Shown here piece by piece: positions 1 through 64,000 of a DNA stretch of 64,000 bases (position 1 is the stretch's first letter; the number at the start of each line of letters is the position of its first letter). Both the position numbers and the translations under genes were made by a program. The stretch covers positions 10,303 to 74,302 of the forward strand of contig JACZRI010000002.1 of NCBI GenBank assembly GCA_022574775.1, in the 5' to 3' direction. Origin of the DNA: Patescibacteria group bacterium (lineage in GTDB: Bacteria; Patescibacteriota; Minisyncoccia; Minisyncoccales; RBG-13-36-15). The notes under the pieces were generated by a model. The model did not search any database. It had not been told where the DNA came from and worked only from the letters and a program-made list of their open reading frames with translations.

Positions 1-14
1 CCGCGACTAAACAG

Positions 15-311
15 TTAACCATGTTTAAGTATCGATTTAACTTTTACAAATCCTTTCTCCATTTCCGGCGTTTGCTCAATCATCCTTTTTCGTACTTCGT
101 GCTTCGTACTTCGTACTTCGTCTTCCCTTACCACATTCTCAATGAAAACTGAACGAAAGGTAGGCCTAACATCAGATATATTAACTTTTTTTAACTGGTC
201 AATATAATCAAAAATCGAGGACAACTCCTCTCTCATTTTTTCTATTTCTTTGGGAATCAGCCCCAACCTTGCTAACTTGGCAATATGTTGAACTTCTTGT
301 TTTGTAAGCAT
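15..311 (-). CDS. gatC: Glu/Asp-tRNA amidotransferase subunit C
   Basis: 98-aa ORF with a GatC-like N-terminus (LTKQEVQHIAKLARLGL...). The C-terminal EVRSTKHEVRKR is encoded by a CTTCGTA word-repeat arm (91-126). Confidence 0.85.
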   Translation of the reverse strand: MLTKQEVQHIAKLARLGLIPKEIEKMREELSSIFDYIDQLKKVNISDVRPTFRSVFIENVVREDEVRSTKHEVRKRMIEQTPEMEKGFVKVKSILKHG

Positions 312-364
312 ATTTTCATTTTAACACCTAAGTATCACGGATTTTGTTTATATGTTCATATGGT

Positions 365-1417
365 TTAGCGGGGTGGTTCTAGATATTCAGTTTCCACCAA
401 AACTTCTTCCAATGCATCAAGATTTTCTAAAACCTGACCAGCTCCCCTTACTACAGCAGTCAAAGGGTCGTCAACAATTTTTGCAGGTATCTTTGTTTCT
501 CTAGTAATCAAAGTATCTAGCCCGCGCAAAAGACCTCCTCCTCCAGCCAAGTTTATTCCTCGTACCATTATATCCGCTAAAAGTTCAGGAGGGGTTGCTT
601 CAATGGTCATCTTTATCTCGTTGACAATCTGTCTCACTGATTTTTCCAAAGCCCTTCTCACATCCTCATCAGAAATTATCACCTCTTCTGGCAGACCGGT
701 TACCAAATTCCTCCCTCTCATCGGAAACTGCTTTCTCTCTTTTAGAGGAAATGCAGAACCCAAACCAATTTTTATTTCCTCTGCCATTCTCTCGCCAACC
801 AAAAGCTTGTACTCTTCCTGCGCAAACTGGATAATGTCTTCATTTAGTTTGTCTCCAGCAATCCGAAGGCTTTTTGCCAAAACTATTCCTCCCAAAGATA
901 TAACTGCCACCTCTGTCGTCCCTCCTCCAATGTCAACAATAAAATTCCCTCCTGCTTCTTGAACTAAAAGCTTAGCTCCGATGGCGGCTGCCATCGGCTG
1001 CTCAATTAAAAAAACATCTTTTGCCCCAGCGTTTTTTGCTGCATCAGCCACTGCTTTTCTTTCAACTTCGGTCACTCCGCAAGGAACTCCTATAATCACC
1101 CTCGGCCCTAGAGAGAATATAAATTTTCTCTGGCGAACTCGCTCAATAAAATATTTCAACATTTGCTCGGTAGTCTCAAAATCGGAAATCACTCCTTTGA
1201 CAAGCGGGCGAGTAGCTACAATATAGGAAGGGGTTCTCCCTACCATCTTTTTAGCCTCCTCTCCTATTGCTAAAATCTGACCGGTTTTTTTATTGATGGC
1301 CACCACCGAAGGTTCAGAAATAACAATTCCACGACCCTTCACATAAACTAAAGAATTTGCCGTTCCCAAATCAATAGCAATATCTTCTGAAAAATTCGAT
1401 AAAATTTTTTTAAACAT
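365..1417 (-). CDS. mreB: rod-shape protein MreB (actin-like ATPase)
   Basis: 350-aa ORF with actin-fold motifs DLGTANS, DIGGGTTEVAV and LAGGGGLLRGL. Confidence 0.93.
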   Translation of the reverse strand: MFKKILSNFSEDIAIDLGTANSLVYVKGRGIVISEPSVVAINKKTGQILAIGEEAKKMVGRTPSYIVATRPLVKGVISDFETTEQMLKYFIERVRQRKFIFSLGPRVIIGVPCGVTEVERKAVADAAKNAGAKDVFLIEQPMAAAIGAKLLVQEAGGNFIVDIGGGTTEVAVISLGGIVLAKSLRIAGDKLNEDIIQFAQEEYKLLVGERMAEEIKIGLGSAFPLKERKQFPMRGRNLVTGLPEEVIISDEDVRRALEKSVRQIVNEIKMTIEATPPELLADIMVRGINLAGGGGLLRGLDTLITRETKIPAKIVDDPLTAVVRGAGQVLENLDALEEVLVETEYLEPPR

Positions 1418-1476
1418 AAAACAAAATATCTAATTTCTAATTACTAATTTCTAATTACTAAAATTTTACCATTTAG

Positions 1477-2721
1477 TCATTTTAAAAATCGTGACAATTG
1501 TTTTATCTCAACCAATTTGGCTTTCTTTTCATTTCTTTTCTTTATCTCTACACTCTTTTTAGCCAGAGTTCTTTCACTCACCACAATTCTCATAGGGATA
1601 CCAATCAAGTCACAATCTGCAAATTTTTCTCCAATAGTTTTATTTGCCCTATCATCATATAATACCTCGCAATTTCCTTTCCACAAATTCTCATATAATC
1701 TTTCAGATGTTTTTTTAACTCTTCCAGTATTCTCAACCTGAATGAAATGAACCTGGAAAGGAGCTATTTCTTCGGGCCAGATAATTCCTTTTTCGTCATG
1801 GTGAACTTCAACCACAGCCCCCATCGTTCTACTAATTCCTATCCCATAGCTTCCCATAATGATTAACTTCTTTTTTCCGTCTCTATCAATAAAGTAAGCG
1901 TTCATGTCTTTAGAATATCTAACACCTAGAGGAAAAATATTGCCAACTTCAATTGACCTTGCTTTATTTAAAATATTTTTACAGGATGGGCAGCGGTTAC
2001 CAGCTTTTGTATTGGCAATCTCTTGATTTTGCGCAAAGTCCCTTTTTGGGCAACAGATAATAACGTCTTCTCCTTCGGGAGCCAAGACTTGAAATTCATG
2101 AGTATACTCTTTTGTAAATCCGGATCCAGATGCTTCGGTAATGATAGCGGAAAGACCGCATCTTTCAAAGATTTTGGAATAGGCTTTCTTCATAATCTCA
2201 TAATATCTTTTAAAATCTTTTTCAGATGAATGAAAGCTATAAAGGTCCTTCATTAAAAATTCTCTCCCCCGAAGAAGGCCGGATCTTGCCCTGGGCTCTT
2301 TTCGAAATTTGGTCTGGATTTGATATATATACAAAGGAAGTTCTGTATATGATTTTACATGGTGTCTAATAATATCTGTTAGCATCTCCTCGTGTGTTGG
2401 TCCCAATCCTATCTCTTTATTTCCCTCTCTACATTTATACATCACCTCCCCTACTGTTTTTGACCAACGACCAGTCTCTTCCCAAAGATGTTTTGGCTGA
2501 AAAACTGTCATTGCAATCTCCTGCCCACCAATATTATCCATCTCTTCCCTAATAATATTTCCGATATTTTTTAAGACTTTGAGGCCAAGCGGTAGATAGG
2601 AATAAACTCCAGCCATTTCTTTATGGATAAAACCTCCACGGATTAAAAGCTGCGAATTTATACTTTTTTCGTCTTTGGGAGCTTCTTTTAATGTTTTAGT
2701 AAAAAGTTGTGATTGCCGCAT
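1477..2721 (-). CDS. proS: proline--tRNA ligase, short form
   Basis: 414-aa ORF with a ProRS-like N-terminus (MRQSQLF.KTLKEAPKDE...SxQLLIRGGF) and class II core. No editing insertion. Confidence 0.88.
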   Translation of the reverse strand: MRQSQLFTKTLKEAPKDEKSINSQLLIRGGFIHKEMAGVYSYLPLGLKVLKNIGNIIREEMDNIGGQEIAMTVFQPKHLWEETGRWSKTVGEVMYKCREGNKEIGLGPTHEEMLTDIIRHHVKSYTELPLYIYQIQTKFRKEPRARSGLLRGREFLMKDLYSFHSSEKDFKRYYEIMKKAYSKIFERCGLSAIITEASGSGFTKEYTHEFQVLAPEGEDVIICCPKRDFAQNQEIANTKAGNRCPSCKNILNKARSIEVGNIFPLGVRYSKDMNAYFIDRDGKKKLIIMGSYGIGISRTMGAVVEVHHDEKGIIWPEEIAPFQVHFIQVENTGRVKKTSERLYENLWKGNCEVLYDDRANKTIGEKFADCDLIGIPMRIVVSERTLAKKSVEIKKRNEKKAKLVEIKQLSRFLK

Positions 2722-2805
2722 AACGGAATTACGAAGTCTGAAGTCTGAAGATTAGAAAATTTTATAAAATCGTTCTTCGTTTCTTCGTATTTCCTACTTC
2801 GTACT
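2722..2805. repeat. GAAGTCT / CTTCGTA word hairpin (proS-rseP spacer)
   Basis: ACGAAGTCTGAAGTCTGAAG ... CTTCGTTTCTTCGTATTTCCTACTTCGTACTTC. Confidence 0.85.
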
Positions 2806-3885
2806 TCAAAAAAGTCTCTGGACATCTCTTAAAGTAATGAAAATTACCAAAGCAATCAATAGAATAAAGAAAAAGATCGTAATTGGCTGTTCAATTTTTT
2901 CAGAGATAGGCTTTCCCCTGATTTTCTCTATTCCCAGAAAAAGCAGTTTTCCTCCATCTAAACCAGGGATTGGCAAGATATTTAATAAAGCAAGATTAAT
3001 TGAAATTACAGCAATGAATTGTAAAAAATATACTATTCCCAGCTGGCTAACTTGAGCAACCAATCCAACAACGCCTACCGGCCCCATTATCGAAACCCCA
3101 ATAGGAACACCACGTATAAGATTTGTTAAGATTGAAATCCACCCCTTAATAGTCAGATAAGTCAAATTGAAAGTAGCTTCTATCCCCTTCCAAATAGCAA
3201 AATACCATGGATAACTAATTGCGGATGTCCTAACTAAAGCTATTCCAATTGCTCCTTCTCCATCAGGAGGAGAGACTCGAGGAACCAATTTTGTTTCAAA
3301 TATTTCCTTCCCCCGCTCAATAGTCAAAATGACTTCCTGACCTTTATATTGTTCAGTAAATTCCTGAAGTTCTTTAACTTTCGTAATCTCAAATTTCTCG
3401 TTTCCTATTTTGATTGTTCCAATGATATCTCCTGCCCTAAAACCTGCCTCTTCTGCCGGCGAATCTTTAGCCACAGCGATAATTTGTACCTTAGGATCAA
3501 TTAAAACGCCTTCTTCTTCATCTGATATCGCTTGAGATGTACCTAACCAAAGAGTAAAGCTTAATAAAATTACTGATATTATCCAAAAAACAACAACTCC
3601 CGCAATAACAATCAAAGCTCTCTGCCAAATCGGCCTTGAACTAAAACTTCTAGGGTCTTTGATATCTTTTTCTTCTCCGTAGATCTTCACAAATCCTCCA
3701 AACGGTAAAAGATTAAAAGAATAAGTAGTTTCCCCGATTTTTTTTGCGAAAAGCCGCGGTGGAAAAAATATTCCAAATTCCTCAACTTTAACTCCGAAAC
3801 GTTTAGCCGTTATAAAATGGCCAAATTCGTGCAGCACTATTAAACTAATGAGGCTGCTAAAAGCAATGATAATGGTAAAAAACAT
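2806..3885 (-). CDS. rseP: RIP metalloprotease RseP (M50 site-2 protease with PDZ)
   Basis: 359-aa ORF with an HEFGH zinc motif, a central PDZ-like segment and NLLPIPGLDGG near the C-terminus. Polytopic. Confidence 0.88.
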   Translation of the reverse strand: MFFTIIIAFSSLISLIVLHEFGHFITAKRFGVKVEEFGIFFPPRLFAKKIGETTYSFNLLPFGGFVKIYGEEKDIKDPRSFSSRPIWQRALIVIAGVVVFWIISVILLSFTLWLGTSQAISDEEEGVLIDPKVQIIAVAKDSPAEEAGFRAGDIIGTIKIGNEKFEITKVKELQEFTEQYKGQEVILTIERGKEIFETKLVPRVSPPDGEGAIGIALVRTSAISYPWYFAIWKGIEATFNLTYLTIKGWISILTNLIRGVPIGVSIMGPVGVVGLVAQVSQLGIVYFLQFIAVISINLALLNILPIPGLDGGKLLFLGIEKIRGKPISEKIEQPITIFFFILLIALVIFITLRDVQRLF

Positions 3886-3898
3886 ATCTTCCTACGAA

Positions 3899-3937
3899 TC
3901 CTTCGACTAGGTTCAGGATGGTGAGCCTGTCGAACCA
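3899..3937. repeat. REP-like element copy (inverted orientation)
   Basis: CCTTCGACTAGGTTCAGGATGGTGAGCCTGTCGAACC. Confidence 0.85.
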
Positions 3938-3974
3938 TTACAAATCTTTACGAATATACGAATGATGATAATAA

Positions 3975-4129
3975 GCGAGGAAATGTAACTTTTTGGACCA
4001 TCCAGAGGCGAGCTCGCACGGTTCGAGCGAAACCAAGTCCGACTTGGCAAAGCGAGAGAGCAAGCCAAGGTTTGAGCTCGCATTCTCGCTGAAAATGCGA
4101 AGCGTGTCCAAAAAGTTACATTTCCTCGC
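3975..4129. repeat. 155-bp element bounded by 24-bp perfect inverted repeats
   Basis: GCGAGGAAATGTAACTTTTTGGAC (3975-3998) is the exact reverse complement of 4106-4129. The GC-rich interior holds sub-hairpins (CCAAGT/ACTTGG, GCGAGCTCGC). Confidence 0.9.
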
Positions 4130-4158
4130 GCCCACTTTGAGGCTTCGTTGCCGAACGG

Positions 4159-4716
4159 TCACTCTGAAATTTCTTTCTTTTTACTCTCCCCTATTCCCTC
4201 AATTTTTTCATTATATTCATCAATCAATTCTTGAAGTTTATCTTTTCCTTTAAACTTATCATCCTCCCTGATTATCCCTTCTCTGAATTCTTCCTGGATT
4301 TCATTCCACGCACCTTCCCTCCACCTCCGAATTGTTCTCTTTGCCTCTTCTTGTTTAACAGATAAAAGCTTTAACAAATCCTTCCTGTATTCCCCGCTTA
4401 ATTGAGGTAGAGAAATCCGAATAAGGTCTTTATCAACAACTGGATTTATCCCTGATCCAGAACGGAAAATTGCCTTTTCAATTGATTCTAAATAAGATCT
4501 ATCCCAAGGATGAATCGTAAGCTGCCTTGGACCTGCAACAGATATAGATGCTAATTGTTTTAAAGAAAACACATTCCCAAAACACTCAACTTCAAGATCT
4601 TCAACCAAAGAAGGATTCGCCCTGCTTGTGCGGATTTTCTGAACCTCTCCCTCCAAGAAACTAATCGTTTTATCTAACTCTGGCTTAATTTTATCAATAA
4701 TTTCTTGATACGTCAT
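4159..4716 (-). CDS. frr: ribosome recycling factor
   Basis: RRF-like over full length. ORF-track start 4761 trimmed to ATG 4716 (MTYQEIIDKIK...). TCGACA-17nt-TATATT lies just upstream. Confidence 0.9.
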   Translation of the reverse strand: MTYQEIIDKIKPELDKTISFLEGEVQKIRTSRANPSLVEDLEVECFGNVFSLKQLASISVAGPRQLTIHPWDRSYLESIEKAIFRSGSGINPVVDKDLIRISLPQLSGEYRKDLLKLLSVKQEEAKRTIRRWREGAWNEIQEEFREGIIREDDKFKGKDKLQELIDEYNEKIEGIGESKKKEISE

Positions 4717-4765
4717 TTCTATTTTTGAATATAGCAAAATTTGACCCTTCTGTCGACCCAATATG

Positions 4766-4797
4766 TAAGAGTACAGGATTCGAACCCTGTACTCTTA
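4766..4797 (-). other. 12-bp hairpin with a tRNA T-loop-like apex (GUUCGAAU)
   Basis: TAAGAGTACAGG / CCTGTACTCTTA perfect stem. The loop reads GGTTCGAATCC-like on the minus strand. Lies between the holB terminator and the frr promoter. Confidence 0.7.
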
Positions 4798-4827
4798 AAA
4801 AGACTCCGGAAAAAGGACCCGAAGTCT
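4794..4827 (-). terminator. intrinsic terminator after holB
   Basis: Minus strand AGACUUCGGGU...ACCGGAGUCU imperfect stem followed by UUUUUAA. Confidence 0.6.
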
Positions 4828-4893
4828 TCTTGTTGTATCTCTTATTCGTTAGTCAGATGCAAATATTCCCGAGCTATCACCTCAGCATCTACA

Positions 4894-5916
4894 TTACAAC
4901 TCAAGCATTATCTGCTCCAAAGCCAATCTTTGATTAATATTGGTTCTATCTATTAAAACTTTTACTCTTTCAATAGTTTGAATAATTTTTCTCAACTGAT
5001 TAAAAGAATAATGGCTGCCGCCTTTGGCGAGCCTCCCCCCCGCTTGAAGCGACGCCTCTGGCAAGAAGTTAGATGACTTTTTTATTTTTTTCAGCAAAAT
5101 ACCACGAAAATACCGCAGCCAGATCTCTAGAGTTTCTTTTATGTCCTTTTTTTTAGAAACTAAATCTTTAACGTACAGGAAGCGAGAAACAAGATCTGTT
5201 TTGCTAAATTGTGTTATCTCCATTATTTCCTGTTCCTGGTCTTTCATTATTTGAGGATGTTTAGCTAAACTAACAGCCATCCCTGGTTTTCCAAAAGAAA
5301 TTAAAGCGATTTCTTGAGCTTTCTTAAGAGAATAACCGTTTTCCTTAAGATAATTTTCAATCGCAGATTTTGAAACGGGAAAAAATTTAATTTGCTGAAC
5401 TCGAGACAAAATAGTCTGGAAAAGAATTTGAGGATAATCAGTAATTAAAATTAAAATAGTTTTCCCTTTTGGCTCCTCAAGAGTCTTTAAAAGACAATTT
5501 TGAGCATCAGGGTTTAAGGTATGGGCATCGTTAATTATTGCTGCTTTAAAAGAAGCTAAGGAAGGACGGAGAGATAATTTCCAAACAAGATCTCTTATTT
5601 GAGAAATCTTAATTTCCGCCCTGCTAATTGAACCTAAATCCTTCTCCGGTTTCTGTGGTTCAACAAAAAAAAAGTCTGGATGAATGCCTTTTTCTAGGTC
5701 CTTACAGAACCGACAATCCTGACAAGGTTTTTTCCCTGCCTGCCCCTCACCGAACTTGTTCTGGCGCTGGGAACAGTAAAGTAATTTAATAAACTCCAGG
5801 GCTATTTTTTTTTTACCTAATTGAGACTGGCCAGAAAATAAATAAGCATGAGAAATTTTTTGCATATCTGCTGATTTTCTCAAAAATTCCCGCTGCTTTT
5901 GATGACCAACAATCAT
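4894..5916 (-). CDS. holB: DNA polymerase III delta-prime subunit
   Basis: 340-aa ORF with a clamp-loader AAA+-like N-terminus (HAYLFSG..GKKKIA), a CQDCRFC Zn module and an SRVQ motif. Confidence 0.85.
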   Translation of the reverse strand: MIVGHQKQREFLRKSADMQKISHAYLFSGQSQLGKKKIALEFIKLLYCSQRQNKFGEGQAGKKPCQDCRFCKDLEKGIHPDFFFVEPQKPEKDLGSISRAEIKISQIRDLVWKLSLRPSLASFKAAIINDAHTLNPDAQNCLLKTLEEPKGKTILILITDYPQILFQTILSRVQQIKFFPVSKSAIENYLKENGYSLKKAQEIALISFGKPGMAVSLAKHPQIMKDQEQEIMEITQFSKTDLVSRFLYVKDLVSKKKDIKETLEIWLRYFRGILLKKIKKSSNFLPEASLQAGGRLAKGGSHYSFNQLRKIIQTIERVKVLIDRTNINQRLALEQIMLEL

Positions 5917-5918
5917 TT

Positions 5919-6926
5919 TTATTTCTTATCAATTATACTCTTCTTATAAATATCCAGGGTTTCAAGTACAACTCCAGTTCCTTTCACAACGCAAAACAAT
6001 GGATCGTCTGCAACAAAACATGGAACACCAGTGGAGTCAGCAATAAGTTCATCAATATTCCTCATTAAAGCTCCTCCCCCAGAAAGAATCATCCCCTTGT
6101 CCATAATATCCGCAGAAAGCTCCGGAGGAGTATCTCTTAAAACATGTTTTATCATCTGAATAATATCTGTTAAAACATCGGAAACTGCTTCACAGACTTC
6201 GTTGGAAGAAATTTTAATTGTTCGTGGCAACCCTAAGATTAAATCCCTACCTCTAATCTCAAAAAATCTTTCCTCTTTTTCCGGAACAGCGGTTCCAATT
6301 CTTATTTTAATTTCCTCAGCAGACTGTTCTCCAACAGCTAAATTATATTTTTTCTTAATGTAGTCTGAAATAGCAAAGTCCATCGCATCTCCTGCCACTC
6401 TGATTGAATTCCAAGTGACTATTCCTCCTAAAGAAATTACTGCTACTTCAGATGTCCCACCTCCGATATCAACAATTAAATGACCAGAGCAGGCATTAAT
6501 AGGAATCCCTGCTCCAATCGCTGCTAAAATTGGTTCTTTGACAACATAGACAGATCTAGCGCCGGCTGCCATTCCAGCTCCGATCACTGCCCTTTTTTCC
6601 GTAGACGTGATGCCCACTGGAACCGCTATCATTAATTCTGGCTTGAAAAAACGAAAAGATCCACCGGTTCTTTCAATAAAATATCTAAGCATAGCTTGAG
6701 CCACTCGGTAATCAGCAATCACACCATCACGTAAAGGCCTGTACACTCTGATGGTATCTGGAGTCCTGCCTACCATTTCTTTAGCTTCTGTACCTACTGC
6801 TAAAATTTTATTCTCCACAACAGAGACTGCTACCACAGAAGGTTCATTCAAAACCACCCCTTTCTTAGGAATAAACACCAGGGAATTACGGGTTCCAAGA
6901 TCAATTCCAATTTTAGAAGAAAACAC
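5919..6926 (-). CDS. mreB: second MreB-family actin-like protein
   Basis: 335-aa ORF with DLGTRNS, DIGGGTSEVAV and LSGGGALMRN motifs. Paralog of 365-1417. Confidence 0.9.
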   Translation of the reverse strand: MFSSKIGIDLGTRNSLVFIPKKGVVLNEPSVVAVSVVENKILAVGTEAKEMVGRTPDTIRVYRPLRDGVIADYRVAQAMLRYFIERTGGSFRFFKPELMIAVPVGITSTEKRAVIGAGMAAGARSVYVVKEPILAAIGAGIPINACSGHLIVDIGGGTSEVAVISLGGIVTWNSIRVAGDAMDFAISDYIKKKYNLAVGEQSAEEIKIRIGTAVPEKEERFFEIRGRDLILGLPRTIKISSNEVCEAVSDVLTDIIQMIKHVLRDTPPELSADIMDKGMILSGGGALMRNIDELIADSTGVPCFVADDPLFCVVKGTGVVLETLDIYKKSIIDKK

Positions 6927-6997
6927 TTTTGAAGTGCGAAGTAGGAAGTACGAAGAAATGAAGAAAAAGAAATCTTCAAATCTTCAGACTTCAAACT
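6927..6997. repeat. same word family in inverted orientation (mreB2-murA spacer)
   Basis: GAAGTGCGAAGTAGGAAGTACGAAG ... CTTCAAATCTTCAGACTTCAAACTTC. Confidence 0.85.
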
Positions 6998-8263
6998 TCA
7001 AACTTTAACCCTTCTAATATCCGCCCCAAGCTTCTGAAACTTTTCTTCAATTTTCTCATAGCCTCGGTCAATCTGATAAATATTTTCAATAATACTTTGT
7101 CCATTGGCAATCAAGGCTGCAATAATCAAAGAAGCTCCTGCTCTGATATCCCAGCTTTCAATCTTTACACCCTTTAAGGAAGTGGGACCGAAAACAAAAG
7201 CGCGGTGCGGATCAACTACTTCAATATCGGCCCCCATTTTCCTTAATTCCTGCGTAAAACTCAATCTATTTTCATACAAAGGATCGTGAATCAAGCTTTT
7301 CCCTTTAGCCTGAGTTAAAAGTGGTAAAATTATGGGAATCAGGTCAGTCTGAAAACCAGGATAAGGCAAGGCTTGAACTCTTGTTGCTATAAAATCTTTA
7401 GAAGGGCCTAACTTAATGAAATCTGAACCTTTATTGAAGTTTACACCAATACCTTCTAGTTTTGCCAGAAAAATATCCAAATGCGAGGTGGTACATTTTC
7501 TAACTTCAATTTCGCCATGAGATACGGCTCCTGCTATTAAAAATGTTGCTGTTTCTAATGGATCTGGAGAAATTTCATGAGATACGCCATCAAGCTCTTT
7601 TACTCCTTCAATGATAATATCATGCGTTCCCAGGCCTTCTATTTTAGCTCCCATTTTCTTTAACATCCCTCCCAAATCCTGAACCTGTGGCTCTGCTGCA
7701 GCTCCCTTAATTATAGTCTTTCCTGCACCTGTAACAGATGCCATCATCAAATTCTCAGTAGCTGTCACGCTAAATTCTTCAAGAATAATTTCTGAACCCT
7801 GGACATTTTTTGCCCTAAAGTAATAAAAATTGTTCTCTTTGGAAATTTCTATGCCCAATTTTTCCAACGATTTTAAATGCGTTGTAATTGGACGAAGGCC
7901 GATCCGATCTCCTCCGGGATGAGAAATTTTAAATTCCTGAAATCTGGAAAGCAGACTCCCTATAAGCAGAACAGAAATGCGAGATTTTCCTATTAAATTA
8001 GAATCTATTCTTTCAGGATTTATATTTCGATTGGCTTTAATCTTGACTTTTCTATCACCTTCCCAGGAAATTTCCACTCCCATACTCTCTAAAATTTTCA
8101 AAAGATTTAAAACATCTTCAACTAAGGGTAAATTGTCAATAATGCATTCTTTTTCTGTTAATAAGGTCGCGGCTAAAATAGCACCTGCCGCATTTTTTGA
8201 ACCATTTATTTCCACTATTCCATTTAAAGGTTTTCCCCCGTTGATTATAAAACGATCTGCCAT
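6998..8263 (-). CDS. murA: UDP-N-acetylglucosamine 1-carboxyvinyltransferase
   Basis: 421-aa ORF with an enolpyruvyl-transferase pattern (INGGKPLNG.V...GSKNAA; tandem EPT repeats). Confidence 0.92.
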   Translation of the reverse strand: MADRFIINGGKPLNGIVEINGSKNAAGAILAATLLTEKECIIDNLPLVEDVLNLLKILESMGVEISWEGDRKVKIKANRNINPERIDSNLIGKSRISVLLIGSLLSRFQEFKISHPGGDRIGLRPITTHLKSLEKLGIEISKENNFYYFRAKNVQGSEIILEEFSVTATENLMMASVTGAGKTIIKGAAAEPQVQDLGGMLKKMGAKIEGLGTHDIIIEGVKELDGVSHEISPDPLETATFLIAGAVSHGEIEVRKCTTSHLDIFLAKLEGIGVNFNKGSDFIKLGPSKDFIATRVQALPYPGFQTDLIPIILPLLTQAKGKSLIHDPLYENRLSFTQELRKMGADIEVVDPHRAFVFGPTSLKGVKIESWDIRAGASLIIAALIANGQSIIENIYQIDRGYEKIEEKFQKLGADIRRVKV

Positions 8264-8318
8264 ATACTATGAATTATACCTTTTAATCTTATCGCAAAAC
8301 CAATGAATTAACAACCTT

Positions 8319-8355
8319 CAAAAAGAACCCTGCCTTACTTTAATTTCAGGCAGGG
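8319..8355 (-). terminator. intrinsic terminator after the 8346-8540 unit
   Basis: CCCTGCCT / AGGCAGGG 8-bp stem (8328-8335 / 8348-8355) followed on the minus strand by TTCTTTTTG. Confidence 0.7.
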
Positions 8356-8540
8356 ATTGCCATCTTGGTTCTTCTCTGCCACTGGCAACAAGCGTAGCGT
8401 TCACCCAAAACTTGAATAATTTTCTCTTCATCAAACTTTTGGAAGATAACAACTTTTTCTTGACGATAACAGACCTCACAAAGTGGTCTATCATCTCTGC
8501 GTACCTTCACTTGCCTAATCTGGCCGCAGAGAAAGAGCAC
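8346..8540 (-). CDS. hypothetical small Cys-containing protein (coding status uncertain)
   Basis: 64-codon GTG-start ORF, GC-richer than its flanks. Its stop codon sits in an 8-bp GC hairpin followed by a T-run. Confidence 0.35.
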   Translation of the reverse strand: MLFLCGQIRQVKVRRDDRPLCEVCYRQEKVVIFQKFDEEKIIQVLGERYACCQWQRRTKMAIPA

Positions 8541-8772
8541 TTCTCTTTTAGTTAAAACTCTTATGCTAACACCTATTACAAATTAACTGACCGGTTTTTC
8601 GGTTCTTGCGCGCCTTTTTTGATTTACAACAGATCTTATGTATATCTTCTACCGCTTCTTCTCATCTTTTTTTACGAGATATAAAGCCAAAATAGCTCGC
8701 TAACCAGAGTATAGCAGTTTTATCTAAAATGTAAAGATGGCTGATAACGGGTATATTTGCTAAAATATAAAT

Positions 8773-10146
8773 ATGACAAAAAAAACAAGATTTATTTTAT
8801 TTTCCTTTTTAGTAATTTTGTTTCTTTTGATTGCGCCAACAATTATTTTTTATTCCCAAGGCTATCGTTTTAACTTTGATGAAAAAAAAATTGTTCGCAC
8901 TGGCGGGGTTTATCTCAAAGTCCAGCCCAGAGGAGCTCAGATTTATATTGATGGCAAATTGGTAAAAAAAACTGATTTTCTATTCGGGCAAGCCCTCATT
9001 GACAATCTTCTGCCAAATAAACATAAGATAGAGGTCAAAAAAAGCGGATATTTTCCCTGGATGAAAAATTTGGCAGTTCAGGAACAATGGGTTACTGAAA
9101 CGAAAAATATTTTTTTAGTATTGCAAAATCCAAAGTTTAATATCTTAAATAACGAGGTAAAAGATTTTTTCTTCTCACCTGATCTCAAAAAAATACTCCT
9201 CAAAAAAGAGAGTAAAAAAGGCTGGTCTTTAAATTTGCTAAATTTAGAAAAAAATACTGAAGCCGTACTTCTTAACGAAAAAGAGGCTGGGGAAAATCTT
9301 GAGTTTTATACCATACAATGGTCGGATGATTCAAAAAAAATTCTATTAAATTTAACAAACGAAGAGTACGTTATCTTTGACGCAGATGAAGAAAAACTAA
9401 CTTCCTTGGATTTCTTGGGAAGGATTAATCAAGTTTTTTTTGATCCAAAAAATTCCCAAAAAATATTTTTTGTTCAGGATATAGCAAAAAAAAATAATCT
9501 CTTTTCAACGAACTACCTTAAAAGGGAAACCTTAAGACCTATCTTAAAAGATTTCGTTACATATCAAGTCGCAAATAATAATTTTTTCTGGCTGGAAAAA
9601 AGTGGGATTTTTTACATATCAAATTCAGCCGGAGAAAAAATTGACACTCTTAACTTGGATCCAATTCATATTAAACCAGAATCCCAATATCAATTAATTG
9701 TAATTTCTCCTGGAAAGATTTTTTTGAAAGAAGGAAATATTCTTTATTACCTTAACCAAGATAAAAAAATTCTTGAAAAGATTTCAGAGGGAATTAAGGA
9801 AACGAAAACTTCTCCTGATTTTAAAAAAATGGCCTATTTTACAGATTATGAAATTTGGATTATATTTTTGGAAAAGATTACCAGTCAGCCGCAAAAAGAA
9901 AAAGGAGAAAAATTATTTTTAACCCGTTTTTCAGAAAAAATCGGAGATGTCTTCTGGTGGACCTCTCACTATTTAGTTTTTAATGTAGGTAATAGTATAA
10001 ATATTATAGAGATTGACGAAAGAGACAATATAAATATGTACACATTAGCTGAATTCCCCACTCCTAAAATCTTCTGGAACAAAGATAACAAAATCTTATA
10101 TATTCTTAGTAATGGAAACTTATATTTCTCCCAAAAACTCTATTAA
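8773..10146 (+). CDS. membrane-anchored PEGA-domain protein
   Basis: 457-aa ORF with an N-terminal TM helix and a PEGA-like segment (GAQIYIDGKLV...HKIEVKKSGYFPW). The rest is repetitive and beta-rich. Confidence 0.7.
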   Translation: MTKKTRFILFSFLVILFLLIAPTIIFYSQGYRFNFDEKKIVRTGGVYLKVQPRGAQIYIDGKLVKKTDFLFGQALIDNLLPNKHKIEVKKSGYFPWMKNLAVQEQWVTETKNIFLVLQNPKFNILNNEVKDFFFSPDLKKILLKKESKKGWSLNLLNLEKNTEAVLLNEKEAGENLEFYTIQWSDDSKKILLNLTNEEYVIFDADEEKLTSLDFLGRINQVFFDPKNSQKIFFVQDIAKKNNLFSTNYLKRETLRPILKDFVTYQVANNNFFWLEKSGIFYISNSAGEKIDTLNLDPIHIKPESQYQLIVISPGKIFLKEGNILYYLNQDKKILEKISEGIKETKTSPDFKKMAYFTDYEIWIIFLEKITSQPQKEKGEKLFLTRFSEKIGDVFWWTSHYLVFNVGNSINIIEIDERDNINMYTLAEFPTPKIFWNKDNKILYILSNGNLYFSQKLY

Positions 10147-10215
10147 CTAGCAAATTTTACGAGGCTACAAATACTTACTAGGCACAACCTCGTAAGATTT
10201 ACGTTTTTATCTCTC

Positions 10216-10252
10216 AAAAAAAAACAGCTGTGTAATCTAGCTGCTTTTCTTT
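10216..10252. terminator. possible bidirectional terminator between convergent genes
   Basis: A-run, short CAGCT/AGCTG stem, then T-run. Lies between the PEGA gene (+) and rpsI (-). Confidence 0.45.
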
Positions 10253-10288
10253 AACGTTGTTACCCCAATTTCAGAAAAGATAATTTCA

Positions 10289-10807
10289 TTATCTTTTCTT
10301 CCACTGAGGGGCACGGCGGGCGCGTTTTAAACCAAATTTTTTCCTTTCCCGCATCCTGGGATCCCGGGTTAAATAGCCTGATTTTTTTAATCTGACTCTG
10401 AAATCAGGATTGAATTTCACAAGAGCTCTTGCTATTCCATGGCGCAAAGCTTCAGCCTGGGCGCTTAGTCCTCCTCCCTTCACTTTAGATACCACTCGAA
10501 AGCGTTCTAAAGAATTCATTTTCTTTAAAGAAGCTACAACCGTTTGCCAAAACTTAATATCTGAAAAATACTTCTGATAAGGCTTCTCATTAACCAAAAC
10601 TTCTTTTTCTCCTTGGGTAAAAAGACGAACCCGAGCTACAGCAGTCTTTCTTCTTCCAACTGCCTCCCAGTATCTATCTGGCTTATATTTAAGCTTCTCA
10701 ACCTTCGGCTTGACTTTTGTTGTCTTTATCTTCTCCAATCTTTTTTCCTTTTTCGGCTTCTTTTCCTTCGCCTTTTTTTTAGTTTTTTTAGTTGCTGTTT
10801 TTTTCAT
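10289..10807 (-). CDS. rpsI: 30S ribosomal protein S9 with Lys-rich N-terminal extension
   Basis: S9-like C-terminal two thirds (...GGGLSAQAEALRHGIARAL...RDPRMRERKKFG..KARRAPQWKKR). Start trimmed to ATG 10807. Confidence 0.93.
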   Translation of the reverse strand: MKKTATKKTKKKAKEKKPKKEKRLEKIKTTKVKPKVEKLKYKPDRYWEAVGRRKTAVARVRLFTQGEKEVLVNEKPYQKYFSDIKFWQTVVASLKKMNSLERFRVVSKVKGGGLSAQAEALRHGIARALVKFNPDFRVRLKKSGYLTRDPRMRERKKFGLKRARRAPQWKKR

Positions 10808-10991
10808 AGACGCGACACAAATATACGACGTAAAGTCGCGTGGCGACCACGTCGCTTTACGCAAATTACACACGAATGACATGAATACCCCTTGGGAATC
10901 ACACTAATAGGCTAATTTCATGAACGAGTCTGACTCGACAAATATATTATTAGTGAAATTGGTGTTCTATTACTAGTGAATCAGTGTTTGG

Positions 10992-11339
10992 TTACTTAAA
11001 TATAAGTTTTTTTATTATTTTTGCTCTTAATTTATTCTTAGGAAGCATTCCGTAAACCGCCATTCTTAATAAATCTCCCGGTTCCTTATCAAAAATCTTT
11101 TTCATAGGAATTGCCTTCAATCCTCCTAAATAACCAGAGTGATGATAATAAATTTTCTTCTCCATTTTTTTACCAGTAAATTTTATCTTTTCAGCGTTTT
11201 TTACTACCACAAAATCACCCATATCTTTATACGGGAAAAAATCAGGCCTATGCTTGCCGCGTAAAAGAACCGCTATTTCAACGGCTAGCCTCCCAAGCAC
11301 CTTATCAGTAGCATCAATTGTATGAGTCTCCCTTTTCAT
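10992..11339 (-). CDS. rplM: 50S ribosomal protein L13
   Basis: 115-aa ORF with L13 pattern (VLGRLAVEIA..LRGKH...VVV.NAEKI..TGKK...K.YY.HSGY.GG). Confidence 0.93.
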   Translation of the reverse strand: MKRETHTIDATDKVLGRLAVEIAVLLRGKHRPDFFPYKDMGDFVVVKNAEKIKFTGKKMEKKIYYHHSGYLGGLKAIPMKKIFDKEPGDLLRMAVYGMLPKNKLRAKIIKKLIFK

Positions 11340-11412
11340 TCAAACATCTAAACATCTTAACATTTAAACATTTTTATGTTCATATACTTAAATGTTTGTG
11401 TGCTAAAATGAT
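11340..11412. repeat. CATYTAAA / TTTAAATG-type word hairpin (rplM-rplQ spacer)
   Basis: CATCTAAACATCTTAACATTTAAACAT ... CTTAAATGTTTGTGTGCTAAAATG. Confidence 0.85.
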
Positions 11413-11763
11413 TTACTCTATTAATTCTATTATTGCCATTTTTGCTCCGTCACTTTTTCTAGGACCCAACTTAATTATGCGGGTATACCCACCCTTTCTT
11501 CCTTTATATTTTGGAGCCAGGTCTTCAATTAATTTTTTAACTATTTTGGAAGAAAAAAATCTTAATAATAATCTGCGTGAATGCAAATCTCCTTTTTTAG
11601 CCCTCGTGATAGACTTCTCAACAAAACCCTTAACCTCTTTTGCTTTTGCGGTTGTAGTCTTTATCTTCTCTTTTAAAAAAATTTCGCTTGCCAGACTTTT
11701 TAAAAGAGCTCTTCGTTGATCTCGTTCTCTGCCTAATTTTCGCCCTTTCTTGCGTTTACGCAT
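11413..11763 (-). CDS. rplQ: 50S ribosomal protein L17
   Basis: 116-aa ORF with L17 pattern (GRKLGR..DQRRALL..L...I.....I.TT..KAKE...GGYTRI). Confidence 0.93.
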   Translation of the reverse strand: MRKRKKGRKLGRERDQRRALLKSLASEIFLKEKIKTTTAKAKEVKGFVEKSITRAKKGDLHSRRLLLRFFSSKIVKKLIEDLAPKYKGRKGGYTRIIKLGPRKSDGAKMAIIELIE

Positions 11764-11840
11764 ATTATTATTTTAACATCTTAGCATTTAAATATTTTAA
11801 CACTCCGACTGATTCTTATGTTTATATGTTTAGATAAGTT

Positions 11841-12773
11841 TTATTTAAATTCTAGCCCTAATTTTTTCAAGGTTTTTTTAATTTCCTTCATTCCTTTTTC
11901 TCCCATTCCTTCTAATGCTAAAAGACTTTTTTCATCTTTTTTTATGATTCCCCCTACTGTTTTTATATTACTGCTTAATAGTGCTTTTTTGGTTCTGGCA
12001 GAAAACTTTAAATCTTCAACCTTATTTTTTGTTAAGTCATCCGTAGACTTAATTCTTTTTTCTTTTTTGGTATCGGTTTTAGTAATGGAAGGTTTAAAAC
12101 TTTCAGAAAAGATTAAAAAATGGTTGACTAAAATTTCTGATGCCTGGGAAAAAGCTTCTTCTGGAGAAATTGTACCATCTGTCTCAATTTCCATCCTCAG
12201 TCTATCAAAATCAGTTCTATCCCCAACTCGCATATTCTCAACGCGATAGTTGACTTTTTTAATTGGGCCAAAGATACTATCTAAAAGAATTACTCCGATT
12301 CTTGTCTTCTCTTTTTTTCTTCTCTCTACCGGTTCGTACCCTAACCCTTTTTCAATCTGGACCTCCATCTCCAATGAAGCTATCTTTGTTGTCAAAGTAG
12401 CTAAATGCTCATCTTTATTTACTAACTCAACCTGGGAAGATAATTTAAAATCAGAACCTTTAACCTCCTTCTCGCCTTTAATCTTCAGGGTTGCTGTCTG
12501 AGGCTCTGATGCAAAGAATTTGAACCTAAGCTGCTTTAATTTCAGCAAAATGCTAATCACGTCTTCTGAAACTCCTGGAATCGTTGAAAATTCATGTTGA
12601 ACCCCTTTAATCTTAACTTGCGTAATTGCAGCTCCAGGCAACGAAGAAAGTAAAACTCTTCTTAAAGAATTACCGATAGTTACCCCATATCCCAGGTAAA
12701 GAGCTTCTATTTCAAAAACTGCAAAATTGCCTTTTTTTTCAATGATTTTTGGCTTTAATGGCAAGGTTAACAT
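11841..12773 (-). CDS. rpoA: DNA-directed RNA polymerase alpha subunit
   Basis: RpoA NTD pattern (GYGVTIGNSLRRVLLSSLPGAAI) plus an alpha-CTD-like end. Start trimmed to ATG 12773. Confidence 0.93.
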   Translation of the reverse strand: MLTLPLKPKIIEKKGNFAVFEIEALYLGYGVTIGNSLRRVLLSSLPGAAITQVKIKGVQHEFSTIPGVSEDVISILLKLKQLRFKFFASEPQTATLKIKGEKEVKGSDFKLSSQVELVNKDEHLATLTTKIASLEMEVQIEKGLGYEPVERRKKEKTRIGVILLDSIFGPIKKVNYRVENMRVGDRTDFDRLRMEIETDGTISPEEAFSQASEILVNHFLIFSESFKPSITKTDTKKEKRIKSTDDLTKNKVEDLKFSARTKKALLSSNIKTVGGIIKKDEKSLLALEGMGEKGMKEIKKTLKKLGLEFK

Positions 12774-12984
12774 AAAAATCGATGCTAATATGCGAATCAA
12801 TACTAATTATACTGATTTAGAATTCATTCGCATTATTCGTATGTATTAGCCCCAGAACCAATCCTCACTTCGTTCGGATGGTACGGGGCAAGCATAATTA
12901 TAGGTTAACTTGTTTGGAGCTTCCTATGCCCGCCCTGTACTTCCCGACTTGTCGGGATAGTACCGGGGTATATTGGTATCGCGT

Positions 12985-13521
12985 TTATCGTGAATAAAAT
13001 TCGAAGATTGCTGGAATTTCAATTGGTAAAGAGACCTCTTCTACTGAAGGCACGCCAACAACTTTTCCTTCTAATTTCTCTTTATCTAACTCTAACCAAG
13101 AGGGCGGCTCATGTTTTTTAAGAATCATTAAAAGATTCTGAAAAATCTTTTTTTGCAATTTTTTAGGAAGAATAGTAATTTTATCGTCTTTCTTTACTTG
13201 ATAAGACGGAATGTTCACTTTTTCTTCATTCACTAAAAAATGTCCGTGATTGACTAGTTGACGCGCCTGGACGCGAGTTTTTGCAAAACCCAACCGGAAA
13301 ACAACATTGTCCAAACGGTTTTCTAATCTTTTAACCAAAAGCGTGGTAGGATCTTCAACCATTCTTCTTTTTCTTAAAACCTCTTTAACATATTTTCTGA
13401 ACTGGGCTTCTCTCAAATTATACAACTTTTTTAGTTTTTGTTTTTCTTTTAATTCTTTACCGTATTCAGATAAAGGAGCAGGTCTTCTTTTCTGTCCTTG
13501 TGAACTAGTGAATCGTGCCAC
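12985..13521 (-). CDS. rpsD: 30S ribosomal protein S4
   Basis: 178-aa GTG-start ORF with an S4 pattern and an S4 RNA-binding domain (RLDNVVFRLGFA.TR.QARQLV.HGH). Confidence 0.95.
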   Translation of the reverse strand: MARFTSSQGQKRRPAPLSEYGKELKEKQKLKKLYNLREAQFRKYVKEVLRKRRMVEDPTTLLVKRLENRLDNVVFRLGFAKTRVQARQLVNHGHFLVNEEKVNIPSYQVKKDDKITILPKKLQKKIFQNLLMILKKHEPPSWLELDKEKLEGKVVGVPSVEEVSLPIEIPAIFEFYSR

Positions 13522-13607
13522 TTATTGAAGTCTGAAGTATGAAGTCTGAAGATCTGAAGAATTTATAAAATTTCCTTCGTTTCTTCGCACTTTTTACTTC
13601 GTACTTT
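13522..13607. repeat. 86-nt word-hairpin spacer (GAAGTCT / CTTCGTA arms), copy 1 (rpsK-rpsD)
   Basis: Fills the spacer exactly from stop to GTG start. 85/86 identical to 14061-14146. Confidence 0.95.
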
Positions 13608-14060
13608 TTACACTCTTCTAACCTTAGGTGGTCGGCATCCGTTATGTGGAATAGGAGTTATGTCTTTAATAACTAAGATATCTAATCCTCTTGCAGCCAA
13701 AGACCTAATTGCTGACTCTCGGCCAGATCCTATACCTTTTACCAAAACCTCAATTCTTTCCACTCCCAATTTTTTGGCTTTCTGGACAATTCCTTCGGCT
13801 ACCTTTGATGCCGCAAAAGGAGTAGCTTTTTTTGTTCCCCTAAAGCCGATGTTGCCAGCTGAACTCCAAGCCAAAACCCTTCCCTGTAGATCGGTCAAAG
13901 TACAGATAGTGTTATTATAGCTTGTAGAAATATAAACTCTGCCTTCTTTAATCTTTTGCGAAGGCTTTATTTTAGCTTCTTTTTTAAGAGTTTGTTCAAT
14001 TTTCTCTCTTTCTTGAAGCAATTCCTCTTCAGTTTTCTCAACAATGCGTTTTTTACCCAC
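13608..14060 (-). CDS. rpsK: 30S ribosomal protein S11
   Basis: 150-aa GTG-start ORF with S11 core (NNTI.TLTD..G..L.W.S.G..GF.G.KK.TPFAA). Confidence 0.95.
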   Translation of the reverse strand: MGKKRIVEKTEEELLQEREKIEQTLKKEAKIKPSQKIKEGRVYISTSYNNTICTLTDLQGRVLAWSSAGNIGFRGTKKATPFAASKVAEGIVQKAKKLGVERIEVLVKGIGSGRESAIRSLAARGLDILVIKDITPIPHNGCRPPKVRRV

Positions 14061-14146
14061 TTATTGAAGCCTGAAGTATGAAGTCTGAAGATCTGAAGAA
14101 TTTATAAAATTTCCTTCGTTTCTTCGCACTTTTTACTTCGTACTTT
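14061..14146. repeat. 86-nt word-hairpin spacer, copy 2 (rpsM-rpsK)
   Basis: 85/86 identical to 13522-13607, and the flanking stop (TAA) and start (GTG) codons also match. Confidence 0.95.
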
Positions 14147-14536
14147 TTAGGTTGGCGCTGGTGGTAGCTTTCTTCCAGAACCTACGGTTTTGCGAACATT
14201 TCCGCGAACAGTTCTGTTGTTCGTTTTAGTTCTTTGTCCTCTTACTGGCAATCCTTTTATATGGCGAATTCCTCTCCAAGAACCAATATCTTTTAATCTT
14301 TTAATATTCACAATCTGTTCTCTGCGTAATTCTCCTTCAATTTTATAATTTTTTTCAATAACCTCTTTAAGTTGATTGACTTCAGCTGGAGTAAGCTGAA
14401 AAGCCCTTTTTGCGCGGTCAATTTTCGCTATAGTCAAAATCTTCCTACTCAAAGGTAAACCTACTCCGTAAATATAGGTTAAGGCAACTTCTATTTGTTT
14501 TTTTTCAGGGATATTAACCCCAGCAATTCTCGGCAC
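14147..14536 (-). CDS. rpsM: 30S ribosomal protein S13
   Basis: 129-aa GTG-start ORF beginning PRIAGVNIP..K....ALTYIYG.G. Confidence 0.95.
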   Translation of the reverse strand: MPRIAGVNIPEKKQIEVALTYIYGVGLPLSRKILTIAKIDRAKRAFQLTPAEVNQLKEVIEKNYKIEGELRREQIVNIKRLKDIGSWRGIRHIKGLPVRGQRTKTNNRTVRGNVRKTVGSGRKLPPAPT

Positions 14537-14619
14537 TTTAAACTATAGTTAGTAGCTAGTATTTGGTAGCTTGAGAAATCTTAATCCCAAGATACAATCT
14601 ACAAAATACAAGCTGCAAG

Positions 14620-14733
14620 TTAACCTTGCCGCTGTTTATGTTTAGGGTGCTTGCATATCACGTATACCCTTCTTTTCCTTCTAACGATTTTGCAGTCTTT
14701 GCAAATCTTCTTTGTTGATGATCGAACCTTCAC
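14620..14733 (-). CDS. rpmJ: 50S ribosomal protein L36
   Basis: 37-aa ORF absent from the ORF track (GTG start): [36 protein letters not shown]. Zn-binding C/C/C/H form. Confidence 0.9.
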
Positions 14734-14815
14734 AAAACATATAAACATCTTAACATTTAAACACAAAATTCAACTCGGCTGTTTAGATGTTTAAATGCTT
14801 AAATATTAAAATAGG
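14734..14815. repeat. same family (rpmJ-infA spacer)
   Basis: AACATCTTAACATTTAAACAC ... GTTTAGATGTTTAAATGCTTAAATATT. Confidence 0.85.
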
Positions 14816-15040
14816 TTATTTGCTTCTATAAACTATTCTTCCTTTACTTTCATCGTACGGTGAAAATTCCACAGTAACCTTGTCTCCGGGTAAAATTCTA
14901 ATTCTGTAAATTCTTAGTTTTCCAGCAAGATGGGCTAAAATTTCACTGCCATCATCTAATCTTACTTTAAAACGAATACTGGGTAAGGACTCAATAACTA
15001 TCCCCTCTTTCCTCAAAACGCTTTTATTTGTATTTTTCAT
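14816..15040 (-). CDS. infA: translation initiation factor IF-1
   Basis: 74-aa ORF with an S1-like fold pattern (G.V.E.LP...F.V.L..G...LAH..GK.R...IRILPGD.V.VE.SPYD..KGRI.YR). Confidence 0.95.
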
Positions 15041-15226
15041 CTCTATCTAATTATATAAGATAACAAATTGCTTTAATTTAGTCAACCCCGTAGAAGAATT
15101 TCTACAAAAGGTTTTCTAAAAAACCTTAAATCGCAAAGCGAGTCGAAGGGCCAACCCACTTTAATAAATCAACTACGCTTAAAGTAAAAAATGTTAATAA
15201 GTTTATGGAATTTCGAGTGAGCCTCA

Positions 15227-16522
15227 TTAAAACTCTGAGCCTGTCAAACCATCAAGGTTTAACTTAATGTATATTTTTTGAAGATCTTTTGGAATTCTGG
15301 TCAGCCATAATGGAAATAGCTGAACTTCAGCTCTGACAATGTTCGGGTTTCCGTCTAAATTCATTTTACTCTCTCTTAGTGATTTACCAGCAATCTCTTT
15401 CTTTAACAGGTCAGTATCAATCCTGGAATAAATTGTCGCTGAGAAATCTGAATTTAAGGTCATTCTGCCTTCTTCTACATCCACTAACAATGGCTCGTAG
15501 TTGATTGTCAGACTATCTGGCTTTAATGCCATATCTTGAGGAATTTCAGACATAATAAATTCTTTAATAATATCTTCCAAATCCTGTTTTTTAAAAACCA
15601 AGGCATTAAATAAAATCCCGATCTCCACAGTAAAAGACTCTTTCGTCTCCCCTGCTTTTGCTGAAAATATTAGCGATCGCTCTTTTTTTTGAAAAGCCTC
15701 GTCTATAAAAATAAATTCTTCAGAAATTGTATTTTTAAACATATTTTCGGTTTCTCTTTCTATCTTTCCTTTCAAGACTTTAACAGCTGCGTCTAAATCT
15801 TGCTGTGTAACTTGAAGAACTTCTCCTTTGAGGCCCCCTTTCATTTGTTGAAAAGACTTTCCATAAAAAGCAGTATACCTCACAGTGCCTGCGAATCCTG
15901 GAATGGAAAAAGTGGAGGGCCCAATATTATATTCTTTACCAGCCTCTGCAGCTACAACTTCAATATCTAAAAACCCAGGTTGCAGCTTTCCTTTCTCATA
16001 CTTCCCCCCAGGAATAGTTACTTTTTTTATAGATCTAAACAATTTCCCTTCAGCAGAAACAAAACGAGTGTGAATAATTAAGGTTTGTGAATAAGTAGAA
16101 TAGGTATTATAAACTCGGATAACTCCTTCGGATTTTGCTTCTTCTAAACCCTTGCCCGAAGACTGGAATTGTTGAAAAACCACTTTTTCTGAAGAAAATA
16201 TTTTCCCCGGCAGCGTTTTACTTGCAATATCAGGCAGGTCTATTTTAGAAGAAACTTTGAAGCTGGTTTCGAAAACTGTTTCTTGTGTCACCGGCCAGAT
16301 TACAATTACGGTTTTCTGAAAGATAAAGTGAAGCGAAATCCCTCCCAAGAATACGAGTAAAAGAATAAATAAAAAGCTCTTTTTTACTGGAAATCTACCC
16401 GAAGGAGCAATTTCATAAGTTTGTTGAGATTTTTCTTTATACGAAACTCTTGGTTTTTTGGCTAAAACCTCTTTTTGGTATTTTTTAGGAGGAATAATAT
16501 CGAAAAATTTTTGGTTATTCAT
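15227..16522 (-). CDS. hypothetical membrane-anchored protein
   Basis: 431-aa ORF with one N-terminal TM helix. It overlaps the upstream FtsA/PilM-like gene by 8 nt. The last codons (GLTGSEF) lie in a REP-like element. Confidence 0.6.
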   Translation of the reverse strand: MNNQKFFDIIPPKKYQKEVLAKKPRVSYKEKSQQTYEIAPSGRFPVKKSFLFILLLVFLGGISLHFIFQKTVIVIWPVTQETVFETSFKVSSKIDLPDIASKTLPGKIFSSEKVVFQQFQSSGKGLEEAKSEGVIRVYNTYSTYSQTLIIHTRFVSAEGKLFRSIKKVTIPGGKYEKGKLQPGFLDIEVVAAEAGKEYNIGPSTFSIPGFAGTVRYTAFYGKSFQQMKGGLKGEVLQVTQQDLDAAVKVLKGKIERETENMFKNTISEEFIFIDEAFQKKERSLIFSAKAGETKESFTVEIGILFNALVFKKQDLEDIIKEFIMSEIPQDMALKPDSLTINYEPLLVDVEEGRMTLNSDFSATIYSRIDTDLLKKEIAGKSLRESKMNLDGNPNIVRAEVQLFPLWLTRIPKDLQKIYIKLNLDGLTGSEF

Positions 16523-17723
16523 AACAAATTAAAAGGGAAGGGATATTTTGAGGGCTTGTTAGAAGTTTTGCGCTGTCTTCAATGTTTTTTAAATCATTTG
16601 GCAAAAGAAATTTAACTGTTGGTCTTTCTAAAAATGGCAACTCTTCCCAATCCCCTGTACTTAAGATTTCCTGAATTTCTGGCAATAAACTTCCTCCTCC
16701 AAAAATGAAAATACTTGGAGGAAGTATTTCTAAATTTTCTTGAACTTTTCTAAACATAAACTTCAAATCGTTAAACCATTTTTGAGTAGGCTTAGAAAGA
16801 ATCTCTTTTATTCTTTCTCTCACCTGTTCGCTTAAAACTTTCTTTGCATATTTTATTTTGAAATTTTCAGCTTCATTTCTGCTCATTCCAAGAGCCAAAG
16901 AAAGAGTTTTGGAAAAATTATCTCCTCCTCCGTCAAATCCAGAAATCCATTGAGTTTTTCCATTGATAATAATAACTATTTTAGAAATTTCTCCCCCTAC
17001 ATCCAAAAAAATGCCGGATAAATTTTTGTCTCCAATGGCTGAAACTAAATTCTCGGCAGGATCTATTATCCTTAAAATTTCAAAGTCCAAACCTTGAATA
17101 ATTTGTTTAACCTTTTCTAATTCGTATTTTATCAAAAAAGTTGCAATTAATCTAAAGTTCAGATGCCCTCCGGCAAAGCCTACGAGACGAAACACCTCAT
17201 AACCATCAATCTTTATCTCTAAAACCTCAAGATTAAGGAAATGGATATCTTTTGCCAAAATGCCCGTTTTTTGCGTAAACTCTTGAGAAATTGTTTTCTT
17301 GGCTTGAGTTAAAATATTATTTGTTATCGACTCTGCCTCTTTTTTTTGAATTTTTTCTTTTGAATTTTTTCTTTTTAAACTTTTGAAAAAAATCTGGCTT
17401 TTTAAAATATTCGCCGAGAAACTCAAAACTGCATATTTTGGATTTATTTCAGATTCACTTGGAGATACAACTCCTTTTATTGCTTTTAAAAAAGCCTTTT
17501 TTAACACCTCTGTCTCAAAAAAACTGCTATCAAATATACCAAAGGGTTCAAGACGCTGTATGAAAGATTTTAAAATAACAATATTTCCATTAATCAGCCC
17601 TAGTTTTTTATCCAAAAATTTAGGCGGGTTTTTCCTTTCAAAAAGTAAAATTTTAATTGTTGTTGTTCCTAAGTCTATGGCTAAAAAATATTTTTCGCTT
17701 TTTTTAAACTTAAAAATACCCAT
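16515..17723 (-). CDS. FtsA/PilM-like actin-fold ATPase
   Basis: Motifs LAIDLGTTTIK and FLDVGGEISKIV...GGGDNFSK. Start trimmed to ATG 17723 (MGIFKFKK), just after the alaS stop. Confidence 0.7.
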   Translation of the reverse strand: MGIFKFKKSEKYFLAIDLGTTTIKILLFERKNPPKFLDKKLGLINGNIVILKSFIQRLEPFGIFDSSFFETEVLKKAFLKAIKGVVSPSESEINPKYAVLSFSANILKSQIFFKSLKRKNSKEKIQKKEAESITNNILTQAKKTISQEFTQKTGILAKDIHFLNLEVLEIKIDGYEVFRLVGFAGGHLNFRLIATFLIKYELEKVKQIIQGLDFEILRIIDPAENLVSAIGDKNLSGIFLDVGGEISKIVIIINGKTQWISGFDGGGDNFSKTLSLALGMSRNEAENFKIKYAKKVLSEQVRERIKEILSKPTQKWFNDLKFMFRKVQENLEILPPSIFIFGGGSLLPEIQEILSTGDWEELPFLERPTVKFLLPNDLKNIEDSAKLLTSPQNIPSLLICYE

Positions 17724-17728
17724 TGTTT

Positions 17729-19534
17729 CTACTCCAAAATTGCTTTTATCCTTCTCACCCCGGCGCCGCAAGATTCTTCTTTGTTTATTTTAAAGTTGCC
17801 CAACTCAGAAGTTTCTTCAGCATGAGGTCCACCACAAATCTCCCGAGAGAAATATTTATCTGAAGGATTTGAAGGATCACCGATAGAATAAACCGTAACA
17901 ACCTCTGGGTATTTTTCTTTAAAAAAAGCCAGAGCGCCAGATTTGATTGCTTCATCATACTTCATTTCCTTTTTTTCCACTGTTAAATCTTCCTTAATCT
18001 TTTGATTAACTAAATCTTCAACTTTTTTTATTTCCTCAAGAGTCATTTTTTGAGGATGGCTAAAATCAAAGCGCAGTCTTTCTTCAGTTATATTAGACCC
18101 CATTTGTTTCACGTGTTTTCCCAAAACCTCTCGAAGGGCCTGGTGAAATAAATGGGTCGCAGTATGTAATTTCGTTATCTTCTTGATCTCTTCTTCTGAT
18201 TTCTTAATTCGCACTTCGTACTTCGAAATTCCAACTCCTCCAAATTTTTTCTCAACTCCTGCCCTGGAAATTTCCTGGTGTTTTTTAATCGCTTGTTCAA
18301 ATCCTTCTTTATTGCGAAATTCTATTCCGTATTCTTCTGTTAATTCTTCGTCAACAAGAACGCTATGAGTTTCATACAGACGAAAAGCTTCTTCGCCGGT
18401 AATATAACCTTTCTCTGATAGTTTTTTGAATTCTTTCATTCCTTTTTCCAGCGCTTTGCCAAATTTTTCCTCTTCGTTTTGGACTATGGTTAAAATATCT
18501 GTCTGCTTGGATTGTAATTCAGGGTAAATATCTTGGTAAAGCTCAATTACTATCTTAGCTAAGGAAACTAAGGAATGCTTAGGTAAATTGAGTGATTTAC
18601 CGAACCTAATTGCTTTTCTTAACACTCTTCTCAAAACATACCCTTCTGCAACATTAGAAGGCAATACCCCCTCACCTGCTAAAAAAACAGAGCCATTAAT
18701 GTGGTCTGCGATAATACGGTAGGCTCTTTTATTTTGATCATAGGATTTAGATGTATTTTTTTCTATCTCTTTAATAAGCGGCGTGAATAAATCTGTCTCA
18801 AAAATAGAAGGCTTTTTTTGGATAACCATAGCTAACCTTTCCAAACCCATCCCGGTGTCTACACCTTTCTTTTTCAAAAGAGTTAAATTATTTTTTCTGT
18901 CATGATAATATTCATTGAAAACTATGTTCCATAGTTCAATAAATCTTCCACAGCCACAATTGGGAATACAATTTTTTCCTTTTTCGCAAGGCTTATCTCT
19001 CAGCTCATAATGGATCTCAGTGGTTGGCCCGCAAGGCCCCTCGTCGCCAGTTGGCCCCCAGAAATTTTCCTCTTTACCAAACCCATAAATTTTTTCTTTA
19101 GGAATGCCTAATCTCTGCCAAATTTCCCTCGATTCTTTGTCTTCGGATATCTCCTTCTCGCCCTTGAAAACAGTAATCCATAATTTTGAATTTGGGATCT
19201 GGAATTCGGAATTTAAGAGTTCTCTTGCGAATTCTATTGCCCTTTCCTTAAAGTAATCGTTAAAGCTAAAATTTCCGAGCATCTCCAAAAAAGTTAAGTG
19301 CTGCTCATCTCCAACATCTTCAATATCAGAAGTTCTGAAACATTTCTGAACTGATACTACTCTCTTTCCATAAGGTGAGATTTTTCCCAGATAATAATCC
19401 TTGAACTGCTGCATACCAGCCGTGGTAAACAAAACTGTAGAATCCTCAGATAAAAGCGAACTTGAGGGAACAATAGTATGTCTATGTTTTATAAAAAAAT
19501 CTAAGAATTTTTTTCTTATCGTGTATGAATCCAT
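17729..19534 (-). CDS. alaS: alanine--tRNA ligase (short, ~601 aa)
   Basis: AlaRS core (FF..H.H..V.SSSL...D.T.LFT.AGM..FK) and editing-domain HxxxH/CGG motifs. The ORF-track N-terminal 34 aa were rejected (start ATG 19534). Confidence 0.92.
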   Translation of the reverse strand: MDSYTIRKKFLDFFIKHRHTIVPSSSLLSEDSTVLFTTAGMQQFKDYYLGKISPYGKRVVSVQKCFRTSDIEDVGDEQHLTFLEMLGNFSFNDYFKERAIEFARELLNSEFQIPNSKLWITVFKGEKEISEDKESREIWQRLGIPKEKIYGFGKEENFWGPTGDEGPCGPTTEIHYELRDKPCEKGKNCIPNCGCGRFIELWNIVFNEYYHDRKNNLTLLKKKGVDTGMGLERLAMVIQKKPSIFETDLFTPLIKEIEKNTSKSYDQNKRAYRIIADHINGSVFLAGEGVLPSNVAEGYVLRRVLRKAIRFGKSLNLPKHSLVSLAKIVIELYQDIYPELQSKQTDILTIVQNEEEKFGKALEKGMKEFKKLSEKGYITGEEAFRLYETHSVLVDEELTEEYGIEFRNKEGFEQAIKKHQEISRAGVEKKFGGVGISKYEVRIKKSEEEIKKITKLHTATHLFHQALREVLGKHVKQMGSNITEERLRFDFSHPQKMTLEEIKKVEDLVNQKIKEDLTVEKKEMKYDEAIKSGALAFFKEKYPEVVTVYSIGDPSNPSDKYFSREICGGPHAEETSELGNFKINKEESCGAGVRRIKAILE

Positions 19535-19554
19535 ATATAGAGCCCTGCATCGAG

Positions 19555-19824
19555 CTAGGAGCGCAGGGTTCGAACCACCAGAATCAATTGAGCGAAGCGA
19601 ATTCAGGCAAGATTCGAGGCGCGAGGAGTGATGCAATGCCGAACGACGAGCAACAAAGAAGCTTGCCTGAATTCACCCGCCCCTAAAGGAAGCTGAAAAA
19701 TGGCTGATTTCTTTGTTGCTCCTCCTTGAAGTAGTTTCCAACTACTCTTTCGTCGTCGCGTCGTGAAATCACCTCATTTTTCAGTTTCTCAAGCTGATTT
19801 TGGTTCAAATCCTGCGCTCCTAAG
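19555..19824. repeat. ~270-nt nested-palindrome element directly upstream of alaS
   Basis: Outer imperfect ~35-bp arms (19555-19592 / 19788-19824) enclose two hairpin domains (13-bp GAATTCAGGCAAG/CTTGCCTGAATTC and 10-bp CTGAAAAATG/CATTTTTCAG). Confidence 0.85.
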
Positions 19825-19977
19825 TTTATTTAGTATAATCGCAAAGTAATCTGTACAAATCCCTGGTATGAAGAAAAAAATGAACAATTTTATCTGCCAC
19901 GTAATGAGATGAAGTGTTTACTTCAAGATATCTTTTTTTTAAAAGATCCAAAAAGCTTTGCCGAGTTTCAGTTAAAA

Positions 19978-20244
19978 TCATTTTTCCTCTTTTTTCAAAA
20001 GGAGTTTTTTCTCTGCAAATTCTTTTCTCTTAGCCTCTAATTGAGCAAGTTTTATATTCAATTTTGCCAATTGAATTCTTGCAGAAAAAATATCTTTTTC
20101 CAATCCCATCACCTCTTTCTCTTTTGATTTAAGTTTCGCTTCCAGCTGATTTTTTTCTTCTAACTTTTGCTCAATTTCTTCCCCCAACTTAATAAGCCTT
20201 CCAGAAAACCCTTCCAATAATTGTTCCTTAGATTTTTCTTCCAT
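19978..20244 (-). CDS. hypothetical coiled-coil protein
   Basis: 88-aa Glu/Lys/Leu-rich heptad-like sequence from ATG 20244. The longer ORF-track start looks non-coding. Confidence 0.5.
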   Translation of the reverse strand: MEEKSKEQLLEGFSGRLIKLGEEIEQKLEEKNQLEAKLKSKEKEVMGLEKDIFSARIQLAKLNIKLAQLEAKRKEFAEKKLLLKKEEK

Positions 20245-20338
20245 ATTTACACAATAACAAAAAAAATAGCGAAGGACAACAGTATTGAAAAATCCTGCCT
20301 TACTATAAACAGGACAAAATGTTTTCAAGAGAAAAACT

Positions 20339-21403
20339 TTAACTTTTAATTATCCCGCCGCCCAAGAGTTTTTTCCCTTGATAAAAAACTACTGACTGGC
20401 CAGGAGCAATTGCTCGCTGAGGCTGATGAAATTGTACTTTGTAGCTGGTATCTTGTAGTTTGTATATTGTTGCTTGAACTGGCTCTTGTCTATAGCGAAT
20501 TTGCACTTTTGTCTTCAAGGACAAGTTTGGTTCTTGAGAAGAAAGCCAATTAATATTATCAGCTACCAGTTCCTTTTTATACAAATCTTTTTCATTGCGG
20601 CTCACAATTAAAAGGTTTTCTTTTACGTTTTTATCTACAACATAAAATGGGCCACCTGCCAATTTTATACCCTTTCGCTGGCCAATTGTATAAAAATGAA
20701 CTCCGCAATGTTCTCCTACAATTTTTCCATCTCTGGCAACAATTTTGCCGGGTTTTGGTTTAATATAGTTTTTTAAAAAATCTATCAACTTAACTTTTCC
20801 TATAAAACAAATTCCCTGACTGTCTTTCCTGTCGGCATTTGGAAGACCAAATGCCTTGGCTATTTTACGAACCTGAGCTTTATGATACTTTCCTACTGGA
20901 AAAATTACTTTCTTGAATCTTGCCGGTCTCACACTGTGAAGAAAATAAGACTGATCTTTTTGGGGATCTTTTCCGCAAAAAATATTTGTACCAACCTTTC
21001 CTGAATTAACTTGGGCGTAATGCCCTGTGGCAACAAAATCAAAGCCAAGAGAAATAGCTTTATCAAAAAACAAGCCAAACTTAATTTCCTTATTGCACAT
21101 TACATCGGGATTTGGGGTCCTGCCTTGAGCGTATTCTTTGACAAAATAGTCAATAACTTTCTTTTTGTATTCTCTGGTAAAATCGAATTTATAAAAAGGG
21201 ATTCCTATCTTGGCTGCAGCTCTTCTTGCTGTATATTCATCATCTGATAAATTTTTGCAGTTATTTTTTGGATTCTCGTCCCAGCACTTCATAAAAACTC
21301 CCACCACATCAAAACCGGCATTTTTTAACAAAGCGGCGGCGACACTTGAATCTACACCCCCCGACATTGCAACAAGAACTTTTTTCTTTTTGATTTTTTT
21401 CAT
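20339..21403 (-). CDS. mnmA: tRNA 2-thiouridine(34) synthase
   Basis: 354-aa ORF with PP-loop VAMSGGVDSSVAA and an MnmA-like pattern throughout. Confidence 0.93.
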   Translation of the reverse strand: MKKIKKKKVLVAMSGGVDSSVAAALLKNAGFDVVGVFMKCWDENPKNNCKNLSDDEYTARRAAAKIGIPFYKFDFTREYKKKVIDYFVKEYAQGRTPNPDVMCNKEIKFGLFFDKAISLGFDFVATGHYAQVNSGKVGTNIFCGKDPQKDQSYFLHSVRPARFKKVIFPVGKYHKAQVRKIAKAFGLPNADRKDSQGICFIGKVKLIDFLKNYIKPKPGKIVARDGKIVGEHCGVHFYTIGQRKGIKLAGGPFYVVDKNVKENLLIVSRNEKDLYKKELVADNINWLSSQEPNLSLKTKVQIRYRQEPVQATIYKLQDTSYKVQFHQPQRAIAPGQSVVFYQGKKLLGGGIIKS

Positions 21404-21450
21404 AATAAAAGTGCTATTTCAATTTAACATAAAAAGAACATTTTTCAAAT

Positions 21451-21492
21451 AAAAACGCCGAGGAGAGAGGGTGGGAATACGCTCTCCTCGGC
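21451..21492 (-). terminator. intrinsic terminator of the repeat-protein gene
   Basis: GCCGAGGAGAG / CTCTCCTCGGC 11-bp stem followed on the minus strand by GTTTTTATTT. Confidence 0.8.
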
Positions 21493-21499
21493 TTAAAGG

Positions 21500-22330
21500 C
21501 TACTTCATTGCTTCAGCTAAGGCTCCAGCAATGGCTGCCAGGGCTTTAGCCCGCAAATAAGGATCGCTGATCTCAGCTGCTGCCTTGCGGGCTTGCTCAA
21601 AGTCTTGAGCTTCCTGAGTAACTCCAGCAATAGCTGCCAGGGCTTTAGCCCGAAAATTAGCTACGCTGATCTCAGCTGCTGCCTTGCGGGCTTGCTCAAA
21701 GTCCTGAGCTTCCTGAGTAACTCCAGCAATGACTGCCAGGGCTTCAGCCCGCCAATAAGGATCGCTGATCTCAGCTGCTGCCTTGCGGGCTTGCTCAAAG
21801 TCCTGAGCTTCCTGAGTAACTCCAGCAATGACTGCCAGGGCTTCAGCCCGAAAATTAGCTACGCTGATCTCAGCTGCTGCCTTGCGGGCTTGCTCAAAGT
21901 CCTGAGCTTCAGCTAAGGCTCCAGCAATGACTGCCAGGGCTTTAGCCCGCAAATAAGGATAGCTGATCTCAGCTGCTGCCTTGCGGGCTTGCTCAAAGTC
22001 CTGAGCTTCAGCTAAGGCTCCAGCAATGACTGCCAGGGCTTCAGCCCGCCAATAAGGATCGCTGATCTCAGCTGCTGCCTTGCGGGCTTGCTCAAAGTCT
22101 TGAGCTTCAGCTAAGGCTCCAGCAATGGCTGCCAGGGCTTCAGCCCGCAAATTAGCTACGCTGATCTCAGCTGCTGCCTTGCGGGTTAAATTCAAGACTT
22201 TATTAAAGATCCGAGGAAAAGCGATTTTCTGAGCATTCTCAATAAGCTCTTGTATCGCCTCTCCTGTGATTTTCCCTTCGGCTATCTGACCGAAAAACTC
22301 GCAGAGTTGCCTTACCGTAACAATTGACAT
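21500..22330 (-). CDS. Ala-rich tandem-repeat protein (7 x 33 aa alpha-solenoid-like), function unknown
   Basis: Start set at ATG 22330, preceded by AAAGGAGGT. A 51-aa unique N-terminus is followed by 7 repeats AAAEIS-xxxx-RA[EK]ALA[AV]IAG[ALAE/VTQE]AQDFEQARK. It has its own promoter-like site and terminator, and is GC-richer than its flanks. Confidence 0.8.
   Translation of the reverse strand: MSIVTVRQLCEFFGQIAEGKITGEAIQELIENAQKIAFPRIFNKVLNLTRKAAAEISVANLRAEALAAIAGALAEAQDFEQARKAAAEISDPYWRAEALAVIAGALAEAQDFEQARKAAAEISYPYLRAKALAVIAGALAEAQDFEQARKAAAEISVANFRAEALAVIAGVTQEAQDFEQARKAAAEISDPYWRAEALAVIAGVTQEAQDFEQARKAAAEISVANFRAKALAAIAGVTQEAQDFEQARKAAAEISDPYLRAKALAAIAGALAEAMK
21503..22180 (-). repeat. 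99-bp tandem repeat array (7 copies, last truncated)
   Basis: Period measured from recurring GCTTGCTCAAAGTC (21591 vs 21690, and onward). Copies differ only in a few discrete blocks. Confidence 0.95.
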
Positions 22331-22422
22331 GGCTGTACCTCCTTTGTACAATTTGACCAAGATTTATTATCCCAATGCACTCCCACCAGCACAATAAGAC
22401 ATTCGAACCCTGGCCTATTTCA

Positions 22423-22451
22423 TAAATAGCATATTTATAATAAAATGTCAA
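22423..22451 (-). promoter_or_regulatory. putative promoter of the repeat-protein gene
   Basis: Minus strand TTGACA (22451-22446), 17 nt, then TATTTA (22428-22423). About 90-nt leader ending in AAAGGAGGT. Confidence 0.5.
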
Positions 22452-22464
22452 GTATTTTTGCGAG

Positions 22465-22490
22465 ATTTAAAACCACCTAAAAGGTGGTTT
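22465..22490 (-). terminator. terminator-like hairpin after the ykuK-family gene
   Basis: AAACCACC / GGTGGTTT stem with U-rich tail on the minus strand. Confidence 0.6.
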
Positions 22491-22519
22491 ATCTGTGCAA
22501 AAATATTTATTCAAAAATC

Positions 22520-23029
22520 TCAAGTATACCTATCAGCCACGGTTGTTGCCACATATGCCTCAGGTTTTATTTTAGGCTCAAAACCATTTCCACGAATAAG
22601 ACCAACCACTTCTTTAATCATATCTTTTGTCTGCCCATTTTCACCAACATCGGCATGTATGTAACGAAACTGGTAATTAAATTTGCTCAAAAGGCTATTT
22701 CCTTTTTTTTCTAGATGTTCCCTAAAAAACAAAGCCAACTGGCAAGAAAGCATAACTTCTTCTAAAATTCGTTCTTTCCAGTTGTAAAATTTTCTATTTT
22801 TGTATGTAACTTTCTTGAGGAAAAATCTTCCTCCTTCGCCTTTTCGCAGAATAACTATAGCTACCGGGAAATTGGGCTCTTTGCCGGAAGATGAATCACA
22901 TCCAACAACAATATCGTAGAATTTTTCAGGACTCTGCGCCATGTAGCCGGTTAACTCGGTAATAACCTGATTGATAGTCAGGTTTCCTCTGCTGGGATTG
23001 TAAAAATAACCTTGTTTAAATTTTTCCAT
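22520..23029 (-). CDS. YkuK/DUF458-family RNase H-like protein (tentative)
   Basis: 169-aa ORF. The VVGCDSSS...FPVAIVILRKGEGGRFF...VADRY pattern resembles my recollection of the YkuK family. Confidence 0.55.
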   Translation of the reverse strand: MEKFKQGYFYNPSRGNLTINQVITELTGYMAQSPEKFYDIVVGCDSSSGKEPNFPVAIVILRKGEGGRFFLKKVTYKNRKFYNWKERILEEVMLSCQLALFFREHLEKKGNSLLSKFNYQFRYIHADVGENGQTKDMIKEVVGLIRGNGFEPKIKPEAYVATTVADRYT

Positions 23030-23069
23030 ATTGATTAAAATATCGTAGCAAATTTAAAGAAGAAGTCAA

Positions 23070-23132
23070 CCCACCCCACCGCAATGGTTCGACAAGCTCA
23101 CCATCCTGAGTTTATCGAAGGAGCGGTGGGGC
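23070..23132. repeat. REP-like palindromic element (GGTTCGACAAGCTCACCATCCTGAG..TCGAAGG family) inside a CCACCGC/GCGGTGG clamp
   Basis: Family copies or half-copies at 3899-3937, 15207-15250, 23086-23122, 28087-28113, 51266-51307 and 62231-62268. Confidence 0.85.
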
Positions 23133-23146
23133 TTGCCGTCGAAGTG

Positions 23147-23917
23147 TCAAGAAACTGATTTAACGATCTTAATAAATTCTTTCGCTTTCAAAGACGCTCC
23201 TCCTATTAATAAGCCCTGGAAATCAGCTTCAAAAATGTAAGGTTTTGCATTTTGGCTGTTTACACTCCCTCCATAGAGAATTGAGAGATTTTCTGCGAAT
23301 TTTTGATTATAGATATTTGAAACAGTACTTCTGATGAAATCGCCCGCTCTCTTTGCTTCAGCTGGAGAACAAGCCTTTCCTGTGCCAATTGCCCAGATTG
23401 GTTCGTAAGCAATGACGAAGTCTGAAGTATGAAGTCTGAAGTCTGAAATTTTCTCCAGAGCGTTCGTAAGTTGTCTTTTTAATATTTCTTTTGTTTTACC
23501 CTTTTTTCTTTCTTGCTGGGTTTCGCCGATACATAAGATAGGATTTAGTTTTGTAGCGAGGGCTGTTTTTAATTTTTTATTTACCACTTCATCTGTTTCA
23601 TTAAAATACCTTCGCCGTTCAGAATGGCCAATGATAACATATTGACAGCCTAAATCTTTGAGCATCTTAGAAGAAATTTCTCCAGTAAAAGCTCCTTTTT
23701 TCTCCCAAAAAACATCTTGCGCCCCCAATTTAATGGAGGTCCGACCTCCATTATTTAATAAAGGTAAATATATAAACGGTGGGCAGATTACTACTTCAGT
23801 ATTCTTAATATCCTTCAATCCCTTACCCACAGAATCAAAAAGCCGCTTGGCTTCAGCCAATGATTGCGGGTTCATCTTCCAGTTTGCGACAACAATTGGT
23901 TTGTTCATAGATTGCAT
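23147..23917 (-). CDS. tpiA: triosephosphate isomerase
   Basis: VANWKMN, IGHSERR and AYEPIWAIGTG motifs. Alternative start at 23908. Carries an in-frame word-repeat insertion at 23414-23448. Confidence 0.93.
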   Translation of the reverse strand: MQSMNKPIVVANWKMNPQSLAEAKRLFDSVGKGLKDIKNTEVVICPPFIYLPLLNNGGRTSIKLGAQDVFWEKKGAFTGEISSKMLKDLGCQYVIIGHSERRRYFNETDEVVNKKLKTALATKLNPILCIGETQQERKKGKTKEILKRQLTNALEKISDFRLHTSDFVIAYEPIWAIGTGKACSPAEAKRAGDFIRSTVSNIYNQKFAENLSILYGGSVNSQNAKPYIFEADFQGLLIGGASLKAKEFIKIVKSVS

Positions 23918-24076
23918 TTCTTTATCCCGTACTATTCTGAATGAAACGAGGAATAGTACGGGGGCAGTTGGCAGTAATAAGTGGTTTCATAAAATATAAT
24001 CCTAATCTACGAATCGATCCGAATGCCACGAATATTCGGAGAATTCGGATATCGTTCGTAGATTGGTATCGCGCAT

Positions 24077-24892
24077 TTAAGGTTCCTGCAAAGCAAGGTT
24101 CTTGCGTTTCTCCAGTCCTTCAGCATAGTGTTTTTGAATTTCAAAAACAGTGAAGCCTCTGCTGTAAATTACAACTTCGTCGATGAAACCACTAAAGAAT
24201 CGAACTGTTTCAGTGCCTCCTATGACAACTACAGCTGTTCCCGCTCTTAATGTTCCAGTGAAATCATTTCTAGAATCTACAAGCTTTCCATTTTTATATA
24301 AACCAATAAAGTTTCCATTGACAACTCCAACGTAATGATACCACCTATCCTGATCTAAGTATGTGCCGCCCGTTTCGCCTACTTGAAAATCAGTTGCTGC
24401 ATTGTAGGGCTTGAATGCTACTGAATCACCCCATCCCTGATATCCAAATTCAAAAGGTTGATCGAATCCTTTATTCGTAAAATAGAACCAATCATTTGGT
24501 TCGTCTCTATAATCTTTACCTGGTCTAATCCAAACTTCAACTGTTAACTGTGTTGAGCCGCCAAAATCGTAATCCATTGTTGTGAGAACATGATCGTCCA
24601 CGCCATCAAAACTCAGCGCATTCCTCAGTATTCCTTGAACACAAATAGCACCAGCTATTGTACCATCGTTGTTGCCCCACGGATCACGGGCTGTACAATC
24701 ATCAAAGCTCCACCAGCCAATAATAGCATCATCTAACCCACCCTTGAGAGAATTGGAAAACATCTGAGCTCTTGCAATGATTGCTCTATCTCTTGCCGCA
24801 CCCAAAGCCACTAAAACAATTCCTCCTAAAACCCCGATTATGCCAATGACTACTAAGAGCTCAATTAAAGTAAAAGCTCTCTGGGTTTTCAT
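24077..24892 (-). CDS. type IV pilin-like protein fused to a LamG/ConA-like lectin domain
   Basis: Prepilin N-terminus MKTQRAFTLIELLVVIGIIGVL. The C-terminal part has a LamG-like pattern (NALSFDG.DDHV...WYH.VGV..G....LY.NG.LV...F.G.IDEV.IY). Confidence 0.8.
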   Translation of the reverse strand: MKTQRAFTLIELLVVIGIIGVLGGIVLVALGAARDRAIIARAQMFSNSLKGGLDDAIIGWWSFDDCTARDPWGNNDGTIAGAICVQGILRNALSFDGVDDHVLTTMDYDFGGSTQLTVEVWIRPGKDYRDEPNDWFYFTNKGFDQPFEFGYQGWGDSVAFKPYNAATDFQVGETGGTYLDQDRWYHYVGVVNGNFIGLYKNGKLVDSRNDFTGTLRAGTAVVVIGGTETVRFFSGFIDEVVIYSRGFTVFEIQKHYAEGLEKRKNLALQEP

Positions 24893-25350
24893 AATAACTT
24901 AGATATTCCTAAAGTTAAAATGGTAACAATTATTCCAGCTATCGCAGATCCAATTATTACCAAAGGCAAAGCTTTTTTAAATGAGATTCCGAAAACAAAC
25001 GCGGCAATAGCCCCTGTCCAGCCGCCAACAAAAGGAATTGGAGTAGCTACTAAAATTATAACTGTTAAACCCTTTCCCCATTTTTCAAATTTTGATCGAT
25101 GGACCCTTCTGGTGTGGGCAAAAAGCCAAATAAAAAATTGGCGAAAGAAAAAAAAACGACTGCTTAGAAGTTTTGAAAATGGGTCTAATAGCCAAATTAT
25201 CAAAATTAAAGGGACTAAATTTCCAAGAACAGAAAAAAAATAAGCTGACCAGACTGGCAAATTATAAACCTTTAAAGCAATAGGGATTGATCCTCGCAGT
25301 TCAATCACAGGCGACATCGCAATTAGAAATGTTTGGAGTTCAAGAAACAA
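24889..25350 (-). CDS. small membrane protein, COG2426 / small multidrug-export-like
   Basis: 153-aa ORF with 4 TM helices and an IELRGSIPIAL...GNL motif. It overlaps the pilin gene start by 4 nt. Confidence 0.6.
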   Translation of the reverse strand: MFLELQTFLIAMSPVIELRGSIPIALKVYNLPVWSAYFFSVLGNLVPLILIIWLLDPFSKLLSSRFFFFRQFFIWLFAHTRRVHRSKFEKWGKGLTVIILVATPIPFVGGWTGAIAAFVFGISFKKALPLVIIGSAIAGIIVTILTLGISKLL

Positions 25351-25429
25351 AGTTAGCTTCTAGGTTTTAGGGGCTAGATGTTTAGCAAAATAACTAAAAA
25401 CCCAGACGCTAAACGCTAAAACCTATATT

Positions 25430-26503
25430 TTATTGTTTTTTCAGATATGCTGCGGCTTTCTCTGGTTCAATGGTTGATATCTCCATTCCTGTTCCCAGTT
25501 CAAACCCAGCCCAGACTCCTGTCTTGGGAAGTATCTCAAAGTGCCAGTGGTAGTGGTCATAATGCTTGCCATCGCAGGGAGCTGTATGTAAGAAAAAATT
25601 GTAGTCAGGATTATTCAAACCTTTATATATTCTTTTTAATGCCTCTTGAAATGCTTCAGCTAAAGCCCATTTTTGATCTTCTTTAATTCTCTCAAAATAA
25701 GCATAGTGTTTGCGCGGAAAAATCCTAACCTCAAAGGCTACCCTTGAAGCAAAAGGACACACTGCAATAAAATCTTTGTTCTTAAAAACAATCCTCCTCC
25801 CGTCTTTGATATCCCATTTATTCATTACGCAATGAACGCATTTTTTATTTTCGTGAAAAAAACGTTCAGCCCCCCGTATACTTGACTGAATATCAGGGTC
25901 GGTAAGAGGCATTGCGATAATTTGCGAGTGAGGGTGGGAAATGGAGGCTCCAGCTGTTGCTCCCTGGTTATGGAAAATGGAAATATAATGGACAAACTTT
26001 TCATCCATAAAATCTAAATATCTGTCTTGATAAACATCAATCACTTCTTTAATTTGCTCTACTGAAAACTGTGCCATCTGCTTTGTATGGCTTCTCGTTA
26101 TCACAACTTCGTGAAAACCCATAGCATCCATGCGCCGATATATCCCCTCGGTATTTTTATTTAAGCTTTTACAGGGGGCAAATGCCGGAAATTTATTAGG
26201 AATAACAACAGTTGTCCAGTTTCTAGGGATGTCCTTTTGCGAATAATCTTTTTTGCCTTTAACAAAAATTAAGGTTGGTTTTTCTTGAGTTTCCAAATTC
26301 TCTGGTTCAAAAGGACAGATTTTTTTGGAAGAAACAAAAGATTTTCTTTCTTCTTTCTTGAATGTTTCAGGGCGCCTTGCACGGCCTGTAGCAATGACAA
26401 TCCAGTCTTTGGAAACAAGGTCAAAACGGAGTTCAGAAGGAGCTATTCCTGGTGGGCAAATTTTTAATTCTTTTTCTACGAGGCGGATATTTTTTTTAAC
26501 CAT
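25430..26503 (-). CDS. galT: galactose-1-phosphate uridylyltransferase family (HIT-like)
   Basis: 357-aa ORF with the active-site HPHSQI motif and a duplicated HIT-like half-domain pattern. Confidence 0.8.
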   Translation of the reverse strand: MVKKNIRLVEKELKICPPGIAPSELRFDLVSKDWIVIATGRARRPETFKKEERKSFVSSKKICPFEPENLETQEKPTLIFVKGKKDYSQKDIPRNWTTVVIPNKFPAFAPCKSLNKNTEGIYRRMDAMGFHEVVITRSHTKQMAQFSVEQIKEVIDVYQDRYLDFMDEKFVHYISIFHNQGATAGASISHPHSQIIAMPLTDPDIQSSIRGAERFFHENKKCVHCVMNKWDIKDGRRIVFKNKDFIAVCPFASRVAFEVRIFPRKHYAYFERIKEDQKWALAEAFQEALKRIYKGLNNPDYNFFLHTAPCDGKHYDHYHWHFEILPKTGVWAGFELGTGMEISTIEPEKAAAYLKKQ

Positions 26504-27227
26504 ACCTTTTTGTGATTACATTCCACCTTATTTGGAAAACCTCAAAAAGCATCTCAATCATTCCCTTTAATTTTACTTTACTTTCAGGATCATTCACCCA
26601 GGTTACTGGAATTTCTTTGATTTTATAACCTAATTTCTTAGATATAACTAAAATCTCAACGTCGAAAGCCCATCTGTCAATTTTACATTTCGGGAAAATA
26701 TCTTCTACTGCCTTTGATGTAAAACCTTTAAATCCGCACTGAGTATCCCAAATTCCCCACAATCCCGAAATTATCTGAACAATTAAATTAAAAATATCTC
26801 CAAGTCTTCTCCTTATCCATGATTGAGGAGTAGCAATTACAGCACCCTTAATGTCCCGAGAGCCGATAACAACTTTAAAATCTTTTTCAAATTCCGGCCA
26901 CATTTTCTCAATCTGATCAACACTTGTTGAATTATCAGCATCGGTAAACAATCTATACTCCCCTTTAGCCTCCAGCATTCCCTGCCTTACGACATACCCT
27001 TTCCCGTGATTTTCTTTATTGTCAATTAATATTAAATTTTTAATTATAGGTTTCAGATCCCTGACAACTTCCGCAGTTTTATCTTTCGAGCCATCGCTAA
27101 CTACAATAATTTCATATTTATAATCTTGCCTTTTTAAATATTTATCAATTTCAGCCAAAGTTTTAGGCAAACGCCTTTCTTCATTATAAGCAGGAATGAT
27201 AATAGAGAAATAAATTTCGTTTGGCAT
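26496..27227 (-). CDS. family 2 glycosyltransferase (dolichyl-phosphate glucosyltransferase-like)
   Basis: 243-aa ORF with SIIIPAYNEE...VSDGS.D.T and TDAD motifs. Confidence 0.8.
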   Translation of the reverse strand: MPNEIYFSIIIPAYNEERRLPKTLAEIDKYLKRQDYKYEIIVVSDGSKDKTAEVVRDLKPIIKNLILIDNKENHGKGYVVRQGMLEAKGEYRLFTDADNSTSVDQIEKMWPEFEKDFKVVIGSRDIKGAVIATPQSWIRRRLGDIFNLIVQIISGLWGIWDTQCGFKGFTSKAVEDIFPKCKIDRWAFDVEILVISKKLGYKIKEIPVTWVNDPESKVKLKGMIEMLFEVFQIRWNVITKRYG

Positions 27228-27316
27228 TATTTCATTTTACCTGATTTTTTGAGAAACAAAAAGAGGCGCTCAGTTGAGCACCAATTAGATAAATCGAAGT
27301 CTTTACGACTCAGTAC

Positions 27317-28072
27317 CTATTCATATTCAAAATCTGTCAAGATTTTACAGCCCTCTTTTGTTATAGCTATCGTTTGCTCAAAATGACAAGACAAAGAACC
27401 ATCTTTCGTTTCATAGCCAAATCCGTCTTTAGCGCTCTTCAATTTGTAGTCTCCCACTGTTATCATAGGTTCAATGCAAATTACCATGCCTTCTTTAAGC
27501 TCTTCTCCTTTATGTCTTTTACCATAATTTAAAATTTTTGGATCCTCGTGAAGCTCTCTTCCAATTCCGTGTCCGCAAAGGTCCCGTACTACATTGTATC
27601 TTTGAGATTCTACGTACCTCTGAATAGTATTTCCAATATCCCCAGCTGTATTTCCCGGTCTTACTTTTTTAATTCCTCTTTTTAAGGCCTTCTTTGTTAT
27701 TCTGATAAGCCTTGCAGCTTCCGGAGAAACTTCACCCACAGGCAAAGTGACTGCCATATCATTATGGAAACCATTCCACAGAATTCCCAAGTCCAAAGTG
27801 ATAATATCCCCTTCTTTTAAAACTCGGTTTGAAGGGACGGAATGGACAATCTCTTCGTTTATTGAGGAACACAATACTGCGGGGAAATTTTCATAACCCT
27901 TAAAAGAAGGTTTTCCTCCGGATTCTAAAATCAGGCTCTCTGCGAGCCTGTCTAATTCTTTAGTGGTGATTCCAGGCCTTACTTTTTTTATTAATTCTTT
28001 CATGATTCTGGCCAGAATTTTTCCGCCTTCGGACATAATTTGAATTTCTTCCTGAGATTTGATTGTAATCAT
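27317..28072 (-). CDS. map: type I methionine aminopeptidase
   Basis: MetAP-I pattern (MITIKS..EI..M...G.I...; metal ligands D..D..H..E..E). Start trimmed to ATG 28072, because the upstream in-frame codons lie in a REP-like element. Confidence 0.9.
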   Translation of the reverse strand: MITIKSQEEIQIMSEGGKILARIMKELIKKVRPGITTKELDRLAESLILESGGKPSFKGYENFPAVLCSSINEEIVHSVPSNRVLKEGDIITLDLGILWNGFHNDMAVTLPVGEVSPEAARLIRITKKALKRGIKKVRPGNTAGDIGNTIQRYVESQRYNVVRDLCGHGIGRELHEDPKILNYGKRHKGEELKEGMVICIEPMITVGDYKLKSAKDGFGYETKDGSLSCHFEQTIAITKEGCKILTDFEYE

Positions 28073-28086
28073 TTTATGATTCGGCA

Positions 28087-28113
28087 TGCTCACCATCCTG
28101 AGTTTACCGAAGG
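28087..28113. repeat. REP-like half element spanning the adk stop / map upstream junction
   Basis: GCTCACCATCCTGAGTTTACCGAAGGA. It supplies the adk stop codon context. Confidence 0.8.
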
Positions 28114-28805
28114 ATTACTTTTAAAATATCTTTAAAAACTCCCTCTACTGACTGCTTCCCCTCAATTTCTTTTACTTTTAATCCTTGTTTTCTAAATAAC
28201 CCAATCAGAGGAAAAGTTCTCTCTTTGTATTCTTTCAGTCTTATTTTAATAATTTCCGCATTATCATCCCTGCGCACTACTAATTTTGAGCCGTCCAAAG
28301 GGCATTTTTTTAATTTAGTGGTTTCTTTTGTGTATAAAACTGGGTGGCGCATTAATTCGCAACTTCTTCTATGAGAATTCCTCAAAATTGAGTCTTTACC
28401 GCTTAATTTAATCAGGATTACTTTAATGTTTTTTGCTCCGTACAATTTTTTTAAAAGCGGGATTAATTCTTTCCCTTCATAGAGTGTCCTTGGAGATCCT
28501 GAAGTCACTATTCCATTTTCCTCTTTTGCCAGCTCTCTGATTTTATTTTTTGTCCAAAATGTAATTAACGGCGGGCTCATCAATACTCCTGATTCTCTCA
28601 ATCGTTTTTCTTTTGAAAGAAAATATTTTTTATTATTTGCCGTTACAAAGTCGTTTTTTTTTGCTTTTGCTAAATTTTTCTCAATTATCTCGCTTGTCTC
28701 TAAATGATAAGAGTCTAATTTCTCTGACAAAAGCTCTGCCTGTGTTCCTTTTCCAGATCCCGGCGGACCCAAAAGAATTATTACTAATTTTTTGCTTTCT
28801 GGCAT
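28104..28805 (-). CDS. adk: adenylate kinase
   Basis: P-loop LLGPPGSGKGTQA and canonical position after secY. The last codons (ILR-stop) are encoded by a REP-like half element. Confidence 0.88.
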   Translation of the reverse strand: MPESKKLVIILLGPPGSGKGTQAELLSEKLDSYHLETSEIIEKNLAKAKKNDFVTANNKKYFLSKEKRLRESGVLMSPPLITFWTKNKIRELAKEENGIVTSGSPRTLYEGKELIPLLKKLYGAKNIKVILIKLSGKDSILRNSHRRSCELMRHPVLYTKETTKLKKCPLDGSKLVVRRDDNAEIIKIRLKEYKERTFPLIGLFRKQGLKVKEIEGKQSVEGVFKDILKVILR

Positions 28806-28942
28806 TTTGGAGAGCTTGAGAACCTTTTTGTAAAAGGGACTCGAATATCAATCAGTAAAATTTTTACGGGTTATAAGGTCCCGAGAAATTTTACACCTTA
28901 TGTTTTTGGAGATTGGACACCTTTTTCTGGAAAAGGGGTCCA

Positions 28943-30229
28943 CTAAAAGGTTTCATATTCCCTCGTCTGCAATTGAGCTCTGATTTGGCGCATCAATTCT
29001 AAAACAACTGAAACCACAATTAGTAATGCTGTGCCACCCACTAAGAATTGGAAAACAACCACACCAGTTATACCTTGGACAATAGACGGCAAAACAGCAA
29101 TTGTTCCTAAAAACAAAGCTCCAATTAACAAAATTCGGTTGAGAACATAATACAAAAAGTTTGTGGTTGAAGATCCTGGTCTGATTCCGGGAATAAAACC
29201 TCCCATTTTTTGCAAATTGGAAGAAATAGCTTTTGGATCAAAAGTAACTGCAGTATAAAAATAGGTAAAAATACCGACTAACAGAAAATAGATAATCCCG
29301 TAGCCCCAAGGATTAATAGCAGGATTCAAGAAATTCCCTATAGACTGAATTACTCTTGGAATTACTCCTTCTCCTCCTGCAAAAAAGTTTGCAACCATTC
29401 CTGGAAAAAGCAACATAGATAAAGCGAAAATTATTGGAATAACACCTGCTGGATTGACATTTAAAGGCAAGTAAGTGGAAACGCCGCCGTACATCTTCAT
29501 ACCCCTCACCCTTTTAGCATAAGATACCGGAATATTTCTTCTCGCTTCCGATACTAAAACAACTCCGGCAATAATAATTACGGAACCTGCAAAAAAAAGT
29601 AAATAAGCCGGGAGTCTTGAAGGATCGTAGGTAACTACCAGTTGCCGGATATTAGTCGGAAAATCAGCAACAATTCCAGCAAAAATCATAAGAGAAATGC
29701 CATTACCAATCCCTTTTTCTGAAATTAATTCCCCTAACCACATCAAAAAAACAGCCCCGGCAGTGACGGTCAAAATAGAGGTCAGAAAGAAAACTTGGGG
29801 AAGATCCCCTATAATGCCTTGACGTTGGAGTAAAATAAGCAATCCATAGCTTTGCAGTATGGCCAAGGGAATAGTTAAAATTCTACCGTATTGATTAAAT
29901 TTCTGTCGCCCCGCCTCTCCCTCCTCTTTGTAAAGTCGTTCTAGTTGCGGGAAAATCATAGTAAGCAGCTGCAGAATAATTACCGAAGTAATGTAGGGAC
30001 CCAATCCAAGCATAACAATAGAAAGATTGTCCAAAGCTCCTCCGGTGAAAAGGTTCAATAGTCCAAAAAGTTGATTCGCTTCAAAAAATTCCTTCATTCT
30101 TTGTGAATCAATTCCAGGAATAGGAAGATTGGCCATTATTCTAAAAATGACAAAAATCCCTAAAATAAAAAATATTTTATTACGAAGATCTCTAATTTTG
30201 AATATTTGAATGATTCTTTGCCACCACAT
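28943..30229 (-). CDS. secY: preprotein translocase subunit SecY
   Basis: 428-aa polytopic ORF with a SecY pattern, in the canonical position after rplO. Confidence 0.95.
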   Translation of the reverse strand: MWWQRIIQIFKIRDLRNKIFFILGIFVIFRIMANLPIPGIDSQRMKEFFEANQLFGLLNLFTGGALDNLSIVMLGLGPYITSVIILQLLTMIFPQLERLYKEEGEAGRQKFNQYGRILTIPLAILQSYGLLILLQRQGIIGDLPQVFFLTSILTVTAGAVFLMWLGELISEKGIGNGISLMIFAGIVADFPTNIRQLVVTYDPSRLPAYLLFFAGSVIIIAGVVLVSEARRNIPVSYAKRVRGMKMYGGVSTYLPLNVNPAGVIPIIFALSMLLFPGMVANFFAGGEGVIPRVIQSIGNFLNPAINPWGYGIIYFLLVGIFTYFYTAVTFDPKAISSNLQKMGGFIPGIRPGSSTTNFLYYVLNRILLIGALFLGTIAVLPSIVQGITGVVVFQFLVGGTALLIVVSVVLELMRQIRAQLQTREYETF

Positions 30230-30295
30230 TGAAGTTTATATGCTATATATTGTATCTCGCATTTTGTATCAGTCCTACATACAAAATACCATATA

Positions 30296-30730
30296 TTAAA
30301 TACGAATGACACCGCCGGCTTTCTCAATCTTTTCTTTCGCTTTGCTAGAAACTAAACAATTCCTGACAGTCAAGGATTTCTCCAGCTTCCCTTTTCCTAA
30401 AATTTTGACTTGAGGCAATCTCCCTTTTATTTTACTAATTATTCTTTTCTCAATCAAGGTATAAGGAGTAATTGTATCTCCAGTCTTAAATTTCATCTCT
30501 AAAGCATCGAGGTTAATTATAGTTGGTTTTAATCTAAAACTCTTAAACCTATATCCTCTTAACTTTGGGTATCTTTTTATCAATTCTCGAATAACGGGCT
30601 GGAATTTCTTGCCAGCTCTTGATCTTTGACCCTTTACCCCTTTGCCAGAATAAGTACCGCGCTTTCCACCGCGACCTACCCTTTTCCTTTTCTTTTTTTT
30701 ATGAATTGGTTTTAATTGATGTAGCTGCAT
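30296..30730 (-). CDS. rplO: 50S ribosomal protein L15
   Basis: L15 pattern (L..L.P....K.RKRVGRG...G.T.GKG.KGQ..R.G). Start trimmed to ATG 30730 (MQLHQLKP). Confidence 0.93.
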   Translation of the reverse strand: MQLHQLKPIHKKKKRKRVGRGGKRGTYSGKGVKGQRSRAGKKFQPVIRELIKRYPKLRGYRFKSFRLKPTIINLDALEMKFKTGDTITPYTLIEKRIISKIKGRLPQVKILGKGKLEKSLTVRNCLVSSKAKEKIEKAGGVIRI

Positions 30731-30824
30731 ATCTTGGTATATTGCTGTGCCTCGCACCATCGAGTCAGACTCGACTGACGCCGGGGTATTTTGTATCTTG
30801 GTAATAAAAATCTCGAACTACTAA

Positions 30825-31301
30825 CTACAAATTGCTTTTAGTTTTCAGTTGCTTCAAAGCTTCAATTGTTGCTCTCGCATTATTCAATTTATTCCTTGTC
30901 CTTCCTAAGATTTTTGAAGAAATATTTTTGATTCCAGCTAAAGTACAAATTACCCTGACAGTTCCTCCTGCTACCAATCCTCTTCCTTTCCTTTGAGGCT
31001 TCAATAGAATTTTAGCTGATCCAAATTTCACATAAACTTCGTGAGGAATAGTATCATTTATAATAGGAACCGTAATCAAATTTTTCTTAGCTAACCTAAT
31101 AGCTTTTTCTATTGCTTGGGCAACATCTAAACCTTTATCTACCCCTACTCCTACTTTTCCTTTTTTGTCGCCAATAACCATCACTGCTCGAAACCGAAAA
31201 CGCCGGCCGCCAGCCGTCACACGAACAACTCTCGCCAAATCTAAAAGCTTTGACTCAAATTCATCTTTTTTCTGTTCTCTCGGTGGTCTTTCTCTTCGCA
31301 T
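30825..31301 (-). CDS. rpsE: 30S ribosomal protein S5
   Basis: 158-aa ORF with S5 pattern (V.RV.KV.KGGR.F.F.A.VV.GD..G.VG.G.GKA..V..AI.KA). Confidence 0.95.
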   Translation of the reverse strand: MRRERPPREQKKDEFESKLLDLARVVRVTAGGRRFRFRAVMVIGDKKGKVGVGVDKGLDVAQAIEKAIRLAKKNLITVPIINDTIPHEVYVKFGSAKILLKPQRKGRGLVAGGTVRVICTLAGIKNISSKILGRTRNKLNNARATIEALKQLKTKSNL

Positions 31302-31356
31302 AATTTTCTACTAATTGTTGTTTTTTTGAATTATGAATATTTGTAATTCGTAGGGT

Positions 31357-31740
31357 TTAAAATTTTAATCCAGTGCTTCTTGCTCCTTCGGCAAGAGCTC
31401 TCACTCTCCCATGGTATTTGTGACCTCCCCTATCAAACATAACTTTTTCAATTTTCTTTTTTAAAGCTTTCTCGGCCACTAATTTTCCTACTTCATAGGC
31501 TATAGCTCTTTTACCCGAAAGCGGTCTTTGATCTTTTTCCATTTTTCCTTTTTTATCTTTTATTTTTAAATCCTGGTCTCTTGCAGCAACAAGGGTTCTG
31601 CTTTTTTCATCATCGATTAACTGAGCATATATATGCTTTGCTGAACGAGAAACACAAAGCCGAGGAACTTCTGCTGTACCAAATATTTTTGCTCTTACTC
31701 GTTTATGACGTCTGTATCTTTTTTGTTTTTTTTCTAACAT
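31357..31740 (-). CDS. rplR: 50S ribosomal protein L18
   Basis: 127-aa ORF with L18 pattern (R..RHKRVR.KI.GT...PRL.V.RS.KHIYAQ.IDD). Confidence 0.95.
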
Positions 31741-31802
31741 ACATCAATTTCCAATGACTCACTGACTAAAATTTTAGAAATTACTAATTAGAAATAGAAA
31801 TT

Positions 31803-32345
31803 TTATTCAGCGGTTACCACCTTTTTTCCCGCTTTCTTCCTAACCACCTCTCCCATGTACCTTATTCCTTTCCCTTTATAAGGTTCAGGCTTGCGAACTT
31901 TTCTTATTCTCGCTGCAATCTGTCCAACTAATTCTTTATTAATACCTGAAATAATAATAACATTTTTTTCTACTAAAAACTGTATTCCCTCTGGCGCTTC
32001 TATTTTTACAGGATGAGTGAATCCGACCTGCAGAGTAAGTTCCTTTCCTTCAACTGAACCTTTATACCCTAAACCTTTAATCTCCAGTTTTTTTTCATAG
32101 CCATCGTTGACTCCTTTAATAAGGTTTGCGAGAATGGCCCTTGTTGTTCCCCATAATGCTTTAGTTTTTTTGATTTCAATTTGTGGTGAAACAAAAATTT
32201 TTTCATCCTTTAGTTCAGCTTTAACTTCAGGACAAATCTCATAAAAAAGCTCTCCTTTGGGCCCCTTTACTTTTACCTTGTTTCCGTCAATCTTAACCTC
32301 AACTCCTTGAGGTATCTCAATTGGTTTTTTACCTACGCGACTCAT
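31803..32345 (-). CDS. rplF: 50S ribosomal protein L6
   Basis: 180-aa ORF starting MSRVGKKPI.IP.GV.V. Confidence 0.95.
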   Translation of the reverse strand: MSRVGKKPIEIPQGVEVKIDGNKVKVKGPKGELFYEICPEVKAELKDEKIFVSPQIEIKKTKALWGTTRAILANLIKGVNDGYEKKLEIKGLGYKGSVEGKELTLQVGFTHPVKIEAPEGIQFLVEKNVIIISGINKELVGQIAARIRKVRKPEPYKGKGIRYMGEVVRKKAGKKVVTAE

Positions 32346-32412
32346 AAATCATTTAAGCATTTAAGCATTTTAACATTAAACATGTTTAGATGTTTGTATG
32401 TTTAGATGAAAT
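32346..32412. repeat. same family (rplF-rpsH spacer)
   Basis: CATTTAAGCATTTAAGCATTTTAACATTAAACATGTTTAGATGTTTGTATGTTTAGATG. Confidence 0.9.
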
Positions 32413-32802
32413 TTACCAGATTTCAGCGAGTACTTCTCCTCCAATTTTCCGTCTCCTGGCTTCTTTATTAGTCATTAATCCCTTTGGAGTAGAAATGATA
32501 GCTATTCCATAACCGCCCCTAACCCTTCTTAATTCCTTCGAGCCTTTATAAATTCTCTGGCCAGGTTTTGAAATTCTTTTTAGGCCAGATATAACAGGGG
32601 TTTTTCCGTCATATTTTAAAATAATTTCAATAGTTTTATTTATCTTTTTCCCTTTCTTTTCCACTTTCTCTACAAAACCATGCTTTTTTAGAACCTCGGC
32701 GATTTCATATTTCAGATTAGAAAAAGGGATATTAACCGTTTGATGTGAAACGGCTTGAGCATTACGGATTCGATTTAACATATCGGCAATAGGATCAGTC
32801 AT
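32413..32802 (-). CDS. rpsH: 30S ribosomal protein S8
   Basis: 129-aa ORF starting MTDPIADMLNRIRNA. Confidence 0.95.
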   Translation of the reverse strand: MTDPIADMLNRIRNAQAVSHQTVNIPFSNLKYEIAEVLKKHGFVEKVEKKGKKINKTIEIILKYDGKTPVISGLKRISKPGQRIYKGSKELRRVRGGYGIAIISTPKGLMTNKEARRRKIGGEVLAEIW

Positions 32803-32882
32803 TTGAAGTCTGAAGTCTGAAGTCTGAAGACCTGAAGATTTTTATTCTTTGTTTCTTCGTACTTCGTACTTCGTATTTAATT
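32803..32882. repeat. GAAGTCT / CTTCGTA word hairpin (rpsH-rpsN spacer)
   Basis: (GAAGTCT)x3 GAAGACCTGAAG ... (CTTCGTA)x3. Confidence 0.9.
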
Positions 32883-33068
32883 TTACCAGCTACTTTTCTT
32901 AATTCCTGGTATCTCAGCTTTATTTGCCATTTCTCTAAAACATATACGGCATAATCTAAATTTTCTCATGTATCCTCTTTTTCTTCCACATCTAAAGCAC
33001 CTACGGACAATCCGAGTTGAAAATTTTGGTTTTCCAAGCGACTTTAAAATTTGTGATTTCTTCGCCAT
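32883..33068 (-). CDS. rpsN: 30S ribosomal protein S14, Zn-ribbon (type Z)
   Basis: 61-aa ORF with [20 protein letters not shown]. Confidence 0.95.
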
Positions 33069-33072
33069 ATTT

Positions 33073-33627
33073 CTATGATTTTATAGGAAATCCTAACAAT
33101 TTTAACAATTCCATTCCTTCTTTTCTACTGTCTGTTTTAATAACCACAGTTATCTCTAGGCCGAAATTGAATCTTGTCACCTCAGGGGAAACCTCTGGAA
33201 AAACAATATGCTCTTTAATACCGATTGTTAAATTTCCTTCTTTATCAATTGAATTAGGGTTAATTCCTCGAAAATCCCTGGTTCTCGGCAAAACAATATT
33301 GATTAATCTTTCTAAAAAATCATACATAACTTTTTTTCTCAAAGTAACTTTAACTCCAACTGGCTGGCCTTCTCTAATTTTAAAACCGGCGATTGACTTT
33401 TTTGCTTTAGTTAAAACAGGCCTTTGTCCGCAAATCTGCGCCAAATCGGTTAAAATACTATCTGCAATTTTCTTCCGTTCATCCGAAGTTTTACCGGATA
33501 TAAACTTGCCAAAGCCAACATTAACTATCACTTTCCCAATTTTAGGAACAATCATATTGCTTTTATAACCAAACTTTTCCTTCATCGCAGGAATCACTTC
33601 TTTTCTATACTTTTCTAGTAATCGCAC
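33073..33627 (-). CDS. rplE: 50S ribosomal protein L5
   Basis: 184-aa ORF with an L5 pattern (P.I.KVV.N.G.G......D.......L..I.GQ.P..T.AKKSIA.FK.R.G). Confidence 0.95.
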
Positions 33628-33715
33628 TACAGTCTTGTAGTTTGTATTTCGTAGCTTATATTCTGGGTTTAACTCTATTCTCCCTAATACTAACTACTAG
33701 CTACTAACTACTATT

Positions 33716-34021
33716 TTATGTTTCTTGCCCGCATTTTTTACACACTCTGTACTTTTTATTCTCAGTCGTTTTATATCCCATTCTTGAGGGCTTGCCGCAC
33801 TTTGAACAAATGTATTTAACATTGGAGACATGAATCGGAGCTGCAAGCTCAATAATCTGACCTTTTTCTCCTCCTCGACGAGCTTTAATGTGTTTTTTCC
33901 TCAAATTCATTCCCTCAACCACGACACGCTCTTGCTTGGGAAAAGCTTTTAAAATCTTGCCACGTCTCCCTCGATCTTTTCCTGAAATTATTAGGACTGT
34001 ATCACCTTTATGCACTTTCAT
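33716..34021 (-). CDS. rplX: 50S ribosomal protein L24 with C-terminal Cys4 zinc-ribbon
   Basis: KOW N-terminus (MKVHKGDTVLIISGKDRGRRGKI). C-terminus CSKCGKP...RVCKKCGQ. Confidence 0.93.
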   Translation of the reverse strand: MKVHKGDTVLIISGKDRGRRGKILKAFPKQERVVVEGMNLRKKHIKARRGGEKGQIIELAAPIHVSNVKYICSKCGKPSRMGYKTTENKKYRVCKKCGQET

Positions 34022-34100
34022 TTTTAGTTTTTTCGCGTCTAGCGCCTAGTTTTTGATTATCATTTTTCTAAACACCTAGTCCTTAGAAGCTAGAAGCTAA

Positions 34101-34469
34101 TTACACAAGTTCCTCCGCTAATGCTGCTATTTTCTCAAATCCTTTCTCTTTTATTTCATAAGGCACTGGTCCAAAAATTCTTCCTCCTTTAGGATCTTTC
34201 TTCACATCCAAAATAACAACTGCGTTATCGTCAAAACGTATATAAGTGCCGTCCTTCCTCCGATAAGGCTTTTTCTGACGGACAATAACCGCCCTGACTA
34301 TGTCATGCGTTTTTACCGGCCTTCTTGGATCTGCTTTTTTGACTGCTGCCACAATCATATCTCCAATCTGCGCATACTTTTTTCGCGTTCCGCCCAAAAC
34401 CTTAAAACACTGGATAATTTTTGCCCCAGTGTTATCGGCTACTTTTAACATTGTTCTAGGCTGTATCAT
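34101..34469 (-). CDS. rplN: 50S ribosomal protein L14
   Basis: 122-aa ORF starting MIQPRTMLKVADNTGAK. Confidence 0.96.
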   Translation of the reverse strand: MIQPRTMLKVADNTGAKIIQCFKVLGGTRKKYAQIGDMIVAAVKKADPRRPVKTHDIVRAVIVRQKKPYRRKDGTYIRFDDNAVVILDVKKDPKGGRIFGPVPYEIKEKGFEKIAALAEELV

Positions 34470-34557
34470 AGACTAGCTTGTAGCTTATAGCTTGTAGCTT
34501 GTAGGTAATTAGATATCCAAACAATAATTTCAGTTAAAAACCTAAAAAGCTAATAAG
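34470..34557. repeat. TAGCTTG-word hairpin (rplN-rpsQ spacer)
   Basis: TAGCTTGTAGCTTATAGCTTGTAGCTTGTAGG ... CCTAAAAAGCTAATAAGCTA. Confidence 0.85.
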
Positions 34558-34806
34558 CTAAATCCTAGATATTACCCTCCACCTCTTATCCCTGCTTATT
34601 GGCCTGCATTCTTCAATAACAACCTTATCTCCCATTTTATATTCTTCTTTTTCATCATGTGCTTTATATTTCTTATGGACTTTATACCTTCTTTTATACC
34701 TCGGGTGTTGCCGGATGATTTCAATCTTAACAATTACTGTTTTTTGCATTTTGTCAGAAACAACAATTCCTGTTAATTTACGCTTTGGCATAATTAATTT
34801 AGACAT
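34558..34806 (-). CDS. rpsQ: 30S ribosomal protein S17
   Basis: 82-aa ORF with S17 pattern (L.G.VVSDKM.KT..V......HP.Y.K......K..AHD). Confidence 0.94.
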   Translation of the reverse strand: MSKLIMPKRKLTGIVVSDKMQKTVIVKIEIIRQHPRYKRRYKVHKKYKAHDEKEEYKMGDKVVIEECRPISRDKRWRVISRI

Positions 34807-34868
34807 TTAAGCATTTTTATATTTTAACAAAATTGATTTCTGTGCTTAAATGTTTAGATGTTTAAATG
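34807..34868. repeat. same family (rpsQ-rpmC spacer)
   Basis: CATTTAAGCATTTTTATATTTTAAC ... GCTTAAATGTTTAGATGTTTAAATG. Confidence 0.85.
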
Positions 34869-35051
34869 TTAAGATGATTTAAATACGGTAAGGATTCTTG
34901 CAATGTCCTTTCTTATTTTTCTTGCCTCTCTCACATTTTTTACTTTTCCTGCAGCCGAAGCAAATCTAAGCTGACGCAATTTTTCTCGACTTTCAGTTAA
35001 AGTCTTTTGTAATTCAACTTGAGATTTTTGTCGTAGCTCACTGGCTTTCAT
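34869..35051 (-). CDS. rpmC: 50S ribosomal protein L29
   Basis: 60-aa ORF MKASELRQKS..EL...L.E....L..LRF. Confidence 0.92.
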   Translation of the reverse strand: MKASELRQKSQVELQKTLTESREKLRQLRFASAAGKVKNVREARKIRKDIARILTVFKSS

Positions 35052-35125
35052 TATTAAACAGTTATATGGCTATATGATGAATGAAATAAAACGGCTACTA
35101 TTTAACCATTTAGCCATTGAAACAT

Positions 35126-35530
35126 TTATCGTTGCACAAATTTAGTTTTGATTGGCAATTTATCTCCTGCCCTCTTTAGAGCCTCCTTCGCTTGCTCCAT
35201 CTTTATTCCCTCCAACTCAAAGATTATTCTGCCTGGCCTTATAGGAAACACATAATGATCAACCGATCCCTTGCCTCCTCCCATAGGAACTTCTGTTCCT
35301 TTATGGGTAATTGGTTTTTGAGGAAAAATTCTAATCCAAAGTTTTCCTCCTTTTTTCAGATACCTGATAATCGCTCTTCTCCCTGCTTCAATCTGACGGG
35401 AAGTAATCCACTTTGACTCAAGACTCTTTAATCCAAAACTACCAAAAGTTAATTTTGTTCCCCGACGGTCAATACCCTTAGAACGACCCTTATGCCATTT
35501 TCTATGTTTTACTTTCTTTGGATAGAGCAT
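35126..35530 (-). CDS. rplP: 50S ribosomal protein L16
   Basis: 134-aa ORF starting [15 protein letters not shown]. Confidence 0.95.
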
Positions 35531-35602
35531 GACTCATTTAAACATCTAAGCATTTTAACCTTTTAACAAAATTGGAATCCACGATGTTCAGATGTTTACA
35601 CG
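35531..35602. repeat. same family (rplP-rpsC spacer)
   Basis: CATTTAAACATCTAAGCATTTTAACC ... GATGTTCAGATGTTTACACG. Confidence 0.85.
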
Positions 35603-36283
35603 TTAAGAAGAGAACTTCTCTCCTTTATAAATCCATACTTTCACACCTACCACTCCATAACTACAATAGGCTTCCGAACTCGCGTAGTCAATATCTGCCC
35701 TTATGGTCTGACGCGGCAACCTCCCTTTTTTTAACCACGCCTTTCTTGCATACTCTGCTCCCCCCAACCTTCCTGCGATTTCTACCCTTGCGCCCTGAAC
35801 TTGTTTTGAATACATTATCCTTCCCAAAGCCTGTTTTAATACTCTTCTGTAAGGAAACCTTCTTTCTATTTGCTGTGCCATCCACTGACTAACCAATTGC
35901 GCATGTACCCAAGGATCTTTGATCTCCTTGATTTCCAACCTCATCTCTGGCGGCTTATCATTTTTTCTTCTCTTCCTGTCCACTAAAATCTTCTTAGGAC
36001 GAAGCTCCTTCTCTAAATTTCTCTTTAATTCCTCAATTCCTGATCCGCCGCGACCAATAATTAAACCAGGCCTTGCAGAAGTCATAATAATCGTTAATTT
36101 CCCAGGAGAACGTTCAATTTCGATCTTCTCTAAACTCATTTGTTTTAATCTCTCTTTTAGAAATTCTCTAATTCTAAAATCCTCCTCTAAAAATTGAGAG
36201 AAATCTTTTTTGCTTAACCAGCGAGAATTCCAATCAGCTGTTTCTTTTGTTCTAAAAATTTTAGGATGAACTCTATGACTCAT
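35603..36283 (-). CDS. rpsC: 30S ribosomal protein S3
   Basis: 226-aa ORF with KH domain and S3-C pattern (IIGRGGSGIEELK...GRLGGAEYAR). Confidence 0.95.
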   Translation of the reverse strand: MSHRVHPKIFRTKETADWNSRWLSKKDFSQFLEEDFRIREFLKERLKQMSLEKIEIERSPGKLTIIMTSARPGLIIGRGGSGIEELKRNLEKELRPKKILVDRKRRKNDKPPEMRLEIKEIKDPWVHAQLVSQWMAQQIERRFPYRRVLKQALGRIMYSKQVQGARVEIAGRLGGAEYARKAWLKKGRLPRQTIRADIDYASSEAYCSYGVVGVKVWIYKGEKFSS

Positions 36284-36366
36284 GTTGAATTACAAAATAT
36301 GAAGCATGAAGATCAAAGGATTTTTAAATATCTTTCTCTTTTTTTCGTACTTCGTACTTCAGACTA
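36284..36366. repeat. GAAG-word hairpin (rpsC-rplV spacer)
   Basis: ATGAAGCATGAAGATC ... TTCGTACTTCGTACTTCAGAC. Confidence 0.8.
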
Positions 36367-36885
36367 CTAAAATGCTTTTCGTTTAAAAAATCTTTTTGTT
36401 CCTTTTTCTACTTTCGGCTTAAGAAAACGAATTTCCGGTCTTAATTTAGGCTTTTCCGCCCGGCGCTCTTCGCCTTTTTGGAGTCCAACTTCCTTCTTTT
36501 GAATTTTCTCCTCCTTTGCTTTCTTTAACTTCTTAACTATTTTTTGCTTTGTTGCAATCTCATCCAATACTAAAATGATATGAGAGGTCTTTTTCTGAAT
36601 CTCTGAAACCTGACCTCGTGCTCTTGGCATCCATCTTTTTAATTTTGGCCCTTCATCAACTGTTATTTTTGAAATATAAAGATTGCCTTCTTCTATCTGG
36701 GAACTCTGTTTAATATTAGCTATAGCCTGCTTTAAAAGCTTAAGCACTGGAAGAGCTGCTTTCTTGGTAGTAAAATTTAAAAGAGCTTGGGCTTCCCTAA
36801 TAGATTTCCCTCTAATTAAGTCAGATATTAATCTCACTTTCCGAGGGGCAATTCGTAGATATCGAAGTTTAGCAGTTGAAGACAT
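36367..36885 (-). CDS. rplV: 50S ribosomal protein L22 with Lys/Glu-rich C-terminal extension
   Basis: L22 core (A.LRYLRIAPRKVRL..DLIRGK....A...L.F) followed by a charged tail of about 60 aa. Confidence 0.93.
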   Translation of the reverse strand: MSSTAKLRYLRIAPRKVRLISDLIRGKSIREAQALLNFTTKKAALPVLKLLKQAIANIKQSSQIEEGNLYISKITVDEGPKLKRWMPRARGQVSEIQKKTSHIILVLDEIATKQKIVKKLKKAKEEKIQKKEVGLQKGEERRAEKPKLRPEIRFLKPKVEKGTKRFFKRKAF

Positions 36886-36929
36886 AAAATAAATTTACTA
36901 CACGGCTCATTGTTAAACCATTAAGCCGT

Positions 36930-37256
36930 TTAAGTGCCTTCGGCACTTTTTAGTTTTTCTGCTTCGGATTCTTTAGTTTTTTCCTCTAACTCTCTTTGTA
37001 TTTTCCCGCCGTGCCTAAAAAACTTTGTGGTCGGAGAAAATTCTCCTAATTTGTGACCGACCATCTCTTCTGTCGCATTAACCGGGACATGTTCTTTACC
37101 ATTGTGAACTCCAAACGTAAATCCAACCATTTCCGGAGTAATAGTACAAGCTCTGCACCAAGTTTTAATAATCTCATTTGTGCCAGGTTTAAGTTTTTTG
37201 ACTTTCTTTAATAATTTTGGGTCCACGTAAGGACCTTTTTTTAAGCTACGAGCCAT
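36930..37256 (-). CDS. rpsS: 30S ribosomal protein S19
   Basis: [17 protein letters not shown]...HNGK.HVPV......MVGHKLGEF. Confidence 0.95.
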
Positions 37257-37314
37257 GATTTAGTGTTTAGTAGTTAGTATTTTTGGGTTTTTCTCCCAAG
37301 CTACAAGCTACAAA

Positions 37315-38109
37315 TTATTTCTTGTGTCTTCTTTTTATTATATATCTATCTGTCCATCTCCGCCTTCTTGTCCTCACACCCAGTGCTGGTTTTCCCCAAG
37401 GCGTCTTTGGATGTTTTAAACCAATAGGTGCCTTCCCCTCTCCTCCACCATGTGGATGGTCAGCAGGAACCATTGCTGATCCTCGAACAGTCGGTCTTAT
37501 TCCCCTCAATCTTGATCTCCCTGCTTTAGGAATTTTCTCATAAATTTTCTCAGGATTGGAAACCATTCCAACTGAAGCGAAGCATTCTCGGAAAACTTTT
37601 CTTATTTCCCTAGAAGGCATTTCTAAATGGGTAAACTTATCTTCTTGAGCTAAAATTCGAGCCCCAGTTCCCGCACCTCTTGCTAATTTTCCTCCTCTAC
37701 CTGGCTCAATTTCAATATTATAGACCATAGTTCCCAAAGGAATATTTTTTAACTTCATCCGATTTCCGGCAGATATTGGGGCTTTCTCTGAAATCTGAAT
37801 TTCATCGCCAACTTTTAGGTTTTGTGGAGCTAAAGTATATCTTTTTTCCTTATCTTCATATTCTAAAAGCGCCAAAAAACCAGACCTGTAAGGATCATAT
37901 TCAAGAGCAATTACCTTAGCTTTTATCCCAATTTTTTTCTGGCCAAAATCAACAATCCGGTATAACCTCTTTACTCCCCCCCCTTGGTGACGAACAGTGA
38001 TCCTACCGCTAGACCCTCTCCCCGCTTTACTCTTTAAATATATGAGCAACCTTTTTTCAGGCTCTTTTTTGGTCAATATTCTTGTTGATGATGTTCTTTT
38101 AGATTTCAT
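37315..38109 (-). CDS. rplB: 50S ribosomal protein L2
   Basis: 264-aa ORF with L2 pattern (GRN..G.IT.RH.GGG.KR.YR.IDF...; HPHGGGEGK). Confidence 0.96.
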   Translation of the reverse strand: MKSKRTSSTRILTKKEPEKRLLIYLKSKAGRGSSGRITVRHQGGGVKRLYRIVDFGQKKIGIKAKVIALEYDPYRSGFLALLEYEDKEKRYTLAPQNLKVGDEIQISEKAPISAGNRMKLKNIPLGTMVYNIEIEPGRGGKLARGAGTGARILAQEDKFTHLEMPSREIRKVFRECFASVGMVSNPEKIYEKIPKAGRSRLRGIRPTVRGSAMVPADHPHGGGEGKAPIGLKHPKTPWGKPALGVRTRRRRWTDRYIIKRRHKK

Positions 38110-38128
38110 ACAAATCTCAAGGTAATTC

Positions 38129-38563
38129 TTACTGGGGCAGTATCTCTATTTTCTGTCCTTTTTTTATTTTCACTATTGCTTTTTTATATCCTTTCCTCCA
38201 ACCAGTTATTTTTCCTAATCTTCTTTTTTTGGAAGATATATTTATAATATTAACATTTAACACATTCACCCCATAAACATCCTCAATTGCTTTTTTAATA
38301 TCAATCTTATTAGCTGTAGTATAAACTTTAAAAGCGTATTGATTTTTCTTGGTCAAATCAGTAGTTTTCTCTGTAATATGTGGAGATTTTAATATCCTGT
38401 ATGCCTCGCCTACAACTACCTTCTTCTTGGAGACCGCTTTTATTTCTCCCTTAACCTCTTTTGGCTCCTCAGCAGGCTTAACTTTTTCTACAACAGATTT
38501 AACTTTCTCTGTTGGTTTCTCTTTTGGTTTTCTTTTGAATATATCGCGTAGAGCCATATACAA
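38129..38563 (-). CDS. rplW: 50S ribosomal protein L23 with charged N-terminal extension
   Basis: L23 core (ILK.PHITEK...L....N.Y.FKV...ANK..IK.AIE..Y.V.V..VN) preceded by about 45 aa rich in Lys/Glu/Pro/Val. Confidence 0.92.
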   Translation of the reverse strand: MYMALRDIFKRKPKEKPTEKVKSVVEKVKPAEEPKEVKGEIKAVSKKKVVVGEAYRILKSPHITEKTTDLTKKNQYAFKVYTTANKIDIKKAIEDVYGVNVLNVNIINISSKKRRLGKITGWRKGYKKAIVKIKKGQKIEILPQ

Positions 38564-38639
38564 TAAATTTCTAATAGTTAACTTCTAATGTCTAATTATT
38601 TTAGATATTTGATATTGGGATTTAATTAGTTATTAGTAA
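38564..38639. repeat. CTAATTT / ATTAGTA-word hairpin (rplW-rplD spacer)
   Basis: TTCTAATAGTTAACTTCTAATGTCTAATTA ... TTAATTAGTTATTAGTAATT. Relatives at 1418-1476, 31741-31802 and 49221-49318. Confidence 0.8.
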
Positions 38640-39281
38640 TTAAGAATTAGCATTTTTTAGGAATGTTTCTTTTATAACTTTAATTGACTCTTTTGGCAAA
38701 AGTAAATATTTAAAAGATAGCAAATCCAGAGTATTTAAATCTCTCGCCTGAATAATTTCTACTTTCGGAATATTTTTTGCAGCCCTGATGATTGATTCTT
38801 CTTTTTTGGGAAGAGCGATCAAGCAAGATATATTTTTTATTGGTAATTTATTCAAAATTCCAGTCATCAATTTTGTCTTAGGTTTATCAATTTTCAAAGA
38901 ATCTAAGATAATTATTAAATTTTCTTTGGCCTTGGCGCTTATTGCCATAAATAACGCTTTTTTTCTCATTTTTTTCGGAATTTTCTTTTTGTAAGCTCTC
39001 GTCTTTCTTGGACCAAAAGTAACTCCACCTCCTCTCCAAATTGGGGATCTTATGGAACCAGCCCTTGCTCTTCCCGTCCCTTTCTGTCTCCAAGGTTTTT
39101 TTCCACCACCTCGGACTTCAGCTCTCGTTTTGGTATGGGCAATAGGAATTCTCCTATTTGCCATCTGGCTCACAACCACCTGATGAATTAAATCAGTATT
39201 AACTGGAATTCCGAAAATCTCTTTTGGTAATACTACATCTTTAGCCTTTTTTCCTTGTTGATTATAAACTGGGTATTTCAT
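38640..39281 (-). CDS. rplD: 50S ribosomal protein L4
   Basis: 213-aa ORF with L4 pattern (TKTRAEVRGGGKKPWRQKGTGRAR.GS.RSP.W.GGG..FGP). Confidence 0.95.
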   Translation of the reverse strand: MKYPVYNQQGKKAKDVVLPKEIFGIPVNTDLIHQVVVSQMANRRIPIAHTKTRAEVRGGGKKPWRQKGTGRARAGSIRSPIWRGGGVTFGPRKTRAYKKKIPKKMRKKALFMAISAKAKENLIIILDSLKIDKPKTKLMTGILNKLPIKNISCLIALPKKEESIIRAAKNIPKVEIIQARDLNTLDLLSFKYLLLPKESIKVIKETFLKNANS

Positions 39282-39487
39282 GTTTTGTAGAAGCGGGTTT
39301 ACGCGGATCTAAAGGAAGTCAGACTCCCCTCTAAAGACTTTCTTGAAGCAAGGGTAAGCTCCTCAAAGAGCATCTCGGAGCCCCAGACAGCATGGTCCCG
39401 CCCAGGGCGGGTGTCGGGGTGAGAGTTGAACAGCAATTTCTCGCTGGGAAATTGACTGTGTCTCTTTGATGGGGCTTACCCGAGCGC
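39282..39487. repeat. GC-rich structured element filling the rplC-rplD spacer
   Basis: 206-nt spacer with hairpins CCCGCC/GGCGGG, GCTCC/GGAGC and CAATTTC-TCGCTGG-GAAATTG. The last is homologous to 45317-45341. Confidence 0.8.
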
Positions 39488-40126
39488 TTATCCTCTAATC
39501 TCAAGAAGTGTACCTCTCCTGCCAGGAATAGCACCTTTCATTGCAATCAAATTGTTTTTAGCATCAATTTTAACTATTTCCAAATTTTTAACTGTTATTC
39601 TTTCAAACCCCATTCTCCCCGGCATTTTTTTTCCTTTAATCACTCTTTCTGGAAAAGAGGATCCAACAGAACCGAGAGTTCTCGCTTCATGTTTTACTCC
39701 ATGAGAAGCTCCTCTTCCCGCGAATCCCCATCTTTTCACAGCTCCTTGAAAACCTTTTCCTTTTGAAATCCCAGACACCTTAACCATATCCCCAGCTTGA
39801 AATATAGAAATATCTATTTTATCGCCAACTTTATATTTGCTATTTTGCCCGTCTGCAGCAGATCCCTGCTCGTCGGCAAGCAAGACGCCTTTGGCAGAAA
39901 ATTCTCTTAAATACCTGAAAGGTTTTTGCGTCTGTGGTTTCTTAATTTTTTTTTTCTTCTCTATTCTTTCAAAACCGATCTGAGTAGCTTCGTAACCATC
40001 TTTCTTTTTGTTTTTTATTTGCGTAACAAAACAGGGACCAGCTTCAATCACTGTCACTGGAACAACATTGCCTCTTTCATCAAATAGTTGGGACATTTCT
40101 AATTTTTTACCTAAGATAAATTTCAT
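39488..40126 (-). CDS. rplC: 50S ribosomal protein L3
   Basis: 212-aa ORF with L3 pattern (GKK..M.Q.F...G..VPVTVIEAGPC.V.Q.K...; KGKGFQG..KR). Confidence 0.95.
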   Translation of the reverse strand: MKFILGKKLEMSQLFDERGNVVPVTVIEAGPCFVTQIKNKKKDGYEATQIGFERIEKKKKIKKPQTQKPFRYLREFSAKGVLLADEQGSAADGQNSKYKVGDKIDISIFQAGDMVKVSGISKGKGFQGAVKRWGFAGRGASHGVKHEARTLGSVGSSFPERVIKGKKMPGRMGFERITVKNLEIVKIDAKNNLIAMKGAIPGRRGTLLEIRG

Positions 40127-40179
40127 ATTTTGTAAAAATGTGTGAATACGGATAACTACGCGGATTTATACGGACAATA

Positions 40180-40205
40180 GAAAACCGGGCAATAACCCGG
40201 TTTTC
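40180..40205 (-). terminator. strong hairpin (attenuator/terminator-like) between rpsJ and rplC
   Basis: GAAAACCGGG / CCCGGTTTTC 10-bp stem, with minus-strand tail UUUUCUAUU. Confidence 0.5.
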
Positions 40206-40373
40206 CACCATGGTTATTTAATATGAAAATTAGATTTTAAAATTCGTTGATTTTGAACACATTAATTATGTATCAAAAATTTATTTTTGTAAACTCTTTT
40301 CTGCATCTTTCCGTGTTTGGATAAGCGTGATGCAAAGTTATGCTTAACTTGATGAAACGATCCGCTTCTATGG

Positions 40374-40718
40374 TCACATTTTTATTTCGATATCAACTCC
40401 AGCAGGTAAATTCAAATTCATTAAAGCATCAATTACTTTTGGGTTAGGGTTTAAAATATCAATCAACCTTTTGTGAATCCTCATTTCAAACTGCTCTCTC
40501 GCATCTTTATGCACAAAAGAAGATCTATTAACCGTATATTTGTGAATTTCGGTTGGTAATGGAACAGGGCCAGACACTTCTGCCCCATGCCTTAAAGCTA
40601 CCTCAACAATCTGTCGAGCGCTGCTGTCAATGACCTTATGGTCATAAGCCTTAATCTTTATCCGAACCTTCGGTTTAACTTCTTCCTCAACTCCTTTTGT
40701 TTTTTCTTTAGCTGCCAT
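40374..40718 (-). CDS. rpsJ: 30S ribosomal protein S10
   Basis: 114-aa ORF with S10 pattern (IRIK.KAYDH..ID.S...IV......GA.V.GP.PLPT). Confidence 0.95.
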
Positions 40719-40791
40719 TTCTTAAAAAGAACAAAAATTTTAAGTTTCTAATCTTTAGTGTTCGGGGGTTACATATTTAATATTAAACTTC

Positions 40792-40822
40792 AAAAAAAAC
40801 TAGCGCCAAAGCCGGACGCTAG
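40792..40822 (-). terminator. terminator-like hairpin after tuf
   Basis: CTAGCG / CGCTAG stem followed on the minus strand by a T8 run. Confidence 0.65.
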
Positions 40823-40829
40823 TATTCTA

Positions 40830-42029
40830 CTATTTAGTTATCTTTATCACTACTCCTGCTCCTACCGTTTTTCCTCCTTCTCGAAGGGCAAATCTTTGCT
40901 TTTCCTCTAATGCAATGGGGGAAATTAATTTGATTTTCAGATTAACCGTATCTCCCGGCATCACCATTTCAGTTCCTTCAGGCAAAGCGACGTCTCCTGT
41001 AACATCCGTAGTTCGGAAATAAAATTGGGGTTTATAGCCGGAAAAGAAAGGTGTATGCCTTCCTCCTTCTTCCTTGGCAAGGATATAAACTTCTCCCTCA
41101 AACTCAGTGTGTGGAGTTATAGAACCTGGCTTTGCAAGCACTTGCCCCCTCTCTATTTCTTCTTTTTTTATTCCCCTCAGTAAAATTCCGACATTATCTC
41201 CCGCTCTTCCGTCATCTAATATTTTATTGAACATTTCAATGCTCACAACAGCAGTCTTAGTGGTAGGTTTAATGCCTACAAGCTCAACTTCTTCGTTAGC
41301 TTTCACTATTCCACGCTCCACTCTACCCGTAGCCACAGTCCCCCGTCCTGCAATAGAAAAAACATCTTCAACAGCCATCAGAAATGGTTTATCAATCTCT
41401 CGTACTGGCTCTGGAATAAAATCATCTAAGGCTTTCACTAAATCCAGAATGGGTTTTGCCGCCTCGTCATCAGCTGAATCAACCTTCAATGCTTTCAATG
41501 CAGATCCCTTGATTATTGGAGTTTCATCTCCTGGAAAATCATATTTTTTCAAAAGCTCTCTAATCTCAGATTCGACTAAAACAATCATTTCCTGATCTTC
41601 AACCATATCGCATTTATTCAAAAACACTATAACAGAAGGCAGGCCAACCTGTCTGGCTAATAAAATATGTTCTCTGGTCTGGGGCATAGGGCCATCTGGA
41701 GCAGAAACTACTAAAATTGCTCCGTCCATCTGGGCAGCCCCTGTAATCATGTTTTTGATATAGTCTGCGTGACCTGGACAATCAATATGCGCATAGTGTC
41801 TCTTTTCGGTCTCATACTCAACATGGCAAATATTGATAGTTAATCCCCGAGCTCTTTCTTCTGGAGCCGAATCAATCTCATCAATACTCTTCTTTGAGGC
41901 TCTGAACCCCTTCAACCCCAAAACTTTCAAAATAGCCGCGGTCAAGGTAGTCTTTCCATGGTCAACGTGACCAATTGTCCCCACATTTAAGTGAGGTTTT
42001 ACTCTTTCAAATTTTTCTTTTCCTGCCAT
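40830..42029 (-). CDS. tuf: elongation factor Tu
   Basis: 399-aa ORF with [15 protein letters not shown] and NKCD motifs. Confidence 0.98.
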
Positions 42030-42242
42030 AAAAATATAATCCTAATCTACTGATTTATCCGAATGCTACAAATTAATTATTAGGATAATTCGGATGTAAT
42101 TCGTTGATTGGAATTACTTTAAGTTATATTATTATTCTACTCAACTAAAAAAAATAGTCAACCTTTTGATAGACTCAAGGTTAACATTGAATCTGGGCTT
42201 TGACTGAACTCAGTTAAAGCCTCGAAACGTCAAGTAACTTAA

Positions 42243-42271
42243 ATCATAGCAAATATTCTTTATTGAGTCAA
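42243..42271 (-). promoter_or_regulatory. putative tuf promoter
   Basis: Minus strand TTGACT (42271-42266), 17 nt, then TATGAT (42248-42243). Confidence 0.5.
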
Positions 42272-42341
42272 CATTCCTTTTGTATCAAACCTTTTGTATC
42301 AAAAATATCGAATGAAGTCAAAGAATTTGTAGTGGATTATT

Positions 42342-42420
42342 CTATCTCCTTTTCCCTTCTATAATCTCTTGTGCGATATTCTGAGGGACCTCCTCATATT
42401 TGTCGAATTCCATTGTAAAG
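42342..42420 (-). pseudogene. orphan duplicate of the fusA 3' end (last ~26 codons plus stop)
   Basis: 42358-42420 is identical to 42577-42639. It continues GAA GGG AAA AGG AGA TAG, which also encodes EGKRR-stop. No upstream reading frame is attached. Confidence 0.85.
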
Positions 42421-42576
42421 TCGCTCGCTCAGCTCGCTCTTTAGACACCTCTCGGTTTCTAACGTTTCCGCCTCAGCGGCGGAAGCCTGTTTTCCTACAC
42501 GGGAAAACACCCAGTTTTCCCGACCCCTTTCTGCTTTACGATGGAATTATTCTGAAAAAATCAACGCCTCTTGCCC
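42421..42576. repeat. GC-rich structured element inserted behind the fusA stop
   Basis: Hairpins GGGAAAAC/GTTTTCCC and TTCCGCC/GGCGGAA. Shares the ACACGG...CCCGACCCCTTTCTG and GGTTTCT(A/T)ACGT blocks with 45395-45542. Confidence 0.8.
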
Positions 42577-44666
42577 TCTATAATCTCTTGTGCGATATTC
42601 TGAGGGACCTCCTCATATTTGTCGAATTCCATTGTAAAGGTTCCTCTGCCTTCTGTCATTGATCTTAAAGATGTTGCATAGCCAAACATTTGAGCTAAAG
42701 GAACTTTTGCATCAATTACTTTAAGATTCAATCTGTCTTTTGTTTCCTCTATCTTTCCTCTTCTCGTTGCCAAATCCCCAATAGTATCTCCAAAAAATTC
42801 AGAAGGAATGGTCACTTCCAGACGCATTATCGGTTCAAGCAAAACGGGCTTTGCTCTTTTAGAGGCTGTTTGCAAAGCCATGGATGCTGCTATCTTAAAA
42901 GCAATCTCCGAAGAATCAACGTCGTGGTAAGAACCATCATATAAAATTGCCTCAATGTCAACCATAGGGTAACCCGCAACAACACCTCTTTCCATAGCCT
43001 CTATCACCCCTTTTTTCACGGCAGGAATGAACTCTTGAGGGATAGTTCCTCCCTTAATTTCATTAGTAAACTCAAACCCGTCTCCTCTTTCCTTAGGTTT
43101 CAAACGCAAGAACACATGACCATACTGACCCCTCCCCCCTGTCTGTTTGATGTATTTTCCTTCAGCAAAAGATTCTCCTTTGATTGTTTCTTTATAGGCA
43201 ACTTGCGGCCTTCCAACTGCAACTGAAACCTTAAACTCCCTGCGCATTCTATCATTGATTATCTCTAAATGCAGCTCTCCCATTCCAGAAATAATAGTTT
43301 CTCCAGTCTCCAAATCACTTTTAACTTTAAAAGTTGGATCCTCTTCAGCTAATTTTTTTAATGCCATGCCCATCTTCTCTTGGTCTGCTCTCGTTTTTGG
43401 CTCAATGCGAATTGAAATAACTGGTTCCGGGAATGAGATTTTTTCCAAAACAATCGGAGAATTCAAATCGCAAAGAGTATGACCAGTAATGGTTTTTTTC
43501 AGCCCAAGGGTCGCAGCAATATCTCCAGCAAAAAGCTCTTCTACTTCTTCACGTTCTGCAGCATGCATTCTTAAAATCCTCCCAATTCTTTCCTTCTCAC
43601 CAGTGGTTGGATTTAATAAATAAGATCCTTTTTGCAAAAAGCCTGAATAAACACGGAAATAATTCAAAGTTCCAACATAAGGGTCAGAAGCTGTTTTGAA
43701 AACTAAAGCTGAAAAAGGCTCTGAATCTACGGCCTTCCTCTCAATTTCCTGACCAGTTTTCGGATCAGTTCCTTTCACTGGAGGCAAATCAATTGGGCTT
43801 GGCAGAAAATCCACGACTCCATCCAAAAGAAGTTGAACTCCTTTATTTTTCAACGCTGATCCACAAAATACCGGAATGATCTTATAGTCAACGGTGGCAG
43901 ATCTCAACACATCCCTTAATTCATCAACTGAAATTTCTTTTTGAGCTAAGTATTTTTCCAAAAGCTTTTCGTCTTCAGCTGCGATTTTTTCCACTAATTT
44001 CTCTCGCCATTCTTCTGCCTGTTCTTTTAAATTTTTAGGTATCTCTTCTTCAACGATATTCTGACCGAAATCGCCATCAAATTTTATTGCTTTTTGCGTT
44101 AAAAGATCAATCACTCCTTCAAAATTTTCTTCAGCTCCAATCGGTATTTGAACAGCCACTGCATTAGGAGATAATTTTTCCAAAATTGATTGCAGGCTCT
44201 TTTCAAAAGAAGCTCCCATTCTATCAAGTTTATTAATAAAACAAATTCTCGGCACCTCAAACTTATCTGCTTGATGCCAAACAGTTTCTGACTGGGGTTC
44301 CACTCCCGCAACTCCGTCAAAAATTACTACTGCCCCGTCTAAAACCCGCAAGGATCTCTGAACTTCAGCGGTAAAATCAATGTGGCCAGGAGTATCAATA
44401 ATGTTAATCCTATGCTCATTTGCTTTTTTTCTTTCCAAATCCCGAGGGGTCCAAAAACAAGTGGTGGCTGCCGCCGTAATGGTAATTCCCCTTTCTCTTT
44501 CCTGTTCCATCCAATCCATAATAGCTGTGCCCTCATGAACCTCTCCAATTTTATGAGAAATCCCGGTATAAAAAAGCACCCGTTCCGTAACGGTTGTTTT
44601 TCCAGCGTCTATGTGAGCAATGATGCCAATATTACGAGTCTTTTCAACAGGATATTGCCTTGGCAT
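42561..44666 (-). CDS. fusA: elongation factor G
   Basis: 701-aa ORF with AHIDAGKTT and DTPGH motifs and EF-G domains II-V pattern. Confidence 0.98.
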
Positions 44667-44712
44667 GATTTTTGTATCTTGTATTTTGTATTTCTTTAAT
44701 GAGCTTTTGCTC

Positions 44713-44741
44713 TTGACAAATTTGAAGTATGGGTTTATAAT
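44713..44741 (+). promoter_or_regulatory. consensus sigma70-type promoter of cassette A
   Basis: TTGACA (44713-18), 17 nt, TATAAT (44736-41). The 23-nt block CTTGACAAATTTGAAGTATGGGT is identical to 50230-50252. Confidence 0.75.
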
Positions 44742-44782
44742 GGAAACAGCTATTTCAATATTCGAAAAGGAAGGAGGAAACA

Positions 44783-45118
44783 GTGGTTACTAAAACAAGG
44801 CTAGATCCGGCAAGAGCTAAGAGATACATTCTTGCTGGCCAGTCCATGCACAATATGATCATCGAGGGGAACCTGGATCTCTCTGGTGAAATCTTCGAAA
44901 AAGATATATACCTCTTTGACGTAACCATCAAAGGAGATCTGGATCTCAGAGATGCAATCATCCTGGGGAGTTTGCAACTCCAACGTGCGACCATCAAGGG
45001 AGATATGAACCTCGCCACCAAGTCTGGACCAACGAAGATCATCGTGAGTCCTGCAATGGCTGAACAGGTCCGCCAGCTGGCACCTCCCCACGTCCATATT
45101 GAAGTTCAAGCGGAATAG
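44783..45118 (+). CDS. cassette A: 111-aa hypothetical protein with short beta-solenoid-like repeats
   Basis: GTG start 5 nt after GGAAGGAGG. Repeats [10 protein letters not shown] / [10 protein letters not shown] / [10 protein letters not shown] / [12 protein letters not shown]-richer than neighbours, opposite strand to all flanking genes, with a terminator right after the stop. Confidence 0.6.
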
Positions 45119-45133
45119 CTAACCAAAGTCCCT

Positions 45134-45168
45134 AGCAGGCGGACTCTAAATGCCTGCTTTTTTATTTT
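45134..45168 (+). terminator. intrinsic terminator of cassette A
   Basis: AGCAGGC / GCCTGCT stem followed by TTTTTTATTTT. No T-run in the opposite direction. Confidence 0.8.
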
Positions 45169-45169
45169 C

Positions 45170-45542
45170 AATCTACCACGCCAAATTACGAGTAAACTCT
45201 ACACGAGTCCGGAACTCGTAATAATAAACCCTTAGAGCGAGGCAACTGCTAAAAAGGACATCCGCAGGCTCGCGGCCATGGTATCGCTGAAGGCGACGAG
45301 CGAGTCGAGGACTAAGCAGAATTTCTCGGTGGGAAATTCTGTGGTCCTTTGAAGCACGTTGCCGAGCGTTTTATCAGGCCAAATGGTCGCTTCGCCAGAT
45401 ACCGTACGGTACCTGGCTTCGCCACGCTGACGTGGCTCCGCTTCTAAAACACCTTCGGTTTCTTACGTCACTCTTCGGGCTCCTATTTTTCCAACACGGA
45501 GAGATATTCAATCTCCCCGACCCCTTTCTGTGCCATTTTGCC
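45170..45542. repeat. composite GC-rich structured intergenic element abutting the rpsG stop
   Basis: Several hairpins (e.g. CAGAATTTC/GAAATTCTG at 45317-45341 and CCAGATACC/GGTACCTGG). Modules are shared with 39282-39487 and 42421-42576. Confidence 0.8.
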
Positions 45543-46010
45543 TTACCAGGCAAAATGGGCAAAAGCCCTATTAGCTTCTGCCATTCGGTGGATATTTTCT
45601 TTCTTTCTAACTGCCCAGCCAGTATTGCTTGCCGCATCAATCATTTCCTCGGCTAATTTTGCTCGCATTGGTTTTCCTTTTTTCGCTTTAGCCCCTTGAA
45701 TAATCCAACGCATCGCCAAAGTCAATTTTCTCTCCCCTCTTACTTCTCTCGGCACTTGATAGGTTGCTCCTCCAATTCTTTTTGATTTTACCTCAAGCAA
45801 AGGGGATGCATTCTTAAGGGCTTTATCAAAAATATCCAAGGGTTCCTTTTTTGTTTTTTCTTTAATAATATCTAACGCCTGATAAACGATTCTCCTCGCC
45901 AGTATCTTTTTCCCTTGACGCATCACCTGATTAATAAATTTTGACACAACAATATTATTATAAACAGGATCTGGCGATATTACTCTTTTTGCTATTTTTT
46001 TCCTACCCAT
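45543..46010 (-). CDS. rpsG: 30S ribosomal protein S7
   Basis: 155-aa ORF with S7 pattern (PD..Y.......F.N..M..GKK..A..I.Y.A...I). Confidence 0.96.
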   Translation of the reverse strand: MGRKKIAKRVISPDPVYNNIVVSKFINQVMRQGKKILARRIVYQALDIIKEKTKKEPLDIFDKALKNASPLLEVKSKRIGGATYQVPREVRGERKLTLAMRWIIQGAKAKKGKPMRAKLAEEMIDAASNTGWAVRKKENIHRMAEANRAFAHFAW

Positions 46011-46079
46011 AAAATTAGCTTTTGGGACTAGCTTCTAGGTTTTTAATTAGCGGTATTCTTAACTAGACGCTACTAGAAA
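46011..46079. repeat. CTAGC / GCTAG-word hairpin (rpsG-rpsL spacer)
   Basis: GGGACTAGCTTCTAGG ... CTAGACGCTACTAGAAAC. Relatives at 25351-25429, 34022-34100 and 51091-51185. Confidence 0.8.
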
Positions 46080-46490
46080 CTATGCTTGTTTCTTGGTTCC
46101 ATACCTTGATCTTCTTCGCTTTCTTCCCTCAACTCCTCCAGTATCCAAAACCCCCCTTACAATATGGTATCTTACTCCTGGCAAATCCTTCACCCTTCCT
46201 CCTCGAATCAAAACTACTGAATGTTCCTGTAAGTTATGACCTTCTCCAGGAATATAAGCTGTCACCTCTATACCATTAGTCAACCTAACCCTCGCTACTT
46301 TCCGCAAAGCAGAGTTTGGTTTTCTTGGAGTTGCAGTGAATACCTTTATGCAAACCCCTCTTTTAAAAGAAGATGGATAGAACTTTGGTTTATTCTTCAA
46401 CACATTAAAACCAAATTCTAAGGCCGCCCTTGCTCCGGGTTTCTTTGTTCTCTTTCTCCTTTTTTTCATTAGTTGATGAATGGTTGGCAT
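46080..46490 (-). CDS. rpsL: 30S ribosomal protein S12
   Basis: 136-aa ORF with MPTI.QL and the [16 protein letters not shown] pattern. Confidence 0.96.
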
Positions 46491-46557
46491 AAAAAATAAT
46501 CCGAATCTACGAATAATCTATTCGGATGCATTCTGATAATATTCGGATAACGTTATT

Positions 46558-46586
46558 AATTTACCAAATAAATTTGAAAATGTCAA
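46558..46586 (-). promoter_or_regulatory. putative str-operon promoter
   Basis: Minus strand TTGACA (46586-81), 17 nt, then TAAATT (46563-58). The leader contains an ATTCGGAT-type word hairpin. Confidence 0.55.
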
Positions 46587-46597
46587 TATTAATAATT

Positions 46598-47212
46598 TTA
46601 AAAGAGTGGGACGCCAACGATTAGTTGGAAAACCAGATTAACAATGTGGATTACCCATCTGAAAAAAAAGAAAAAAATAAAAAGTAGTATAAAAAGGCCG
46701 AATTGGTTTAAAAATATTTTTATTTTTTGTAAAGAATAAGGCAAAAAAGTAAATAGAATATGGGATCCATCCAAAGGCGGAACTGGCAACAAATTAAATA
46801 CAGCCAACAGGATGTTTATAAAAACAATATAACTGAACATTAGATAAATCCCAGGATTATCGGCTAATACCGGGATAAAACGAAGAGTCAAGCCGAAAAC
46901 TAAAGCCAATGCTAAATTCGCAGCAGGTCCGGCTAATGCTACTTTAGCTGAACCGTACTTCTGATCTCGTAAATTATGCGGGTTAATGGGAACTGGCTTT
47001 GCCCAGCCAAATAATATTGGGCTCTTTAAAAGAAGCAGAAACAACGGAACAATAACAGAACCAAATGGATCCAAGTGTTTTATCGGATTTAAGGTAAGTC
47101 TGCCTGCATATCTCGCAGTCGGATCACCCAAATAATCAGCCATCAATCCATGGGACACTTCATGAATAACAACGGAAAATAAAAGGATTGCCAATAAAAA
47201 AATATACTCCAT
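46598..47212 (-). CDS. M50 site-2 protease family membrane metalloprotease
   Basis: 204-aa polytopic ORF with HEVSHG and NLLPVPPLDGSH motifs. Confidence 0.82.
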   Translation of the reverse strand: MEYIFLLAILLFSVVIHEVSHGLMADYLGDPTARYAGRLTLNPIKHLDPFGSVIVPLFLLLLKSPILFGWAKPVPINPHNLRDQKYGSAKVALAGPAANLALALVFGLTLRFIPVLADNPGIYLMFSYIVFINILLAVFNLLPVPPLDGSHILFTFLPYSLQKIKIFLNQFGLFILLFIFFFFFRWVIHIVNLVFQLIVGVPLF

Positions 47213-47310
47213 AAATTAATTATAGCAAAAAAGCGACGCTTTAGCCAATAGAAATTAAAAGTTTTAAAACCCTGTTATAAAATATAGATGCTGAAAATTA
47301 TCTGTTATAG

Positions 47311-47338
47311 TTGTAAATTTTTTCTAACGATGTAAAAT
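47311..47338 (+). promoter_or_regulatory. putative rpmB promoter (near-leaderless)
   Basis: TTGTAA, 16 nt, TAAAAT. The ATG is only 9 nt after the -10 box. Confidence 0.45.
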
Positions 47339-47347
47339 AAAGTCGCT

Positions 47348-47575
47348 ATGGCGAAAAAATGCGCAATCTGCGGGAAAGGCTCCATGATGGTTTGGCGAAG
47401 AGTTAAACTCCGAGGAAAATATAACCCGACTATCAAAAGAAGGCAATATCCCAATTTGCAGTGGGTAAAGTTGCTTTCGGGTATAAAAAAGCCTCGCGAG
47501 GACCACACCCCTTTACGGGGAAAAAGAGTTCTTGCCTGCACAAAATGTATTAAGGCAATTGAAAAAAGGAATTAA
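47348..47575 (+). CDS. rpmB: 50S ribosomal protein L28 (Cys-containing form)
   Basis: 75-aa ORF with MAKKCAICGKG....R......N.T.RR..PNLQ and a C-terminal CTKC. Confidence 0.85.
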   Translation: MAKKCAICGKGSMMVWRRVKLRGKYNPTIKRRQYPNLQWVKLLSGIKKPREDHTPLRGKRVLACTKCIKAIEKRN

Positions 47576-47581
47576 TTTCTA

Positions 47582-47653
47582 ACGGGGTGTAGTATAATGG
47601 TTATTATGCAGGGCTGGGGGTCCTGTGATTTGGGTTCAATTCCCAGCACCCCG
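47582..47653 (+). tRNA. tRNA-Pro (anticodon GGG)
   Basis: Hand-folded: acceptor CGGGGTG/CACCCCG, anticodon stem CAGGG/TCCTG with loop CTGGGGG, T-arm TTGGG-TTCAATT-CCCAG, discriminator A. No encoded CCA. Confidence 0.85.
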
Positions 47654-47802
47654 ACTATTATAAATATCTTACTTTTATCTATTGCTGTATAAAATTAAAA
47701 ATGTCAAGTCTTATTGCCAATAAATTTATTATGGAAACTCTAAAAAAATTTACCACGAAAAAAATTAACTTGGTTTTTTAAAATAAATGAATACGACAAA
47801 AC

Positions 47803-47830
47803 GAAAAAAACGCTCATTAAGCGTTTTTTT
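47803..47830. terminator. bidirectional intrinsic terminator
   Basis: A7, AACGC/GCGTT stem, T7. Serves rpmB/tRNA-Pro (+) and the candidate ncRNA (-). Confidence 0.75.
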
Positions 47831-47975
47831 CGTACCCTGCCTCCTTCCAGAAGAACTTCTGGTATGATATTTTAAGTGGGTGTCCGCAGATAGACGCCAC
47901 AGCGGCTACCAATATAGAACTCCCGGGAAAAAACCTTTGTGCCAGAATCTAGCTAGAAAGATCTAGCAGGGCTAT
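47803..47975 (-). ncRNA. candidate ~170-nt structured small RNA, class unknown
   Basis: Bounded by the promoter at 47980-48008 and the terminator at 47803-47830. 5' CCCUGC pairs with 3' GCAGGG, with internal GC hairpins and no plausible ORF. Contains GGAAGGAGG. Confidence 0.45.
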
Positions 47976-47979
47976 TTTT

Positions 47980-48008
47980 ATATTAGCAACTCCAAAAAAC
48001 CCTGTCAA
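47980..48008 (-). promoter_or_regulatory. near-consensus promoter of the candidate ncRNA
   Basis: Minus strand TTGACA (48008-03), 17 nt, then TAATAT (47985-80). Confidence 0.6.
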
Positions 48009-48143
48009 GGTTTAAAATCTTACACAATTATTCGGGATATTCATAGTTTACTAACCATTTTGAAAAATCTTATTAGTTTTCTAACCTTTCCAGCCAAAGC
48101 GCATAAATCGTTATGTGCTCGGGTTTGAGAGAATAAGTTAATT

Positions 48144-49220
48144 TTAAATCTTGAGCGCCTCTGGCAACTGCTTAATCAAAGAAAGCGCCACTGCCTGAGG
48201 CAATAAACTATATGAATCCACACCCCTATCGTCAGGAAAAACCCAAGCCTTCTCAACAATCTCCACCTTTTTAGCACCTTCTATATACTTATAAATATAT
48301 TCCGGAGTAATCTCATAATCATCTACGTATTCTTTTGCAAGATCTATTGGAACTGAATTTCTCAATAGAACCTTAGGGATTCCATGGAGAGAAAAAGCCT
48401 GTTTGATTAATTTTTCATCTACTTCCAAACGATTTTTAACTGCCTCTATCCCTAATTCATCTCCTTCCTTCTTCACCATTCTTATTTCCCCGCATTTCGG
48501 ATTATCACAAATGAGAAAAAATTGTCTGTTCTCTTTATCATATCTTGCTTCTTTTGTTGGGAAAAGTTTTAAATTTCTTGGAGTCTGGCATTGAGGACAA
48601 ACTACCCGAAATTTTATTCTTTCATCAATGACTTTTTCAGGCACATCAATCAAGACAAAAATATCAGGGTCGGCCCGATAACCAATCAGATCTCTGAAAA
48701 ATAATGAATATGACACTTGGTCTAAATCCCTTGGAAAACCATCAATAAAAAGAGTCTTTTTCCCTATTTTATCTATCTCCCGCCTCAATAAAGCTAAAAT
48801 GAATTCTGTTGGCAAAAGAGTCTCCGTACTTCTTCCTAAAAGCGCCTCTATTGCTTTTTCGATAGAAATATACCCCCGATAGTGCTGAGAAAGCCAGTTT
48901 ATTAATTCTTCTTTTTTGGCTGATGTTTCTAAAATTTCTTCATGGACTTTCCGCACAATATCTCCAATGGAAATATGAGCTATTTTATCTTTATCTATTA
49001 TTTCTGCAAATATTTTAGAATAAGTTCCTTTTCCCGAATTTTTTTTTCCTAAAAGATATGCGATGAAGGTATTCCTCTTGAGATAATCCCTCAATTTCTT
49101 AATCTCTTCTCCGCTTTTTGATTCAAAATACTCCCGAGTTTCTTCAGGGTTAATTAAATCAAACTGCTTCGTTAAGCCCTCGACTTTGGTCTTAAAAAGT
49201 GGGAATTCAATATCCTTCAT
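48144..49220 (-). CDS. extended adenylate-kinase-like NMP kinase paralog
   Basis: 358-aa ORF with P-loop GKKNSGKGT, an IDGFPRD motif, a Cys4 LID (CPQC...CDNPKC), an extra N-terminal ~55 aa and an extra C-terminal ~110 aa. Confidence 0.7.
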   Translation of the reverse strand: MKDIEFPLFKTKVEGLTKQFDLINPEETREYFESKSGEEIKKLRDYLKRNTFIAYLLGKKNSGKGTYSKIFAEIIDKDKIAHISIGDIVRKVHEEILETSAKKEELINWLSQHYRGYISIEKAIEALLGRSTETLLPTEFILALLRREIDKIGKKTLFIDGFPRDLDQVSYSLFFRDLIGYRADPDIFVLIDVPEKVIDERIKFRVVCPQCQTPRNLKLFPTKEARYDKENRQFFLICDNPKCGEIRMVKKEGDELGIEAVKNRLEVDEKLIKQAFSLHGIPKVLLRNSVPIDLAKEYVDDYEITPEYIYKYIEGAKKVEIVEKAWVFPDDRGVDSYSLLPQAVALSLIKQLPEALKI

Positions 49221-49318
49221 TTAGAAAATTTCTAATATCTAATTTCTAATGTCTAATAAAATCCCAATGCCTAAATGTCTAAAATTTTCGTCATTAGAAA
49301 TTAGTAATTAATAATTGG

Positions 49319-50176
49319 TTATTTTATTTTAAGGTTTGCTCCATCGGAAATAATTTTTATATCTCCTTCCTCGTCAGTTCTTAGCACCCTTATACCATAT
49401 TCCTTTAAGATTGCCAAAGTTTCTTGATGAGGATGGCCATAACGGTTGCTTTTCCCAACAGAAATAACGGCAATTTTGGGCAAAATTTGTTCAATAAATT
49501 CTTCTGAGGTTGAAGTCTTGCTTCCATGATGACCAACTTTTAAAACATCAGTTTTAAGATTAGCGTCAGCTCCAATAATTTTTTTCTCAACAGATTTGTA
49601 AGCGTCTCCAGTAAATAAAAAAGAGTTTTGATTAAAAACTAAGAGGCTGATAATTGATGTATTGTTGCTGTTTTTAAATTCTTTACCCTCCAAGTTTTCA
49701 AACGGGTTTAAAATATCAAAATAAATCCCTTCTCCCAATCTAATTTCTTGACCGGCTTGAACTATTTTAATTTCTGCTCCTTCTTCTTCAATCAACTTTC
49801 TCCATTCTTTATTCTCATTAGTATCTCTTACTATCCCTGTCCATAAGATATAATCAACTTTATATCTCTCCAAAACCTGAAGCAAACCAGCTAAATGGTC
49901 GTGCTCTGGATGGGTTAAAATAATAAGATCAATTGTTCTGTCCCAAAAAGGCATCTCCTCTGCCAGTTTTTCCAAAATTATAGAGGACGGGCCTCCGTCA
50001 ATTAAAATTTGATGCCCTTGAGGAGTCTCAATAAAAATACTATCCCCCTGGCCTACGTCAAAAAAAGTAACTTCAAGAAATCTTGGTTGGCTCAAATCAT
50101 AAACAGCAATCCAGGCAAGAATGTTGAAGAAGAAAAGAATTCCTAAAACAACTAAGGCATCGTTATTTCTTTGCAT
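49319..50176 (-). CDS. ComEC/Rec2-related metallo-beta-lactamase-fold hydrolase
   Basis: 285-aa ORF with an N-terminal TM helix and DVGQGDS, THPEHDHLAG and GHHGS motifs. Confidence 0.8.
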   Translation of the reverse strand: MQRNNDALVVLGILFFFNILAWIAVYDLSQPRFLEVTFFDVGQGDSIFIETPQGHQILIDGGPSSIILEKLAEEMPFWDRTIDLIILTHPEHDHLAGLLQVLERYKVDYILWTGIVRDTNENKEWRKLIEEEGAEIKIVQAGQEIRLGEGIYFDILNPFENLEGKEFKNSNNTSIISLLVFNQNSFLFTGDAYKSVEKKIIGADANLKTDVLKVGHHGSKTSTSEEFIEQILPKIAVISVGKSNRYGHPHQETLAILKEYGIRVLRTDEEGDIKIISDGANLKIK

Positions 50177-50230
50177 TGGTTTTATTATAATTGAGTTAAG
50201 AATTATTTAAAATAAAAAAATGCCAACTCC

Positions 50231-50259
50231 TTGACAAATTTGAAGTATGGGTGTATGAT
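50231..50259 (+). promoter_or_regulatory. promoter of cassette B (paralog of the cassette A promoter)
   Basis: TTGACA (50231-36), 17 nt, TATGAT (50254-59). The 23-nt block is identical to 44712-44734. Confidence 0.75.
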
Positions 50260-50305
50260 TGAAATAAGTTCGACGGGATTAGTCAAATAGGAAGGAGGAA
50301 CGCAA

Positions 50306-50578
50306 ATGCAAGAAACAGCTGTTATGACCAAAGAAGAAATCACTAAATCGCAGTTCTATGCGGGCGACAATTGGGGAAGAAAACTGAAACAAGAACTGGC
50401 TGCCGTCCAAGAACCTCTACTGGGTAAACGAATCGTAAAGGTGGAGATTACCCCTGGTTTCGAAGATCAACCATTTACGGTCGGGAAATACCCAAGGCTC
50501 ACCATCACCGTGGAGGACGGCACCAAACTATATTTCAACCTTCCTCAAGAACACGAGTTTGGCATCAAGATTCCCTGA
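50306..50578 (+). CDS. cassette B: 90-aa hypothetical protein
   Basis: ATG 7 nt after GGAAGGAGG. GC-richer than its flanks, followed by a terminator. No recognisable family. Confidence 0.6.
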   Translation: MQETAVMTKEEITKSQFYAGDNWGRKLKQELAAVQEPLLGKRIVKVEITPGFEDQPFTVGKYPRLTITVEDGTKLYFNLPQEHEFGIKIP

Positions 50579-50611
50579 CATTTATTCCGCCACAAGGGCT
50601 TCGGCTCAAGA

Positions 50612-50648
50612 AAGTCTCTTAACAACCAGTTAAGAGACTTTTGCATTT
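50612..50648 (+). terminator. intrinsic terminator of cassette B
   Basis: 12-bp stem AAGTCTCTTAAC / GTTAAGAGACTT followed by TTGCATTT. Confidence 0.7.
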
Positions 50649-50733
50649 AACCCCTATCACCTTCTCAAACTCTTCTGTTTTATTACACTTTCGCCTCTAT
50701 ATTAAAAAGAACAGAGGTGCCCCAACCCTGAAC

Positions 50734-50759
50734 TGGTCGTGCTCTGGATGAGTTAAAAT
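50734..50759 (-). pseudogene. 26-nt fragment duplicating the HPEHDH-motif region of the ComEC-like gene
   Basis: 25/26 identical to 49896-49921. Lies upstream of the gene, beyond cassette B. Confidence 0.7.
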
Positions 50760-50871
50760 TTCAAATCAAATCTTACGAGGTCAAACCTCGTAAGATTCTA
50801 ATTCGCCATAATTAAGCCATGGCAAAATTTGTGCGAATGAAATAATAGGTATTCACTTTATATTTGCAATA

Positions 50872-50910
50872 AATAAAACAAAAAGCCCAAAACCCCTAAG
50901 GCCCTGGGCT
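50872..50910 (-). terminator. terminator after the small Zn-ribbon gene
   Basis: AGCCCA / TGGGCT stem followed on the minus strand by TTTTGTTTT. Confidence 0.65.
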
Positions 50911-50934
50911 AAATATAGATTATGTTTTTAAAGT

Positions 50935-51090
50935 TTATTTGTTTCCCAAAATCCGAAACATCTTGGTGCTGCATTTCGGGCATGTCCCGGTCAAAGCCCT
51001 TCTTTTTGTTCCTCCCTTTCCTTTCATTGCCACCTCTTTCTCACCCTGGATTTCTCTTTTTGCTTTACATTTTACACAATAAGCTTCCAT
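50935..51090 (-). CDS. small Zn-ribbon protein (DUF5679-like)
   Basis: 51-aa ORF below the ORF-track cutoff: MEAYCVKCKAKREIQGEKEVAMKGKGGTKRRALTGTCPKCSTKMFRILGNK, with two CxxC pairs. Confidence 0.75.
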   Translation of the reverse strand: MEAYCVKCKAKREIQGEKEVAMKGKGGTKRRALTGTCPKCSTKMFRILGNK

Positions 51091-51265
51091 GATAAAATTA
51101 AGTTTTTAGGTTCTAGGGTTTAGGGTCTAGTTCGAATAATTTTATCTAAGAAGCTAGCCACTAAAAACCTAGACGCTAGTTGGTGATCGACCTTTTTCTC
51201 TTCCTTCGTGGATTTACTTATCCACAAGCTTATTTTACTTTAATTTAAGCAAGAAGTATAGTCAA

Positions 51266-51307
51266 GGCTTCGACAAGCTCAGCCTTGACCCTGAACCTGT
51301 CGAAGGA
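51266..51307. repeat. REP-like element copy
   Basis: GGCTTCGACAAGCTCAGCCTTGACCCTGAACCTGTCGAAGGA. Confidence 0.85.
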
Positions 51308-51324
51308 TCAAGCCCCGAACAAAC

Positions 51325-52080
51325 CTAAACATCTATAAACAATTTCATTAATAACATCACGCCTATCCCAGCCAAAAACATAGAGAAAGAAATTGCTGAT
51401 TTTTTAATACTCTCTTTGTGCTTAATTTCTGGAATTAAGTCAGAGGCCGCAATATAAATAAAGTGTCCTGCGGCAAGGGGTAAAAGAAAAATTATTTTTT
51501 CGCCTATTCTATCTGCAAGCAAAAACCCAAAAATCCCTCCAAAAACTATCGTAATAGATGAAGCAAAATTCAGCAGAAGAGCTTTTGTTTTCTTAAAGCC
51601 TCCATAAACCAAAACTCCGAATTCTCCCATTTCTTGAGGAATCTCATGGGAAGCCACCACCAAAGCTGTAACTATCCCGACTGGAAATCCGATTATAAAA
51701 GAAGCAGCAATTATTATACCGTCAATAAAGTTATGTATGCCGTCTGAAATCAAAATAAGATAAGAAAATGGCATTATTTCAGGATGCTCTTTATTATGAT
51801 GGTGATGCCATCTGATAAAATTCTCCAGAACAAAGAACATACCAAAACCCAAAAGTACATATAAAAATATAATTAAAAGAGATGATTCATCGGTCCCTTT
51901 TTCACTAATTGCCTCTGGTAAAAGATGTAAAAACGCACCACCCATCAAAGTCCCAGCTGAAAAAGCTATCAAAGAACCAATGATTTTCTCTAAAACTTTT
52001 TCTCTAAGAAACAAAGTCAGCCCTCCGACAAAGGCAATTAAGCTGATTAAAAAAGTAACTCCTATTATTAAAAATAGCAT
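51325..52080 (-). CDS. ZIP-family divalent metal transporter
   Basis: 251-aa polytopic ORF with HNFIDG and HEIPQEMGEF motifs and a His-rich loop (HHHHNKEH). Confidence 0.85.
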   Translation of the reverse strand: MLFLIIGVTFLISLIAFVGGLTLFLREKVLEKIIGSLIAFSAGTLMGGAFLHLLPEAISEKGTDESSLLIIFLYVLLGFGMFFVLENFIRWHHHHNKEHPEIMPFSYLILISDGIHNFIDGIIIAASFIIGFPVGIVTALVVASHEIPQEMGEFGVLVYGGFKKTKALLLNFASSITIVFGGIFGFLLADRIGEKIIFLLPLAAGHFIYIAASDLIPEIKHKESIKKSAISFSMFLAGIGVMLLMKLFIDV

Positions 52081-52115
52081 AATAGTGTATTCTGTTTTAT
52101 AATATAATAATTTTT

Positions 52116-53378
52116 TTAAATTATCTTGACAGAAGAATTTTTCACGGCTGTCTTAACTAGTCTTGCAGTATTGAGTTTTTTTTCTGCTTTTTTGATATCT
52201 TCTAATTTGGCCCTCGTTGCAGGATGAGAAGGTAAAAATCTCGTACAACAGTCTTGATGAGGTAAAATGGAAACATTAAAAGTACCGATCTCTCTAGCTT
52301 TTTTTATTATCTCTTCTTTATCTTGAGAAATCAGTGGCCTGAAAATTGGCAAGCGAGCAGCCTCTTCAATGACCTTTATATTCTCCAAGGTCTGGGAAGC
52401 TACCTGCCCAATACTTTCTCCGGTGAAAACTCCCAGGGCATTTTCTTTTTTTGCAATCTCCTCTGCAATTCTTAACATAAATCTGCGATAAAGAATCATT
52501 CTCAATTTAGCTGGGGTTTTCATTAAAATCTCTTTTTGAATATCGGCAAATGGAATTACATAAATCCTGGATTCGCCCTGGAAATCCCTCAAAATCTTTA
52601 CTATTTTCTCTGCTTTTTCAATAGAAGCTCGAGAAACAAAGGGATAGGCATGAAAATGTAAAAAAATAGCCCTCACCCCTCTTTTTATTGCAAAAAAAGC
52701 GGCCACCGGCGAATCAATTCCTCCTGAAAGCAAAACCACGACTTTCCCGCTCACACTAACTGGCAATCCACCTTGTCCTTTGATTTTCTCTAAGTATAAA
52801 AAAGCATATTTCTCAACAATCTCAATAAAACAAGTAACATCCGGGTCTTCTAAATCCACCTTAATTTTTAACTTTTCATTTTTAATTTTTGATTTTTTAA
52901 GTATGTACCACCCCACATTTTCGTTAACTTGTTGAGACGTTAAGTAAAATTCTTTTTTTGACCTTTGAGTGAAAATCCGAAAGGTTTTAAATTTTTTGTT
53001 CTCTAAAACCTTCAATGCGTTCTCTTGAATATTTTTTATTTTCTGTGGAACACTAGTGGCAAAAGCAAAATAAGCAATACCAAAAACTTTCTTGAGATTC
53101 TCTTTCATTCCCTTCTCACCTTCTTCACCTCCCATTCCCTTCTTGCTTAATTTCACAATTATTCTACCTGAAATCCTCTTCACAAACTCAAAAGAAGCGG
53201 GTTTCAAAACCCGCTTAATGTTTTCCACCAACTTTTCTTCAAAAAACTTTCTATTTTTACCTTTCAATCCAATCTCAGAATAATGACAGATAACATAATC
53301 CATAGCTTCTGTCTTTTTCAACCTTGTCTGTTTATCTAAGTAAATTGCTTGGTTTTCTTTTAGTAAGGTTATTTTCAT
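52116..53378 (-). CDS. thiI: tRNA 4-thiouridine synthase ThiI (THUMP + PP-loop)
   Basis: 420-aa ORF with PP-loop LLSGGIDSPVAA and a THUMP-like N-terminal half. Confidence 0.85.
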   Translation of the reverse strand: MKITLLKENQAIYLDKQTRLKKTEAMDYVICHYSEIGLKGKNRKFFEEKLVENIKRVLKPASFEFVKRISGRIIVKLSKKGMGGEEGEKGMKENLKKVFGIAYFAFATSVPQKIKNIQENALKVLENKKFKTFRIFTQRSKKEFYLTSQQVNENVGWYILKKSKIKNEKLKIKVDLEDPDVTCFIEIVEKYAFLYLEKIKGQGGLPVSVSGKVVVLLSGGIDSPVAAFFAIKRGVRAIFLHFHAYPFVSRASIEKAEKIVKILRDFQGESRIYVIPFADIQKEILMKTPAKLRMILYRRFMLRIAEEIAKKENALGVFTGESIGQVASQTLENIKVIEEAARLPIFRPLISQDKEEIIKKAREIGTFNVSILPHQDCCTRFLPSHPATRAKLEDIKKAEKKLNTARLVKTAVKNSSVKII

Positions 53379-53466
53379 TTGGCATCATAACAAAATAAAA
53401 ACAAAAACAAGACCGCTACGCTCCTTTAATAAAACGTAAGAGTTTCAAATAACTTTGTGTCTCTTT

Positions 53467-53541
53467 CTACTTATCCCTTTCTTTTCCTTCTTCTGTTCTC
53501 TCTGGCTCAGCTGTTTGGCCACAGCCGCAAGTATCACACAT
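53467..53541 (-). CDS. candidate 24-aa Cys-rich micro-ORF (MCDTCGCG...)
   Basis: ATG 53541 to TAG 53467: MCDTCGCGQTAEPERTEEGKERDK. Sits between the nuclease stop and the thiI start on the same strand. No independent expression evidence. Confidence 0.3.
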   Translation of the reverse strand: MCDTCGCGQTAEPERTEEGKERDK

Positions 53542-53580
53542 ATTTTTATACTTCTTATTTTAATTATTTGAGTCGGCTTT

Positions 53581-54327
53581 TCAAATACTCAAAGCTCTGT
53601 TGTCTATATGAGCTAAAATTTTGTGGTTCTGCCATTCCCAGACTTTCTTTGCGCCCAAAAAAGCTTCAATGTCTCTGTCTTGGTTATCTAATTCTTTAAA
53701 TTCCCATTCTCCCTGAACCTGACCAAGCTTGTGACTGCAATTCTTCTTCCCGCCTTTTGCCTTTTCATCTATATCTTTTGTTCTTTTTTTTGCCGGGCAG
53801 AATTCACACTTTTGGTATTGATCAATCCTCAAAATCCAACGCGTTTCAGCTTTTGGCAAAGCCATCTCGTTAAAAGCCTGCACATAAGCTGCTATCTGCA
53901 ACGAGTATTCATCCCAGATTCCTTTTGATGTTTTCAAGTCCAAAATACCAAGTTTCCCATTGATTTCAATTAACAAATCAAAGGTACCGGCATATGAATG
54001 ATTTTTACTCATAACCCTTTTTTCGATCTCTAAAACAGAGATGCTGTATTGGTTCCTCCAGTCTTCAAAAGCTGAAATCGAGGGAGAAATTATGGGATCT
54101 ATTTTTATTTCCTTTCCCTGTAAAATTTTCTCCATTGTTTCATGGAGTAATTTTCCCCAATTAGAAGCACGGGTTAAATTTTCTTGAGCTACAGTAAAAT
54201 TCTTTTGATTCGCATAGTATCTTAAGAGACCGGGTTTCGCAATTGTACTGCAAATAGCAGTTATTCTGGGATACCACATGCCTTCAATTTCATACCCATA
54301 TTTTGATTTAAAATATTGAATATTCAT
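53581..54327 (-). CDS. PD-(D/E)xK (Cas4/RecB-like) nuclease family protein
   Basis: 248-aa ORF with GTFDLL...ILDLKTSK and QIAAY motifs and a C-terminal Cys pair (CEFC...C.H). Confidence 0.65.
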   Translation of the reverse strand: MNIQYFKSKYGYEIEGMWYPRITAICSTIAKPGLLRYYANQKNFTVAQENLTRASNWGKLLHETMEKILQGKEIKIDPIISPSISAFEDWRNQYSISVLEIEKRVMSKNHSYAGTFDLLIEINGKLGILDLKTSKGIWDEYSLQIAAYVQAFNEMALPKAETRWILRIDQYQKCEFCPAKKRTKDIDEKAKGGKKNCSHKLGQVQGEWEFKELDNQDRDIEAFLGAKKVWEWQNHKILAHIDNRALSI

Positions 54328-54336
54328 AATTTTATA

Positions 54337-54858
54337 TTAGTATTCAAGTCCTATTCTTGCCCAAATTCCTTTTTTAAAAGGATGTTTAAGTTCTTTAAAC
54401 TCAGTTGCCAAATCAGCAATTTGAATTAACTCTTTTTTAGCTCCCCTGCCAGTAAGAATTAAATCAACCTCTTTGGGGGCTTTTTTGAGGATATTCAACA
54501 CCCCTTTCAATGAAATTAAATCTAAAGCAATAGCAACGTTAACTTCGTCTAAAATCACTATATCAAATTTTCCAGAAAAAATACCCTCTTTTGCTAATTT
54601 GAGGGTTTCTTTTGCAGCTTCCTCATGAACTTCTCGCGGAAGCTTATCTCCCATTATTCCAACAAATCCTTTTCCTCCTTTGATCAGTTGAAATTTAGGG
54701 GTAAGATCCTGGATGGTCTTTTCTTCTCCTGTCGGCCATTTCTCGCTTTTAATAAACTGAATCATTAAGACTTTCTTTCCCTGACCAATTGCCCGAACGC
54801 CTTGTCCAATTGCGGCCGTAGTCTTACCCTTTCCATTGCCAGTGAAAACCAAAATCAT
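54337..54858 (-). CDS. cobO: cob(I)alamin adenosyltransferase (CobO/BtuR type)
   Basis: 173-aa ORF with P-loop-like TGNGKGKTTAA.G and QF.K patterns. Confidence 0.85.
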   Translation of the reverse strand: MILVFTGNGKGKTTAAIGQGVRAIGQGKKVLMIQFIKSEKWPTGEEKTIQDLTPKFQLIKGGKGFVGIMGDKLPREVHEEAAKETLKLAKEGIFSGKFDIVILDEVNVAIALDLISLKGVLNILKKAPKEVDLILTGRGAKKELIQIADLATEFKELKHPFKKGIWARIGLEY

Positions 54859-54861
54859 ATA

Positions 54862-57207
54862 TTATATTTTCGCCTGCGCCCCAACGTCTGTAGGCAGGCT
54901 GTCTTCTTCAAAATCAATCTCGCATACCCCACCTACACAGGCTAACTCTTTGGAACCAGTTGTTTCATCTTCTTTCTCAAAAGCGATAATCTGGGCAAAA
55001 TCAATTTTTGGCAACTGGGCTACAAGTTCTTGGTATTTATCTTCGCTAATTTCCTCATAAGGGGCTAATTGATAGGCATGTTCGGTCCGCGGTAAAAAAG
55101 AGAGTCCGCCCAAAAGATTCCATCTCTCATATAACCAATTTGCAGCTTGAATCCATTCATTCTGACCTACAGAAACGGTAACTGAAGGATTGTGCTCGGT
55201 ATAATTTTCTTTCACCACCTTCCAATGCTCAAGCTGATCAATTGCTTTTAAGTCATTCCGGAAAATAGCTCTTTTAGGAGATTTTACTGGGAATTCAATC
55301 ACATAAGTGGTGGCAGACTGCTCCATTTGTCCGACTTCCGGACTATACGGGAATTTCTGTTCTTTCAACATCTGGAAAAGAGGATCAGTTGCAGATATGC
55401 GAATTCTCCTGATGTAAAAAGAAGAATGACGGGGATGCATTCCCGATGCTGCGTCAACAAGTTGAGACAACGTACCCGAAGGCTTTACGCAAGTGATACA
55501 AACTGAGGGATTAATGCCGAATCGTTTTGCGTATTCACGATTGAACTCCAATGCTTTCTCCCGAAGCTTCTTAAGAGTTGCGGCGTTACGAACTGCTGGA
55601 GAATCCCATTGCCCGGTGATAGAAACCCCTAACAGCCTTTCCTCCTCGCAGTTTTTCTTCCATTCTTTTGAGAGATACTGAAAATTTGTGAGAGTAGATT
55701 GATAAGTTCCAAGCAAGGCTCCAATCCGAATTTTTTTCAAAAGAGACTCTTCGGTGTCTTCTGATCGAGCAACGACTTCAGTCAAATTGCAGAAGGATTT
55801 ATTGCGAAGGATAATTTCTCCGCATGGATTTGTACCAGATGTTGCCCAGTATTTTTTAAATGTGTTCCAGCGCCTCTTTGGCATTTGGTATTTCAACCCT
55901 CCCCTATTGAAAATTCCACGCTCTCCTGTGCCGCTTTTGGCAAGAGCTAACCATTCTTCAAGAAATTGACTTGCTGTTGGTTTTTCATTATAGACTGCAG
56001 AGTTATTAGCCATTGCCCTTTGAGAATCTGTAAGGTAAAACTGACCAACCTTGGCATTTCTCATTTCTTCGTCATCAAGATCAGAAAGACTAATTAAAGC
56101 AGATCTTCTCACGCCTCCCATAACAATAGTCTCGCCAATTTTACAAATAATGTCGTGCACATTAATGTTGCTTAAACGTTTTCCCTGGTGGTTCAAAATT
56201 TTAGCGCGAGTGAACTCTAAAAGTATACGCAAGGGCTCTGGTCCTGCGCTCCTTCCACCCATAGTCTTAAGCTTCGCTCCTGCCGGTCTAACCCTTGAAA
56301 AATCAAAATTAATATCCTTCCCTCTGTACCAAGCCTTCATTCCAATAATCAAGGCATTTCCCCATCCTTCTTTACTGTCTTCAATGGTGTGGGCCGATAA
56401 TACCTTGCCGGTCTGACGCTTCACAATGGGTAAGCGCTGAACCGTTTGACTCTCCACGGAAAAACCAACCCCTGTGCCGCACATTAAAAGATACATAATC
56501 TCTGCAAAATCACGAATCTCTTTTGGAGCAATAAAAGAACAGTTGTACACGGAAACATTAGAGGCCTTGGCAGCCTTACCGGCTGCCCATAAAAGCCTCA
56601 TTGAAGGCATAACTTGCTGGTTTAAAATCGCCTCTTTAACCTCCGCATACTCGTCTTCTCTTAATCGTGCCCCAAGATTCTCTTTCATAAAATTTATGTA
56701 GCGATCCACTGTTTCAACCCAGGTCTCTCTTCTTCCTTCTTCTTCAATCCAACGAGAATAGGTACGATAATAAATAAACTCAGCAAGCTCATTCTTGAAA
56801 TACTTTTTGCTCTTTTGGACCAATTCTTTCACTTTCTCTGGAATAAACCCTTTTCTTTCCCGAACGTTTGCCCGTTCTTGCCTGTAAAGAATGTAAGCCT
56901 TTGCTGTTTTTGGAAAGTCTCTAAGAATTAAGACCTCTTCCGCTACATCTTGAATTTCTTCAATGTTAGGGTTGTGAGTCAAAGGATACAGTTTTCTTAA
57001 CTCCTTTATTACCCAATCCGTGACACGGATCGGGTCACGATCCAATTTTCCCTCACCCGTTGCCTGCATAGCTTTATAGATAGCGCTTGTAATTCGACTC
57101 TGGTCAAAGGGTGTAATTCTTCCGTCTCGTTTTATTACATTTTTAAAAATACTTTTTGCTGTTTGTATGATTGCCATAGATTTAAACTTTATTATTTTCG
57201 TAATCAA
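54862..57207 (-). CDS. nrdJ: adenosylcobalamin-dependent (class II) ribonucleotide reductase with ATP-cone
   Basis: 781-aa ORF with an N-terminal ATP-cone (VIKRDGRITPFD..RI..AI), an RNR core (NPCGEI...C.L) and a cobalamin-operon context. Alternative start at ATG 57177. Confidence 0.88.
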   Translation of the reverse strand: MITKIIKFKSMAIIQTAKSIFKNVIKRDGRITPFDQSRITSAIYKAMQATGEGKLDRDPIRVTDWVIKELRKLYPLTHNPNIEEIQDVAEEVLILRDFPKTAKAYILYRQERANVRERKGFIPEKVKELVQKSKKYFKNELAEFIYYRTYSRWIEEEGRRETWVETVDRYINFMKENLGARLREDEYAEVKEAILNQQVMPSMRLLWAAGKAAKASNVSVYNCSFIAPKEIRDFAEIMYLLMCGTGVGFSVESQTVQRLPIVKRQTGKVLSAHTIEDSKEGWGNALIIGMKAWYRGKDINFDFSRVRPAGAKLKTMGGRSAGPEPLRILLEFTRAKILNHQGKRLSNINVHDIICKIGETIVMGGVRRSALISLSDLDDEEMRNAKVGQFYLTDSQRAMANNSAVYNEKPTASQFLEEWLALAKSGTGERGIFNRGGLKYQMPKRRWNTFKKYWATSGTNPCGEIILRNKSFCNLTEVVARSEDTEESLLKKIRIGALLGTYQSTLTNFQYLSKEWKKNCEEERLLGVSITGQWDSPAVRNAATLKKLREKALEFNREYAKRFGINPSVCITCVKPSGTLSQLVDAASGMHPRHSSFYIRRIRISATDPLFQMLKEQKFPYSPEVGQMEQSATTYVIEFPVKSPKRAIFRNDLKAIDQLEHWKVVKENYTEHNPSVTVSVGQNEWIQAANWLYERWNLLGGLSFLPRTEHAYQLAPYEEISEDKYQELVAQLPKIDFAQIIAFEKEDETTGSKELACVGGVCEIDFEEDSLPTDVGAQAKI

Positions 57208-57210
57208 TAT

Positions 57211-57783
57211 TTATTCCTCTATTTTATCAAATTTTAGAGATACAAACAAGATGGACTTCTTCTTGAAAAAGGAATAGAGGAAAGTTTTGTTCAAAACAAG
57301 CTCATAAACCCCGAAAAATAAGCTCACGTAGAAAAGATCTCCCAGAATTGTATTCTTGAAAAAAGGTAAAGCTAAGGCATAAGAAAACATCAACCCAGAT
57401 ATATCTTTCGGGTACCAAGGGCTGAAGGCCCAGACCGCAAAATTGGTGATGAGATAAAACAATAAAGATCCGACTAAAGCACTGGAAATAATCATCCCTA
57501 GACTTCTATGATTCCGCAGCCAGAGACCTATTAGACTAATTATACCAAAGCTCCCATACACTGCAATCATCAATCTTGTACTATAAGATCCGATAAAATA
57601 ATCCCCTACGAATAATGCTAATAAAGGCACAATCCAAAAATACTTCTTGGTAAGGTAAACGCCGCCAAACAAAGCAATAGCGGCAATGGGAGCGAAATTC
57701 GGAGGATGAGGGATAAGTCTTAAAATTACTCCCAGGAAAATTAAAAACAATATACCAGAAATTTCCAAAATTTTTCCTTTCAT
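57211..57783 (-). CDS. polytopic membrane protein (DUF6580-like; probable corrinoid uptake component)
   Basis: 190-aa ORF with about 6 TM helices and a LIPHPPNFAPIAAIALFGG motif. The function is inferred only from riboswitch-operon context. Confidence 0.55.
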   Translation of the reverse strand: MKGKILEISGILFLIFLGVILRLIPHPPNFAPIAAIALFGGVYLTKKYFWIVPLLALFVGDYFIGSYSTRLMIAVYGSFGIISLIGLWLRNHRSLGMIISSALVGSLLFYLITNFAVWAFSPWYPKDISGLMFSYALALPFFKNTILGDLFYVSLFFGVYELVLNKTFLYSFFKKKSILFVSLKFDKIEE

Positions 57784-57798
57784 ATCATTTATATTGTA

Positions 57799-58266
57799 TT
57801 ATTCAAATTTAGATGCAAAAAATTTCCATTCTACCACGTCTCTGTTTTTCATTTGGTATTGACCAGCTCCTACTTGCGCGTGCTTATTGTTAACCCAGTA
57901 TTGCCAGTACTTTCCGCTTTCCCCGTTTTCCTTATCTCCTATCCTTTTAATAAACACTCCCCATTCCGGATGGACTTCGTACTCTAATTCAAAAGGATTT
58001 TCTGTGTCTTTTGAGCAAGTTTCTAATAAATCAAACGCGGTCTTTTTCTCTACAAGCTCCTGATCGTTGCACGTAATAACATTCCCGTCCTGAAAATCAA
58101 CCATTAAGGAAACATAAATCTTCTCTTGCTGCTCTTGCAGAGATTGCCCAACCTTTTGAGTTGGAAGAGTTGACTCGCTCGGGGAAATAAAAGAGCTGGC
58201 GACTAAACCCAGAGCTAAACCTGCTCCAAAAATGATAATAAATTTTACTGTATGTGAAAATCTCAT
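57799..58266 (-). CDS. DUF4430 (transcobalamin-like) secreted/anchored protein
   Basis: 155-aa ORF with an N-terminal TM/signal segment and a WQYWVN...G...Y....D.V.W.F pattern. First gene after the cobalamin riboswitch. Confidence 0.7.
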   Translation of the reverse strand: MRFSHTVKFIIIFGAGLALGLVASSFISPSESTLPTQKVGQSLQEQQEKIYVSLMVDFQDGNVITCNDQELVEKKTAFDLLETCSKDTENPFELEYEVHPEWGVFIKRIGDKENGESGKYWQYWVNNKHAQVGAGQYQMKNRDVVEWKFFASKFE

Positions 58267-58480
58267 AAAAAAAATCCCACTTCGAGTGGAATAAACCTAT
58301 CCAGACTGTCCAGCCTGGACTAAACTTCTCCTTTGCTCGAAGGTAGAGGTTAAAAATATTGTGCCCACTTCGTAAAACTTCAGAAGGCAAGGATGGTATT
58401 CTGACTTTCACAGTTACGGCATAGTCCCGGATTTTCACCGGCGTTCCCCATCCACTGTTAAGGTTCGTTAGTATAGGATA
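58267..58480 (-). promoter_or_regulatory. cobalamin (B12) riboswitch
   Basis: Minus strand GGAUGGGGAACGCCGGUGAAAAUCCGGGACUAUGCCGUAACUGU core and B12-box-like AGUCAGAAUACCAUCC (58386-58406). A hairpin plus U8 abuts the AUG. Confidence 0.85.
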
Positions 58481-58561
58481 TCAATTCACGCCAAGTAGTG
58501 TCAAGAGAAAATCTGGGGATAATTCCAAAAATTGGCCCATTTTATAGAGGAAACGGCTGCG

Positions 58562-58834
58562 CTACCTCAATATCTTCCCTAAAACTAAGTTTCTATTTAC
58601 TTCACCGAAATTTTTACTTGATTCTGCCCAGGAAACAGTACCCTCTACAAAATAAGAATTATTTTTGATCTCTTTCACTCTTTTTACAAATATTTCTATT
58701 TGGTCCTTTGGATTTTGAAAAACAATAAAATCGCCAATCTTGGGTTTTAATAGATTGGTCGCAAAATAATTCCTCCCAGGAACCAAATGAGGCCAACAGC
58801 TTTCTCCCTCAACTTTTACGGAAAAAATTAACAT
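58562..58834 (-). CDS. sodX: S26-family Ni-SOD maturation peptidase (SodX-like)
   Basis: Start trimmed to ATG 58834, just after the sodN stop. VEGESCWPHL...G..V....P......VKRV pattern. Confidence 0.7.
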   Translation of the reverse strand: MLIFSVKVEGESCWPHLVPGRNYFATNLLKPKIGDFIVFQNPKDQIEIFVKRVKEIKNNSYFVEGTVSWAESSKNFGEVNRNLVLGKILR

Positions 58835-58841
58835 TAAAAGT

Positions 58842-59327
58842 TTAATAAAGTTTGTCAGTAATTTCTTTATAAGCTTTAAATCTCTCTGGTACTCCTTTAA
58901 CCTCATAAAAGACTTTCGCAATTTCATCTACTTTATCCACTAATTTTTGGGCAGCCTCTTCATTTATTTCTTGCTTATTTTGAGAACAAAGCTTTACTGC
59001 CTCCCAGACAAGTTCGTGAAGATTGGGGAACTTCTCTAAATGTTCTGCCTTGAAGAAATCAGACCATAAAATCTCAACTTCCTTCTTGCAAAGCTCAGCA
59101 TGGTCTTCCTTATTCTTAATCCTCCTCGCCAAACTATTGAAATACTGAAAAAGCGAGTCTTTGTCCATGATATTTTTTGGGAGCTCTAACTCCTTCACTT
59201 GTTGAACCATTCGAACTACAGTTTTAGCAGCAATTTTCGCAGGAGTTGGCTCATAGATTTGGCAGGGAATATCACAATGCGCCTGAGCGGAAATTTTTGG
59301 AATAAATTTCATACTAATAAGGTTCAT
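58842..59327 (-). CDS. sodN: nickel-containing superoxide dismutase
   Basis: Ni-hook HCDIPCQIY after a 16-aa propeptide, plus LWSDFFK...H...P.LH.LV.EAVK as in Streptomyces SodN. Confidence 0.88.
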   Translation of the reverse strand: MNLISMKFIPKISAQAHCDIPCQIYEPTPAKIAAKTVVRMVQQVKELELPKNIMDKDSLFQYFNSLARRIKNKEDHAELCKKEVEILWSDFFKAEHLEKFPNLHELVWEAVKLCSQNKQEINEEAAQKLVDKVDEIAKVFYEVKGVPERFKAYKEITDKLY

Positions 59328-59422
59328 TTTTAAGAAAAATACTATCGACCTTTTTTATTTAAATATATCAAAATTTTAATGGAAATAAAAGGACTTTCGA
59401 TTCAAATCAAAAATAATGTAGT

Positions 59423-60487
59423 TCAAAAAATTTCTGCTAAAAGTTTATTTGAAAAATAAATAACTTGCCAGAATTCTTTAGAAAATAAATCTTTGAAAGT
59501 CGGCTTCTCTGGAGAAACATGGCCATACCTATCAGATAATACCATTATTTTTTGACCAGGATACATTTCTGAAAGTAAAATAGAATGGGGAAAAGGAATC
59601 AATTGATCTTTTTTGCCATGGAGAATAAAAAGAGGAGCCTTAACCTCAGAAATCACTGTCTTGGGAGAAATAGATTCAAGGAGTTGAGCAGTGGAAGGCG
59701 GTAAATCTTGAAAAAATTTTTCCAGTTCTGTTCGATTAGTAGTTTCCTTAATTTTTTCAATAAAATCTTTGCCCTCAATAGTTTTTTCTTCTTGAGAAAA
59801 TCTTTCAAGATTTTTTTCCACTACTTCCTGAATCCTTGGTGATGGATCCCAAGGAATTATTTCTTTTTGATAAATAAAACTTTTGGAAAGAACATTTTGA
59901 ATGAGCTCTTTTGCATCAAAATAACCCCCCGTCCATAAAATGTACTTAACCTTATCCTGAATAGCAGGGTCTGCTGCTGCCAAGAAAGCAAGAGAGGAAC
60001 CTACAGATAGCCCAAAGAACCCAATCTTGTTAGAATAGACATAAGGTTGCTTTTCAAGGAGCTGAAAAGCCTCAACAAGATTTTCTATTTCTTTTGGGTC
60101 AATAAGAGATTCTTTTAATAATTGAGAGTCAACCGTAACAACTACAATTTTATTCTGTACCAGTCTCTGAAAAAAATTTTGTAAATTTTCCCCCTCAGCT
60201 CCTTTGGGATGAATGCCAAGGGAAACAACCATGCCTGGGTATTTGCTTTCATCAGCTGGCCCGCCTAGACTCGCGTCTGGCGAGGCTGGCCGAAAAACAT
60301 AAAAAGCTGTCTGCTGATCTTTTTGATGAATTTCTTGAATTACATCTTCCTTAAAATCTACGACCTCGACTGGTAAAACAGAAAGAAGGAAATTGAATGT
60401 CTTGAATGTCATCCTCCAAGGAGTAATGATGAAAAGAAAAATAATTCCTGTTAATAAAATAAATATTACAATAAGGAATTTCTTCAT
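59423..60487 (-). CDS. membrane-anchored alpha/beta hydrolase
   Basis: 354-aa ORF with an N-terminal TM helix, nucleophile elbow GLSVG, and later D and H (LHGKKDQLIP...YGH). Confidence 0.7.
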   Translation of the reverse strand: MKKFLIVIFILLTGIIFLFIITPWRMTFKTFNFLLSVLPVEVVDFKEDVIQEIHQKDQQTAFYVFRPASPDASLGGPADESKYPGMVVSLGIHPKGAEGENLQNFFQRLVQNKIVVVTVDSQLLKESLIDPKEIENLVEAFQLLEKQPYVYSNKIGFFGLSVGSSLAFLAAADPAIQDKVKYILWTGGYFDAKELIQNVLSKSFIYQKEIIPWDPSPRIQEVVEKNLERFSQEEKTIEGKDFIEKIKETTNRTELEKFFQDLPPSTAQLLESISPKTVISEVKAPLFILHGKKDQLIPFPHSILLSEMYPGQKIMVLSDRYGHVSPEKPTFKDLFSKEFWQVIYFSNKLLAEIF

Positions 60488-60495
60488 CTAAAAAT

Positions 60496-61413
60496 ATGCT
60501 TTGGGTTTTATTTGCAGTTTTAGCCTATCTCTTCCTTGCTGTCGGTGTTTTTATTGATCGATTTTTGATGAAAGGCCCTTTGAAAAGTCCTTTCGCCTAC
60601 GCATTTTATGCTGGGATGCTGAATAGCTTGGTAATTCTTTTTTTACTTTTGAATGTATTCTTTGATTTCTTGGAACCGGTATCTGGCATCACGATTATTT
60701 TGGGCATGCTCACAGGTTTTCTTGCAGTATGGACCTTACTGGTTTGGTTTATTTTAGTATCTAAGGAAGAGGTATCAAAAGCAAGTCCAGTAGTGGGGGC
60801 GCTCCAGCCTATTTTAATAGTTGGAGTTTCACTCTTGTTCTTTTTGGAACAAGCCATTCCTTCTCTAAATGAAATCTCTGCTTTTTTATTATTTTTAGTA
60901 GGGAGTGTGATAATAGTGAAAAAACCTGGAGGATTTCCTTTATTAAAAAATCACACGACTCTTTTCATCTTAAGCGCTTTTTATTTCTCCTTGAGCTGGA
61001 TGCTGCTAAAAGTTCTGTTTGTGTTGACGAATTTTTGGACAGTTCTTGTCCTCGTGGGTATAGGTTCTATTATAGGAGCTGCAACTTTGCTTTTCCTGCC
61101 TGAGACTCGCATAGACCTTGCAAAAAAAGGTCTTCCAATTCAAAAAGGGCTTCTTATTCCTTTCTTTATCGGACGGGTTGCAGGAGCTTTCGGGGCGATT
61201 TTTCAACTAGCTGCTATCTTTTTTGCAACAATCCCCCAGGTCCCCCTCATTGGAGCATTGGCAGGAATTCAATTTCTCTTTCTCTACTTTCTTCTTTTCT
61301 TTTTTGCCGGTAAATTACCCGAAATGGAAGAAGAAATGTCAGGTAAAGCCCTTTTGAAAAAAATAGTGGGAATGGTAATTATTGGCCTTGGATTTTTAAC
61401 TCTAACACTCTGA
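60496..61413 (+). CDS. polytopic membrane protein (DMT/EamA-like permease?)
   Basis: 305-aa ORF with about 10 hydrophobic helices. No diagnostic motif recognised. Confidence 0.55.
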   Translation: MLWVLFAVLAYLFLAVGVFIDRFLMKGPLKSPFAYAFYAGMLNSLVILFLLLNVFFDFLEPVSGITIILGMLTGFLAVWTLLVWFILVSKEEVSKASPVVGALQPILIVGVSLLFFLEQAIPSLNEISAFLLFLVGSVIIVKKPGGFPLLKNHTTLFILSAFYFSLSWMLLKVLFVLTNFWTVLVLVGIGSIIGAATLLFLPETRIDLAKKGLPIQKGLLIPFFIGRVAGAFGAIFQLAAIFFATIPQVPLIGALAGIQFLFLYFLLFFFAGKLPEMEEEMSGKALLKKIVGMVIIGLGFLTLTL

Positions 61414-61416
61414 GAA

Positions 61417-62220
61417 CTATTGAACGGTTAACGTTCCTTCCATGCCCTTTACTTGATGTCCCGGGACTGAACAAAAAAAGGTATAAGTTCCAGAAGCAGA
61501 AACTGTGAATTCAATGCTATCTGTCTTTCCAGAAGCAATAGTGTTCGTTCCCACTCCTAATTCAGTAATTTTAAAGTTGTGGATAACATTGCCATCATTC
61601 CTGAAAGTTATTTTCAGTTGCTCGCCTGCTGAAACGGTGATTGAAGCTGGATTAAAGCTGAATTCAGTGCCGCTGACCATAATCTCCCTCACTTCCATCA
61701 CAACACCAGCACTCTTGGTAACAGTTAAAGGTTTTACCACAATCGTATCACCCTCTTTTGCCGGTACATCATCTCCTGGAAATTCATACACTCCATCTCC
61801 ATCATCAATATGGACCATAGCAAAAAGGGAGTTTTCTCCTTCTTGAAGCTCACTTACCTCGACCCCAACATTCGTGTAGGTTCCCGATGCAAAAAGAGCA
61901 GAGTTTCCGATGACCGATCCCGGCTTCCCATCTTGAGAAAGATGAATCACCATATATCCAGCGTCTTTAAAACTCACCTCTTGAATGATTACTTGGTCTT
62001 CTACGGTTTCCTGATCTTGGACAGTAATGACAGTCTGTGTTGCCGGTGGTATAGGCTTAATTTCTAACGGCGCAGGCGTCAATTCCTGGGTTGGAGCCGG
62101 GGTCTCATACCTTCCCTTCAACAGAAAATAACCGCCAATAACAACTATCAAAATAATCACTATCACCCCAATCCAATTATGGCCGCACATCTTCTCTGAT
62201 TTACAAATTAGGCATTTCAT
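61417..62220 (-). CDS. membrane-anchored cupredoxin (type 1 copper) protein
   Basis: C-terminal HNF...FFCSVPGHQVKGMEG (His, Cys, His, Met ligand spacing). N-terminal TM helix and a middle beta-rich domain. Confidence 0.8.
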   Translation of the reverse strand: MKCLICKSEKMCGHNWIGVIVIILIVVIGGYFLLKGRYETPAPTQELTPAPLEIKPIPPATQTVITVQDQETVEDQVIIQEVSFKDAGYMVIHLSQDGKPGSVIGNSALFASGTYTNVGVEVSELQEGENSLFAMVHIDDGDGVYEFPGDDVPAKEGDTIVVKPLTVTKSAGVVMEVREIMVSGTEFSFNPASITVSAGEQLKITFRNDGNVIHNFKITELGVGTNTIASGKTDSIEFTVSASGTYTFFCSVPGHQVKGMEGTLTVQ

Positions 62221-62316
62221 ATTTTTAACACTTCGGCGCAGCTCAGTGCCAATCCTGAGCCTACCGAATAGATTGATTATTAGTTAAGACTGAAGTCGAC
62301 CTTTATTAATATTATC

Positions 62317-62772
62317 TCATTTTTTCTCAATCTTTTCTATTTTTTGAATTCTCCTTTTATGGCGAATCAGTTTACTAAATTTTGTTTTCAAAAAAGTTCT
62401 GACAATCTCCTTGATTATTTTTTCTTTGAGCTCCCAGCCATCAAGACATAAAATATTAATGTCGTCTTCTTTCCTTAAGTGTCTTGTTTGAAAAATAGTA
62501 AAAGCTTGGGCTGCCCTAATACCTTTAATTTTGTTAGCTGTGATACACATCCCTCCTCCCGACCCGCAAATCAAAATTCCCTTAGCTTTTGTTTTAGCAA
62601 CTTTTTTGGCAACAAGAATTGCAAAATCCGGGTAATCGTCTTTTGGATCAAATCTGCTATTCCCTAAATCTTTAAAATCAATCCTCATTTTTTTGAGGTA
62701 TTTTTTTATTTTTTCTTTTAATTTGAATCCGTTGTGGTCTGCTCCTAAAAAAATTTCCATATAAATGGCCAT
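62317..62772 (-). CDS. rpiB: ribose-5-phosphate isomerase B
   Basis: LGADHNGFKLKE and ILICGSGGGMCI.ANK..GIRAA motifs. Alternative start at ATG 62760. Confidence 0.88.
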   Translation of the reverse strand: MAIYMEIFLGADHNGFKLKEKIKKYLKKMRIDFKDLGNSRFDPKDDYPDFAILVAKKVAKTKAKGILICGSGGGMCITANKIKGIRAAQAFTIFQTRHLRKEDDINILCLDGWELKEKIIKEIVRTFLKTKFSKLIRHKRRIQKIEKIEKK

Positions 62773-62805
62773 ATGGTTAAATGATTATATTGCTACGTTA
62801 CTACA

Positions 62806-62834
62806 TTGAAAAAAATTTGATAGTATACTATATA
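62806..62834 (+). promoter_or_regulatory. plus-strand promoter-like site pointing into the gnd 3' end
   Basis: TTGAAA (62806-11), 17 nt, TATATA (62829-34). Followed by AAGGAGGTGA. Confidence 0.45.
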
Positions 62835-62864
62835 GTAATTAGCGCAAATAAAGGAGGTGATAAC

Positions 62865-62918
62865 ATGGCCCGGTACTTTGAAACCTCGTTGCCAAGCGAT
62901 CATTTTGTCACTTCATGA
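62865..62918 (+). CDS. candidate 17-aa micro-ORF with perfect SD, antisense to the gnd 3' end
   Basis: AAGGAGGTGA, 7 nt from GGAGG to the ATG. Encodes MARYFETSLPSDHFVTS-stop. Overlaps the gnd stop region by 19 nt. Confidence 0.3.
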   Translation: MARYFETSLPSDHFVTS

Positions 62919-63811
62919 TGGCCGAATTGTTCTCTCAAGGCAGATAGGATTTTTCCTGTGTAGCTTGGTTTTTTCTGGCTTTGAAGACGAAATTGAAAAG
63001 AATCTTCAATCACTCTCACTTTCATTTTCCATTTTTTAGCTATCTTTATTGTCCACTCCCCTTCTCCAGTATGGGAAACCTTGCCTGACACAGCTTTCAA
63101 GTTTTGCCCATGCCTTTTAAAAGCTCTTTTTAACCAGTAAATTAAGCGAGACTCGACAACACTGCTATGATTATAAATATCAGCAACTTTCTTTAAATCA
63201 AGTTTAAAAGGAGAATTTTTCATCAAATTAAATCCTTCTGCAATAGACTGCATCATTCCATACTCAATACCATTATGAACCATCTTCACAAAATGGCCAG
63301 TTCCTTTCCCTGGAAAAAATTGAAAGCCATTTTTTACTGCTAAATCTTTAAAAAGAGGCTTTAACTTTTCAAAGTTTTTCTTCTTACCCCCAATCATCAA
63401 ACAAGCGCCTGTTCTGGCTCCTCCTGGCCCTCCAGATACTCCTACATCTAAAAACTCAATTCCCGTATTACCAAGTTTTTTTGCTCTTTTGATTGAATCT
63501 AAATAAAAAGAATTACCGCCATCAATAATAATATCTCCTTTTTTCAAAAATTTAATTAGCCCTTTTTTACTAAAAATCACCTCATCAACAGGTTTGCCAT
63601 CTGGCACCATTACCCAAATGACTCGAGGAAAAGTTAGTTTCCCGACCAAATCTTCCAGAGAGTCTGCAGGAATTGCTCCCTTTTTAGCCAATTCTCTTTT
63701 TACTCTTGAATTTTTATCATATACGACAGCTCTCCACTTTCTCTGCCTCAATCTCAAAACCATATTCTTTCCCATCTTTCCCAAACCAATAAAACCTATT
63801 TCTTTCTTCAT
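62900..63811 (-). CDS. gnd: 6-phosphogluconate dehydrogenase, decarboxylating (short YqeC/Gnd-like form)
   Basis: 303-aa ORF with a Rossmann N-terminus IGFIGLGKMGKNM and a HNGIEYG.MQ..AEG motif. Confidence 0.85.
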   Translation of the reverse strand: MKKEIGFIGLGKMGKNMVLRLRQRKWRAVVYDKNSRVKRELAKKGAIPADSLEDLVGKLTFPRVIWVMVPDGKPVDEVIFSKKGLIKFLKKGDIIIDGGNSFYLDSIKRAKKLGNTGIEFLDVGVSGGPGGARTGACLMIGGKKKNFEKLKPLFKDLAVKNGFQFFPGKGTGHFVKMVHNGIEYGMMQSIAEGFNLMKNSPFKLDLKKVADIYNHSSVVESRLIYWLKRAFKRHGQNLKAVSGKVSHTGEGEWTIKIAKKWKMKVRVIEDSFQFRLQSQKKPSYTGKILSALREQFGHHEVTK

Positions 63812-64000
63812 GTTTTTAATAAAATAACTCTCGCCGGAGAACCATCAAGGTTTGTAAATTTTAATGGCAATCCAATAAAGAAATATTTTCCAGCTTTCGC
63901 TTTTGACAAGTCCAAACCTTCAAAGATAACTATACCATTTTTTAAAAGTTCTGTGTGGGGTCTCGTATCTTTTCCGCCCCGTTTTTTCACAGAGAAATAA
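63808..64000 (-). CDS. cyclase-family (kynurenine formamidase-like) protein, C-terminal part only
   Basis: The frame is open to the window edge. C-terminus ...GKYFFIGLPLKFTNLDGSPARVILL resembles the cyclase-family end. Overlaps the gnd start by 4 nt. Confidence 0.5.
   Translation of the reverse strand, partial: YFSVKKRGGKDTRPHTELLKNGIVIFEGLDLSKAKAGKYFFIGLPLKFTNLDGSPARVILLKT

Follow-up and report, generated by a model that had tools for sequence, protein, structure and literature searches.

A family of short, structured sequences at tRNA and conserved-gene ends in Patescibacteria: candidate insertion elements with replacement gene ends

Introduction

Patescibacteria account for much of bacterial diversity and have been described as poor in classical mobile elements. 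The locus considered here lies in a 64-kb stretch of patescibacterial DNA (64,000 nt; hereafter the window), in which rpsG, fusA, rplC and rplD are all carried on the minus strand (Table 1). The spacer between rpsG and fusA is nearly 900 nt long in the window, as against 9-26 nt in relatives, and structured sequence is found directly behind the stop codons of both genes. What is this sequence, and how did it come to lie there? The reading that we favor, at a probability of roughly 0.55 with its mechanism included, is that the two copies belong to a family of small, ORF-less, non-autonomous insertion elements found at the ends of tRNA genes and conserved protein genes.

Two copies of one element behind rpsG and fusA

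The window was searched with a covariance model (CM R1) trained on 48 copies, all from outside it. Matches were obtained behind fusA (copy B, 42467-42532; 47.1 bits, E 3.7e-11) and behind rpsG (copy A1, 45469-45529; 37.3 bits, E 1.7e-8); no third copy was found in the 64 kb, the next match scoring 13.6 bits. The copies span 42421-42548 and about 45386-45542, with the minus (gene) strand as sense. CAGAAAGGGGTCGGG has exactly two occurrences (42519-42533, 45516-45530), and ACGTWAGAAACCGA is found at 42452 and 45455. A sequence-only reading of the window had claimed a module shared by the two sites and placed right after the stop codons, and both points hold; the copies are placed and oriented far from randomly with respect to gene ends. 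The gene-end direct repeats, the antisense stretch and the minus strand as sense had been overlooked.

At fusA, the end of the gene is present twice, as a 73-nt direct repeat (42567-42639 and 42348-42420, 96% identity). The last codons are GAG GGC AAG AGG CGT TGA in the repeat on the gene side (DR1) and GAA GGG AAA AGG AGA TAG in the other, both encoding EGKRR*. Between the core and the fusA stop lies a 15-nt antisense stretch (X′), a 93% match to the reverse complement of 42406-42420 and of 42625-42639. Its pairing with the fusA tail covaries between the window and a related genome, L013, where an A:T pair is replaced by G:C.

At rpsG, DR1 and X′ pair over 10-11 bp in a hairpin that surrounds the stop codon. 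Tail and X′ change together here as well, from CCATTTTGCC/GGCAAAATGG in the window to CCACTTTGCG/CGCAAAGTGG in L013, in which the orthologue of the displaced tail (DR2), at the same position, reads CCATTTGGCTTGGTGA. The core of copy A1 folds more stably than shuffled sequences (z -4.0).

Table 1. Coordinates of genes and element features in the window. All features are on the minus strand.
Feature	Position	Description
rpsG	45543-46010	
fusA	42561-44666	
rplC	39488-40126	
rplD	38640-39281	
Copy A1, DR1	45543-45558	rpsG last codons and stop, CCATTTTGCCTGGTAA
Copy A1, X′	45533-45542	GGCAAAATGG, directly 3′ of the rpsG stop
Copy A1, core	45387-45532	P2 45499-45519; P3 45445-45465; 3′ domain with two hairpins; GAAGCGA end, then C
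Copy A1, DR2	45371-45386	displaced, decayed rpsG tail, CCATTTGGCCTGATAA
Copy B, DR1	42561-42639	functional fusA 3′ tail; repeat 42567-42639; stop TGA 42561-42563
Copy B, spacer	42549-42560	12 nt, ahead of X′
Copy B, X′	42534-42548	AATTCCATCGTAAAG; complements CTTTACAATGGAATT, first 15 nt of the repeated fusA tail
Copy B, core	42421-42533	AGAAAGGGGUCGGG, P2, CCGUGUAGGAAA, optional hairpin, P3, 3′ domain to GAGCGAGCGA, then C at 42420
Copy B, core helices	42501-42521; about 42464-42486; 42441-42462	P2; optional hairpin; P3
Copy B, DR2	42342-42420	displaced native fusA tail; own stop TAG 42342-42344, then native flank ATAATCCAC
Module 2, copy A2	45228-45372	three-way junction right after the old rpsG stop; 157 bits
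Module 2, copy C	39340-39490	rplC-rplD spacer, rplC stop to rplD start region; 173 bits

Anatomy and fold of the family

On the sense strand the order is functional gene end, short spacer, X′ (10-24 nt, antisense), core, and a displaced second gene end. The element is about 110-200 nt long, ORF-less and purine-rich on this strand. Its core, of which about 70 nt are conserved, runs through AAGGGGUCGGG, hairpin P2, CCGUGUAGGAA, an optional hairpin, hairpin P3 and variable hairpins to GAGCGAC; the displaced native gene end, a direct repeat of the functional one, follows directly. Tandem arrays of the element were seen in L046 and L128, and a possibly circularly permuted relative in L116.

Covariation statistics were limited to 48 copies without the optional hairpin, because CM R1 mis-assigns P3 where that hairpin is present, as it is in both window copies. 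In these 48, 96.7% of the P2 and P3 cells were paired (84.2% in shuffles) and the covariation score was 0.351 (0.119 shuffled); none of 500 shuffles reached either the pairing or the covariation value. The hairpin that had been singled out from the two sites, with stems GGGAAAAC/GTTTTCCC and GGAGAGAT/ATCTCCCC taken to differ in a compensatory way, is the covarying family helix P2, and the conserved block GGTTTCT(A/T)ACGT is the 5′ strand of P3. Selection on a folded nucleic acid, as proposed from those changes, is borne out by P2 and P3 and by the compensatory pairs of module 2 (described below); covariation is strong and placement non-random, the opposite of the lack of covariation and random position that would have spoken against it.

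X′ complements the upstream gene end with a score of 10.0 (5.4 shuffled), and 57% of copies score at least 9, against 1% of shuffles, both under a strict Watson-Crick test. In 91 of 112 copies, folding of the sense strand is favored over that of the complement by 4 kcal/mol. GNA and GNG triloops predominate in the hairpins, and the sense strand has 45 instances of GCGAAGC, a DNA mini-hairpin motif, and none of its complement. The oligonucleotide d(GCGAAGC) forms a nuclease-resistant DNA mini-hairpin that is present in origins of single-stranded DNA phages (PMC13037366). With this strand bias, a hairpin DNA substrate, the other half of the proposal, is a live possibility; the hairpin covariation and the tolerance of G.T/G.U pairs fit RNA and single-stranded DNA alike and cannot separate the two.

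Distribution and targets

A scan of public genomes and metagenomes placed the core in more than 130 places among the matches listed, and all genuine genome matches are to metagenome-assembled genomes of Patescibacteria (CPR). Matches in high-GC genomes outside the CPR did not contain the rest of the core and were discarded. Viral contigs gave no match with two search patterns, and no autonomous full-length version of the element was found, viral contigs included.

Among the 111 unique copies scanned, exact direct repeats of 13-67 nt are present in most and no clear repeat in about 25. In a stricter re-analysis, a repeat of at least 13 nt was present in 49 copies (median 19, range 13-63). The target was a tRNA 3′ end in 41 of these 49, with the repeat starting in the T-loop; ARAGORN placed the tRNA gene immediately upstream of the element and on the same strand. 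The element itself was not called as a tRNA or tmRNA, the only calls being the genuine upstream tRNAs. The protein-gene targets are the tails of fusA, rpsG, rpsJ and an FtsZ-like gene and, in the opposite orientation, the 5′ ends of fusA-like and lepA-like genes. Repeats stop exactly at stop or start codons, and the same core is found at genes unrelated to one another and at more than 15 tRNA species.

Insertion at RNA 3′ ends (tRNA ends, stop codons, after terminators) would also be expected of a SINE-like retroelement, in which the core RNA is copied by a reverse transcriptase acting in trans, X′ serves much like a primer-binding site to which a tRNA (or an mRNA fragment) anneals by its 3′ end, and template switching or target-primed synthesis produces the repeats. 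X′ does complement tRNA 3′ ends, with TGG opposite CCA in some copies; the repeat-antisense-internal-repeat layout resembles the LTR-PBS-internal-LTR order, the better-folding strand is the sense strand, and the L116 relative may be circularly permuted. Even so, we consider this quite unlikely. None of about 110 copies has a reverse transcriptase gene nearby and no group II intron or retron is matched in Rfam; X′ contains tRNA trailer sequence and is therefore derived from the gene and not from the mature tRNA; the DNA-type mini-hairpin motif is strongly enriched; and the repeats are diverged homologues, both evolved as coding sequence, not identical insertion duplications.

Replacement gene ends and empty sites

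The divergence of the repeats was followed in several copies. The two fusA tails of L013 are 66% identical, with differences spread over their length, and both encode the EF-G tail (three amino acid differences). L006 encodes DIPTFLRKRRK* twice with 10 synonymous differences, and the two stop codons in L047 are TAG and TGA. The element-side fusA tails of the window and L013 have the post-stop spacer and X′ in common, and it is this sequence, not the native flank, that follows the stop of DR1 in copy B; the displaced tails of the two loci share the native flank. In copy B, DR1 would accordingly be the fusA tail supplied by the element. The window tails show no difference over 64 nt and diverge only in their final stretch, so that an extra step of gene conversion or crossover is needed there.

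Empty sites were found as well. In the related genome L141, fusA has one tail only, with ...ATCCACAA behind it, and the element is absent. L141, L143/144 and L145, whose RpsG is 80-81% identical to that of the window, have no copy in the str/S10 operon, and their fusA follows rpsG by 9-26 nt. The rpsJ site carries a copy in L013 and L047 and none in the window. Taken together, the synonymous differences between gene-end copies and the empty sites in close relatives show the element to be inserted sequence that carries a substitute end for its target gene. Both the window and L013 have the rpsG and the fusA copy, and for these common sites vertical inheritance is as plausible a fit as homing. 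Copies from different sites of one genome resemble each other more closely (86%) than those occupying the same site in two genomes (66%).

Two simpler sources of the repeats were discarded. A target-site duplication does not fit the many synonymous differences, the stop codons that can differ and the loss of similarity exactly at ORF boundaries; a template/variable repeat pair of a diversity-generating retroelement does not fit gene-tail differences that are not adenine-specific, and no reverse transcriptase is present. The two copies had also been described as bracketing cassette A plus fusA. They do flank it physically, but a single unit is not supported, each copy having its own target repeat. 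A composite of two copies around cassette A and fusA was rejected: the related genome L013/L139 has both copies and no cassette A, and a further relative, L145, has a cassette and no copy.

Part of these observations could be accounted for by a cis-acting host RNA, that is, a processing, stabilizing or insulating element of polycistronic or tRNA transcripts, maintained for its benefit to the host and spread solely by ordinary recombination, for example a 3′ protective structure or a translation-sensing switch in which X′ alternates between the translated tail and the downstream copy. Most copies are co-oriented with, and immediately behind, a stop codon or tRNA end, and the sense strand folds better than the complement. 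X′ covaries with the functional gene tail and forms a hairpin around the stop, the tail-antisense-tail layout has the 1:2/2:3 geometry of an attenuator, the same two sites are kept in the window and L013, and module 2 always lies 0-3 nt past a stop and reaches the next start codon. We regard such a role as unlikely, since the elements are absent from these essential operons in close relatives and the gene-end copies have diverged as coding sequence in different lineages, which implies import and not evolution in place. At gene 5′ ends there are copies that run antisense to the host gene, and those antisense to host transcription (L062, L075) argue against a purely cis-acting RNA role. The modules are without a terminator-like T-run, tandem arrays occur, and a single core serves unrelated genes and tRNA species.

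Alternatively, no dedicated mechanism may be needed: a neutral structured insertion could be spread among CPR genomes by DNA uptake and RecA recombination alone, with the conserved gene as left homology arm and the duplicated end as right arm. The targets are among the most conserved bacterial sequences (tRNAs, EF-G at 12 loci, S7, S10, L3); the element-side tail is foreign and the distal part of the displaced tail native, as expected if a double crossover has its right arm within the repeat; and the search for an enzyme among neighboring ORFs found none. This account leaves unexplained the first creation at each new target, the conserved GAGCGAC junction, the universal antisense stretch, and a core so strongly conserved and covarying. 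Homology in L013 breaks off within 5 nt of the junction, and a right arm of 13-20 nt is little for RecA to work with. We consider this account very unlikely.

Searches for a known family or a linked enzyme

Searched against Rfam 15 at gathering thresholds, the whole window gave only a tRNA and an AdoCbl-II riboswitch; between 39000 and 46200, with E values up to 5, only chance-level matches were obtained, none of them on the modules. A terminator scan of the minus strand found no hairpin with a T-run at the 3′ end of either window copy, and an intrinsic terminator was rejected. In the published literature searched there was no account of such an element, only precedents for parts of it (e14/icd, mini-hairpin DNA, attC), and the element matches no described RNA or transposon family that we found.

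A total of 571 ORFs beside about 110 copies were clustered and gave housekeeping families only, EF-G being the commonest. No recombinase, transposase or reverse transcriptase recurs among them, and none was found in the window ORFs checked. The RAYT/TnpA-REP or IS200/605 TnpB enzyme that had been suggested as a partner is among the enzymes not found in these two sets. A REP/RAYT, IS200/IS605 or attC-type hairpin element served by an HUH/Y1 transposase, TnpB or integron integrase would explain the compensatory hairpins, the intergenic site after genes and the single-strand folding signature. It is nonetheless largely refuted and has become highly improbable: no RAYT, TnpA, TnpB or IntI is encoded in the window ORFs checked or near copies; the long direct repeats of the target (13-73 nt, also against an IS200/IS605 element of the PATE type) are not made by those families, and a replacement gene end is foreign to them; and Rfam, which we assume to hold IS605-type RNA motifs, gave no match. 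The R′′/L′′/L′/R′ boxes of attC (RYYYAAC...GTTRRRY) and an intI gene were likewise not found, the latter in the window ORFs checked and near copies. Instead, GAGCGAC forms the 3′ junction, with the target copy behind it, and antisense sequence specific to the target makes up the 5′ side.

Other families were compared in the same way. As in integrative elements, there are att-like direct repeats of a gene end and a functional replacement; no integrase gene lies inside the element, which is 110-200 nt long and has no ORF. Group II introns and retrons find no Rfam match in the window and no reverse transcriptase beside copies. The inverted segments, unlike those of a MITE, are X′ and the target copy and change with each target, and the repeats measure 13-73 nt. 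No recombinase gene, such as that beside an IS110 bridge RNA, adjoins any copy.

Proposed mechanism and related systems

We propose that the mobile unit is the gene-end copy with the spacer, X′ and core, and that it moves as DNA. Its sense strand would fold when single-stranded, and X′ would pair with the gene-end copy, the resulting duplex imitating the chromosomal target. The strands would then be exchanged at the GAGCGAC/target junction, either by a recombinase acting in trans or by host recombination after DNA uptake, and replication would fix the insertion. Insertion into essential genes would be harmless because the element supplies a working gene end. How X′ switches to a new gene has no account in this model and counts against it, and no circular or excised form was seen. 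Tentatively, and with more doubt than the insertion reading itself, the family could represent a new class of protein-less mobile elements targeted by base pairing, which combine a folded strand (DNA, or RNA by way of a reverse transcriptase), a target-complementary stretch, a fixed GAGCGAC/target junction and a spare gene end, and would depend on a possibly guided recombination activity of Patescibacteria.

Replacement of a gene end has precedents in phage e14 at icd, Rac at ttcA and DLP12 at argU (PMC6379469). Like these prophages and the islands in tRNA genes, the element sits at a tRNA 3′ end or at either end of a protein gene, a homologous replacement end keeps the gene intact, the native fragment is left as a direct repeat of the attL/attR type, and the gene-end copies differ by synonymous changes. 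Unlike them, it measures 110-200 nt, has no integrase or other ORF and no full-length parent that was found, and uses one core, an antisense stretch and covarying hairpins for dozens of unrelated targets.

With integron attC sites and the attP hairpin of CTX phage (see PMC5027507, PMC4792948), it shares a strand that folds better, paired inverted segments that mimic the partner duplex, a stem structure conserved above sequence and a site right after ORFs. It differs in having no attC boxes, integron integrase or dif-like site and in mimicking a different gene end in each copy; unlike in attC, the core sequence is highly conserved.

MITEs, REP/BIME, Correia and RPE elements are likewise small, ORF-less, multi-copy, structured, intergenic and presumably mobilized in trans. 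Their terminal inverted segments are element-specific and not target-derived as here, and in place of short fixed duplications the present element has gene-end homologues of 13-73 nt and an insertion site tied to gene ends. The IS110 bridge RNA, the IS200/605 omega RNA and the EBS of group II introns resemble it in that a structured noncoding segment complements the adjoining target and changes with it. Here, by contrast, no IS110, TnpB or intron-encoded protein and no Rfam match was found, the antisense is one contiguous run of 10-24 nt, and the gene end is duplicated and replaced.

The atp6-ORF360 element of Allomyces is a free-standing homing-endonuclease element with a replacement gene terminus. 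There, too, foreign coding sequence takes the place of the resident C-terminal segment, and what remains of the native tail is a pseudogene fragment; that element encodes its homing endonuclease, whereas the present one has no ORF.

If the element moves, bringing the gene end along is a minimal safe way into essential genes and points to a recombination activity that base pairing may direct and that would interest genome engineers. If it is a host regulatory RNA instead, it is a new and widespread cis-element of CPR translation-gene operons. Gene callers and tRNA finders will encounter duplicated gene tails and pseudo-tRNA ends, and the core offers a ready-made marker and a candidate for a new RNA or DNA structure family.

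A separate structure in the same spacers

Behind the displaced rpsG tail, a second module begins (copy A2), with a further copy in the rplC-rplD spacer (copy C). The sharing of a short stem-loop between these two spacers had been pointed out, and this part stands and is much larger: the copies align over about 150 nt as one three-way junction with nine compensatory pairs. The C:G to G:C swap reported in it does not stand, TCGGTGG/TCGCTGG being one loop substitution. Both copies fold more stably than shuffled sequences (z -4.5 for 45228-45372 and -5.4 for 39340-39490). Orthologues are found in the same spacers, of copy A2 in L013/L139 (65 bits) and of copy C in L013/L139 (67 bits) and L143/L144 (31 bits). 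Module 2, which always starts 0-3 nt after a stop codon and extends to the next start codon, is a structured intercistronic element separate from the gene-end element.

Module-1 copies in the rpsL-rplD region

The window derives from a Patescibacteria (CPR) metagenome-assembled genome (ENA ERZ27267408), has a G+C content of about 36% and carries nearly all of its genes on the minus strand. Within the gene order rpsL-rpsG-fusA-tuf-rpsJ-rplC-rplD, three spacers hold islands of 50-60% G+C (see table). A sequence-only reading had proposed a common module after rpsG and fusA, and this was confirmed: the minus strand of both copies of the GC-rich element, here module 1, runs CAGAAAGGGGTCGGG, a hairpin, CCGTGTWGGAAAA and, further on, ACGTWAGAAACCGA. 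With 48 module-1 copies from outside the window as its basis, a covariance model matched exactly two sites in the 64 kb, at 47.1 bits (E 3.7e-11) and 37.3 bits (E 1.7e-8), the third-best match scoring 13.6 bits. Within the family, the hairpin first noticed corresponds to helix P2 and the 'GGTTTCT(A/T)ACGT' block to one strand of helix P3; their covariation holds across 48 copies. The window pair was interpreted, with a probability of about 0.55, as two copies of an insertion element widespread in Patescibacteria, which lacks ORFs, replaces gene ends and apparently is so far undescribed. Anatomy and mobility-type evidence are both firm.

Coordinates of the features (X', stretch antisense to the target gene end)
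Feature	Positions	Strand	Remark
50-60% G+C island	45228-45542		spacer after rpsG
50-60% G+C island	42421-42560		spacer after fusA
50-60% G+C island	39340-39490		rplC-rplD spacer
fusA copy, 73-nt repeat	42567-42639 and 42348-42420	-	
fusA copy, X' AATTCCATCGTAAAG	42534-42548	-	complementary to first 15 nt of repeat
rpsG copy, gene end CCATTTTGCCTGGTAA	45543-45558	-	
rpsG copy, X' GGCAAAATGG	45533-45542	-	
rpsG copy, decayed second gene end CCATTTGGCCTGATAA	45371-45386	-	
Small-ORF cassette A	44713-45160	+	strand opposite to host genes
Small-ORF cassette B	about 50230-50650	+	strand opposite to host genes
Small-ORF cassette, locus L145	2400-2800		strand opposite to host genes
7-8 nt repeat arrays, example spacers	2726-2806, 11342-11411, 13518-13610, 14057-14149, 32342-32409, 34788-34877, 36278-36382		

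Family size, host range and covariation

A pattern scan covering a single genome for each species gave true module-1 copies in Patescibacteria MAGs only (Saccharibacteria, Nealsonbacteria, Staskawiczbacteria, Berkelbacteria and unclassified lineages); the other matches were discarded as high-GC chance matches without the rest of the core. The metagenome scan comprised at least 120 loci, and at least 133 copies, of which at least 117 were unique, were extracted overall. The viral contigs scanned gave no match, and no Rfam family matched the modules. Covariation statistics come from 48 copies lacking the optional internal hairpin: helices P2 and P3 were paired at 96.7% (84.2% in shuffles), with a covariation score of 0.351 (0.119 in shuffles). 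Neither observed value was equalled in 500 shuffles, and both collapsed when the partners were slid. The P3 pair types were varied, for example UUAGAAAC/GUUUCUAA, UUCAAAAC/GUUUUGAA, UGCGGAAC/GUUCCGCA and CAUGAAAC/GUUUCAUG.

Anatomy and targets

On the purine-rich sense strand, all well-preserved copies follow a constant order of gene end, short spacer, X', core and second gene end; X' comprises 10-24 nt antisense to the adjoining gene end, and the core terminates in GAGCGAC. Exact repeats, 13-67 nt long, are present in most of the 111 unique copies scanned. A stricter re-analysis gave 49 copies whose exact repeat reached 13 nt or more, and in 41 of them the target was a tRNA 3' end; in tRNA-targeting copies the repeat starts in the T-loop or just after it, and the genuine tRNA gene is found immediately upstream in the same orientation. 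Further targets are protein genes: fusA, rpsG, rpsJ and an FtsZ-like gene at their tails and, in opposite orientation, EF-G-like, LepA-like and L11-like genes at their 5' ends. Among protein neighbours EF-G is the most frequent (12 loci), and tandem module-1 arrays occur at loci L046 and L128.

X' was assessed by strict Watson-Crick scoring of the 24 nt preceding the core. Mean complementarity to the upstream, functional gene end was 10.0 (5.4 in shuffles), with a score of 9 or more in 57% of copies and 1% of shuffles; complementarity to the downstream gene-end copy was weaker (7.2 versus 5.95), and the upstream end was the better match in 69 of 98 copies. X' covaries with the rpsG tail (CCATTTTGCC/GGCAAAATGG in the window versus CCACTTTGCG/CGCAAAGTGG in locus L013 from another genome) and with the fusA tail, where an A:T pair becomes G:C.

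Proposed replacement gene ends and empty sites

The two gene-end copies did not arise as duplications at insertion; the element would supply its own gene end. The fusA tails of L013 are 66% identical, with differences spread over the whole length, and both encode the EF-G tail with 3 amino acid differences. Gene-side fusA tails of the window and L013 have the post-stop spacer and X' in common; downstream of the displaced tails both genomes have the native flank ATAATCCAC. DIPTFLRKRRK* is encoded twice at L006 with 10 synonymous differences and FAHFAR* twice at L107 with four; the copies at L047 end in TAG and TGA. Likeness between the copies ends exactly at stop or start codons, as expected if one copy came from another lineage and only coding sequence was conserved. 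In this two-copy pattern module 1 resembles the integrations of e14 at icd, Rac at ttcA and DLP12 at argU, left by integrases that target gene ends (PMC6379469).

Comparison of related loci indicates that module 1 is an insertion that turns over. L141/142, L143/144 and L145 (S7 80-81% identical to that of the window) have the operon without any module-1 copy; in L141, 9 nt separate the rpsG stop from the fusA ATG, and a single fusA tail is followed by ...ATCCACAA. L013/L139 has copies at rpsG, fusA and rpsJ; L047 likewise has one at rpsJ, where the window has an empty site. Identity is 86% between the rpsG and fusA copies within the L013/L139 genome, and only 66% between the rpsG copy of the window and that of L013/L139.

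The suggestion that the two copies bracket cassette A plus fusA did not hold: L013/L139 has both copies and no cassette A, L145 has a cassette and no module 1, and each copy has its own target repeat. The three small-ORF cassettes share a perfect sigma-70 promoter, TTGACA-17-TATAAT (12/12), inside CTCTTGACAAATTTGAAGTATGGGT, and a GGAGG ribosome-binding site; their ORFs (111, 90 and 89 aa) differ, and none has a match in Pfam. The rpsG-fusA site that holds cassette A is also that of the L145 cassette, and the two have an identical terminator, AAAAAAGCAGGCATTTAGAGTCCGCCTGCT. A decayed fusA 5' end lies at 45185-45223 (ACTCGTAATTTGGCG versus ACTCGTAATATTGGC at 44631-44652), adjoined by inverted ATTACGAGT; with cassette A, fusA seems to have acquired a new 5' end and leader, a putative mirror image of tail replacement. 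A 26-nt direct repeat (96%) links 50734-50759, in the spacer beyond cassette B, with 49896-49921, inside the MBL-fold gene 49319-50176.

Nature of the putative mobile form

In 91 of 112 copies the fold of the sense strand is about 4 kcal/mol more stable than that of its complement. On the sense strand GCGAAGC is found 45 times, the complementary motif never; the dominant triloops are closed by C:G. Many tRNA copies have AGCGAAGCG exactly at the repeat boundary within the T-loop copy. As DNA, d(GCGAAGC) is an extraordinarily stable, nuclease-resistant mini-hairpin known in ssDNA phage origins (PMC13037366). Part of the copies is antisense to host transcription, and a host cis-RNA is an unlikely reading. 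Because of the strand bias in folding and in GCGAAGC, the triloops, the known hairpin and the antisense copies, we lean towards a folded single-stranded DNA stage, short of proof, likened to integron attC sites and the CTX phage (PMC5027507 and PMC4792948).

Neither near module-1 copies (as a recurrent neighbour) nor among the window ORFs checked was an integrase, transposase, HUH protein, TnpB or reverse transcriptase found, and the copies examined included no full-length parent element. A retroelement is quite unlikely, and the REP/IS200-type element proposed earlier highly improbable. For the insertion element preferred here, the folded strand would cross over at GAGCGAC|target, catalysed by an enzyme in trans or by host recombination; spread by passive recombination only is distinctly improbable.

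Module 2

Module 2 is an element distinct from module 1. Its two window copies, 45228-45372 and 39340-39490, have a common three-way junction with 9 compensatory pairs; what had been reported as a 'C:G to G:C swap' is a substitution in the loop. A model built from both found orthologues in the same two spacers of L013/L139 and, in Nealsonbacteria, copies both in the rplC-rplD spacer and downstream of an MBL-fold gene. Module 2 always starts 0-3 nt past a stop codon with CGYTCGG(C/G)AA, extends into the leader of the next gene and has no target repeats. In the window, module 1 was inserted downstream of the rpsG stop, ahead of a module 2 that was already there; L013 has the same order. A further GC-rich element follows the frr stop (4159) at 3975-4129 on the minus strand. 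It has a perfect 24-bp inverted repeat, GCGAGGAAATGTAACTTTTTGGAC, and is preceded by CCGTTCGGCAACGAAGCCTCAAAG, resembling the module-2 start; its module-2 score is weak (13 bits).

Other repeats and features

Upstream of alaS, a further element family of about 270 nt (19556-19822, minus strand) contains GAATTCAGGCAAGC...GCTTGCCTGAATTC and has as its closing stem an inverted repeat of 21-22 bp resembling a tRNA 3' end, GGTTCGAACCCTGCGCTCCTA; no tRNA gene adjoins it in the window, and a relative (locus L042, about 330-480) adjoins a module-1 copy. At locus L116, an inverted insertion (1019-1200), absent from L127, looks like a circularly permuted relative of an rpsG-type module-1 copy, with CCCCCGTGATGGAA at its start, the P3 region then GGGGGTCGGGGG at its end, and one hairpin with an AT-rich insert. 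Short GC-rich REP-like palindromes, CTTCGACAGGYTCA...GTCGAAG, occur in spacers at 3913-3939, 23083-23109, 28088-28114 and 51269-51281. Arrays of 7-8 nt repeats (GAAGTCT, ACTTCGT, TAAACAT/ATGTTTA) form paired inverted blocks beside many window genes, and L143 and L145 have ATTCGTA repeats between module 2 and start codons. Within ORF 21500-22360, 6-7 tandem 99-nt repeats (21523-22207) encode 33-aa units (...AEALAVIAGALAEAQDFEQARKAAAEIS...) without a Pfam match. An AdoCbl-II riboswitch (58392-58452, minus strand, 43.8 bits) precedes a cluster with a corrinoid adenosyltransferase and, judged from translation, a probable class II ribonucleotide reductase. Two M50-peptidase ORFs are present (46598-47212 and 2806-3885, both minus strand); the former, just upstream of rpsL, has 204 aa and matches the C-terminal part of the family profile only, and a similar short ORF occurs at the same place in relatives.
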